From: Lytechinus pictus
Lineage: Eukaryota
Length of the DNA stretch: 64,000 bases
Reading direction: 5' to 3'
Assembly: GCF_037042905.1 (NCBI RefSeq)
Contig: NC_087251.1
Coordinates: 28,770,001 to 28,834,000 of the forward strand
This document shows, piece after piece, positions 1-64,000 of this stretch. The stretch's first letter is position 1, and every line of letters starts with the position of its first letter. The notes beneath the pieces were generated by a model. It was not told where the DNA came from. It worked only from the letters and a program-made list of their open reading frames with translations, and did not search any database. The position numbers and the translations under genes were made by a program.

Positions 1-3000
1 TGTTTTAGCATCCTAACCGATTATTACAGCGAGAATCAAGAGGATCCAGGGAGTTTGAATTTTCGACCCCCTCGCCCCACCCGCGACATGAAAAATTGGG
101 CAAAATTGGCCAAAATTGAGCAAAATAATATTTGTTCAATATTTCCCCCGAAACCCCCCCAATCAGCCGTCTTTGCTCCCTGGGTTGTTTTAGCATCCTA
201 ACCGATTATTACAGCGAGAATCAAGAGGATCCAGGGAGTTTGAATTTTCGACCCCATTGCCCCACCCGCGACATGGAAAATTGGGCAAAATTGGCCAAAA
301 TTGAGCAAAATAATATTTGTTCAACATTTCCCCCGAAACCCCCCCAAATCAGCCGTCTTCGCTCCCTGGGATGTTTTAGCATACTAACCGATTATTACAG
401 TGAAAATCAAGAGAATCAAGAGGATCCAGGGAGTAAGAATTTTCGACCCCCTCGCCCCACCCGCGACATGGAAAATTGGGCAAAATTTGCCAAAATTGAG
501 CAAAATAATATTTGTTCAATATTTCCCCCTAAACCCCCCCAAATCAGCCGTCCTTGCTTCCTGGGATGTTTTAGCATCCTAACCGATTATTACAGCGAGA
601 ATCAAGAGGATCCAGGGAGTTTGAATTTTCGACCCCCTCGCCCCACCCGCGACATGAAAAATTGGGCAAAATTGGCCAAAATTGAGCAAAATAATATTTG
701 TTCAATATTTCCCCCGAAACCCCCCCAATCAGCCGTCTTTGCTCCCTGGGTTGTTTTAGCATCCTAACCGATTATTACAGCGAGAATCAAGAGGATCCAG
801 GGAGTTTGAATTTTCGACCCCATTGCCCCACCCGCGACATGGAAAATTGGGCAAAATTGGCCAAAATTGAGCAAAATAATATTTGTTCAACATTTCCCCC
901 GAAACCCCCCCAAATCAGCCGTCTTCGCTCCCTGGGATGTTTTAGCATCCTAACCGATTATTACAGCGAGAATCAAGAGGATCCAGAGAGTTTGAATTTT
1001 CGACCCCCTCGCCCCACCCGCGACATGGAAAATTGGGCAAAATTGGCCAAAATTGAGCAAAATAATATTTGTTCAATATTTCCCCCGAAACCCCCCCAAA
1101 TCAGCCGTCCTCGCTTCCTAGGATGTTTTAGCATCCTAACCGATTATTACAGTGAAAATCAAGAGAATCAAGAGGATCCAGGGAGTAAGAATTTTCGACC
1201 CCCTCGCCCCACCCGCGACATGGAAAATTGGGCAAAATTTGCCAAAATTGAGCAAAATAATATTTGTTCAATATTTCCCCCTAAACCCCCCCAAATCAGC
1301 CGTCCTCGCTTCCTGGGATGTTTTAGCATCCTAACCGATTATTACAGCGAGAATCAAGAGGATCCAGGGAGTTTGAATTTTCGACCCCCTCGCCCCACCC
1401 GCGACATGAAAATTTGGGCAAAATTGGCCAAAATTGAGCAAAATAATATTTGTTCAATATTTCCCCCGAAACCCCCCCAATCAGCCGTCTTTGGTCCCTG
1501 GGATGTTTTAGCATCCTAACCGATTATTACAGCGAGAATCAAGAGGATCCAGGGAGTTTGAATTTTCGACCCCATTGCCCCACCCGCGACATGGAAAATT
1601 GGCCAAAATTGAGCAAAATAATATTTGTTCAACATTTCCCCCGAAACCCCCCCAAATCAGCCGTCTTCGCTCCCTGGGATGTTTTCGCATCCTAATCGAT
1701 TATTACAGTGAGAATCAAGAGGATCCAGGGAATTTGAATTTTCGACCCCCTCGCCCCACCCGCGACATGGAAAATTGGGCAAAATTGGCCAAAATTGAGC
1801 AAAATATTATTTGTTCAATATTTTCCCCGAAACCCCCCCAAATCAGCCGTCTTCGCTCCCTGGAATGTTTTAGCATCCTAACCGATTATTACAGCGAGAA
1901 TCATGAGGATCCAGGGAGTTTGAATTTTCGACCCCCTCGCCCCACCCGCGACATGAAAAATTTGGCAAAATTGAGCAAAATAATATTTGTTCAATATTTC
2001 CCCCGAAACCCCCCCCCCAAATCAGCCGTCTTCGCTCCTTGGGATGTTTTAGCATCCTAACCGATTATTAAAGCAAGAATCAAGAGGATCCAGGGACTTT
2101 AAAATTTCGACCCCCTCGCCCCACCCGCAACGTGGAAAATTGGGCAAAATTAGCCAAAATTGAGCAAAATAATATTTGTTCAACATTTCCCCGAAACCCC
2201 CCCCAAATCAGCCGTCTTTGCTCCCTGGGATGTTTTAGCATCCTAACAGATTATTACAGCGAGAATCAAGAGGATCCAGGGAGTTTGATTTTTCGACCCC
2301 CTCGCCCCACCCGCGACATGGAAAATTGGGCAAAATTGGCCAAAATTGAGGAAAATAATATTTGTTCAATATTTCCCCCGAAACCCCCCCAAATCAGCCG
2401 TCTTCGCTCCCTGGGATGTTTTAGCATCCTAACCGATTATTACAGCGAGATTCAAGAGGATCCAGGGAGTTTGAATTTTCGACCCCCTCGCCCCACCCGC
2501 GACATGGAAAATTGGGCAAAATTGGCCAAAATTGAGCAAAATAATATTTGTTCAATATTTTCCCTGAAACCCCCCCAAATCAGCCGTCTTCGCTCCCTGG
2601 AATGTTTTAGCATCCTAACCGATTATTACAGCGAGAATCATGAGGATCCAGGGAGTTTGAATTTTCGACCCCCTCGCCCCACCCGCGACATGAAAAATTT
2701 GGCAAAATTGGCCAAAATTGAGCAAAATAATATTTGTTCAATATTTCCCCCGAAACCCCCCCCGAAATCAGCCGTCTTCGCTCCTTGGGATGTTTTAGCA
2801 TCCTAACCGATTATTAAAGCAAGAATCAAGAGGATCCAGGGACTTTAAAATTTCGACCAACTCGCCCCACCCGCAACGTGGAAAATTGGGCAAAATTAGC
2901 CAAAATTGAGCAAAATAATATTTGTTCAATATTTCCCCCGAAACTCCCCCAAATCAGCCGTCTTCGCTCCCTGGGATGTTTTAGCATACTAACCGATTAT

Positions 3001-6000
3001 TACAGTGAAAATCAAGAGAATCAAGAGGATCCAGGGAGTAAGAATTTTCGACCCCCTCGCCCCACCCGCTACATGGAAAATTGAGCAAAATTGGCCAAAA
3101 TTGAGCAAAATAATATTTGTTCAATATTTTCCCCGAAACCCCCCCAAATCAGCCGTCTTCGCTCCATGGAATGTTTTAGCATCCTAACCGATTATTACAG
3201 CGAGAATCATGAGGATCCAGGGAGTTTGAATTTTCGACCCCCTCGCCCCACCCGCGACATGAAAAATTTGGCAAAATTGGCCAAAATTGAGCAAAATAAT
3301 ATTTGTTCAATATTTCCCCCGAAACCCCCCCCGAAATCAGCCGTCTTCGCTCCTTGGGATGTTTTAGCATCCTAACCGATTATTAAAGCAAGAATCAAGA
3401 GGATCCAGGGACTTTAAAATTTCGACCAACTCGCCCCACCCGCAACGTGGAAAATTGGGCAAAATTAGCCAAAATTGAGCAAAATAATATTTGTTCAACA
3501 TTTCCCCGAAACCCCCCCCAAATCAGCCGTCTTTGCTCCCTTGGATGTTTTAGCATCCTAACAGATTATTACAGCGAGAATCAAGAGGATCCAGGGAGTT
3601 TGATTTTTCGACCCCCTCGCCCCACCCGCGACATGGAAAATTGGGCAAAATTGGCCAAAATTGAGGAAAATAATATTTGTTCAATATTTCCCCCGAAACC
3701 CCCCCAAATCAGCCGTCTTCGCTCCCTGGGATGTTTTAGCATCCTAACCGATTATTACAGCAAGATTCAAGAGGATCCAGGGAGTTTGAATTTTCGACCC
3801 CCTCGCCCCACCCGCGACATGGAAAATTGGGCAAAATTGGCAAAAATTGGCCAAAATTGAGCAAAATAATATTTGTTCAACATTTCCCCCGAAACCCCCC
3901 AAATCAGCCGTCTTCGCTCCCTGGGATGTTTTAGCATCCTAACAGATTATTACAGCGAGAATCAAGAGGATCCAGAGAGTTTGAATTTTCGACCCCCTCG
4001 CCCCACCCGCGACATGGAAAATTGGGCAAAATTGGCCAAAATTGAGCAAAATAATATTTGTTCAATATTTCCCCCGAAACCCCCCCAAATCAGCCGTCTT
4101 CGCTCCCTGGGATGTTTTAGCATACTAACCGATTATTACAGTGAAAATCAAGAGAATCAAGAGGATCCAGGGAGTAAGAATTTTCGACCCCCTCGCCCCA
4201 CCCGCGACATGGAAAATTGGGCAAAATTTGCCAAAATTGAGCAAAATAATATTTGTTCAATATTTCCCCCTAAACCCCCCCAAATCAGCCGTCCTTGCTT
4301 CCTGGGATGTTTTAGCATCCTAACCGATTATTACAGCGAGAATCAAGAGGATCCAGGGAGTTTGAATTTTCGACCCCCTCGCCCCACCCGCGACATGAAA
4401 AATTGGGCAAAATTGGCCAAAATTGAGCAAAATAATATTTGTTCAATATTTCCCCCGAAACCCCCCCAATCAGCCGTCTTTGCTCCCTGGGTTGTTTTAG
4501 CATCCTAACCGATTATTACAGCGAGAATCAAGAGGATCCAGGGAGTTTGAATTTTCGACCCCATTGCCCCACCCGCGACATGGAAAATTGGGCAAAATTG
4601 GCCAAAATTGGCCAAAATTGAGCAAAATAATATTTGTTCAACATTTCCCCCGAAACCCCCCAAATCAGCCGTCTTCGCTCCCTGGGATGTTTTAGCATCC
4701 TAACAGATTATTACAGCGAGAATCAAGAGGATCCAGAGAGTTTGAATTTTCGACCCCCTCGCCCCACCCGCGACATGGAAAATTGGGCAAAATCGTGCAA
4801 AATTGAGCAAAATAATATTTGTTCAATATTTCCCCCGAAACCCCCCCAAATCAGCCGTCTTCGCTCCCTGGGATGTTTTAGCATACTAACCGATTATTAC
4901 AGTGAAAATCAAGAGAATCAAGAGGATCCAGGGAGTAAGAATTTTCGACCCCCTCGCCCCACCCGCGACATGGAAAATTGGGCAAAATTTGCCAAAATTG
5001 AGCAAAATAATATTTGTTCAATATTTCCCCCTAAACCCCCCCAAATCAGCCGTCCTTGCTTCCTGGGATGTTTTAGCATCCTAACCGATTATTACAGCGA
5101 GAATCAAGAGGATCCAGGGAGTTTGAATTTTCGACCCCCTCGCCCCACCCGCGACATGAAAAATTGGGCAAAATTGGCCAAAATTGAGCAAAATAATATT
5201 TGTTCAATATTTCCCCCGAAACCCCCCCAATCAGCCGTCTTTGCTCCCTGGGTTGTTTTAGCATCCTAACCGATTATTACAGCGAGAATCAAGAGGATCC
5301 AGGGAGTTTGAATTTTCGACCCCATTGCCCCACCCGCGACATGGAAAATTGGGCAAAATTGGCCAAAATTGAGCAAAATAATATTTGTTCAACATTTCCC
5401 CCAAAACCCCCCCAAATCAGCCGTCTTCGCTCCCTGGGATGTTTTAGCATACTAACCGATTATTACAGCGAGAATCAAGAGGATCCAGAGAGTTTGAATT
5501 TTCGACCCCCTCGCCCCACCCGCGACATGGAAAATTGGGCAAAATTGTGCAAAATTGAGCAAAATAATATTTGTTCAATATTTCCCCCGAAACCCCCCCA
5601 AATCAGCCGTCCTCGCTTCCTGGGATGTTTTAGCATCCTAACCGATTATTACAGTGAAAATCAAGAGAATCAAGAGGATCCAGGGAGTAAGAATTTTCGA
5701 CCCCCTCGCCCCACCCGCGACATGGAAAATTGGGCAAAATTTGCCAAAATTGAGCAAAATAATATTTGTTCAATATTTCCCCCTAAAGCCCCCCAAATCA
5801 GCCGTCCTCGCTTCCTGGGATGTTTTAGCATCCTAACCGATTATTACAGCGAGAATCAAGAGGATCCAGGGAGTTTGAATTTTCGACCCCCTCGCCCCAC
5901 CCGCGACATGAAAAATTGGGCAAAATTGGGCAAAATTGAGCAAAATAATATTTGTTCAATATTTCCCCCGAAACCCCCCCAATCAGCCGTCTTTGGTCCC

Positions 6001-9000
6001 TGGGATGTTTTAGCATCCTAACCGATTATTACAGCGAGAATCAAGAGGATCCAGGGAGTTTGAATTTTCGACCCCATTGCCCCACCCGCGACATGGAAAA
6101 TTGGCCAAAATTGAGCAAAATAATATTTGTTCAACATTTCCCCCGAAACCCCCCAAAATCAGCCGTCTTCGCTCCCTGGGATGTTTTCGCATCCTAATCG
6201 ATTATTACAGTGAGAATCAAGAGGATCCAGGGAATTTGAATTTTCGACCCCCTCGCCCCACCCGCGACATGGAAAATTGGGCAAAATTGGCCAAAATTGA
6301 GCAAAATATTATTTGTTCAATATTTTCCCCGAAACCCCCCCAAATCAGCCGTCTTCGCTCCCTGGAATGTTTTAGCATCCTAACCGATTATTACAGCGAG
6401 AATCATGAGGATCCAGGGAGTTTGAATTTTCGACCCCCTCGCCCCACCCGCGACATGAAAAATTTGGCAAAATTTGCCAAAATTGAGCAAAATAATATTT
6501 GTTCAATATTTCCCCCGAAACCCCCCCCCCCAAATCAGCCGTCTTCGCTCCTTGGGATGTTTTAGCATCCTAACCGATTATTAAAGCAAGAATCAAGAGG
6601 ATCCAGGGACTTTAAAATTTCGACCCCCTCGCCCCACCCGCAACGTGGAAAATTGGGCAAAATTAGCCAAAATTGAGCAAAATAATATTTGTTCAACATT
6701 TCCCCGAAACCCCCCCCAAATCAGCCGTCTTTGCTCCCTGGGATGTTTTAGCATCCTAACAGATTATTACAGCGAGAATCAAGAGGATCCAGGGAGTTTG
6801 ATTTTTCGACCCCCTCGCCCCACCCGCGACATGGAAAATTGGGCAAAATTGGCCAAAATTGAGGAAAATAATATTTGTTCAATATTTCCCCCGAAACCCC
6901 CCCAAATCAGCCGTCTTCGTTCCCTGGGATGTTTTAGCATCCTAACCGAATATTACAGCGAGATTCAAGAGGATCCAGGGAGTTTGAATTTTCGACCCCC
7001 TCGCCCCACCCGCGACATGGAAAATTGGGCAAAATTGGCCAAAATTGAGCAAAATAATATTTGTTCAATATTTCCCCCGAAACTCCCCCAAATCAGCCGT
7101 CTTCGCTCCCTGGGATGTTTTAGCATACTAACCGATTATTACAGTGAAAATCAAGAGAATCAAGAGGATCCAGGGAGTAAGAATTTTCGACCCCCTCGCC
7201 CCACCCGCTACATGGAAAATTGAGCAAAATTGGCCAAAATTGAGCAAAATAATATTTGTTCAATATTTCCCCCTTAAACCCCCCCAAATCAGCCGTCCTT
7301 GCTTCCTGGGATGTTTTAGCATCCTAACCGATTATTACAGCGAGAATCAAGAGGATCCAGGGAGTTTGAATTTTCGACCCCCTCGCCCCACCCGCGACAT
7401 GAAAAATTGGGCAAAATTGGCCAAAATTGAGCAAAATAATATTTGTTCAATATTTCCCCCGAAACCCCCCCAAATCAGCCGTCCTTGCTTCCTGGGATGT
7501 TTTAGCATCCTAACCGATTATTACAGTGAAAATCAAGAGGATCCAGGGAGTTTGAATTTTCGACCCCCTCGCCCCACCCGCTACATGGAAAATTGGGCAA
7601 AATTGGCCAAAATTGAGCAAAATAATATTTGTTCAATATTTCCCCCTAAACCCCCCCAAATCAGCCGTCCTTGCTTCCTGGGATGTTTTAGCATCCTAAC
7701 CGATTATTACAGCGAGAATCAAGAGGATCCAGGGAGTTTGAATTTTCGACCCCCTCGCCCCACCCGCGACATGAAAAATTGGGCAAAATTGGCCAAAATT
7801 GAGCAAAATAATATTTGTTCAATATTTCCCCCGAAACCCCCCCAATCAGCCGTCTTTGCTCCCTGGGTTGTTTTAGCATCCTAACCGATTATTACAGCGA
7901 GAATCAAGAGGATCTAGGGAGTTTGAATTTTCGACCCCATTGCCCCACCCGGCGACATGGAAAATTGGGCAAAATTGGCCAAAATTGAGCAAAATAATAT
8001 TTGTTCAACATTTCCCCCGAAACCCCCCAAATCAGCCGTCTTCGCTCCCTGGGATGTTTTAGCATCCTAACAGATTATTACAGCGAGAATCAAGAGGATC
8101 CAGAGAGTTTGAATTTTCGACCCCCTCGCCCCACCCGCGACATGGAAAATTGGGCAAAATTGGCCAAAATTGAGCAAAATAATATTTGTTCAATATTTCC
8201 CCCGAAACCCCCCCAAATCAGCCGTCTTCGCTCCCTGGGATGTTTTAGCATACTAACCGATTATTACAGTGAAAATCAAGAGAATCAAGAGGATCCAGGG
8301 AGTAAGAATTTTCGACCCCCTCGCCCCACCCGCGACATGGAAAATTGGGCAAAATTTGCCAAAATTGAGCAAAATAATATTTGTTCAATATTTCCCCCTA
8401 AACCCCCCCAAATCAGCCGTCCTTGCTTCCTGGGATGTTTTAGCATCCTAACCGATTATTACAGCGAGAATCAAGAGGATCCAGGGAGTTTGAATTTTGG
8501 ACCCCCTCGCCCCACCCGCGACATGAAAAATTGGGCAAAATTGGCCAAAATTGAGCAAAATAATATTTGTTCAATATTTCCCCCGAAACCCCCCCAATCA
8601 GCCGTCTTTGCTCCCTGGGTTGTTTTAGCATCCTAACCGATTATTACAGCGAGAATCAAGAGGATCCAGGGAGTTTGAATTTTCGACCCCATTGCCCCAC
8701 CCGCGACATGGAAAATTGGGCAAAATTGGGCAAAATTGGCCAAAATTGAGCAAAATAATATTTGTTCAACATTTCCCCCGAAACCCCCCAAATCAGCCGT
8801 CTTCGCTCCCTGGGATGTTTTAGCATCCTAACAGATTATTACAGCGAGAATCAAGAGGATCCAGAGAGTTTGAATTTTCGACCCCCTCGCCCCACCCGCG
8901 ACATGGAAAATTGGGCAAAATCGTGCAAAATTGAGCAAAATAATATTTGTTCAATATTTCCCCCGAAACCCCCCCAAATCAGCCGTCTTCGCTCCCTGGG

Positions 9001-12000
9001 ATGTTTTAGCATACTAACCGATTATTACAGTGAAAATCAAGAGAATCAAGAGGATCCAGGGAGTAAGAATTTTCGACCCCCTCGCCCCACCCGCGACATG
9101 GAAAATTGGGCAAAATTTGCCAAAATTGAGCAAAATAATATTTGTTCAATATTTCCCCCTAAACCCCCCCAAATCAGCCGTCCTTGCTTCCTGGGATGTT
9201 TTAGCATCCTAACCGATTATTACAGCGAGAATCAAGAGGATCCAGGGAGTTTGAATTTTCGACCCCCTCGCCCCACCCGCGACATGAAAAATTGGGCAAA
9301 ATTGGCCAAAATTGAGCAAAATAATATTTGTTCAATATTTCCCCCGAAACCCCCCCAATCAGCCGTCTTTGCTCCCTGGGTTGTTTTAGCATCCTAACCG
9401 ATTATTACAGCGAGAATCAAGAGGATCCAGGGAGTTTGAATTTTCGACCCCATTGCCCCACCCGCGACATGGAAAATTGGGCAAAATTGGCCAAAATTGA
9501 GCAAAATAATATTTGTTCAACATTTCCCCCGAAACCCCCCCAAATCAGCCGTCTTCGCTCCCTGGGATGTTTTAGCATCCTAACCGATTATTACAGCGAG
9601 AATCAAGAGGATCCAGAGAGTTTGAATTTTCGACCCCCTCGCCCCACCCGCGACATGGAAAATTGGGCAAAATTGTGCAAAATTGAGCAAAATAATATTT
9701 GTTCAATATTTCCCCCGAAACCCCCCCAAATCAGCCGTCCTCGCTTCCTGGGATGTTTTAGCATCCTAACCGATTATTACAGTGAAAATCAAGAGAATCA
9801 AGAGGATCCAGGGAGTAAGAATTTTCGACCCCCTCGCCCCACCCGCGACATGGAAAATTGGGCAAAATTTGCCAAAATTGAGCAAAATAATATTTGTTCA
9901 ATATTTCCCCCTAAAGCCCCCCAAATCAGCCGTCCTCGCTTCCTGGGATGTTTTAGCATCCTAACCGATTATTACAGCGAGAATCAAGAGGATCCAGGGT
10001 GTTTGAATTTTCGACCCCCTCGCCCCACCCGCGACATGAAAAATTGGGCAAAATTGGCCAAAATTGAGCAAAATAATATTTGTTCAATATTTCCCCCGAA
10101 ACCCCCCCAATCAGCCGTCTTTGGTCCCTGGGATGTTTTAGCATCCTAACCGATTATTACAGCGAGAATCAAGAGGATCCAGGGAGTTTGAATTTTCGAC
10201 CCCATTGCCCCACCCGCGACATGGAAAATTGGCCAAAATTGAGCAAAATAATATTTGTTCAACATTTCCCCCGAAACCCCCCCAAATCAGCCGTCTTCGC
10301 TCCCTGGGATGTTTTCGCATCCTAATCGATTATTACAGTGAGAATCAAGAGGATCCAGGGAATTTGAATTTTCGACCCCCTCGCCCCACCCGCGACATGG
10401 AAAATTGGGCAAAATTGGCCAAAATTGAGCAAAATATTATTTGTTCAATATTTTCCCCGAAACCCCCCCAAATCAGCCGTCTTCGCTCCCTGGAATGTTT
10501 TAGCATCCTAACCGATTATTACAGCGAGAATCATGAGGATCCAGGGAGTTTGAATTTTCGACCCCCTCGCCCCACCCGCGACATGAAAAATTTGGCAAAA
10601 TTTGCCAAAATTGAGCAAAATAATATTTGTTCAATATTTCCCCCGAAACCCCCCCCCCAAATCAGCCGTCTTCGCTCCTTGGGATGTTTTAGCATCCTAA
10701 CCGATTATTAAAGCAAGAATCAAGAGGATCCAGGGACTTTAAAATTTCGACCCCCTCGCCCCACCCGCAACGTGGAAAATTGGGCAAAATTAGCCAAAAT
10801 TGAGCAAAATAATATTTGTTCAACATTTCCCCGAAACCCCCCCCAAATCAGCCGTCTTTGCTCCCTGGGATGTTTTAGCATCCTAACAGATTATTACAGC
10901 GAGAATCAAGAGGATCCAGGGAGTTTGATTTTTCGACCCCCTCGCCCCACCCGCGACATGGAAAATTGGGCAAAATTGGCCAAAATTGAGGAAAATAATA
11001 TTTGTTCAATATTTCCCCCGAAACCCCCCCAAATCAGCCGTCTTCGTTCCCTGGGATGTTTTAGCATCCTAACCGATTATTACAGCGAGATTCAAGAGGA
11101 TCCAGGGAGTTTGAATTTTCGACCCCCTCGCCCCACCCGCGACATGGAAAATTGGGCAAAATTGGCCAAAATTGAGCAAAATAATATTTGTTCAATATTT
11201 CCCCCGAAACTCCCCCAAATCAGCCGTCTTCGCTCCCTGGGATGTTTTAGCATACTAACCGATTATTACAGTGAAAATCAAGAGAATCAAGAGGATCCAG
11301 GGAGTAAGAATTTTCGACCCCCTCGCCCCACCCGCTACATGGAAAATTGAGCAAAATTGGCCAAAATTGAGCAAAATAATATTTGTTCAATATTTCCCCC
11401 TTAAACCCCCCCAAATCAGCCGTCCTTGCTTCCTGGGATGTTTTAGCATCCTAACCGATTATTACAGCGAGAATCAAGAGGATCCAGGGAGTTTGAATTT
11501 TCGACCCCCTCGCCCCACCCGCGACATGAAAAATTGGGCAAAATTGGCCAAAATTGAGCAAAATAATATTTGTTCAATATTTCCCCCGAAACCCCCCCAA
11601 ATCAGCCGTCCTTGCTTCCTGGGATGTTTTAGCATCCTAACCGATTATTACAGTGAAAATCAAGAGGATCCAGGGAGTTTGAATTTTCGACCCCCTCGCC
11701 CCACCCGCGACATGAAAAATTGGGCAAAATTGGCCAAAATTGAGCAAAATAATATTTGTTCAATATTTCCCCCGAAACCCCCCCAAATCAGCCGTCCTTG
11801 CTTCCTGGGATGTTTTAGCATCCTAACCGATTATTACAGCGAGAATCAAGAGGATCCAGGGAGTTTGAATTTTCGACCCCCTCGCCCCACCCGCGACATG
11901 AAAAATTGGGCAAAATTGGCCAAAATTGAGCAAAATAATATTTGTTCAATATTTCCCCCGAAACCCCCCCAATCAGCCGTCTTTGCTCCCTGGGTTGTTT

Positions 12001-15000
12001 TAGCATCCTAACCGATTATTACAGCGAGAATCAAGAGGATCCAGGGAGTTTGAATTTTCGACCCCATTGCCCCACCCGCGACATGGAAAATTGGGCAAAA
12101 TTGGCCAAAATTGAGCAAAATAATATTTGTTCAACATTTCCCCCGAAACCCCCCCAAATCAGCCGTCTTCGCTCCCTGGGATGTTTTAGCATCCTAACCG
12201 ATTATTACAGCAAGAATCAAGAGGATCCAGAGAGTTTGAATTTTTGACCCCCTCTCCCCACCCGCGACATGGAAAATTGGGCAAAATTGTGCAAAATTGA
12301 GCAAAATAATATTTGTTCAATATTTCCCCCGAAACCCCCCCAAATCAGCCGTCCTCGCTTTCTGGGATGTTTAAGCATCCTAACCGATTATTACAGTGAA
12401 AATCAAGAGGATCCAGGGAGTTTGAATTTTCGACCCCCTCGCCCCACCCGCGACATGGAAAATTGGGCAAAATTTGCCAAAATTGAGCAAAATAATATTT
12501 GTTCAATATTTCCCCCTAAACCCCCCCAAATCAGCCGTCCTTGCTTCCTGGGATGTTTTAGCATCCTAACCGATTATTACAGCGAGAATCAAGAGGATCC
12601 AGGGAGTTTGAATTTTCGACCCCCTCGCCCCACCCGCGACATGAAAAATTGGGCAAAATTGGCCAAAATTGAGCAAAATAATATTTGTTCAATATTTCCC
12701 CCGAAACCCCCCCAATCAGCCGTCTTTGCTCCCTGGGTTGTTTTAGCATCCTAACCGATTATTACAGCGAGAATCAAGAGGATCCAGGGAGTTTGAATTT
12801 TCGACCCCATTGCCCCACCCGCGACATGGAAAATTGGGCAAAATTGGCCAAAATTGAGCAAAATAATATTTGTTCAACATTTCCCCCGAAACCCCCCCAA
12901 ATCAGCCGTCTTCGCTCCCTGGGATGTTTTAGCATCCTAACCGATTATTACAGCGAGAATCAAGAGGATCCAGAGAGTTTGAATTTTCGACCCCCTCGCC
13001 CCACCCGCGACATGGAAAATTGGGCAAAATTGTGCAAAATTGAGCAAAATAATATTTGTTCAATATTTCCCCCGAAACCCCCCCAAATCAGCCGTCCTCG
13101 CTTCCTGGGATGTTTTAGCATCCTAACCGATTATTACAGTGAAAATCAAGAGAATCAAGAGGATCCAGGGAGTAAGAATTTTCGACCCCCTCGCCCCACC
13201 CGCGACATGGAAAATTGGGCAAAATTTGCCAAAATTGAGCAAAATAATATTTGTTCAATATTTCCCCCTAAACCCCCCCAAATCAGCCGTCCTCGCTTCC
13301 TGGGATGTTTTAGCATCCTAACCGATTATTACAGCGAGAATCAAGAGGATCCAGGGAGTTTGAATTTTCGACCCCCTCGCCCCACCCGCGACATGAAAAA
13401 TTGGGCAAAATTGGCCAAAATTGAGCAAAATAATATTTGTTCAATATTTCCCCCGAAACCCCCCCAATCAGCCGTCTTTGGTCCCTGGGATGTTTTAGCA
13501 TCCTAACCGATTATTACAGCGAGAATCAAGAGGATCCAGGGAGTTTGAATTTTCGACCCCATTGCCCCACCCGCGACATGGAAAATTGGCCAAAATTGAG
13601 CAAAATAATATTTGTTCAACATTTCCCCCGAAACCCCCCCAAATCAGCCGTCTTCGCTCCCTGGGATGTTTTCGCATCCTAATCGATTATTACAGTGAGA
13701 ATCAAGAGGATCCAGGGAATTTGAATTTTCGACCCCCTCGCCCCACCCGCGACATGGAAAATTGGGCAAAATTGGCCAAAATTGAGCAAAATATTATTTG
13801 TTCAATATTTTCCCCGAAACCCCCCCAAATCAGCCGTCTTCGCTCCCTGGAATGTTTTAGCATCCTAACCGATTATTACAGCGAGAATCATGAGGATCCA
13901 GGGAGTTTGAATTTTCGACCCCCTCGCCCCACCCGCGACATGAAAAATTTGGCAAAATTTGCCAAAATTGAGCAAAATAATATTTGTTCAATATTTCCCC
14001 CGAAACCCCCCCCCCCAAATCAGCCGTCTTCGCTCCTTGGGATGTTTTAGCATCCTAACCGATTATTAAAGCAAGAATCAAGAGGATCCAGGGACTTTAA
14101 AATTTCGACCCCCTCGCCCCACCCGCAACGTGGAAAATTGGGCAAAATTAGCCAAAATTGAGCAAAATAATATTTGTTCAACATTTCCCCGAAACCCCCC
14201 CCAAATCAGCCGTCTTTGCTCCCTGGGATGTTTTAGCATCCTAACAGATTATTACAGCGAGAATCAAGAGGATCCAGGGAGTTTGATTTTTCGACCCCCT
14301 CGCCCCACCCGCGACATGGAAAATTGGGCAAAATTGGCCAAAATTGAGGAAAATAATATTTGTTCAATATTTCCCCCGAAACCCCCCCAAATCAGCCGTC
14401 TTCGTTCCCTGGGATGTTTTAGCATCCTAACCGATTATTACAGCGAGATTCAAGAGGATCCAGGGAGTTTGAATTTTCGACCCCCTCGCCCCACCCGCGA
14501 CATGGAAAATTGGGCAAAATTGGCCAAAATTGAGCAAAATAATATTTGTTCAATATTTCCCCCGAAACTCCCCCAAATCAGCCGTCTTCGCTCCCTGGGA
14601 TGTTTTAGCATACTAACCGATTATTACAGTGAAAATCAAGAGAATCAAGAGGATCCAGGGAGTAAGAATTTTCGACCCCCTCGCCCCACCCGCTACATGG
14701 AAAATTGAGCAAAATTGGCCAAAATTGAGCAAAATAATATTTGTTCAATATTTCCCCCTTAAACCCCCCCAAATCAGCCGTCCTTGCTTCCTGGGATGTT
14801 TTAGCATCCTAACCGATTATTACAGCGAGAATCAAGAGGATCCAGGGAGTTTGAATTTTCGACCCCCTCGCCCCACCCGCGACATGAAAAATTGGGCAAA
14901 ATTGGCCAAAATTGAGCAAAATAATATTTGTTCAATATTTCCCCCGAAACCCCCCCAAATCAGCCGTCCTTGCTTCCTGGGATGTTTTAGCATCCTAACC

Positions 15001-16160
15001 GATTATTACAGTGAAAATCAAGAGGATCCAGGGAGTTTGAATTTTCGACCCCCTCGCCCCACCCGCGACATGAAAAATTGGGCAAAATTGGCCAAAATTG
15101 AGCAAAATAATATTTGTTCAATATTTCCCCCGAAACCCCCCCAAATCAGCCGTCCTTGCTTCCTGGGATGTTTTAGCATCCTAACCGATTATTACAGCGA
15201 GAATCAAGAGGATCCAGGGAGTTTGAATTTTCGACCCCCTCGCCCCACCCGCGACATGAAAAATTGGGCAAAATTGGCCAAAATTTAGCAAAATAATATT
15301 TGTTCAATATTTCCCCCGAAACCCCCCCAATCAGCCGTCTTTGCTCCCTGGGTTGTTTTAGCATCCTAACCGATTATTACAGCGAGAATCAAGAGGATCC
15401 AGGGAGTTTGAATTTTCGACCCCATTGCCCCACCCGCGACATGGAAAATTGGGCAAAATTGGCCAAAATTGAGCAAAATAATATTTGTTCAACATTTCCC
15501 CCGAAACCCCCCCAAATCAGCCGTCTTCGCTCCTTGGGATGTTTTAGCATCCTAACCGATTATTAAAGCAAGAATCAAGAGGATCCAGGGACTTTAAAAT
15601 TTCGACCCCCTCGCCCCACCCGCAACGTGGAAAATTGGGCAAAATTAGCCAAAATTGAGCAAAATAATATTTGTTCAACATTTCCCCGAAACCCCCCCCA
15701 AATCAGCCGTCTTTGCTCCCTGGGATGTTTTAGCATCCTAACAGATTATTACAGCGAGAATCAAGAGGATCCAGGGAGTTTGATTTTTCGACCCCCTCGC
15801 CCCACCCGCGACATGGAAAATTGGGCAAAATTGGCCAAAATTGAGGAAAATAATATTTGTTCAATATTTCCCCCGAAACCCCCCCAAATCAGCCGTCTTC
15901 GTTCCCTGGGATGTTTTAGCATCCTAACCGATTATTACAGCGAGATTCAAGAGGATCCAGGGAGTTTGAATTTTCGACCCCCTCGCCCCACCCGCGACAT
16001 GGAAAATTGGGCAAAATTGGCCAAAATTGAGCAAAATAATATTTGTTCAATATTTCCCCCGAAACTCCCCCAAATCAGCCGTCTTCGCTCCCTGGGATGT
16101 TTTAGCATACTAACCGATTATTACAGTGAAAATCAAGAGAATCAAGAGGATCCAGGGAGT

Positions 16161-19100
16161 TTGAATTTTCGACCCCATTGCCCCACCCGCGACATGGAAA
16201 ATTGGGCAAAATTGGCCAAAATTGAGCAAAATAATATTTGTTCAACATTTCCCCCGAAACCCCCCCAAATCAGCCGTCTTCGCTCCCTGGGATGTTTTAG
16301 CATCCTAACCGATTATTACAGCGAGAATCAAGAGGATCCAGAGAGTTTGAATTTTCGACCCCCTCGCCCCACCCGTGACATGGAAAATTGGGCAAAATTG
16401 TGCAAAATTGAGCAAAATAATATTTGTTCAATATTTCCCCCGAAACCCCCCCAAATCAGCCGTCCTCGCTTCCTGGGATGTTTTAGCATCCTAACCGATT
16501 ATTACAGCGAGAATCAAGAGGATCCAGGGAGTTTGAATTTTCGACCCGCTCGCCCCACCCGCGACATGAAAAATTGGGCAAAATTGGCCAAAATTGAGCA
16601 AAATAATATTTGTTCAACATTTCCCCCGAAACCCCCCCAAATCAGCCGTCTTCGCTCCCTGGGATGTTTTAGCATCCTAACCGATTATTACAGCGAGAAT
16701 CAAGAGGATCCAGAGAGTTTGAATTTTCGACCCCCTCGCCCCACCCGCGACATGGAAAATTGGGCAAAATTGGCCAAAATTGAGCAAAATAATATTTGTT
16801 CAATATTTCCCCCTAAACCCCCCCAAATCAGCCGTCCTTGCTTCCTGGGATGTTTTAGCATCCTAACCGATTATTACAGCGAGAATCAAGAGGATCCAGG
16901 GAGTTTGAATTTTCGACCCCCTCGCCCCACCCGCGACATGAAAAATTGGGCAAAATTGGCCAAAATTGAGCAAAATAATATTTGTTCAATATTTCCCCCG
17001 AAACCCCCCCAATCAGCCGTCTTTGCTCCCTGGGTTGTTTTAGCATCCTAACCGATTATTACAGCGAGAATCAAGAGGATCCAGGGAGTTTGAATTTTCG
17101 ACCCCATTGCCCCACCCGCGACATGGAAAATTGGGCAAAATTGGCCAAAATTGAGCAAAATAATATTTGTTCAACATTTCCCCCGAAACCCCCCCAAATC
17201 AGCCGTCTTCGCTCCCTGGGATGTTTTAGCATACTAACCGATTATTACAGTGAAAATCAAGAGAATCAAGAGGATCCAGGGAGTAAGAATTTTCGACCCC
17301 CTCGCCCCACCCGCGACATGGAAAATTGGGCAAAATTTGCCAAAATTGAGCAAAATAATATTTGTTCAATATTTCCCCCTAAACCCCCCCAAATCAGCCG
17401 TCCTTGCTTCCTGGGATGTTTTAGCATCCTAACCGATTATTACAGCGAGAATCAAGAGGATCCAGGGAGTTTGAATTTTCGACCCCCTCGCCCCACCCGC
17501 GACATGAAAAATTGGGCAAAATTGGCCAAAATTGAGCAAAATAATATTTGTTCAATATTTCCCCCGAAACCCCCCCAATCAGCCGTCTTTGCTCCCTGGG
17601 TTGTTTTAGCATCCTAACCGATTATTACAGCGAGAATCAAGAGGATCCAGGGAGTTTGAATTTTCGACCCCATTGCCCCACCCGCGACATGGAAAATTGG
17701 GCAAAATTGGCCAAAATTGAGCAAAATAATATTTGTTCAACATTTCCCCCGAAACCCCCCCAAATCAGCCGTCTTCGCTCCCTGGGATGTTTTAGCATCC
17801 TAACCGATTATTACAGCGAGAATCAAGAGGATCCAGAGAGTTTGAATTTTCGACCCCCTCGCCCCACCCGCGACATGGAAAATTGGGCAAAATTGGCCAA
17901 AATTGAGCAAAATAATATTTGTTCAATATTTCCCCCGAAACCCCCCCAAATCAGCCGTCCTCGCTTCCTAGGATGTTTTAGCATCCTAACCGATTATTAC
18001 AGTGAAAATCAAGAGAATCAAGAGGATCCAGGGAGTAAGAATTTTCGACCCCCTCGCCCCACCCGCGACATGGAAAATTGGGCAAAATTTGCCAAAATTG
18101 AGCAAAATAATATTTGTTCAATATTTCCCCCTAAACCCCCCCAAATCAGCCGTCCTCGCTTCCTGGGATGTTTTAGCATCCTAACCGATTATTACAGCGA
18201 GAATCAAGAGGATCCAGGGAGTTTGAATTTTCGACCCCCTCGCCCCACCCGCGACATGAAAATTTGGGCAAAATTGGCCAAAATTGAGCAAAATAATATT
18301 TGTTCAATATTTCCCCCGAAACCCCCCCAATCAGCCGTCTTTGGTCCCTGGGATGTTTTAGCATCCTAACCGATTATTACAGCGAGAATCAAGAGGATCC
18401 AGGGAGTTTGAATTTTCGACCCCATTGCCCCACCCGCGACATGGAAAATTGGCCAAAATTGAGCAAAATAATATTTGTTCAACATTTCCCCCGAAACCCC
18501 CCCAAATCAGCCGTCTTCGCTCCCTGGGATGTTTTCGCATCCTAATCGATTATTACAGTGAGAATCAAGAGGATCCAGGGAATTTGAATTTTCGACCCCC
18601 TCGCCCCACCCGCGACATGGAAAATTGGGCAAAATTGGCCAAAATTGAGCAAAATATTATTTGTTCAATATTTTCCCCGAAACCCCCCCAAATCAGCCGT
18701 CTTCGCTCCCTGGAATGTTTTAGCATCCTAACCGATTATTACAGCGAGAATCATGAGGATCCAGGGAGTTTGAATTTTCGACCCCCTCGCCCCACCCGCG
18801 ACATGAAAAATTTGGCAAAATTGAGCAAAATAATATTTGTTCAATATTTCCCCCGAAACCCCCCCCCCAAATCAGCCGTCTTCGCTCCTTGGGATGTTTT
18901 AGCATCCTAACCGATTATTAAAGCAAGAATCAAGAGGATCCAGGGACTTTAAAATTTCGACCCCCTCGCCCCACCCGCAACGTGGAAAATTGGGCAAAAT
19001 TAGCCAAAATTGAGCAAAATAATATTTGTTCAACATTTCCCCGAAACCCCCCCCAAATCAGCCGTCTTTGCTCCCTGGGATGTTTTAGCATCCTAACAGA

Positions 19101-22100
19101 TTATTACAGCGAGAATCAAGAGGATCCAGGGAGTTTGATTTTTCGACCCCCTCGCCCCACCCGCGACATGGAAAATTGGGCAAAATTGGCCAAAATTGAG
19201 GAAAATAATATTTGTTCAATATTTCCCCCGAAACCCCCCCAAATCAGCCGTCTTCGCTCCCTGGGATGTTTTAGCATCCTAACCGATTATTACAGCGAGA
19301 TTCAAGAGGATCCAGGGAGTTTGAATTTTCGACCCCCTCGCCCCACCCGCGACATGGAAAATTGGGCAAAATTGGCCAAAATTGAGCAAAATAATATTTG
19401 TTCAATATTTTCCCTGAAACCCCCCCAAATCAGCCGTCTTCGCTCCCTGGAATGTTTTAGCATCCTAACCGATTATTACAGCGAGAATCATGAGGATCCA
19501 GGGAGTTTGAATTTTCGACCCCCTCGCCCCACCCGCGACATGAAAAATTTGGCAAAATTGGCCAAAATTGAGCAAAATAATATTTGTTCAATATTTCCCC
19601 CGAAACCCCCCCCGAAATCAGCCGTCTTCGCTCCTTGGGATGTTTTAGCATCCTAACCGATTATTAAAGCAAGAATCAAGAGGATCCAGGGACTTTAAAA
19701 TTTCGACCAACTCGCCCCACCCGCAACGTGGAAAATTGGGCAAAATTAGCCAAAATTGAGCAAAATAATATTTGTTCAATATTTCCCCCGAAACTCCCCC
19801 AAATCAGCCGTCTTCGCTCCCTGGGATGTTTTAGCATACTAACCGATTATTACAGTGAAAATCAAGAGAATCAAGAGGATCCAGGGAGTAAGAATTTTCG
19901 ACCCCCTCGCCCCACCCGCTACATGGAAAATTGAGCAAAATTGGCCAAAATTGAGCAAAATAATATTTGTTCAATATTTTCCCCGAAACCCCCCCAAATC
20001 AGCCGTCTTCGCTCCATGGAATGTTTTAGCATCCTAACCGATTATTACAGCGAGAATCATGAGGATCCAGGGAGTTTGAATTTTCGACCCCCTCGCCCCA
20101 CCCGCGACATGAAAAATTTGGCAAAATTGGCCAAAATTGAGCAAAATAATATTTGTTCAATATTTCCCCCGAAACCCCCCCCGAAATCAGCCGTCTTCGC
20201 TCCTTGGGATGTTTTAGCATCCTAACCGATTATTAAAGCAAGAATCAAGAGGATCCAGGGACTTTAAAATTTCGACCAACTCGCCCCACCCGCAACGTGG
20301 AAAATTGGGCAAAATTAGCCAAAATTGAGCAAAATAATATTTGTTCAACATTTCCCCGAAACCCCCCCCAAATCAGCCGTCTTTGCTCCCTTGGATGTTT
20401 TAGCATCCTAACAGATTATTACAGCGAGAATCAAGAGGATCCAGGGAGTTTGATTTTTCGACCCCCTCGCCCCACCCGCGACATGGAAAATTGGGCAAAA
20501 TTGGCCAAAATTGAGGAAAATAATATTTGTTCAATATTTCCCCCGAAACCCCCCCAAATCAGCCGTCTTCGCTCCCTGGGATGTTTTAGCATCCTAACCG
20601 ATTATTACAGCAAGATTCAAGAGGATCCAGGGAGTTTGAATTTTCGACCCCCTCGCCCCACCCGCGACATGGAAAATTGGGCAAAATTGGCAAAAATTGG
20701 CCAAAATTGAGCAAAATAATATTTGTTCAACATTTCCCCCGAAACCCCCCAAATCAGCCGTCTTCGCTCCCTGGGATGTTTTAGCATCCTAACAGATTAT
20801 TACAGCGAGAATCAAGAGGATCCAGAGAGTTTGAATTTTCGACCCCCTCGCCCCACCCGCGACATGGAAAATTGGGCAAAATTGGCCAAAATTGAGCAAA
20901 ATAATATTTGTTCAATATTTCCCCCGAAACCCCCCCAAATCAGCCGTCTTCGCTCCCTGGGATGTTTTAGCATACTAACCGATTATTACAGTGAAAATCA
21001 AGAGAATCAAGAGGATCCAGGGAGTAAGAATTTTCGACCCCCTCGCCCCACCCGCGACATGGAAAATTGGGCAAAATTTGCCAAAATTGAGCAAAATAAT
21101 ATTTGTTCAATATTTCCCCCTAAACCCCCCCAAATCAGCCGTCCTTGCTTCCTGGGATGTTTTAGCATCCTAACCGATTATTACAGCGAGAATCAAGAGG
21201 ATCCAGGGAGTTTGAATTTTCGACCCCCTCGCCCCACCCGCGACATGAAAAATTGGGCAAAATTGGCCAAAATTGAGCAAAATAATATTTGTTCAATATT
21301 TCCCCCGAAACCCCCCCAATCAGCCGTCTTTGCTCCCTGGGTTGTTTTAGCATCCTAACCGATTATTACAGCGAGAATCAAGAGGATCCAGGGAGTTTGA
21401 ATTTTCGACCCCATTGCCCCACCCGCGACATGGAAAATTGGGCAAAATTGGCCAAAATTGGCCAAAATTGAGCAAAATAATATTTGTTCAACATTTCCCC
21501 CGAAACCCCCCAAATCAGCCGTCTTCGCTCCCTGGGATGTTTTAGCATCCTAACAGATTATTACAGCGAGAATCAAGAGGATCCAGAGAGTTTGAATTTT
21601 CGACCCCCTCGCCCCACCCGCGACATGGAAAATTGGGCAAAATCGTGCAAAATTGAGCAAAATAATATTTGTTCAATATTTCCCCCGAAACCCCCCCAAA
21701 TCAGCCGTCTTCGCTCCCTGGGATGTTTTAGCATACTAACCGATTATTACAGTGAAAATCAAGAGAATCAAGAGGATCCAGGGAGTAAGAATTTTCGACC
21801 CCCTCGCCCCACCCGCGACATGGAAAATTGGGCAAAATTTGCCAAAATTGAGCAAAATAATATTTGTTCAATATTTCCCCCTAAACCCCCCCAAATCAGC
21901 CGTCCTTGCTTCCTGGGATGTTTTAGCATCCTAACCGATTATTACAGCGAGAATCAAGAGGATCCAGGGAGTTTGAATTTTCGACCCCCTCGCCCCACCC
22001 GCGACATGAAAAATTGGGCAAAATTGGCCAAAATTGAGCAAAATAATATTTGTTCAATATTTCCCCCGAAACCCCCCCAATCAGCCGTCTTTGCTCCCTG

Positions 22101-25100
22101 GGTTGTTTTAGCATCCTAACCGATTATTACAGCGAGAATCAAGAGGATCCAGGGAGTTTGAATTTTCGACCCCATTGCCCCACCCGCGACATGGAAAATT
22201 GGGCAAAATTGGCCAAAATTGAGCAAAATAATATTTGTTCAACATTTCCCCCAAAACCCCCCCAAATCAGCCGTCTTCGCTCCCTGGGATGTTTTAGCAT
22301 ACTAACCGATTATTACAGCGAGAATCAAGAGGATCCAGAGAGTTTGAATTTTCGACCCCCTCGCCCCACCCGCGACATGGAAAATTGGGCAAAATTGTGC
22401 AAAATTGAGCAAAATAATATTTGTTCAATATTTCCCCCGAAACCCCCCCAAATCAGCCGTCCTCGCTTCCTGGGATGTTTTAGCATCCTAACCGATTATT
22501 ACAGTGAAAATCAAGAGAATCAAGAGGATCCAGGGAGTAAGAATTTTCGACCCCCTCGCCCCACCCGCGACATGGAAAATTGGGCAAAATTTGCCAAAAT
22601 TGAGCAAAATAATATTTGTTCAATATTTCCCCCTAAAGCCCCCCAAATCAGCCGTCCTCGCTTCCTGGGATGTTTTAGCATCCTAACCGATTATTACAGC
22701 GAGAATCAAGAGGATCCAGGGAGTTTGAATTTTCGACCCCCTCGCCCCACCCGCGACATGAAAAATTGGGCAAAATTGGGCAAAATTGAGCAAAATAATA
22801 TTTGTTCAATATTTCCCCCGAAACCCCCCCAATCAGCCGTCTTTGGTCCCTGGGATGTTTTAGCATCCTAACCGATTATTACAGCGAGAATCAAGAGGAT
22901 CCAGGGAGTTTGAATTTTCGACCCCATTGCCCCACCCGCGACATGGAAAATTGGCCAAAATTGAGCAAAATAATATTTGTTCAACATTTCCCCCGAAACC
23001 CCCCAAAATCAGCCGTCTTCGCTCCCTGGGATGTTTTCGCATCCTAATCGATTATTACAGTGAGAATCAAGAGGATCCAGGGAATTTGAATTTTCGACCC
23101 CCTCGCCCCACCCGCGACATGGAAAATTGGGCAAAATTGGCCAAAATTGAGCAAAATATTATTTGTTCAATATTTTCCCCGAAACCCCCCCAAATCAGCC
23201 GTCTTCGCTCCCTGGAATGTTTTAGCATCCTAACCGATTATTACAGCGAGAATCATGAGGATCCAGGGAGTTTGAATTTTCGACCCCCTCGCCCCACCCG
23301 CGACATGAAAAATTTGGCAAAATTTGCCAAAATTGAGCAAAATAATATTTGTTCAATATTTCCCCCGAAACCCCCCCCCCCAAATCAGCCGTCTTCGCTC
23401 CTTGGGATGTTTTAGCATCCTAACCGATTATTAAAGCAAGAATCAAGAGGATCCAGGGACTTTAAAATTTCGACCCCCTCGCCCCACCCGCAACGTGGAA
23501 AATTGGGCAAAATTAGCCAAAATTGAGCAAAATAATATTTGTTCAACATTTCCCCGAAACCCCCCCCAAATCAGCCGTCTTTGCTCCCTGGGATGTTTTA
23601 GCATCCTAACAGATTATTACAGCGAGAATCAAGAGGATCCAGGGAGTTTGATTTTTCGACCCCCTCGCCCCACCCGCGACATGGAAAATTGGGCAAAATT
23701 GGCCAAAATTGAGGAAAATAATATTTGTTCAATATTTCCCCCGAAACCCCCCCAAATCAGCCGTCTTCGTTCCCTGGGATGTTTTAGCATCCTAACCGAA
23801 TATTACAGCGAGATTCAAGAGGATCCAGGGAGTTTGAATTTTCGACCCCCTCGCCCCACCCGCGACATGGAAAATTGGGCAAAATTGGCCAAAATTGAGC
23901 AAAATAATATTTGTTCAATATTTCCCCCGAAACTCCCCCAAATCAGCCGTCTTCGCTCCCTGGGATGTTTTAGCATACTAACCGATTATTACAGTGAAAA
24001 TCAAGAGAATCAAGAGGATCCAGGGAGTAAGAATTTTCGACCCCCTCGCCCCACCCGCTACATGGAAAATTGAGCAAAATTGGCCAAAATTGAGCAAAAT
24101 AATATTTGTTCAATATTTCCCCCTTAAACCCCCCCAAATCAGCCGTCCTTGCTTCCTGGGATGTTTTAGCATCCTAACCGATTATTACAGCGAGAATCAA
24201 GAGGATCCAGGGAGTTTGAATTTTCGACCCCCTCGCCCCACCCGCGACATGAAAAATTGGGCAAAATTGGCCAAAATTGAGCAAAATAATATTTGTTCAA
24301 TATTTCCCCCGAAACCCCCCCAAATCAGCCGTCCTTGCTTCCTGGGATGTTTTAGCATCCTAACCGATTATTACAGTGAAAATCAAGAGGATCCAGGGAG
24401 TTTGAATTTTCGACCCCCTCGCCCCACCCGCTACATGGAAAATTGGGCAAAATTGGCCAAAATTGAGCAAAATAATATTTGTTCAATATTTCCCCCTAAA
24501 CCCCCCCAAATCAGCCGTCCTTGCTTCCTGGGATGTTTTAGCATCCTAACCGATTATTACAGCGAGAATCAAGAGGATCCAGGGAGTTTGAATTTTCGAC
24601 CCCCTCGCCCCACCCGCGACATGAAAAATTGGGCAAAATTGGCCAAAATTGAGCAAAATAATATTTGTTCAATATTTCCCCCGAAACCCCCCCAATCAGC
24701 CGTCTTTGCTCCCTGGGTTGTTTTAGCATCCTAACCGATTATTACAGCGAGAATCAAGAGGATCTAGGGAGTTTGAATTTTCGACCCCATTGCCCCACCC
24801 GGCGACATGGAAAATTGGGCAAAATTGGCCAAAATTGAGCAAAATAATATTTGTTCAACATTTCCCCCGAAACCCCCCAAATCAGCCGTCTTCGCTCCCT
24901 GGGATGTTTTAGCATCCTAACAGATTATTACAGCGAGAATCAAGAGGATCCAGAGAGTTTGAATTTTCGACCCCCTCGCCCCACCCGCGACATGGAAAAT
25001 TGGGCAAAATTGGCCAAAATTGAGCAAAATAATATTTGTTCAATATTTCCCCCGAAACCCCCCCAAATCAGCCGTCTTCGCTCCCTGGGATGTTTTAGCA

Positions 25101-28100
25101 TACTAACCGATTATTACAGTGAAAATCAAGAGAATCAAGAGGATCCAGGGAGTAAGAATTTTCGACCCCCTCGCCCCACCCGCGACATGGAAAATTGGGC
25201 AAAATTTGCCAAAATTGAGCAAAATAATATTTGTTCAATATTTCCCCCTAAACCCCCCCAAATCAGCCGTCCTTGCTTCCTGGGATGTTTTAGCATCCTA
25301 ACCGATTATTACAGCGAGAATCAAGAGGATCCAGGGAGTTTGAATTTTGGACCCCCTCGCCCCACCCGCGACATGAAAAATTGGGCAAAATTGGCCAAAA
25401 TTGAGCAAAATAATATTTGTTCAATATTTCCCCCGAAACCCCCCCAATCAGCCGTCTTTGCTCCCTGGGTTGTTTTAGCATCCTAACCGATTATTACAGC
25501 GAGAATCAAGAGGATCCAGGGAGTTTGAATTTTCGACCCCATTGCCCCACCCGCGACATGGAAAATTGGGCAAAATTGGGCAAAATTGGCCAAAATTGAG
25601 CAAAATAATATTTGTTCAACATTTCCCCCGAAACCCCCCAAATCAGCCGTCTTCGCTCCCTGGGATGTTTTAGCATCCTAACAGATTATTACAGCGAGAA
25701 TCAAGAGGATCCAGAGAGTTTGAATTTTCGACCCCCTCGCCCCACCCGCGACATGGAAAATTGGGCAAAATCGTGCAAAATTGAGCAAAATAATATTTGT
25801 TCAATATTTCCCCCGAAACCCCCCCAAATCAGCCGTCTTCGCTCCCTGGGATGTTTTAGCATACTAACCGATTATTACAGTGAAAATCAAGAGAATCAAG
25901 AGGATCCAGGGAGTAAGAATTTTCGACCCCCTCGCCCCACCCGCGACATGGAAAATTGGGCAAAATTTGCCAAAATTGAGCAAAATAATATTTGTTCAAT
26001 ATTTCCCCCTAAACCCCCCCAAATCAGCCGTCCTTGCTTCCTGGGATGTTTTAGCATCCTAACCGATTATTACAGCGAGAATCAAGAGGATCCAGGGAGT
26101 TTGAATTTTCGACCCCCTCGCCCCACCCGCGACATGAAAAATTGGGCAAAATTGGCCAAAATTGAGCAAAATAATATTTGTTCAATATTTCCCCCGAAAC
26201 CCCCCCAATCAGCCGTCTTTGCTCCCTGGGTTGTTTTAGCATCCTAACCGATTATTACAGCGAGAATCAAGAGGATCCAGGGAGTTTGAATTTTCGACCC
26301 CATTGCCCCACCCGCGACATGGAAAATTGGGCAAAATTGGCCAAAATTGAGCAAAATAATATTTGTTCAACATTTCCCCCGAAACCCCCCCAAATCAGCC
26401 GTCTTCGCTCCCTGGGATGTTTTAGCATCCTAACCGATTATTACAGCGAGAATCAAGAGGATCCAGAGAGTTTGAATTTTCGACCCCCTCGCCCCACCCG
26501 CGACATGGAAAATTGGGCAAAATTGTGCAAAATTGAGCAAAATAATATTTGTTCAATATTTCCCCCGAAACCCCCCCAAATCAGCCGTCCTCGCTTCCTG
26601 GGATGTTTTAGCATCCTAACCGATTATTACAGTGAAAATCAAGAGAATCAAGAGGATCCAGGGAGTAAGAATTTTCGACCCCCTCGCCCCACCCGCGACA
26701 TGGAAAATTGGGCAAAATTTGCCAAAATTGAGCAAAATAATATTTGTTCAATATTTCCCCCTAAAGCCCCCCAAATCAGCCGTCCTCGCTTCCTGGGATG
26801 TTTTAGCATCCTAACCGATTATTACAGCGAGAATCAAGAGGATCCAGGGTGTTTGAATTTTCGACCCCCTCGCCCCACCCGCGACATGAAAAATTGGGCA
26901 AAATTGGCCAAAATTGAGCAAAATAATATTTGTTCAATATTTCCCCCGAAACCCCCCCAATCAGCCGTCTTTGGTCCCTGGGATGTTTTAGCATCCTAAC
27001 CGATTATTACAGCGAGAATCAAGAGGATCCAGGGAGTTTGAATTTTCGACCCCATTGCCCCACCCGCGACATGGAAAATTGGCCAAAATTGAGCAAAATA
27101 ATATTTGTTCAACATTTCCCCCGAAACCCCCCCAAATCAGCCGTCTTCGCTCCCTGGGATGTTTTCGCATCCTAATCGATTATTACAGTGAGAATCAAGA
27201 GGATCCAGGGAATTTGAATTTTCGACCCCCTCGCCCCACCCGCGACATGGAAAATTGGGCAAAATTGGCCAAAATTGAGCAAAATATTATTTGTTCAATA
27301 TTTTCCCCGAAACCCCCCCAAATCAGCCGTCTTCGCTCCCTGGAATGTTTTAGCATCCTAACCGATTATTACAGCGAGAATCATGAGGATCCAGGGAGTT
27401 TGAATTTTCGACCCCCTCGCCCCACCCGCGACATGAAAAATTTGGCAAAATTTGCCAAAATTGAGCAAAATAATATTTGTTCAATATTTCCCCCGAAACC
27501 CCCCCCCCAAATCAGCCGTCTTCGCTCCTTGGGATGTTTTAGCATCCTAACCGATTATTAAAGCAAGAATCAAGAGGATCCAGGGACTTTAAAATTTCGA
27601 CCCCCTCGCCCCACCCGCAACGTGGAAAATTGGGCAAAATTAGCCAAAATTGAGCAAAATAATATTTGTTCAACATTTCCCCGAAACCCCCCCCAAATCA
27701 GCCGTCTTTGCTCCCTGGGATGTTTTAGCATCCTAACAGATTATTACAGCGAGAATCAAGAGGATCCAGGGAGTTTGATTTTTCGACCCCCTCGCCCCAC
27801 CCGCGACATGGAAAATTGGGCAAAATTGGCCAAAATTGAGGAAAATAATATTTGTTCAATATTTCCCCCGAAACCCCCCCAAATCAGCCGTCTTCGTTCC
27901 CTGGGATGTTTTAGCATCCTAACCGATTATTACAGCGAGATTCAAGAGGATCCAGGGAGTTTGAATTTTCGACCCCCTCGCCCCACCCGCGACATGGAAA
28001 ATTGGGCAAAATTGGCCAAAATTGAGCAAAATAATATTTGTTCAATATTTCCCCCGAAACTCCCCCAAATCAGCCGTCTTCGCTCCCTGGGATGTTTTAG

Positions 28101-31100
28101 CATACTAACCGATTATTACAGTGAAAATCAAGAGAATCAAGAGGATCCAGGGAGTAAGAATTTTCGACCCCCTCGCCCCACCCGCTACATGGAAAATTGA
28201 GCAAAATTGGCCAAAATTGAGCAAAATAATATTTGTTCAATATTTCCCCCTTAAACCCCCCCAAATCAGCCGTCCTTGCTTCCTGGGATGTTTTAGCATC
28301 CTAACCGATTATTACAGCGAGAATCAAGAGGATCCAGGGAGTTTGAATTTTCGACCCCCTCGCCCCACCCGCGACATGAAAAATTGGGCAAAATTGGCCA
28401 AAATTGAGCAAAATAATATTTGTTCAATATTTCCCCCGAAACCCCCCCAAATCAGCCGTCCTTGCTTCCTGGGATGTTTTAGCATCCTAACCGATTATTA
28501 CAGTGAAAATCAAGAGGATCCAGGGAGTTTGAATTTTCGACCCCCTCGCCCCACCCGCGACATGAAAAATTGGGCAAAATTGGCCAAAATTGAGCAAAAT
28601 AATATTTGTTCAATATTTCCCCCGAAACCCCCCCAAATCAGCCGTCCTTGCTTCCTGGGATGTTTTAGCATCCTAACCGATTATTACAGCGAGAATCAAG
28701 AGGATCCAGGGAGTTTGAATTTTCGACCCCCTCGCCCCACCCGCGACATGAAAAATTGGGCAAAATTGGCCAAAATTGAGCAAAATAATATTTGTTCAAT
28801 ATTTCCCCCGAAACCCCCCCAATCAGCCGTCTTTGCTCCCTGGGTTGTTTTAGCATCCTAACCGATTATTACAGCGAGAATCAAGAGGATCCAGGGAGTT
28901 TGAATTTTCGACCCCATTGCCCCACCCGCGACATGGAAAATTGGGCAAAATTGGCCAAAATTGAGCAAAATAATATTTGTTCAACATTTCCCCCGAAACC
29001 CCCCCAAATCAGCCGTCTTCGCTCCCTGGGATGTTTTAGCATCCTAACCGATTATTACAGCAAGAATCAAGAGGATCCAGAGAGTTTGAATTTTTGACCC
29101 CCTCTCCCCACCCGCGACATGGAAAATTGGGCAAAATTGTGCAAAATTGAGCAAAATAATATTTGTTCAATATTTCCCCCGAAACCCCCCCAAATCAGCC
29201 GTCCTCGCTTTCTGGGATGTTTAAGCATCCTAACCGATTATTACAGTGAAAATCAAGAGGATCCAGGGAGTTTGAATTTTCGACCCCCTCGCCCCACCCG
29301 CGACATGGAAAATTGGGCAAAATTTGCCAAAATTGAGCAAAATAATATTTGTTCAATATTTCCCCCTAAACCCCCCCAAATCAGCCGTCCTTGCTTCCTG
29401 GGATGTTTTAGCATCCTAACCGATTATTACAGCGAGAATCAAGAGGATCCAGGGAGTTTGAATTTTCGACCCCCTCGCCCCACCCGCGACATGAAAAATT
29501 GGGCAAAATTGGCCAAAATTGAGCAAAATAATATTTGTTCAATATTTCCCCCGAAACCCCCCCAATCAGCCGTCTTTGCTCCCTGGGTTGTTTTAGCATC
29601 CTAACCGATTATTACAGCGAGAATCAAGAGGATCCAGGGAGTTTGAATTTTCGACCCCATTGCCCCACCCGCGACATGGAAAATTGGGCAAAATTGGCCA
29701 AAATTGAGCAAAATAATATTTGTTCAACATTTCCCCCGAAACCCCCCCAAATCAGCCGTCTTCGCTCCCTGGGATGTTTTAGCATCCTAACCGATTATTA
29801 CAGCGAGAATCAAGAGGATCCAGAGAGTTTGAATTTTCGACCCCCTCGCCCCACCCGCGACATGGAAAATTGGGCAAAATTGTGCAAAATTGAGCAAAAT
29901 AATATTTGTTCAATATTTCCCCCGAAACCCCCCCAAATCAGCCGTCCTCGCTTCCTGGGATGTTTTAGCATCCTAACCGATTATTACAGTGAAAATCAAG
30001 AGAATCAAGAGGATCCAGGGAGTAAGAATTTTCGACCCCCTCGCCCCACCCGCGACATGGAAAATTGGGCAAAATTTGCCAAAATTGAGCAAAATAATAT
30101 TTGTTCAATATTTCCCCCTAAACCCCCCCAAATCAGCCGTCCTCGCTTCCTGGGATGTTTTAGCATCCTAACCGATTATTACAGCGAGAATCAAGAGGAT
30201 CCAGGGAGTTTGAATTTTCGACCCCCTCGCCCCACCCGCGACATGAAAAATTGGGCAAAATTGGCCAAAATTGAGCAAAATAATATTTGTTCAATATTTC
30301 CCCCGAAACCCCCCCAATCAGCCGTCTTTGGTCCCTGGGATGTTTTAGCATCCTAACCGATTATTACAGCGAGAATCAAGAGGATCCAGGGAGTTTGAAT
30401 TTTCGACCCCATTGCCCCACCCGCGACATGGAAAATTGGCCAAAATTGAGCAAAATAATATTTGTTCAACATTTCCCCCGAAACCCCCCCAAATCAGCCG
30501 TCTTCGCTCCCTGGGATGTTTTCGCATCCTAATCGATTATTACAGTGAGAATCAAGAGGATCCAGGGAATTTGAATTTTCGACCCCCTCGCCCCACCCGC
30601 GACATGGAAAATTGGGCAAAATTGGCCAAAATTGAGCAAAATATTATTTGTTCAATATTTTCCCCGAAACCCCCCCAAATCAGCCGTCTTCGCTCCCTGG
30701 AATGTTTTAGCATCCTAACCGATTATTACAGCGAGAATCATGAGGATCCAGGGAGTTTGAATTTTCGACCCCCTCGCCCCACCCGCGACATGAAAAATTT
30801 GGCAAAATTTGCCAAAATTGAGCAAAATAATATTTGTTCAATATTTCCCCCGAAACCCCCCCCCCCAAATCAGCCGTCTTCGCTCCTTGGGATGTTTTAG
30901 CATCCTAACCGATTATTAAAGCAAGAATCAAGAGGATCCAGGGACTTTAAAATTTCGACCCCCTCGCCCCACCCGCAACGTGGAAAATTGGGCAAAATTA
31001 GCCAAAATTGAGCAAAATAATATTTGTTCAACATTTCCCCGAAACCCCCCCCAAATCAGCCGTCTTTGCTCCCTGGGATGTTTTAGCATCCTAACAGATT

Positions 31101-33010
31101 ATTACAGCGAGAATCAAGAGGATCCAGGGAGTTTGATTTTTCGACCCCCTCGCCCCACCCGCGACATGGAAAATTGGGCAAAATTGGCCAAAATTGAGGA
31201 AAATAATATTTGTTCAATATTTCCCCCGAAACCCCCCCAAATCAGCCGTCTTCGTTCCCTGGGATGTTTTAGCATCCTAACCGATTATTACAGCGAGATT
31301 CAAGAGGATCCAGGGAGTTTGAATTTTCGACCCCCTCGCCCCACCCGCGACATGGAAAATTGGGCAAAATTGGCCAAAATTGAGCAAAATAATATTTGTT
31401 CAATATTTCCCCCGAAACTCCCCCAAATCAGCCGTCTTCGCTCCCTGGGATGTTTTAGCATACTAACCGATTATTACAGTGAAAATCAAGAGAATCAAGA
31501 GGATCCAGGGAGTAAGAATTTTCGACCCCCTCGCCCCACCCGCTACATGGAAAATTGAGCAAAATTGGCCAAAATTGAGCAAAATAATATTTGTTCAATA
31601 TTTCCCCCTTAAACCCCCCCAAATCAGCCGTCCTTGCTTCCTGGGATGTTTTAGCATCCTAACCGATTATTACAGCGAGAATCAAGAGGATCCAGGGAGT
31701 TTGAATTTTCGACCCCCTCGCCCCACCCGCGACATGAAAAATTGGGCAAAATTGGCCAAAATTGAGCAAAATAATATTTGTTCAATATTTCCCCCGAAAC
31801 CCCCCCAAATCAGCCGTCCTTGCTTCCTGGGATGTTTTAGCATCCTAACCGATTATTACAGTGAAAATCAAGAGGATCCAGGGAGTTTGAATTTTCGACC
31901 CCCTCGCCCCACCCGCGACATGAAAAATTGGGCAAAATTGGCCAAAATTGAGCAAAATAATATTTGTTCAATATTTCCCCCGAAACCCCCCCAAATCAGC
32001 CGTCCTTGCTTCCTGGGATGTTTTAGCATCCTAACCGATTATTACAGCGAGAATCAAGAGGATCCAGGGAGTTTGAATTTTCGACCCCCTCGCCCCACCC
32101 GCGACATGAAAAATTGGGCAAAATTGGCCAAAATTTAGCAAAATAATATTTGTTCAATATTTCCCCCGAAACCCCCCCAATCAGCCGTCTTTGCTCCCTG
32201 GGTTGTTTTAGCATCCTAACCGATTATTACAGCGAGAATCAAGAGGATCCAGGGAGTTTGAATTTTCGACCCCATTGCCCCACCCGCGACATGGAAAATT
32301 GGGCAAAATTGGCCAAAATTGAGCAAAATAATATTTGTTCAACATTTCCCCCGAAACCCCCCCAAATCAGCCGTCTTCGCTCCTTGGGATGTTTTAGCAT
32401 CCTAACCGATTATTAAAGCAAGAATCAAGAGGATCCAGGGACTTTAAAATTTCGACCCCCTCGCCCCACCCGCAACGTGGAAAATTGGGCAAAATTAGCC
32501 AAAATTGAGCAAAATAATATTTGTTCAACATTTCCCCGAAACCCCCCCCAAATCAGCCGTCTTTGCTCCCTGGGATGTTTTAGCATCCTAACAGATTATT
32601 ACAGCGAGAATCAAGAGGATCCAGGGAGTTTGATTTTTCGACCCCCTCGCCCCACCCGCGACATGGAAAATTGGGCAAAATTGGCCAAAATTGAGGAAAA
32701 TAATATTTGTTCAATATTTCCCCCGAAACCCCCCCAAATCAGCCGTCTTCGTTCCCTGGGATGTTTTAGCATCCTAACCGATTATTACAGCGAGATTCAA
32801 GAGGATCCAGGGAGTTTGAATTTTCGACCCCCTCGCCCCACCCGCGACATGGAAAATTGGGCAAAATTGGCCAAAATTGAGCAAAATAATATTTGTTCAA
32901 TATTTCCCCCGAAACTCCCCCAAATCAGCCGTCTTCGCTCCCTGGGATGTTTTAGCATACTAACCGATTATTACAGTGAAAATCAAGAGAATCAAGAGGA
33001 TCCAGGGAGT
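16161..33010. repeat. 16,850-bp (~90-monomer) tandem segmental duplication unit; 16851-33010 repeats 1-16160
   Basis: Every ORF from 5 to 15627 recurs with the same translation at +16850 (5/16855, 698/17548, 8001/24851, 15300/32150). Rare variants are copied too: cctagg 1116/17966, gggtgttt ~9997/26847, aaatttagc ~15281/32131. The copies diverge at 16161 (ttgaat) versus 33011 (aagaat). Confidence 0.93.
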
Positions 33011-36000
33011 AAGAATTTTCGACCCCCTCGCCCCACCCGCTACATGGAAAATTGAGCAAAATTGGCCAAAATTGAGCAAAATAATATTTGTTCAATATTT
33101 CCCCCTTAAACCCCCCCAAATCAGCCGTCCTTGCTTCCTGGGATGTTTTAGCATCCTAACCGATTATTACAGCGAGAATCAAGAGGATCCAGGGAGTTTG
33201 AATTTTCGACCCCCTCGCCCCACCCGCGACATGAAAAATTGGGCAAAATTGGCCAAAATTGAGCAAAATAATATTTGTTCAATATTTCCCCCGAAACCCC
33301 CCCAAATCAGCCGTCCTTGCTTCCTGGGATGTTTTAGCATCCTAACCGATTATTACAGTGAAAATCAAGAGGATCCAGGGAGTTTGAATTTTCGACCCCC
33401 TCGCCCCACCCGCGACATGAAAAATTGGGCAAAATTGGCCAAAATTGAGCAAAATAATATTTGTTCAATATTTCCCCCGAAACCCCCCCAAATCAGCCGT
33501 CCTTGCTTCCTGGGATGTTTTAGCATCCTAACCGATTATTACAGCGAGAATCAAGAGGATCCAGGGAGTTTGAATTTTCGACCCCCTCGCCCCACCCGCG
33601 ACATGAAAAATTGGGCAAAATTGGCCAAAATTGAGCAAAATAATATTTGTTCAATATTTCCCCCGAAACCCCCCCAATCAGCCGTCTTTGCTCCCTGGGT
33701 TGTTTTAGCATCCTAACCGATTATTACAGCGAGAATCAAGAGGATCCAGGGAGTTTGAATTTTCGACCCCATTGCCCCACCCGCGACATGGAAAATTGGG
33801 CAAAATTGGCCAAAATTGAGCAAAATAATATTTGTTCAACATTTCCCCCGAAACCCCCCCCAAATCAGCCGTCTTTGCTCCCTGGGATGTTTTAGCATCC
33901 TAACAGATTATTACAGCGAGAATCAAGAGGATCCAGGGAGTTTGATTTTTCGACCCCCTCGCCCCACCCGCGACATGGAAAATTGGGCAAAATTGGCCAA
34001 AATTGAGGAAAATAATATTTGTTCAATATTTCCCCCGAAACCCCCCCAAATCAGCCGTCTTCGTTCCCTGGGATGTTTTAGCATCCTAACCGATTATTAC
34101 AGCGAGATTCAAGAGGATCCAGGGAGTTTGAATTTTCGACCCCCTCGCCCCACCCGCGACATGGAAAATTGGGCAAAATTGGCCAAAATTGAGCAAAATA
34201 ATATTTGTTCAATATTTCCCCCGAAACTCCCCCAAATCAGCCGTCTTCGCCCCTGGGATGTTTTAGCATACTAACCGATTATTACAGTGAAAATCAAGAG
34301 AATCAAGAGGATCCAGGGAGTAAGAATTTTCGACCCCCTCGCCCCACCCGCTACATGGAAAATTGAGCAAAATTGGCCAAAATTGAGCAAAATAATATTT
34401 GTTCAATATTTCCCCCTTAAACCCCCCCAAATCAGCCGTCCTTGCTTCCTGGGATGTTTTAGCATCCTAACCGATTATTACAGCGAGAATCAAGAGGATC
34501 CAGGGAGTTTGAATTTTCGACCCCCTCGCCCCACCCGCGACATGAAAAATTGGGCAAAATTGGCCAAAATTGAGCAAAATAATATTTGTTCAATATTTCC
34601 CCCGAAACCCCCCCAAATCAGCCGTCCTTGCTTCCTGGGATGTTTTAGCATCCTAACCGATTATTACAGTGAAAATCAAGAGGATCCAGGGAGTTTGAAT
34701 TTTCGACCCCCTCGCCCCACCCGCGACATGAAAAATTGGGCAAAATTGGCCAAAATTGAGCAAAATAATATTTGTTCAATATTTCCCCCGAAACCCCCCC
34801 AAATCAGCCGTCCTTGCTTCCTGGGATGTTTTAGCATCCTAACCGATTATTACAGCGAGAATCAAGAGGATCCAGGGAGTTTGAATTTTCGACCCCCTCG
34901 CCCCACCCGCGACATGAAAAATTGGGCAAAATTGGCCAAAATTGAGCAAAATAATATTTGTTCAATATTTCCCCCGAAACCCCCCCAATCAGCCGTCTTT
35001 GCTCCCTGGGTTGTTTTAGCATCCTAACCGATTATTACAGCGAGAATCAAGAGGATCCAGGGAGTTTGAATTTTCGACCCCATTGCCCCACCCGCGACAT
35101 GGAAAATTGGGCAAAATTGGCCAAAATTGAGCAAAATAATATTTGTTCAACATTTCCCCCGAAACCCCCCCAAATCAGCCGTCTTCGCTCCTTGGGATGT
35201 TTTAGCATCCTAACCGATTATTAAAGCAAGAATCAAGAGGATCCAGGGACTTTAAACTTTCGACCCCCTCGCCCCACCCGCAACGTGGAAAATTGGGCAA
35301 AATTAGCCAAAATTGAGCAAAATAATATTTGTTCAACATTTCCCCGAAACCCCCCCCAAATCAGCCGTCTTTGCTCCCTGGGATGTTTTAGCATCCTAAC
35401 AGATTATTACAGCGAGAATCAAGAGGATCCAGGGAGTTTGATTTTTCGACCCCCTCGCCCCACCCGCGACATGGAAAATTGGGCAAAATTGGCCAAAATT
35501 GAGGAAAATAATATTTGTTCAATATTTCCCCCGAAACCCCCCCAAATCAGCCGTCTTCGTTCCCTGGGATGTTTTAGCATCCTAACCGATTATTACAGCG
35601 AGATTCAAGAGGATCCAGGGAGTTTGAATTTTCGACCCCCTCGCCCCACCCGCGACATGGAAAATTGGGCAAAATTGGCCAAAATTGAACAAAATAATAT
35701 TTGTTCAATATTTCCCCCGAAACTCCCCCAAATCAGCCGTCTTCGCTCCCTGGGATGTTTTAGCATACTAACCGATTATTACAGTGAAAATCAAGAGAAT
35801 CAAGAGGATCCAGGGAGTAAGAATTTTCGACCCCCTCGCCCCACCCGCTACATGGAAAATTGAGCAAAATTGGCCAAAATTGAGCAAAATAATATTTGTT
35901 CAATATTTCCCCCTTAAACCCCCCCAAATCAGCCGTCCTTGCTTCCTGGGATGTTTTAGCATCCTAACCGATTATTACAGCGAGAATCAAGAGGATCCAG

Positions 36001-39000
36001 GGAGTTTGAATTTTCGACCCCCTCGCCCCACCCGCGACATGAAAAATTGGGCAAAATTGGCCAAAATTGAGCAAAATAATATTTGTTCAATATTTCCCCC
36101 GAAACCCCCCCAAATCAGCCGTCCTTGCTTCCTGGGATGTTTTAGCATCCTAACCGATTATTACAGTGAAAATCAAGAGGATCCAGGGAGTTTGAATTTT
36201 CGACCCCCTCGCCCCACCCGCGACATGAAAAATTGGGCAAAATTGGCCAAAATTGAGCAAAATAATATTTGTTCAATATTTCCCCCGAAACCCCCCCAAA
36301 TCAGCCGTCCTTGCTTCCTGGGATGTTTTAGCATCCTAACCGATTATTACAGCGAGAATCAAGAGGATCCAGGGAGTTTGAATTTTCGACCCCCTCGCCC
36401 CACCCGCGACATGAAAAATTGGGCAAAATTGGCCAAAATTGAGCAAAATAATATTTGTTCAATATTTCCCCCGAAACCCCCCCAATCAGCCGTCTTTGCT
36501 CCCTGGGTTGTTTTAGCATCCTAACCGATTATTACAAAGAGAATCAAGAGGATCCAGGGAGTTTGAATTTTCGACCCCATTGCCCCACCCGCGACATGGA
36601 AAATTGGGCAAAATTGGCCAAAATTGAGCAAAATAATATTTGTTCAACATTTCCCCCGAAACCCCCCCCAAATCAGCCGTCTTTGCTCCCTGGGATGTTT
36701 TAGCATCCTAACAGATTATTACAGCGAGAATCAAGAGGATCCAGGGAGTTTGAATTTTCGACCCCCTCGCCCCACCCGCGACATGAAAAATTGGGCAAAA
36801 TTGGCCAAAATTGAGCAAAATAATATTTGTTCAATATTTCCCCCGAAACCCCCCCAATCAGCCGTCTTTGCTCCCTGGGTTGTTTTAGCATCCTAACCGA
36901 TTATTACAGCGAGAATCAAGAGGATCCAGGGAGTTTGAATTTTCGACCCCATTGCCCCACCCGCGACATGGAAAATTGGGCAAAATTGGCCAAAATTGAG
37001 CAAAATAATATTTGTTCAACATTTCCCCCGAAACCCCCCCCAAATCAGCCGTCTTTGCTCCCTGGGATGTTTTAGCATCCTAACAGATTATTACAGCGAG
37101 AATCAAGAGGATCCAGGGAGTTTGATTTTTCGACCCCCTCGCCCCACCCGCGACATGGAAAATTGGGCAAAATTGGCCAAAATTGAGGAAAATAATATTT
37201 GTTCAATATTTCCCCCGAAACCCCCCCAAATCAGCCGTCTTCGTTCCCTGGGATGTTTTAGCATCCTAACCGATTATTACAGCGAGATTCAAGAGGATCC
37301 AGGGAGTTTGAATTTTCGACCCCCTCGCCCCACCCGCGACATGGAAAATTGGGCAAAATTGGCCAAAATTGAGCAAAATAATATTTGTTCAATATTTCCC
37401 CCGAAACTCCCCCAAATCAGCCGTCTTCGCCCCTGGGATGTTTTAGCATACTAACCGATTATTACAGTGAAAATCAAGAGAATCAAGAGGATCCAGGGAG
37501 TAAGAATTTTCGACCCCCTCGCCCCACCCGCTACATGGAAAATTGAGCAAAATTGGCCAAAATTGAGCAAAATAATATTTGTTCAATATTTCCCCCTTAA
37601 ACCCCCCCAAATCAGCCGTCCTTGCTTCCTGGGATGTTTTAGCATCCTAACCGATTATTACAGCGAGAATCAAGAGGATCCAGGGAGTTTGAATTTTCGA
37701 CCCCCTCGCCCCACCCGCGACATGAAAAATTGGGCAAAATTGGCCAAAATTGAGCAAAATAATATTTGTTCAATATTTCCCCCGAAACCCCCCCAAATCA
37801 GCCGTCCTTGCTTCCTGGGATGTTTTAGCATCCTAACCGATTATTACAGTGAAAATCAAGAGGATCCAGGGAGTTTGAATTTTCGACCCCCTCGCCCCAC
37901 CCGCGACATGAAAAATTGGGCAAAATTGGCCAAAATTGAGCAAAATAATATTTGTTCAATATTTCCCCCGAAACCCCCCCAAATCAGCCGTCCTTGCTTC
38001 CTGGGATGTTTTAGCATCCTAACCGATTATTACAGCGAGAATCAAGAGGATCCAGGGAGTTTGAATTTTCGACCCCCTCGCCCCACCCGCGACATGAAAA
38101 ATTGGGCAAAATTGGCCAAAATTGAGCAAAATAATATTTGTTCAATATTTCCCCCGAAACCCCCCCAATCAGCCGTCTTTGCTCCCTGGGTTGTTTTAGC
38201 ATCCTAACCGATTATTACAGCGAGAATCAAGAGGATCCAGGGAGTTTGAATTTTCGACCCCATTGCCCCACCCGCGACATGGAAAATTGGGCAAAATTGG
38301 CCAAAATTGAGCAAAATAATATTTGTTCAACATTTCCCCCGAAACCCCCCCAAATCAGCCGTCTTCGCTCCTTGGGATGTTTTAGCATCCTAACCGATTA
38401 TTAAAGCAAGAATCAAGAGGATCCAGGGACTTTAAAATTTCGACCCCCTCGCCCCACCCGCAACGTGGAAAATTGGGCAAAATTAGCCAAAATTGAGCAA
38501 AATAATATTTGTTCAACATTTCCCCGAAACCCCCCCCAAATCAGCCGTCTTTGCTCCCTGGGATGTTTTAGCATCCTAACAGATTATTACAGCGAGAATC
38601 AAGAGGATCCAGGGAGTTTGATTTTTCGACCCCCTCGCCCCACCCGCGACATGGAAAATTGGGCAAAATTGGCCAAAATTGAGGAAAATAATATTTGTTC
38701 AATATTTCCCCCGAAACCCCCCCAAATCAGCCGTCTTCGTTCCCTGGGATGTTTTAGCATCCTAACCGATTATTACAGCGAGATTCAAGAGGATCCAGGG
38801 AGTTTGAATTTTCGACCCCCTCGCCCCACCCGCGACATGGAAAATTGGGCAAAATTGGCCAAAATTGAACAAAATAATATTTGTTCAATATTTCCCCCGA
38901 AACTCCCCCAAATCAGCCGTCTTCGCTCCCTGGGATGTTTTAGCATACTAACCGATTATTACAGTGAAAATCAAGAGAATCAAGAGGATCCAGGGAGTAA

Positions 39001-42000
39001 GAATTTTCGACCCCCTCGCCCCACCCGCTACATGGAAAATTGAGCAAAATTGGCCAAAATTGAGCAAAATAATATTTGTTCAATATTTCCCCCTTAAACC
39101 CCCCCAAATCAGCCGTCCTTGCTTCCTGGGATGTTTTAGCATCCTAACCGATTATTACAGCGAGAATCAAGAGGATCCAGGGAGTTTGAATTTTCGACCC
39201 CCTCGCCCCACCCGCGACATGAAAAATTGGGCAAAATTGGCCAAAATTGAGCAAAATAATATTTGTTCAATATTTCCCCCGAAACCCCCCCAAATCAGCC
39301 GTCCTTGCTTCCTGGGATGTTTTAGCATCCTAACCGATTATTACAGTGAAAATCAAGAGGATCCAGGGAGTTTGAATTTTCGACCCCCTCGCCCCACCCG
39401 CGACATGAAAAATTGGGCAAAATTGGCCAAAATTGAGCAAAATAATATTTGTTCAATATTTCCCCCGAAACCCCCCCAAATCAGCCGTCCTTGCTTCCTG
39501 GGATGTTTTAGCATCCTAACCGATTATTACAGCGAGAATCAAGAGGATCCAGGGAGTTTGAATTTTCGACCCCCTCGCCCCACCCGCGACATGAAAAATT
39601 GGGCAAAATTGGCCAAAATTGAGCAAAATAATATTTGTTCAATATTTCCCCCGAAACCCCCCCAATCAGCCGTCTTTGCTCCCTGGGTTGTTTTAGCATC
39701 CTAACCGATTATTACAAAGAGAATCAAGAGGATCCAGGGAGTTTGAATTTTCGACCCCATTGCCCCACCCGCGACATGGAAAATTGGGCAAAATTGGCCA
39801 AAATTGAGCAAAATAATATTTGTTCAACATTTCCCCCGAAACCCCCCCCAAATCAGCCGTCTTTGCTCCCTGGGATGTTTTAGCATCCTAACAGATTATT
39901 ACAGCGAGAATCAAGAGGATCCAGGGAGTTTGATTTTTCGACCCCCTCGCCCCACCCGCGACATGGAAAATTGGGCAAAATTGGCCAAAATTGAGGAAAA
40001 TAATATTTGTTCAATATTTCCCCCGAAACCCCCCCAAATCAGCCGTCTTCGTTCCCTGGGATGTTTTAGCATCCTAACCGATTATTACAGCGAGATTCAA
40101 GAGGATCCAGGGAGTTTGAATTTTCGACCCCCTCGCCCCACCCGCGACATGGAAAATTGGGCAAAATTGGCCAAAATTGAGCAAAATAATATTTGTTCAA
40201 TATTTCCCCCGAAACTCCCCCAAATCAGCCGTCTTCGCCCCTGGGATGTTTTAGCATACTAACCGATTATTACAGTGAAAATCAAGAGAATCAAGAGGAT
40301 CCAGGGAGTAAGAATTTTCGACCCCCTCGCCCCACCCGCTACATGGAAAATTGAGCAAAATTGGCCAAAATTGAGCAAAATAATATTTGTTCAATATTTC
40401 CCCCTTAAACCCCCCCAAATCAGCCGTCCTTGCTTCCTGGGATGTTTTAGCATCCTAACCGATTATTACAGCGAGAATCAAGAGGATCCAGGGAGTTTGA
40501 ATTTTCGACCCCCTCGCCCCACCCGCGACATGAAAAATTGGGCAAAATTGGCCAAAATTGAGCAAAATAATATTTGTTCAATATTTCCCCCGAAACCCCC
40601 CCAAATCAGCCGTCCTTGCTTCCTGGGATGTTTTAGCATCCTAACCGATTATTACAGTGAAAATCAAGAGGATCCAGGGAGTTTGAATTTTCGACCCCCT
40701 CGCCCCACCCGCGACATGAAAAATTGGGCAAAATTGGCCAAAATTGAGCAAAATAATATTTGTTCAATATTTCCCCCGAAACCCCCCCAAATCAGCCGTC
40801 CTTGCTTCCTGGGATGTTTTAGCATCCTAACCGATTATTACAGCGAGAATCAAGAGGATCCAGGGAGTTTGAATTTTCGACCCCCTCGCCCCACCCGCGA
40901 CATGAAAAATTGGGCAAAATTGGCCAAAATTGAGCAAAATAATATTTGTTCAATATTTCCCCCGAAACCCCCCCAATCAGCCGTCTTTGCTCCCTGGGTT
41001 GTTTTAGCATCCTAACCGATTATTACAGCGAGAATCAAGAGGATCCAGGGAGTTTGAATTTTCGACCCCATTGCCCCACCCGCGACATGGAAAATTGGGC
41101 AAAATTGGCCAAAATTGAGCAAAATAATATTTGTTCAATATTTCCCCCGAAACCCCCCCCAAATCAGCCGTCTTTGCTCCCTGGGATGTTTTAGCATCCT
41201 AACAGATTATTACAGCGAGAATCAAGAGGATCCAGGGAGTTTGATTTTTCGACCCCCTCGCCCCACCCGCGACATGGAAAATTGGGCAAAATTGGCCAAA
41301 ATTGAGGAAAATAATATTTGTTCAATATTTCCCCCGAAACCCCCCCAAATCAGCCGTCTTCGTTCCCTGGGATGTTTTAGCATCCTAACCGATTATTACA
41401 GCGAGATTCAAGAGGATCCAGGGAGTTTGAATTTTCGACCCCCTCGCCCCACCCGCGACATGGAAAATTGGGCAAAATTGGCCAAAATTGAGCAAAATAA
41501 TATTTGTTCAATATTTCCCCCGAAACTCCCCCAAATCAGCCGTCTTCGCCCCTGGGATGTTTTAGCATACTAACCGATTATTACAGTGAAAATCAAGAGA
41601 ATCAAGAGGATCCAGGGAGTAAGAATTTTCGACCCCCTCGCCCCACCCGCTACATGGAAAATTGAGCAAAATTGGCCAAAATTGAGCAAAATAATATTTG
41701 TTCAATATTTCCCCCTTAAACCCCCCCAAATCAGCCGTCCTTGCTTCCTGGGATGTTTTAGCATCCTAACCGATTATTACAGCGAGAATCAAGAGGATCC
41801 AGGGAGTTTGAATTTTCGACCCCCTCGCCCCACCCGCGACATGAAAAATTGGGCAAAATTGGCCAAAATTGAGCAAAATAATATTTGTTCAATATTTCCC
41901 CCGAAACCCCCCCAAATCAGCCGTCCTTGCTTCCTGGGATGTTTTAGCATCCTAACCGATTATTACAGTGAAAATCAAGAGGATCCAGGGAGTTTGAATT

Positions 42001-43823
42001 TTCGACCCCCTCGCCCCACCCGCGACATGAAAAATTGGGCAAAATTGGCCAAAATTGAGCAAAATAATATTTGTTCAATATTTCCCCCGAAACCCCCCCA
42101 AATCAGCCGTCCTTGCTTCCTGGGATGTTTTAGCATCCTAACCGATTATTACAGCGAGAATCAAGAGGATCCAGGGAGTTTGAATTTTCGACCCCCTCGC
42201 CCCACCCGCGACATGAAAAATTGGGCAAAATTGGCCAAAATTGAGCAAAATAATATTTGTTCAATATTTCCCCCGAAACCCCCCCAATCAGCCGTCTTTG
42301 CTCCCTGGGTTGTTTTAGCATCCTAACCGATTATTACAGCGAGAATCAAGAGGATCCAGGGAGTTTGAATTTTCGACCCCATTGCCCCACCCGCGACATG
42401 GAAAATTGGGCAAAATTGGCCAAAATTGAGCAAAATAATATTTGTTCAACATTTCCCCCGAAACCCCCCCAAATCAGCCGTCTTCGCTCCTTGGGATGTT
42501 TTAGCATCCTAACCGATTATTAAAGCAAGAATCAAGAGGATCCAGGGACTTTAAAATTTCGACCCCCTCGCCCCACCCGCAACGTGGAAAATTGGGCAAA
42601 ATTAGCCAAAATTGAGCAAAATAATATTTGTTCAACATTTCCCCGAAACCCCCCCCAAATCAGCCGTCTTTGCTCCCTGGGATGTTTTAGCATCCTAACA
42701 GATTATTACAGCGAGAATCAAGAGGATCCAGGGAGTTTGATTTTTCGACCCCCTCGCCCCACCCGCGACATGGAAAATTGGGCAAAATTGGCAAAAATTG
42801 AGGAAAAAAATATTTGTTCAATATTTCCCCCGAAACCCCCCCAAATCAGCCGTCTTCGTTCCCTGGGATGTTTTAGCATCCTAACCGATTATTACAGCGA
42901 GATTCAAGAGGATCCAGGGAGTTTGAATTTTCGACCCCCTCGCCCCACCCGCGACATGGAAAATTGGGCAAAATTGGCCAAAATTGAGCAAAATAATATT
43001 TGTTCAATATTTCCCCCGAAACTCCCCCAAATCAGCCGTCTTCGCTCCCTGGGATGTTTTAGCATACTAACCGATTATTACAGTGAAAATCAAGAGAATC
43101 AAGAGGATCCAGGGAGTAAGAATTTTCGACCCCCTCGCCCCACCCGCTACATGGAAAATTGAGCAAAATTGGCCAAAATTGAGCAAAATAATATTTGTTC
43201 AATATTTCCCCCTTAAACCCCCCCAAATCAGCCGTCCTTGCTTCCTGGGATGTTTTAGCATCCTAACCGATTATTACAGCGAGAATCAAGAGGATCCAGG
43301 GAGTTTGAATTTTCGACCCCCTCGCCCCACCCGCGACATGAAAAATTGGGCAAAATTGGCCAAAATTGAGCAAAATAATATTTGTTCAATATTTCCCCCG
43401 AAACCCCCCCAAATCAGCCGTCCTTGCTTCCTGGGATGTTTTAGCATCCTAACCGATTATTACAGTGAAAATCAAGAGGATCCAGGGAGTTTGAATTTTC
43501 GACCCCCTCGCCCCACCCGCGACATGAAAAATTGGGCAAAATTGGCCAAAATTGAGCAAAATAATATTTGTTCAATATTTCCCCCGAAACCCCCCCAAAT
43601 CAGCCGTCCTTGCTTCCTGGGATGTTTTAGCATCCTAACCGATTATTACAGCGAGAATCAAGAGGATCCAGGGAGTTTGAATTTTCGACCCCCTCGCCCC
43701 ACCCGCGACATGAAAAATTGGGCAAAATTGGCCAAAATTGAGCAAAATAATATTTGTTCAATATTTCCCCCGAAACCCCCCCAATCAGCCGTCTTTGCTC
43801 CCTGGGTTGTTTTAGCATCCTAA
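30980..43823. repeat. Short higher-order-repeat domain: 7-mer (1311 bp), 8-mer (1497 bp) and 9-mer (1683 bp) units
   Basis: The marker ORF MKIKRIKR...PLKPPQ starts at 31479, 32976, 34287, 35784, 37467, 38964, 40275, 41586 and 43083. Spacings are 1497, 1311, 1497, 1683, 1497, 1311, 1311, 1497. Confidence 0.9.
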
Positions 43824-46800
43824 CCGATTATTACAGCGAGAATCAAGAGGATCCAGGGAGTTTGAATTTTCGACCCCATTGCCCCACCCGCGACATGGAA
43901 AATTGGGCAAAATTGGCCAAAATTGAGCAAAATAATATTTGTTCAACATTTCCCCCGAAACCCCCCCAAATCAGCCGTCTTCGCTCCCTGGGATGTTTTA
44001 GCATCCTAACCGATTATTACAGCAAGAATCAAGAGGATCCAGAGAGTTTGAATTTTCGACCCCCTCTCCCCACCCGCGACATGGAAAATTGGGCAAAATT
44101 GTGCAAAATTGAGCAAAATAATATTTGTTCAATATTTCCCCCGAAACCCCCCCAAATCAGCCGTCCTCGCTTTCTGGGATGTTTTAGCATCCTAACCGAT
44201 TATTACAGTGAAAATCAAGAGAATCAAGAGGATCCAGGGAGTAAGAATTTTCGACCCCCTCGCCCCACCCGCGACATGGAAAATTGGGCAAAATTTGCCA
44301 AAATTGAGCAAAATAATATTTGTTCAATATTTCCCCCTAAACCCCCCCAAATCAGCCGTCCTCGCTTCCTGGGATGTTTTAGCATCCTAACCGATTATTA
44401 CAGCGAGAATCAAGAGGATCCAGGGAGTTTGAATTTTCGACCCCCTCGCCCCACCCGCGACATGAAAAATTGGGCAAAATTGGCCAAAATTGAGCAAAAT
44501 AATATTTGTTCAATATTTCCCCCGAAACCCCCCCAATCAGCCGTCTTTGGTCCCTGGGATGTTTTAGCATCCTAACCAATTATTACAGCGAGAATCAAGA
44601 GGATCCAGGGAATTTGAATTTTCGACCCCATTGCCCCACCCGCGACATGGAAAATTGGCCAAAATTGAGCAAAATAATATTTGTTCAACATTTCCCCCGA
44701 AACCCCCCCCAAATCAGCCGTCTTCGCTCCCTGGGATGTTTTCGCATCCTAATCGATTATTACAGTGAGAATCAAGAGGATCCAGGGAATTTGAATTTTC
44801 GACCCCCTCGCCCCACCGGCGACATGGAAAATTGGGCAAAATTGGCCAAAATTGAGCAAAATATTATTTGTTCAATATTTTCCCCGAAACCCCCCCAAAT
44901 CAGCCGTCTTCGCTCCCTGGAATGTTTTAGCATCCTAACCGATTATTACAGCGAGAATCATGAGGATCCAGGGAGTTTGAATTTTCGACCCCCTCGCCCC
45001 ACCCGCGACATGAAAAATTTGGCAAAATTGGCCAAAATTGAGCAAAATAATATTTGTTCAATATTTCCCCCGAAACCCCCCCCCAAATCAGCCGTCTTCG
45101 CTCCTTGGGATGTTTTAGCATCCTAACCGATTATTAAAGCAAGAATCAAGAGGATCCAGGGACTTTAAAATTTCGACCAACTCGCCCCACCCGCAACGTG
45201 GAAAATTGGGCAAAATTAGCCAAAATTGAGCAAAATAATATTTGTTCAACATTTCCCCGAAACCCCCCCCCAAATCAGCCGTCTTTGCTCCCTTGGATGT
45301 TTTAGCATCCTAACAGATTATTACAGCGAGAATCAAGAGGATCCAGGGAGTTTGATTTTTCGACCCCCTCGCCCCACCCGCGACATGGAAAATTGGGCAA
45401 AATTGGCCAAAATTGAGGAAAATAATATTTGTTCAATATTTCCCCCGAAACCCCCCCAAATCAGCCGTCTTCGCTCCCTGGGATGTTTTAGCATCCTAAC
45501 CGATTATTAGAGCAAGATTCAAGAGGATCCAGGGAGTTTGAATTTTCGACCCCCTCGCCCCACCCGCGACATGGAAAATTGGGCAAAATTGGCCAAAATT
45601 GAGCAAAATAATATTTGTTCAATATTTCCCCCGAAACCCCCCCAAATCAGCCGTCTTCGCTCCCTGGGATGTTTTAGCATACTAACCGATTATTACAGTG
45701 AAAATCAAGAGAATCAAGAGGATCCAGGGAGTAAGAATTTTCGACCCCCTCGCCCCACCCGCGACATGGAAAATTGGGCAAAATTGTGCAAAATTGAGGA
45801 AAATAATATTTGTTCAATATTTCCCCCGAAACCCCCCCAAATCAGCCGTCTTCGCTCCCTGGGATGTTTTAGCATCCTAACCGATTATTAGAGCAAGATT
45901 CAAGAGGATCCAGGGAGTTTGAATTTTCGACCCCCTCGCCCCACCCGCGACATGGAAAATTGGGCAAAATTGGCCAAAATTGAGCAAAATAATATTTGTT
46001 CAATATTTCCCCCGAAACCCCCCCAAATCAGCCGTCTTCGCTCCCTGGGATGTTTTAGCATACTAACCGATTATTACAGTGAAAATCAAGAGAATCAAGA
46101 GGATCCAGGGAGTAAGAATTTTCGACCCCCTCGCCCCACCCGCGACATGGAAAATTGGGCAAAATTGTGCAAAATTGAGCAAAATAATATTTGTTCAATA
46201 TTTCCCCCGAAACCCCCCCAAATCAGCCGTCCTCGCTTCCTGGGATGTTTTAGCATCCTAACCGATTATTACAGCGAGAATCAAGAGGATCCAGGGAGTT
46301 TGAATTTTCGACCCGCTCGCCCCACCCGCGACATGAAAAATTTGGCAAAATTGGCCAAAATTGAGCAAAATAATATTTGTTCAATATTTCCCCAGAAACC
46401 CCCCCAAATCAGCCGTCTTCGCTCCCTGGGATGTTTAAGCATCCTAACCGATTATTACAGCGAGATTCAAGAGGATCCAGGGAGTTTGAATTTTCGACCC
46501 CCTCGCCCCACCCGCGACATGGAAAATTGGGCAAAATTGGCCAAAATTGAGGAAAATAATATTTGTTAAATATTTCCCCCGAAACCCCCCAAAATCAGCC
46601 GTCTTCGCTCCCTGGGATGTTTAAGCATCTTAACCGATTATTACAGCGAGATTCAAGAGGATCCAAGGAGTTTGAATTTTCGACCCCCTCGCCCCACCCG
46701 CGACATGGAAAATTTGGCAAAATTGGCCAAAATTGAGGAAAATAATATTTGTTCAATATTTCCCCCGAAACCCCCCAAAATCAGCCGTCTTCGCTCCCTG

Positions 46801-47555
46801 GGATGTTTTAGCATCCTAACCGATTATTACAGCGAGAATCAAGAGGATCCAGGGAGTTTGAATTTTCGACCCCCTCGCCCCACCCGCGACATGGAAAATT
46901 GGGCAAAATTGGCCAAAATTGAGCAAAATAATATTTGTTCAATATTTCCCCCTAAACCCCCCCAAATCAGCCGTCTTTGCTTCCTGGGATGTTTTAGCAT
47001 CCTAACCGATTATTACAGCGAGAATCAAGAGGATCCAGGGAGTTTGAATTTTCGACCCCCTCGCCCCACCCGCGACATGAAAAATTGGGCAAAATTGGCC
47101 AAAATTGAGCAAAATAATATTTGTTCAATATTTCCCCCGAAACCCCCCCAATCAGCCGTCTTTGCTCCCTGGGTTGTTTTAGCATCCTAACCGATTATTA
47201 CAGCGAGAATTCAGAGGATCTAGGGAGTTTGAATTTTCGACCCCATTGCCCCACCCGGCGACATGGAAAATTGGGCAAAATTGGCCAAAATTGAGCAAAA
47301 TAATATTTGTTCAACATTTCCCCCGAAACCCCCCAAATCAGCCGTCTTCGCTCCCTGGGATGTTTTAGCATCCTAACAGATTATTACAGCGAGAATCAAG
47401 AGGATCCAGAGAGTTTGAATTTTCGACCCCCTCGCCCCACCCGCGACATGGAAAATTGGGCAAAATCGTGCAAAATTGAGCAAAATAATATTTGTTCAAT
47501 ATTTCCCCCGAAACCCCCCCAAATCAGCCGTCTTCGCTCCCTGGGATGTTTTAGC

Positions 47556-47559
47556 ATAC
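47556..47559 (+). other. Target-site duplication ATAC (left copy)
   Basis: ttagc-ATAC-[TGTAAC...GTGACA]-ATAC-taaccg; the uninterrupted satellite reads ttagcATACtaaccg. Confidence 0.95.
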
Positions 47560-47690
47560 TGTAACGACGACCCGGTTTGTCCTACGAGTCTCGCTATAAG
47601 AGTCTAAGTTAAATGTCGAGGATGGCCAGAGCTTAAATAATACAGTCGAAGCGAATAACAGTCATTACACAGCAAATTAAAGTTCAGTAG

Positions 47691-47696
47691 TTTATT
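47691..47696 (-). terminator. Putative polyadenylation signal in the 3' LTR (copy at 56096-56101)
   Basis: AATAAA on the element strand followed by T/GT-rich sequence (tttaatttgctgtgtaatg), about 130 nt from the LTR end. Confidence 0.6.
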
Positions 47697-48011
47697 ACTG
47701 TTCAAAACTTAATGAAGGTGCAACAGAGTATGTGATGATGACAATTAAACAAACTCCAGCGATACATGGAATATGATAACTGAGATAACGTCGAGCAATG
47801 CTGAAACAATTATAACAACTTAACTTGTGATAATTCTGAACTGAACTTAGGCTCAGACGACTAAACTGGAATACATGTAAGGCTATGCTCGGAAAAGACT
47901 CTCGAAATAAAACTAAGCCCTAAACTGAGATGCTGCTCGCTTATATACACTTTCTGGACATAGCATGAAGGTCATCCCCAGCACACAGCAAAAACCCAGA
48001 TTCAGGGAGGG

Positions 48012-48031
48012 GAGAGAGAGAGAGAGAGAGG
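48012..48031. repeat. (GA)n microsatellite in the LTR (copy at ~56417-56436)
   Basis: A gagagagaga... run about 65 nt upstream (element orientation) of the putative TATA box; same length in both LTRs. Confidence 0.85.
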
Positions 48032-48261
48032 GATAAGGTCAAGTAATAGAATAAGCACATAACGACCGATACACTGACCACAAGGTTAAACTAGTAGTTT
48101 GGACATTAGGAGTTGAGGGAGAGAAGTCTGAAGGGCAGGGCAAAGTCGAAGTGAGGAGGGAGAACGCGGAGGGAGTTACAGAACATAAATGTGTAGCCAA
48201 GGTAATAAACAAGAACACGTTTCTGAAAGTAGTCGCAAGGTTAAAGAGAACTACACAGGTT

Positions 48262-48426
48262 TGAAAGTCACTGGAAAGGGAAAAGAGAGGAGGGATGAAA
48301 GTTACTGGAAGGAGAAGTGAGGAGGGTTGAAAGTCACTGGAAAGAGAAAATGAGGAGGGTTGAAAGTCACTGGAAAGAGAAAGTGAGGAGAGTTGAAAGT
48401 CACTAGAAAGAGAAAGTGAGGAGAGT
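48262..48426. repeat. Five ~33-bp tandem repeats in LTR U3 (copy at 56667-56831)
   Basis: Units like tgaaagtcactggaaagagaaagtgaggagagt start at 48262, 48296, 48328, 48361 and 48394. Confidence 0.9.
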
Positions 48427-48755
48427 AAAACTTCTGAAAGTAGATGCAAGGTCGCAAAGAAGGGAGATGCATTGTTAGCAATTTCTGGAAGACGAAGGAA
48501 AGCCAAAGAGAATACAGAGTGGACAGACCAGAAGAGTTTGACCATGAGCAATTTACAGTATAAGAGAGGGCTTGGCTGTGTGCAGGTTACTGGGCAAGTT
48601 GAAAGTGACATTCACAATTTATCTTAGCAAGACATTCATTGCATAAATGAGTCGAATACAATTTGATATAATAAACACTAATTAAAGCATAAGAATGGAA
48701 TTATATACATAAACATAATAAGAGAATATCGGAACATCAACCAAAATGCGTGACA

Positions 48756-48768
48756 CTATTCTCCCCCC
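48756..48768 (-). promoter_or_regulatory. Polypurine tract (plus-strand primer)
   Basis: The element strand reads GGGGGGAGAATAG immediately before the TGTCA start of the 3' LTR. Confidence 0.9.
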
Positions 48769-50478
48769 ACGGAAGATATTGCTGTCCCCAGCGATGAAAT
48801 GGGAATATATTAGAGAAAGGAAAGAGCGAAAGAGAGATAGAGAGAGAAATACGAATTAAGATGGAGAGAGGGGAAAAGAGGAAGGAAAACAGCAAGAATA
48901 AAAAGAAATTGTGGGCATACATAGATCATACATAAAAGTAACTGAACATGATAACATTATAAAAACAACTATACATATACAAACAGGCGGAGTAGCAACT
49001 CTGACAATTATGTAGTATTGACAAAAATGTAGCAAGTGACAAAGAAATTGTTTTAAAAAGAGAACCAGACCCAAGAACAGGATTGGAGATGAGAAATTGG
49101 AAATTGCTTGAGTGTTAGAGAAAGGAAAAGAAATAGTGAAGAGAGAAAGGGAGAAAACGAGGAAAGGGTCTCAGTGATCTCCAATGAAGGCTAAACGCAT
49201 AAAATGACCAACATAAAACTGTTCCCCACATGAAACTAGCCACTAAAAGTATGGGAATAATATGACATGTGTGGCACTACTCAATTTCCTTCTAATCAGA
49301 AAAAAATAAAGCAGAAAACATCCATAAGCAAAACTGTGATAGGAAATCATCAAATAATCTCAAAAGTACACAAAAAGCCATTAAAACAAAATCAGTACGA
49401 CTCAAAACTGGATTATGACATAGAAATACAAAAATATATGACATTATGCAGGCAATATGCCTTTAGTTAAATCGAGCAATATATAAGAACGAAATTACTA
49501 CACAAGCAATACAAAGTTATGAACAAAATAATGGAAAGTACACATGAAACCTCAAATATAAAACTGGAAAATATGCAAAGTAATCATCAGAAAATGTATA
49601 ACTGAAATGTGCAAAAATGTTCCTGATACAAGAACCCTATAGTATTTTCTAAGCCTAGTATTCTCTTTCCTTTTGTTTTCTTCCTACTATTTACAAGCAA
49701 TACAACATTCCATATTCAAAAGGGAGAAAAGTATAGTGCGAAGATGACAGAATAGGGTGAAAAGGAAAAGGTAGACAAAGGCATGAATATTAGCAAGAGA
49801 ATTGATTAAATGATATGAGAAAGAAAACCAAAGAATGGATACTGGAGAGAGAGAGAGAGAGAGGAGAGAGTAAAGAAAAGCAGAATTTGTCCAACAACAA
49901 TTGCTTTTGCAGACCTATCAGTAACATAATAATAGCATAATGAAGTAGAAAAAAAAAAACCAATTTTTACACAGTGGCAAAAAAAAAAAAACATATTGAC
50001 ACACACAACTGACATAGTTGAAAGGAATATACAAATTATCAAGGTATGCGAGCTGTGGTTGTGATTCAAAAACCAAAAATGATGGTCTCCAATATTCCAA
50101 TCGCATGAATAGCGAACAGATAAACATATTGATGTGATCAACATAAACAAAATTTGCAAAACTATACTGATAGCAGAATAGAAATTCATTAGCACTATTA
50201 CAAAGCAACACAAAAATTAAAATAACATCCAGGTGTCATTAATTCAGAACCATTATTTGTGAATTACAGTGTTACACATTGAAGAAGAATGAAGCAGGGG
50301 TGAGTAATGAAAGAACAAGAAAAAGGATGAAAGTCGTGAGTGGAGTAGACTGTAAAAAAGGAAACAAGTGTAGATCGGGGAGAGAATAAGAGAGAGGGAG
50401 AGAGACAGAAAAAGAACAGAAAACTTCATACAATGACACTTCCAAATCTACATAACCTATGGTACACATTTTCATGTT
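48769..50478 (-). other. Long (~1.7 kb) AT-rich, apparently non-coding region between the pol stop and the PPT
   Basis: T-rich on the element strand. It contains only short low-complexity ORFs (<=135 aa) and no env-sized ORF. Confidence 0.8.
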
Positions 50479-53400
50479 CTAGTGTCCAAACTTGTCAATA
50501 ACTGCTCGTCTTCTATCCGATCGACGAGGGATAAAAGTGTCTTTTACTCTAGTCTGCGTGCCAGTAGAAGCAGTGTTTGAAAGAGTTATATTATTCCTAA
50601 CCTTATCCGCGTGTTCTTTTACCCATTTTGGGATGTCGGTGCTTCGAAAGGGTTTGAGACGATCATGGTGAAGGATTTTAAGTTTACCCTTCTGTTGAGA
50701 TTTGATTTCGAACACCAAATCACTCAGTTTTCTTGTTACAATACATGGTCCAATCCAAAAAGCAGACTTTAACTTAGGGGAAAGTCCTTTCTGTTTTGTG
50801 GTGTCTAGATAGTAGACTAAGTCCCCTGGCTTGTAGGTGTTCACTGATAGCCTAGAATCATAGTCCTTCTTCTGTCTCTGGGTTTGTGAGGACAGATGCT
50901 CACGAGCTATATTGTATGCATCCTTCATAGTAGAAACGATATTGGAGGCAAACTTGTCATAGTCATAGTTATTGATGTCGGGCTGGTCCACACCGAGGGA
51001 AATTTCAATTGGGGTTCTAACCTCACGCCCCAACATAAGAAAATTTGGCGAAAATCCAGTTGTCTCATGAACGGTGCTACGGTAGGCGGCCGTCAAGAGC
51101 GATAAGTTCATGTCCCATTCCTCTTGTTTCTTATCGACAAAAGCAGATATCATATTGACAAGTGTTTGATTGAATCTTTCAATCATTCCATTAGATGATG
51201 GATGGTATGGAGTCGTCCTTGTTTTGGTTATTTCCAGCAATTTACAAACATGTTGGAAAAGATGAGATTCAAAAGTCTTTCCTTGGTCCGAATGTATTTC
51301 CAAAGGTATGCCCCATCTAGCAATGAATTCATTGACAACGATGTTGGCGACAGTACGGGCAGTTTGATCAGGGATTCCATAGGCCTCGATCCATTTAGTA
51401 AAGGTATCTCCCACTACCAAAACATAACGGTTGCCTTGGTTACTGACAGGAAATGGTCCCATGATATCGAGAGCGATGCGATCCATAGGAAATCCAGAGT
51501 TATATTCGCCCAGAGGGGCCTTCGGTTTGGAAGTTGGACGCTTTCGGGCACCACATTTCACACAATTTCCGATGTACAGTTTTACAGAGTCCCTCATCCC
51601 CATCCAGTAAAATTTTTGCTGAATCCTACTGAATGTTTTCTTCACTCCGAGATGCCCCGATAGAACAGACTTATGGTTTGATTCTAAGATGCGATCGCGG
51701 AGTGCGAATGGGACGACGACTTGTTTGGTTGTTGTTAGTTTATTATTAGTCATATGCCGTTTGTATAAGACACCGTCAGTTAATTCAAGCTGTGCCCATG
51801 AGAGCCATAGGTTCCTTACAATTGGGCTCTTACCATGAACTAATGCTCGATTTGGTCTTTCTTGAGATTCTGAAATCCAATTATAGACGATACCGACGTC
51901 GGGATCATCTCGTTGCATTGTCATTAACGTCTCTCGGTCAAAGTCATTACGTATAACATCCTGCTGCCCAGAGTTCTCTCCAGCTAAGGCACCTGTTTCC
52001 GAGGCGCAGGGCAGGCTATCATTTGTTCTGACGTTTAACGAAGAATGTTTATTTCTCGACTTCCTTCTCGATTTCATATTCCTTACTACTGAAACTCTAA
52101 TTGGGGATGGCCAATTCCCTCTCCACATACTACTAAATACATCTCTCATGTAGCGTAATCCTCTAAACTCCAAAACAGCAACATACACGATAAACTCTAA
52201 AATCATCTTCGGAAGTCTACAAAATATCCTTGCAACGAGCTCGACTACGACCAGCATCATGACGACGATATCATACAGTCGACTCGAACGACTGGGTATC
52301 TCTTCTGGTTTCGATGACGGCGTTTGGGTGCTAATGTCATTAATTGGTTTCACGCATGTCCTCTGTACTTTCATGGCACTGATAGGAACGACATCGTCAT
52401 CCTCGTCGAAGAATTTCGACCAGGCCTTATGCCGCTTGGCACATGTTGTACACCCGCCACATGGTAATTGTTCAATGATAGAATCCCTGTCATAACAGTC
52501 ACATGATTCAGGATCGCATGGAATTCTCGACATCGCATCAGCATTGCCATGATTCCTGCCAACGCGATGCTCGATGTCGAAGTCGAATTGGCTAAGGATC
52601 TCGATCCATCGGGCAAGTTGATCTGTGGGTTCTCTAAATGACATAATCCATCTGAGGGAAGAATGATCAGTTCTAATTAAAAATTTCTTCCCTAGTAGGT
52701 AGTGTCGAAAATGCCGAACAAATGAGACGATTGCCAGCAATTCACGTCTTGTAGTGCAATATCGGCGTTGGGTTCTTGTTAATGTCCGGCTAGCGAAGGC
52801 GACTGGTCTCTCAATTTCCTTCTGAGTGACGTCATCCCACTGGAGTTGAGATAGGACTGCGCCTATTCCTGATGAAGATGCATCTGCATCAAGAATGAAC
52901 ATGCCATGGTCGTCGGGGTAGGCCATGACGTTGTCACTTAGCAATGCATCTTTTAATTGTTCGAATGATGATTGGCAGATGTCATCCCACACAAATTTAG
53001 AGGACTTTTCTAGTAGTTTATTCATGGGGGATGCGATCGATGAGAAGCCGCGAATGAATCGGCGATAGTATGAACACAAACCAAGAAATGAACGGACATC
53101 ACCTATCGACGTCGGCGTCGGCCAGTCGCGAACCTTGGCAACCTTCTCAGGGTCAGGCCTAATCCCCGATGCACTGATTATGTGTCCTAAATATGATACC
53201 TGGGTCTGGAAAAGGTGACATTTACTTGGTTTTAGCTTCAGGCCAGCTTCTCCCAAGCGTCCAAGTACCTCGTCGAGACGGGTGATGTGCTCCTCAATGG
53301 TTGAGCTCATTATAATGATGTCATCAAGATATAAGACCAATGTTCGCCACTGCAGACCTTTCATGATCAATTCCATTGCACGCTCAAAAGTGCTGGGTGC

Positions 53401-54810
53401 ATTGCATAACCCAAATGGCATTGTGACATATTCATAGTGTCCAGTCTGTGTACTAAATGCAGTTTTGTGCCTATCTTCTTCTTTAATGTCTATTTGCCAG
53501 TAACCTGACTGTAAGTCCAATGTAGAGAAGATTTGTGCACCTCCTAAGCAATCTAGACAGTCTTCAATGCGAGGTAATGGATATGCATCCTTTCTTGTGA
53601 CGTCATTTAATTTTCGATAGTCAACACAGGGACGCGTCGTACCATCACGCTTGCGAACATACACAAGCGGGCTCGACCACGCACTCGTTGATTCTCGAAT
53701 GATGCCCATTTCAAGCTGTGTCTTGATTATTTTCTCTTCCTCGTCAATGAAAGCTCGAGGTGGCCGACGGGGACGTTGTTTGATTGGGACTGCGTCCCCA
53801 GTGTCAATGTTGTGCTGGACGATAGAGGTTCGCCCAACATCAGTCGAAGAAGATGCAAATGTAGATGAATGTTTATCCAATAACTTAGAAAGTTCATTCT
53901 GTGTATCCTGGTCTAGTCCTTCACATGATTTCTGATATAACGATTGCAAGTCATCTGACCAGCTGTTCGATTGAACGTCCTCATTCAAACCAGCTTTCAC
54001 TGTACGAATACTGGGTTTCGAACTGTTCATAGCATTGGTATCACACATATATACATTGTCGATCAATTCGATAGAAGCTATTCGCATACCAGCTCGAAGA
54101 TCAATTGGTTCATTTGATGTATTAGCAACTCTTACTGGTATGTCTATATCATTCCGAGTAACATCAATTAGAACAGATGCGACATTAAGATCATCTTTGT
54201 TACATGTATGAGCAGTTTTCTCAATTATAGCACAGATTCCAGAGTCAGAGTCAAAATTATTTACCTTCCCTGGTACTATGAACTCCGAATTGGGTGGTAC
54301 AACAATATCATATTTAACATATACTGCACCTACTTGATTGCAGTCTTGAATTTCGATAGGGATTAATAGATTGTCAATATGAAGTCCGCGTCGAGCTTCT
54401 AGAATACAATTATAATGATGCATAAAATCAAATCCAATCAAGCATTCATCACTTATGTCTGCTATGTATGAAGTCCAAGAGAAATCCTTACCTCCAACAT
54501 TCACAGTTGCTTCAATAGTTCCATGAACATTTAAAATTCCATCATCAGCTGACTGAAGTTGAACTTGACTGGATAAAGTAACTAATTCCGGGCGGGTTTC
54601 TATTGGCATTTCTCCATAGAGCTTGGTGGACATAACAGTCACCGCTGCTCCAGAGTCGACCAAAAGTTTACACGAGGCCCCATTCACACTGCCTGAAATA
54701 TACGCTGTGAGTCCGTTTGATATGTCGATGCGTATTATCCTGGGACCCGATTCAACATTTTGGGCCGTGACCTGGTCGATGGGGTCGGCCCTCCCTAGTT
54801 TCCCGAAATA
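50479..54810 (-). CDS. pol: Pol polyprotein: aspartic protease, reverse transcriptase, RNase H, integrase (expressed as a Gag-Pol fusion)
   Basis: Protease LVDSGA; RT CVDYRKLN, LDLQSGYWQ, MPFGLCNAP and YLDD (53320-53331); RNase H DADASSSGIGAVL...TDH...NADAMSR; integrase H-x6-H...CxxC, DIMGP / HSDQG / GMIERFN (DDE) and a GPY/F-like module (WIGPC...HHDRLKPF). The frame is open from 54810, upstream of the track's GTG at 54687. Confidence 0.97.
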   Translation of the reverse strand, partial: YFGKLGRADPIDQVTAQNVESGPRIIRIDISNGLTAYISGSVNGASCKLLVDSGAAVTVMSTKLYGEMPIETRPELVTLSSQVQLQSADDGILNVHGTIEATVNVGGKDFSWTSYIADISDECLIGFDFMHHYNCILEARRGLHIDNLLIPIEIQDCNQVGAVYVKYDIVVPPNSEFIVPGKVNNFDSDSGICAIIEKTAHTCNKDDLNVASVLIDVTRNDIDIPVRVANTSNEPIDLRAGMRIASIELIDNVYMCDTNAMNSSKPSIRTVKAGLNEDVQSNSWSDDLQSLYQKSCEGLDQDTQNELSKLLDKHSSTFASSSTDVGRTSIVQHNIDTGDAVPIKQRPRRPPRAFIDEEEKIIKTQLEMGIIRESTSAWSSPLVYVRKRDGTTRPCVDYRKLNDVTRKDAYPLPRIEDCLDCLGGAQIFSTLDLQSGYWQIDIKEEDRHKTAFSTQTGHYEYVTMPFGLCNAPSTFERAMELIMKGLQWRTLVLYLDDIIIMSSTIEEHITRLDEVLGRLGEAGLKLKPSKCHLFQTQVSYLGHIISASGIRPDPEKVAKVRDWPTPTSIGDVRSFLGLCSYYRRFIRGFSSIASPMNKLLEKSSKFVWDDICQSSFEQLKDALLSDNVMAYPDDHGMFILDADASSSGIGAVLSQLQWDDVTQKEIERPVAFASRTLTRTQRRYCTTRRELLAIVSFVRHFRHYLLGKKFLIRTDHSSLRWIMSFREPTDQLARWIEILSQFDFDIEHRVGRNHGNADAMSRIPCDPESCDCYDRDSIIEQLPCGGCTTCAKRHKAWSKFFDEDDDVVPISAMKVQRTCVKPINDISTQTPSSKPEEIPSRSSRLYDIVVMMLVVVELVARIFCRLPKMILEFIVYVAVLEFRGLRYMRDVFSSMWRGNWPSPIRVSVVRNMKSRRKSRNKHSSLNVRTNDSLPCASETGALAGENSGQQDVIRNDFDRETLMTMQRDDPDVGIVYNWISESQERPNRALVHGKSPIVRNLWLSWAQLELTDGVLYKRHMTNNKLTTTKQVVVPFALRDRILESNHKSVLSGHLGVKKTFSRIQQKFYWMGMRDSVKLYIGNCVKCGARKRPTSKPKAPLGEYNSGFPMDRIALDIMGPFPVSNQGNRYVLVVGDTFTKWIEAYGIPDQTARTVANIVVNEFIARWGIPLEIHSDQGKTFESHLFQHVCKLLEITKTRTTPYHPSSNGMIERFNQTLVNMISAFVDKKQEEWDMNLSLLTAAYRSTVHETTGFSPNFLMLGREVRTPIEISLGVDQPDINNYDYDKFASNIVSTMKDAYNIAREHLSSQTQRQKKDYDSRLSVNTYKPGDLVYYLDTTKQKGLSPKLKSAFWIGPCIVTRKLSDLVFEIKSQQKGKLKILHHDRLKPFRSTDIPKWVKEHADKVRNNITLSNTASTGTQTRVKDTFIPRRSDRRRAVIDKFGH
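54745..54804 (-). promoter_or_regulatory. -1 programmed ribosomal frameshift signal (slippery G GGA AAC plus downstream stem/pseudoknot)
   Basis: Gag ends tcG GGA AAC TAG (heptamer 54798-54804) and pol is in the -1 frame. Six nt downstream, GGGCCG (54791-54786) can pair with CGGCCC (54767-54762). Confidence 0.85.
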
Positions 54811-55904
54811 TCAATTGGAGCTTCTCCTCCCTGCTGTCGAGGAAGTTGTGGCGGCTGAAAATGTGCGGGTTGCTGCCATGGCTGAGGTGGTGGAGGCTGA
54901 AAAGTTTGTTGCCACTGTGGGGGTGGTGGCTGCAAATATTGGGGAACAGCTGGTCCATGTCGCGGCGGAAAACGGCAGTTGCGGGCAAGATGACCGAGCT
55001 TTTGGCAGTTATAGCAACGCAGTGGTGGTCGATCACGTGGTTGCTGTTGTGCCCTCTGCTGCCTGATTTGGTTGTCTGGTTCCAGTCGAGGCTGCTCGAA
55101 CAATTTTGTGAGTTTGTCGATCCTCTCATCAATTGACAGGATTCGACCCCTCAACTCGAGAAATTTGTCATTTCCATCATCCCTTGTAGAAATGGCTCTA
55201 ACTGGACGATTTCCTCTTCCGGATTCCTCCCTTAGATTGTGAAATCGCTCAGCTATTTCTCTAGCTTCCTGGAGAGTCGCTGGTTCTTGCATGCCAATGG
55301 CCATGGCCATCGAATTATCACCGAGCCCCCGCAAGAAGTGGCGAGTTCCTATCATTTCTTTTGTTGACGAGTCCGCTGTTGCATATCCAAATGTTGTCAG
55401 CCGCCGAATATCCGCAGCATAGTCGGCGATTGATTCCTTTTGTCCAAGCCGACGTAACTCTAGCTGGGATACAAAAGTGGAAGGCGTTTTTCTGGCAGCA
55501 AATCTATTTTCCAGAGCATTTTCCAGCTGTGCAAAGTCTGATAATATGGCTGGAGAAAGTTGCTGGAAGACAAAGTCAGCCGCATCTCCACGCAGGCATG
55601 CTAGCAGACGTAAACGCTGTTCAGCGGCATCCCAACAACAAGTTGTCGCCAAGTTCTTAAATGAGGAGATGAAGCTCTCCCATGGACGGTTGATCCCATC
55701 ATATGGCTCCTGTGGTGGTAATTGCACTTTAACCCCGGTGTGAAAGTCTCTAGTGGGAGAATAGGGCTGTTTGATGTGATCATCAATTAGTTCGTCTCCA
55801 CTAACACTGTCATTCTCCTCCATTATTTTTCTAGTACTCGCTAATTCCGCCTTTAATTCACGGATCTCCCGCTCCAGATCTGACTTGCGCTTCCTCGGTG
55901 ACAT
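54795..55904 (-). CDS. gag: Gag (capsid-like region, CCHC zinc knuckle, Pro/Gln-rich tail), ~369 aa from the first ATG
   Basis: First ATG at 55904 (MSPRKRK...); the track's GTG start at 55961 lies inside the PBS. It has the capsid-like YDG...WESF...W...LRGDA pattern, the knuckle CYNCQKLGHLARNC (Cx2Cx4Hx4C), and lies between the PBS and pol. Confidence 0.93.
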   Translation of the reverse strand: MSPRKRKSDLEREIRELKAELASTRKIMEENDSVSGDELIDDHIKQPYSPTRDFHTGVKVQLPPQEPYDGINRPWESFISSFKNLATTCCWDAAEQRLRLLACLRGDAADFVFQQLSPAILSDFAQLENALENRFAARKTPSTFVSQLELRRLGQKESIADYAADIRRLTTFGYATADSSTKEMIGTRHFLRGLGDNSMAMAIGMQEPATLQEAREIAERFHNLREESGRGNRPVRAISTRDDGNDKFLELRGRILSIDERIDKLTKLFEQPRLEPDNQIRQQRAQQQPRDRPPLRCYNCQKLGHLARNCRFPPRHGPAVPQYLQPPPPQWQQTFQPPPPQPWQQPAHFQPPQLPRQQGGEAPIDISGN

Positions 55905-55941
55905 AATAGCTATTAAATTAAAACAGGCACGTGTTGAAGTA

Positions 55942-55963
55942 TCGAATCCCACTCCTGACACCA
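55942..55963 (-). promoter_or_regulatory. Primer-binding site complementary to the 3' end of tRNA-Leu (CAG-type)
   Basis: The element strand reads TGGTGTCAGGAGTGGGATTCGA, 1 nt downstream of the 5' LTR. The plus strand TCGAATCCCACTCCTGACACCA matches the T-arm/acceptor/CCA end of animal tRNA-Leu(CAG) as I recall it. Confidence 0.88.
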
Positions 55964-55964
55964 G

Positions 55965-57160
55965 TGTAACGACGACCCGGTTTGTCCTACGAGTCTCGCT
56001 ATAAGAGTCTAAGTTAAATGTCGAGGATGGCCAGAGCTTAAATAATACAGTCGAAGCGAATAACAGTCATTACACAGCAAATTAAAGTTCAGTAGTTTAT
56101 TACTGTTCAAAACTTAATGAAGGTGCAACAGAGTATGTGATGATGACAATTAAACAAACTCCAGCGATACATGGAATATGATAACTGAGATAACGTCGAG
56201 CAATGCTGAAACAATTATAACAACTTAACTTGTGATAATTCTGAACTGAACTTAGGCTCAGACGACTAAACTGGAATACATGTAAGGCTATGCTCGGAAA
56301 AGACTCTCGAAATAAAACTAAGCCCTAAACTGAGATGCTGCTCGCTTATATACACTTTCTGGACATAGCATGAAGGTCATCCCCAGCACACAGCAAAAAC
56401 CCAGATTCAGGGAGGGGAGAGAGAGAGAGAGAGAGGGATAAGGTCAAGTAATAGAATAAGCACATAACGACCGATACACTGACCACAAGGTTAAACTAGT
56501 AGTTTGGACATTAGGAGTTGAGGGAGAGAAGTCTGAAGGGCAGGGCAAAGTCGAAGTGAGGAGGGAGAACGCGGAGGGAGTTACAGAACATAAATGTGTA
56601 GCCAAGGTAATAAACAAGAACACGTTTCTGAAAGTAGTCGCAAGGTTAAAGAGAACTACACAGGTTTGAAAGTCACTGGAAAGGGAAAAGAGAGGAGGGA
56701 TGAAAGTTACTGGAAGGAGAAGTGAGGAGGGTTGAAAGTCACTGGAAAGAGAAAATGAGGAGGGTTGAAAGTCACTGGAAAGAGAAAGTGAGGAGAGTTG
56801 AAAGTCACTAGAAAGAGAAAGTGAGGAGAGTAAAACTTCTGAAAGTAGATGCAAGGTCGCAAAGAAGGGAGATGCATTGTTAGCAATTTCTGGAAGACGA
56901 AGGAAAGCCAAAGAGAATACAGAGTGGACAGACCAGAAGAGTTTGACCATGAGCAATTTACAGTATAAGAGAGGGCTTGGCTGTGTGCAGGTTACTGGGC
57001 AAGTTGAAAGTGACATTCACAATTTATCTTAGCAAGACATTCATTGCATAAATGAGTCGAATACAATTTGATATAATAAACACTAATTAAAGCATAAGAA
57101 TGGAATTATATACATAAACATAATAAGAGAATATCGGAACATCAACCAAAATGCGTGACA
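55965..57160 (-). repeat. 5' LTR (1196 bp)
   Basis: Same sequence and length as 47560-48755; the internal 190-aa ORF translation is identical in both. It is adjacent to the PBS. Imperfect terminal inverted repeat TGTCACG...CGTTACA on the element strand. Confidence 0.97.
56346..56352 (-). promoter_or_regulatory. Putative TATA box in the 5' LTR (copy at 47941-47947)
   Basis: The element strand reads gtgTATATAAgcgagcagc, located 250 nt upstream of the LTR AATAAA, consistent with a U3-R-U5 layout. Confidence 0.6.
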
Positions 57161-57164
57161 ATAC
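57161..57164 (+). other. Target-site duplication ATAC (right copy)
   Basis: Directly follows the LTR end GTGACA and duplicates 47556-47559. Confidence 0.95.
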
Positions 57165-60100
57165 TAACCGATTATTACAGTGAAAATCAAGAGAATCAAG
57201 AGGATCCAGGGAGTAAGAATTTTCGACCCCCTCGCCCACTCGCGACATGGAAAATTGGGCAAAATTTGCCAAAATTGAGCAAAATAATATTTGTTCAATA
57301 TTTCCCCCTAAACCCCCCCAAATCAGCCGTCCTTGCTTCCTGGGATGTTTTAGCATCCTAACCGATTATTACAGCGAGAATCAAGAGGATCCAGGGAGTT
57401 TGAATTTTCGACCCCCTCGCCCCACCCGCGACATGAAAAATTGGGCAAAATTGGCCAAAATTGAGCAAAATAATATTTGTTCAATATTTCCCCCGAAACC
57501 CCCCCAATCAGCCGTCTTTGCTCCCTGGGTTGTTTTAGCATCCTAACCGATTATTACAGCGAGAATCAAGAGGATCCAGGGAGTTTGAATTTTCGACCCC
57601 ATTGCCCCACCCGCGACATGGAAAATTGGGCAAAATTGGCCAAAATTGAGCAAAATAATATTTGTTCAACATTTCCCCCGAAACCCCCCCAAATCAGCCG
57701 TCTTCGCTCCCTGGGATGTTTTAGCATCCTAACCGATTATTACAGCGAGAATCAAGAGGATCCAGAGAGTTTGAATTTTCGACCCCCTCGCCCCACCCGC
57801 GACATGGAAAATTGGGCAAAATTGGCCAAAATTGAGCAAAATAATATTTGTTCAATATTTCCCCCGAAACCCCCCCAAATCAGCCGTCCTCGCTTCCTGG
57901 GATGTTTTAGCATCCTAACCGATTATTACAGTGAAAATCAAGAGAATCAAGAGGATCCAGGGAGTAAGAATTTTCGACCCCCTCGCCCCACCCGCGACAT
58001 GGAAAATTGGGCAAAATTTGCCAAAATTGAGCAAAATAATATTTGTTCAATATTTCCCCCTAAACCCCCCCAAATCAGCCGTCCTCGCTTCCTGGGATGT
58101 TTTAGCATCCTAACCGATTATTACAGCGAGAATCAAGAGGATCCAGGGAGTTTGAATTTTCGACCCCCTCGCCCCACCCGCGACATGAAAAATTGGGCAA
58201 AATTGGCCAAAATTGAGCAAAATAATATTTGTTCAACATTTCCCCCAAAACCCCCCCAAATCAGCCGTCTTCGCTCCCTGGGATGTTTTAGCATCCTAAC
58301 CGATTATTACAGCGAGAATCAAGAGGATCCAGAGAGTTTGAATTTTCGACCCCCTCGCCCCACCCGCGACATGGAAAATTGGGCAAAATTGTGCAAAATT
58401 GAGCAAAATAATATTTGTTCAATATTTCCCCCGAAACCCCCCCAAATCAGCCGTCCTCGCTTCCTGGGATGTTTAAGCATCCTAACCGATTATTACAGCG
58501 AGAATCAAGAGGATCCAGGGAGTTTGAATTTTCGACCCGCTCGCCCCACCCGCGACATGAAAAATTTGGCAAAATTGGCCAAAATTGAGCAAAATAATAT
58601 TTGTTCAATATTTCCCCAGAAACCCCCCCAAATCAGCCGTCTTCGCTCCCTGGGATGTTTTAGCATCCTAACCGATTATTACAGCGAGAATCAAGAGGAT
58701 CCAGAGAGTTTGAATTTTCGACCCCCTCGCCCCACCCGCGACATGGAAAATTGGGCAAAATTTGCCAAAATTGAGCAAAATAATATTTGTTCAACATTTC
58801 CCCGAAACCCCCCCCCAAATCAGCCGTCTTTGCTCCCTGGGATGTTTTAGCATTATTACAGCGAGAATCAAGAGGATCCAGGGAGTTTGATTTTTCGACC
58901 CCCTCGCCCCACCCGCGACATGGAAAATTGGGCAAAATTGGCCAAAATTGAGGAAAATAATATTTGTTCAATATTTCCCCCGAAACCCCCCCAAATCAGC
59001 CGTCTTCGCTCCCTGGGATGTTTTAGCATCCTAACCGATTATTACAGCGAGAATCAAGAGGATCCAGGGAGTTTGAATTTTCGACCCCCTCGCCCCACCC
59101 GCGACATGAAAAATTGGGCAAAATTGGCCAAAATTGAGCAAAATAATATTTGTTCAATATTTCCCCCGAAACCCCCCCAAATCAGCCGTCTTTGCTCCCT
59201 GGGTTGTTTTAGCATCCTAACCGATTATTACAGCGAGAATCAAGAGGATCCAGGGAGTTTGAATTTTCGACCCCATTGCCCCACCCGGCGACATGGAAAA
59301 TTGGGCAAAATTGGCCAAAATTGAGCAAAATAATATTTATTCAACATTTCCCCCAAAACCCCCCCAAATCAGCCGTCTTCGCTCCCTGGGATGTTTTAGC
59401 ATCCTAACCGATTATTACAGCGAGAATCAAGAGGATCCAGAGAGTTTGAATTTTCGACCCCCTCGCCCCACCCGCGACATGGAAAATTGGGCAAAATTGG
59501 CCAAAATTGAGCAAAATAATATTTGTTCAATATTTCCCCCGAAACCCCCCCAAATCAGCCGTCCTCGCTTCCTGGGATGTTTTAGCATCCTAACCGATTA
59601 TTACAGTGAAAATCAAGAGAATCAAGAGGATCCAGGGAGTAAGAATTTTCGACCCCCTCGCCCCACCCGCGACATGGAAAATTGGGCAAAATTTGCCAAA
59701 ATTGAGCAAAATAATATTTGTTCAATATTTCCCCCTAAACCCCCCCAAATCAGCCGTCCTCGCTTCCTGGGATGTTTTAGCATCCTAACCGATTATTACA
59801 GCGAGAATCAAGAGGATCCAGGGAGTTTGAATTTTCGACCCCCTCGCCCCACCCGCGACATGAAAAATTGGGCAAAATTGGCCAAAATTGAGCAAAATAA
59901 TATTTGTTCAACATTTCCCCCAAAACCCCCCCAAATCAGCCGTCTTCGCTCCCTGGGATGTTTTAGCATCCTAACCGATTATTACAGCGAGAATCAAGAG
60001 GATCCAGAGAGTTTGAATTTTCGACCCCCTCGCCCCACCCGCGACATGGAAAATTGGGCAAAATTGTGCAAAATTGAGCAAAATAATATTTATTCAATAT

Positions 60101-63100
60101 TTCCCCCGAAACCCCCCCAAATCAGCCGTCCTCGCTTCCTGGGATGTTTAAGCATCCTAACCGATTATTACAGCGAGAATCAAGAGGATCCAGGGAGTTT
60201 GAATTTTCGACCCGCTCGCCCCACCCGCGACATGAAAAATTTGGCAAAATTGGCCAAAATTGAGCAAAATAATATTTGTTCAATATTTCCCCAGAAACCC
60301 CCCCAAATCAGCCGTCTTCGCTCCCTGGGATGTTTTAGCATCCTAACCGATTATTACAGCGAGAATCAAGAGGATCCAGAGAGTTTGAATTTTCGACCCC
60401 CTCGCCCCACCCGCGACATGGAAAATTGGGCAAAATTTGCCAAAATTGAGCAAAATAATATTTGTTCAACATTTCCCCGAAACCCCCCCCCAAATCAGCC
60501 GTCTTTGCTCCCTGGGATGTTTTAGCATTATTACAGCGAGAATCAAGAGGATCCAGGGAGTTTGATTTTTCGACCCCCTCGCCCCACCCGCGACATGGAA
60601 AATTGGGCAAAATTGGCCAAACTTGAGGAAAATAATATTTGTTCAATATTTCCCCCGAAACCCCCCCAAATCAGCCGTCTTCGCTCCCTGGGATGTTTTA
60701 GCATCCTAACCGATTATTACAGCGAGAATCAAGAGGATCCAGGGAGTTTGAATTTTCGACCCCCTCGCCCCACCCGCGACATGAAAAATTGGGCAAAATT
60801 GGCCAAAATTGAGCAAAATAATATTTGTTCAATATTTCCCCCGAAACCCCCCCAAATCAGCCGTCTTTGCTCCCTGGGTTGTTTTAGCATCCTAACCGAT
60901 TATTACAGCGAGAATCAAGAGGATCCAGGGAGTTTGAATTTTCGACCCCATTGCCCCACCCGGCGACATGGAAAATTGGGCAAAATTGGCCAAAATTGAG
61001 CAAAATAATATTTGTTCAACATTTCCCCCAAAACCCCCCCAAATCAGCCGTCTTCGCTCCCTGGGATGTTTTAGCATCCTAACCGATTATTACAGCGAGA
61101 ATCAAGAGGATCCAGAGAGTTTGAATTTTCGACCCCCTCGCCCCACCCGCGACATGGAAAATTGGGCAAAATTTGCCAAAATTGAGCAAAATAATATTTG
61201 TTCAATATTTCCCCCGAAACCCCCCCAAATCAGCCGTCCTCGCTTCCTGGGATGTTTAAGCATCCTAACCGATTATTACAGCGAGAATCAAGAGGATCCA
61301 GGGAGTTTGAATTTTCGACCCGCTCGCCCCACCCGCGACATGAAAAATTTGGCAAAATTGGCCAAAATTGAGCAAAATAATATTTGTTCAATATTTCCCC
61401 AGAAACCCCCCCAAATCAGCCGTCTTCGCTCCCTGGGATGTTTTAGCATCCTAACCGATTATTACAGCGAGAATCAAGAGGATCCAGAGAGTTTGAATTT
61501 TTGACCCCCTCGCCCCACCCGCGACATGGAAAATTGGGCAAAATTGTGCAAAATTGAGCAAAATAATATTTGTTCAATATTTCCCCCGAAACCCCCCCAA
61601 ATCAGCCGTCCTCGCTTCCTGGGATGTTTTAGCATCCTAACCGATTATTACAGCGAGAATCAAGAGGATCCAGGGAGTTTGAATTTTCGACCCGCTCGCC
61701 CCACCCGCGACATGAAAAATTTGGCAAAATTGGCCAAAATTGAGCAAAATAATATTTGTTCAATATTTCCCCAGAAACCCCCCCAAATCAGCCGTCTTCG
61801 CTCCCTGGGATGTTTAAGCATCCTAACCGATTATTACAGCGAGATTCAAGAGGATCCAGGGAGTTTGAATTTTCGACCCCCTCGCCCCACCCGCGACATG
61901 GAAAATTGGGCAAAATTGGCCAAAATTGAGGAAAATAATATTTGTTAAATATTTCCCCCGAAACCCCCAAAAATCAGCCGTCTTCGCTCCCTGGGATGTT
62001 TAAGCATCTTAACCGATTATTACAGCGAGATTCAAGAGGATCCAAGGAGTTTGAATTTTCGACCCCCTCGCCCCACCCGCGACATGGAAAATTTGGCAAA
62101 ATTGAGCAAAATAATATTTGTTCAATATTTCCCCAGAAACCCCCCCAAATCAGCCGTCTTCGCTCCCTGGGATGTTTTAGCATCCTAACCGATTATTACA
62201 GCGAGAATCAAGAGGATCCAGAGAGTTTGAATTTTCGACCCCCTCGCCCCACCCGCGACATGGAAAATTGGGCAAAATTGTGCAAAATTGAGCAAAATAA
62301 TATTTGTTCAATATTTCCCCCGAAACCCCCCCAAATCAGCCGTCCTCGCTTCCTGGGATGTTTTAGCATCCTAACCGATTATTACAGCGAGAATCAAGAG
62401 GATCCAGGGAGTTTGAATTTTCGACCCGCTCGCCCCACCCGCGACATGAAAAATTTGGCAAAATTGGCCAAAATTGAGCAAAATAATATTTGTTCAATAT
62501 TTCCCCAGAAACCCCCCCAAATCAGCCGTCTTCGCTCCCTGGGATGTTTAAACATCCTAACCGATTATTACAGCGAGATTCAAGAGGATCCAGGGAGTTT
62601 GAATTTTCGACCCCCTCGCCCCACCCGCGACATGGAAAATTGGGCAAAATTGGCCAAAATTGAGGAAAATAATATTTGTTAAATATTTCCCCCGAAACCC
62701 CCAAAAATCAGCCGTCTTCGCTCCCTGGGATGTTTAAGCATCTTAACCGATTATTACAGCGAGATTCAAGAGGATCCAAGGAGTTTGAATTTTCGACCCC
62801 CTCGCCCCACCCGCAACATGGAAAATTGGGCAAAATTGGCCAAAATTGAGGAAAATAATATTTGTTCAATATTTCCCCCGAAACCCCCCCAAATCAGCCG
62901 TCTTCGCTCCCTGGGATGTTTTAGCATCCTAACCGATTATTAGAGCAAGATTCAAGAGGATCCAGGGAGTTTGAATTTTCGACCCCCTCGCCCCACCCGC
63001 GACATGGAAAATTGGGCAAAATTGGCCAAAATTGAGCAAAATAATATTTGTTCAATATTTCCCCCGAAACCCCCCCAAATCAGCCGTCTTCGCTCCCTGG

Positions 63101-64000
63101 GATGTTTTAGCATACTAACCGATTATTACAGTGAAAATCAAGAGAATCAAGAGGATCCAGGGAGTAAGAATTTTCGACCCCCTCGCCCCACCCGCTACAT
63201 GGAAAATTGGGCAAAATTGGCCAAAATTGAGCAAAATAATATTTGTTCAATATTTCCCCCTAAACCCCCCCAAATCAGCCGTCCTTGCTTCCTGGGATGT
63301 TTTAGCATCCTAACCGATTATTACAGCGAGAATCAAGAGGATCCAGGGAGTTTGAATTTTCGACCCCCTCGCCCCACCCGCGACATGAAAAATTGGGCAA
63401 AATTGGCCAAAATTGAGCAAAATAATATTTGTTCAATATTTCCCCCGAAACCCCCCCAATCAGCCGTCTTTGCTCCCTGGGTTGTTTTAGCATCCTAACC
63501 GATTATTACAGCGAGAATTCAGAGGATCTAGGGAGTTTGAATTTTCGACCCCATTGCCCCAACCGGCGACATGGAAAATTGGGCAAAATTGGCCAAAATT
63601 GAGCAAAATAATATTTGTTCAACATTTCCCCCGAAACCCCCCAAATCAGCCGTCTTCGCTCCCTGGGATGTTTTAGCATCCTAACAGATTATTACAGCGA
63701 GAATCAAGAGGATCCAGAGAGTTTGAATTTTCGACCCCCTCGCCCCACCCGCGACATGGAAAATTGGGCAAAATCGTGCAAAATTGAGCAAAATAATATT
63801 TGTTCAATATTTCCCCCGAAACCCCCCCAAATCAGCCGTCTTCGCTCCCTGGGATGTTTTAGCATACTAACCGATTATTACAGTGAAAATCAAGAGAATC
63901 AAGAGGATCCAGGGAGTAAGAATTTTCGACCCCCTCGCCCCACCCGCGACATGGAAAATTGGGCAAAATTTGCCAAAATTGAGCAAAATAATATTTGTTC
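57161..64000. repeat. Tandem satellite array, ~186-bp monomer (right arm, ~36 monomers, runs off the window)
   Basis: The same monomer resumes in register immediately after the retrotransposon (atac-taaccgattattacagtgaaaatcaa...). Confidence 0.99.

Follow-up and report, generated by a model that had tools for sequence, protein, structure and literature searches.

Does a young retrotransposon lying in a satellite array point to a family that seeks out satellite or centromeric chromatin, or is this simply where an ordinary insertion landed? A locus of the sea urchin Lytechinus pictus raises this question. In a 64,000-bp stretch of contig NC_087251.1 (hereafter the window, meaning the whole stretch that was analysed), a first-pass annotation had described an intact and very recent Gypsy insertion in a homogeneous 186-bp satellite, and had proposed an active family that may target this satellite. 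We followed up these proposals computationally.

An intact, young Ty3/Gypsy element in a 186-bp satellite

The features of the window are as follows.

1..47555 (satellite sequence to 47557), plus strand: 186-bp satellite, about 254 copies, with nested higher-order repeats of 1311, 1497, 3358 and 4128 bp
47556..47559, no strand: target-site duplication ATAC, left copy
47560..48755, minus strand: 3' LTR, 1196 bp, with an internal 33-bp repeat in five copies and a GA run
48756..48768, minus strand: polypurine tract, adjoining the 3' LTR
48769..50478, minus strand: T-rich 3' region of 1.7 kb, 45% T on the element strand, without env and with short low-complexity frames only
50479..54810, minus strand: pol, 1443 aa, with protease, RT, RNase H, bridge, integrase (H2C2, rve, p58_C/GPY-F-like) and a 56-aa tail
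52126..52290, minus strand: hydrophobic, transmembrane-like segment in the RNase H-integrase bridge, pol aa 841-895 (from hydropathy and a structure model)
52381..52530, minus strand: cysteine-rich module right after RNase H, pol aa 761-810 (from Cys/His spacing)
54795..55904, minus strand: gag, 369 aa, ATG at 55904, with a CCHC zinc knuckle
54798..54804, minus strand: GGGAAAC slippery heptamer immediately before the gag stop
55946..55963, minus strand: primer-binding site, complementary over its first 12 nt to the tRNA-Leu(CAA) 3' end
55965..57160, minus strand: 5' LTR, same sequence as the 3' LTR
57161..57164, no strand: target-site duplication ATAC, right copy
57165..64000 (start approximate), plus strand: 186-bp satellite, about 37 copies, oriented as in the left block

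We find a young sea-urchin element of the Ty3/Gypsy type, intact and with a clean insertion at a satellite ATAC. Its two LTRs, in which no difference had been seen by eye, align at 1196 of 1196 bp, and the match breaks off exactly at the TG...CA termini. The other structural claims of the first-pass annotation were borne out as well: the target-site duplication is perfect, gag (369 aa) and pol (1443 aa, stop to stop) are uninterrupted, the tRNA-Leu primer site and the polypurine tract adjoin the LTRs, and satellite fills both sides of the window, leaving the element as the sole non-satellite DNA in 64 kb. Paired TG...CA LTRs within a target-site duplication, with primer site and polypurine tract beside them, are as expected of a Ty3/Gypsy LTR retrotransposon. 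When the element and one copy of the duplication were excised in silico, the result was a monomer variant present at 33 other places in the window (235 places carry ATCC instead of ATAC at that position), and five of these 33 match the reconstructed empty site exactly over 284-305 bp on the left and 73 bp on the right. Since the reconstructed empty site is a real monomer variant, the insertion was a clean one.

The absence of differences over 1196 bp bounds LTR divergence at 0.25% (95%), which, with the rate per site assumed to be 1e-8 to 5e-9, puts the age below roughly 125,000-250,000 generations. The description of the insertion as intact and recent thus stands.

Matches to Pfam families in pol, at aa 38-131, 385-545, 608-742 and 1033-1387, follow the order protease, RT, RNase H, integrase, and by fold comparison the RNase H is nearest to the CaMV and Ty3 RT; gag gave a weak Ty3 capsid match, under the Pfam cut-off. 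No chromodomain was detected in pol (Pfam, E 0.01) and no family in its last 63 aa (E 1), so the integrase lacks the C-terminal chromodomain of chromoviruses, CRM included. The env ORF that marks errantiviruses is likewise absent: the longest ATG frame of the 3' region is a low-complexity one of 127 aa, and none of three low-complexity frames there matched Pfam above cut-off. The pol frame is -1 relative to gag, and heptamers of the GGGAAAC type are -1 frameshift sites, by which Gag-Pol could be made here. A hairpin downstream of the heptamer scored no better than shuffles (z 0.71), and of 17 related loci checked, only 2 have GGGAAAC close to where pol begins. Reverse transcription would be primed by tRNA-Leu(CAA); the 12-mer of the primer site is tabulated as TRNAL-CAA in the supplement of PMC13524379. 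A search for tRNA genes and Rfam families found none.

The satellite array, the family and the question of targeting

The description of the satellite as homogeneous was too simple. The array does consist of 186-bp units in one orientation, but 85 of the 278 monomers in the window are distinct and the higher-order repeats are nested; the 79 distinct full-size monomers share a mean identity of 93%. Next to the element, 11 of 19 and 13 of 32 monomers occur only once; the figure is 4 of 55 in a regular higher-order block and 23 of 86 in a single 16.85-kb unit, so that the element's flanks are the least homogeneous part of the array. An exact match of 16,160 bp recurs within the array at an offset of 16,850 bp, and reflects either array turnover faster than the LTR clock resolves or an assembly duplication. 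If the match is real, the array turns over fast, and any surviving insertion would look young, whether targeted or not; the present copy may look young because such arrays purge old insertions.

Nucleosome-sized monomers, a long one-strand array and higher-order repeats are typical, although not diagnostic, of centromeric satellites, and make the 186-bp satellite a candidate centromeric sequence. A search of both strands found no CENP-B box. Our literature search found no publication on sea-urchin centromere DNA. Derivation of the satellite from the element was ruled out (best E 0.43).

The protein nearest to pol (P0001) shares 81.6% identity with it over 1388 aa, and a Strongylocentrotus purpuratus gene model in the cluster of P0001 shares 79.8%. 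Sequencing run X1, from organism A, holds near-identical yet distinct copies: pol differs at 9 of 4726 bp, while a stretch of 1711 bp from gag and LTR shows 19 differences and 11 gaps. No bin of the LTR or the internal region is left uncovered by its contigs. DNA run X13, from organism B, holds relatives at a mean depth of 417-670 in the LTR and 4-177 in internal bins, whereas the satellite-monomer bin reaches 64,526 versus about 100 for the internal region. Depth is not copy number, and we read these values as a multi-copy family, probably with many solo LTRs, alongside a very abundant satellite. Of the claim that the family is active, the multi-copy part stands, given the distinct copies in X1 and the relatives in X13, but present activity is not proven by LTR identity. 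Raw RNA runs X21 (8.7 million records) and X22 (8.3 million) yielded 11 and 4 matching records, respectively, too few to address expression or strand. Scans of viral contigs with pol and with the LTR end gave no match. A metagenome scan returned 48 distant loci, none complete with both LTRs and flanks and none matching this LTR or satellite, and one genome-contig match was a chance 21-mer in a bacterial assembly (L049).

One X1 contig leaves the outer end of the LTR through ATAT, a second target site, into at least 255 letters, the first 30 of which, with 3 mismatches allowed, match nowhere in the window. This flank is not the 186-bp satellite, so the family is not confined to it; the flank is a sample of one. 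Run X1 shows no satellite depth and therefore looks like RNA, which would bias it toward flanks in transcribed DNA. From the two sites, ATAC and ATAT, we infer a 4-bp staggered cut by the integrase and a preference for ATAY; sites of this type number 551 in 54,395 bp of satellite in the window. We favor, with a probability of about 0.6, a clean insertion at the ATAC site by ordinary ATAY-type integration and not by centromere targeting, of an element whose Pol carries a clade-wide segment predicted to be a membrane anchor.

The proposal of satellite or centromere targeting was not sustained, its basis being one insertion, with the other known flank outside satellite and an integrase without a chromodomain. 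Tal1 targets centromeres without a chromodomain (PMC11735389), so that last absence excludes nothing. A family biased toward satellite would require an array that is the centromere and an integrase tail that reads CENP-A or satellite chromatin as in Tal1, which we consider unlikely. It would fit the position of the element in a 186-bp satellite with higher-order repeats, the presence of both satellite and family in organism B, and the reported standing of Gypsy as the LTR superfamily most enriched in satellite arrays across taxa (10.64898/2026.09.17.752431). The arithmetic of chance depends on family size. If satellite is assumed to occupy 0.5% of a genome, the probability of a chance hit is 0.05-0.14 for 10-30 copies of one family, which speaks for a bias, whereas for an assumed 1,000 LTR insertions the probability of at least one hit is 0.99. 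Against a bias, the 54-kb array holds a single insertion and no cluster, and the flank known from another copy lies outside satellite; two known sites in all, one in satellite (that in the window) and one not, also limit the case for ordinary integration. None of the three X13 joints listed ties an LTR end to a monomer, a weak point in that one joint and 78 loose ends lie outside those listed and contigs break at branch points. The element also sits among the most heterogeneous monomers, whereas higher-order repeats are described as peaking at array centres. Finally, the assembly piece extends at least 22.3 Mb and at least 13.5 Mb beyond the locus on its two sides; strongylocentrotid urchin karyotypes are probably mostly acrocentric. 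We conclude that targeting is less likely than chance insertion combined with array turnover.

Two further explanations concern the array itself. The element could be a passenger, inserted earlier and copied along with satellite blocks by unequal exchange; the array does appear to duplicate blocks larger than the element, as the 16,160-bp match shows, but no second copy with the same duplication and flanks occurs in the 64 kb, and flanks rich in unique monomers do not resemble a duplicated block, which makes this very improbable. The same perfectly identical block could instead be a false duplication, and none of the reads or contigs compared spans the junctions, so that LTR identity or the junctions might be artefacts of assembly or polishing in repetitive DNA. 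This we find hardly credible for an element of only 9.6 kb that has an exact target-site duplication, an empty site that reads as a genuine monomer variant, and whose internal and LTR bins are all covered, with few differences, by contigs of an independent run.

A cysteine module and a hydrophobic segment in the Pol bridge

The part of Pol between RNase H and integrase, a bridge of ~290 aa whose features the first-pass annotation had passed over, begins with the cysteine-rich module. When the query was compared with its 120 best hits, 81 of these 121 proteins carried the motif of this module; four cysteines are invariant and three more are conserved at 90% or above in alignment A2, and the Cys/His spacing suggests metal binding. 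The hydrophobic segment follows ~86 aa past RNase H and is the only Kyte-Doolittle peak of at least 1.5 in pol (2.32). Of the 121 proteins, 118 entered an RT-RNase H tree (the other 3 had short alignments), which was built without reference elements of named clades (SURL/C-clade, MolGy1-16; PMC6238403) and places the query in a clade of 65 proteins with a FastTree support of 0.947. A 19-aa bridge window of at least 1.8 is found in 49 of the 64 clade members with enough sequence versus 0 of 51 proteins outside the clade, and in 0 of 115 proteins does such a window lie inside the RT-RNase H domains. The proteins compared are the best 120 of 7,363 hits and are related, so these counts are not independent. 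Clade members include proteins of a sea cucumber and a pearl oyster (P0034, P0049).

Compared with P0001, the bridge segment is 58% identical versus 87-91% in the enzymes; poor sequence conservation with retained hydrophobicity is how membrane helices behave. A second helix (at least 1.5) is present in 12 of the 49 proteins, including 10 of the 12 in the query's own subclade, while that of the query itself scores only 1.24. The AlphaFold model predicts helices at pol 842-863 and 868-896 (pLDDT about 70-85) with disordered linkers around them, at a low pTM of 0.43. A hairpin of two such helices would hold RT and integrase on one side of a membrane, and members with a single helix would require a re-entrant or surface-bound one. 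In the mechanism we propose, the bridge helix would tether Pol to the membrane until the protease frees RT and integrase. Hydropathy and the model together put at roughly even odds that the helix is a working membrane anchor, a tether for Gag-Pol with no link to targeting. A bolder scenario, in which a marine-invertebrate Gypsy clade has acquired an anchor and a zinc-binding module in Pol and the anchor keeps the integration machinery at the nuclear envelope and biases insertion toward peripheral heterochromatin, giving the first satellite-seeking retrotransposon and the first centromere marker of sea urchins, is a long shot.

The bridge had no Atlas look-alike at 0.9 or above and no Pfam match above cut-off, and all fold matches listed for it were to RT/RNase H. 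Pol proteins of LTR retrotransposons are regarded as soluble. A narrow literature search found no description of a cysteine module with a hydrophobic helix in a Pol bridge, which is thin ground for calling the arrangement undescribed. If the membrane-type helix in the middle of Pol is truly conserved between echinoderm and bivalve relatives, it would indicate an undescribed step in env-less elements, possibly membrane-tethered particle assembly, nuclear entry or cell-to-cell spread.

Comparison with known systems

CRM chromoviruses and ATHILA, like the element described here, belong to the Ty3/Gypsy superfamily and occur in satellite arrays. They are plant lineages, whereas the integrase here has no chromodomain and closes with a GPY/F-like domain followed by a short basic tail. 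Tal1/ALE4 of Arabidopsis shares insertion into a nucleosome-sized satellite and shows that a chromodomain is not needed (Tsukahara et al. 2025, PMC11735389). However, Tal1 is a Ty1/Copia element whose CENH3 targeting was established from de novo insertions and traced to the C-terminus of the integrase, with small changes in the integrase tail behind it. Should this family turn out to favor satellite, animals would have a counterpart of Tal1.

The remark that centrophilic elements are less described in animals is outdated. A 2026 preprint, a centromere atlas of 325 genomes (10.64898/2026.09.17.752431), reports that transposons make up 10% of invertebrate satellite arrays, that Gypsy is the most enriched LTR superfamily there, that LTR elements within arrays are younger and more intact than those outside, and that a wasp has centromeres of Gypsy clusters. 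Young Gypsy elements in satellite arrays are thus an already known pattern in animals. Atlas and locus share a young, intact Gypsy in a 100-200-bp satellite with higher-order repeats; the atlas measured enrichment genome-wide, whereas we describe one copy. The main text of the atlas names no echinoderm or urchin, and its supplementary satellite table may list this family. A single young Gypsy in satellite is ordinary. The abundant 186-bp satellite with its higher-order repeats is a candidate urchin centromere sequence.

Among env-less Gypsy elements, the sORF2/FAST-like proteins of the MDG1 group (Voichek et al. 2025, 10.1101/2025.03.14.642691) also have a short predicted transmembrane segment, often with basic residues next to it; of our 49 proteins, only 21 have at least three K/R in the 15 aa after the hydrophobic segment. 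sORF2 is a separate ORF of 60-130 aa before gag, mostly with an N-myristoylation motif, whereas our segment lies in frame inside Pol, and by the published criteria sORF2/FAST identity is ruled out. Other close parallels are the echinoderm Ty3/Gypsy elements with gag and pol but no env (Chary and Hayashi 2026, PMC13524379), which like this one are multi-copy and have long LTRs. The Heliocidaris list there comprises 18 multi-copy intact families; the 15 compared here have 4-23 copies, and 3 of these 15 use the same tRNA-Leu(CAA) primer site. Urchins commonly carry young multi-copy Gypsy families, and across all the families of a genome a satellite hit is to be expected. The bridge structures described in that paper are pseudo-RNase H and mini domains, without mention in these descriptions, which are all we compared, of a cysteine module or a hydrophobic helix. 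Set beside these systems, what is new here is modest, and lies in the Pol bridge features of the clade.

Organization and age of the satellite array

Positions 1–16160 of the window are identical to 16851–33010, exactly over 16,160 bp and at an offset of 16,850 bp (about 90 monomers). Three origins would fit this identity: a block that was duplicated very recently, a higher-order repeat of giant size or a duplication in the assembly. The identical block may extend beyond the left edge of the window. At a smaller scale, regular higher-order repeats of 7 and 8 monomers (1311 and 1497 bp) occupy positions 32000–43900, and units of 18 and 22 monomers (3358 and 4128 bp) lie to the left of them. The monomer itself contains an internal 10-bp repeat, and variants of 195/196 bp are marked by a 9–10-bp duplication. 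One plus-strand frame of the satellite is open over 458 codons at 57474–58850; this openness follows from the unit length of 186 bp (62 codons) and is no evidence for a gene.

The satellite (57165–57350) was found at very high depth, at a likeness of at least 88%, in a DNA run of organism B, which carries a second species label. We conclude that it is common to the two species labels and older than the insertion of the element.

Tandem repeat and read depth in the LTRs

Each LTR carries a tandem repeat, of which length variants are present in organism B:

48257–48423 and 56662–56828: 33-bp tandem repeat, five copies

In run X1, an RNA-like sequencing run of organism A, depth falls from ~41–47 to 9 over the LTR part 56394–56506 and rises in the 3′ region of the element. 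If X1 is RNA, these shifts in depth would mark the bounds of the R region and of the poly(A) site, close to the GA run.

The Gypsy clade and its pol bridge

Several metagenome and symbiont-assembly contigs (loci L001–L012, L017 and L020) code for the animal Gypsy clade of the element, and two protein matches (P0061 and P0074) carry bacterial-symbiont labels. Both the contigs and these proteins likely result from contamination of public assemblies by host DNA.

Between RNase H and integrase, pol contains:

52126–52530, minus strand: cysteine-rich module and transmembrane-like helix

This combination is specific to one marine-invertebrate Gypsy clade.
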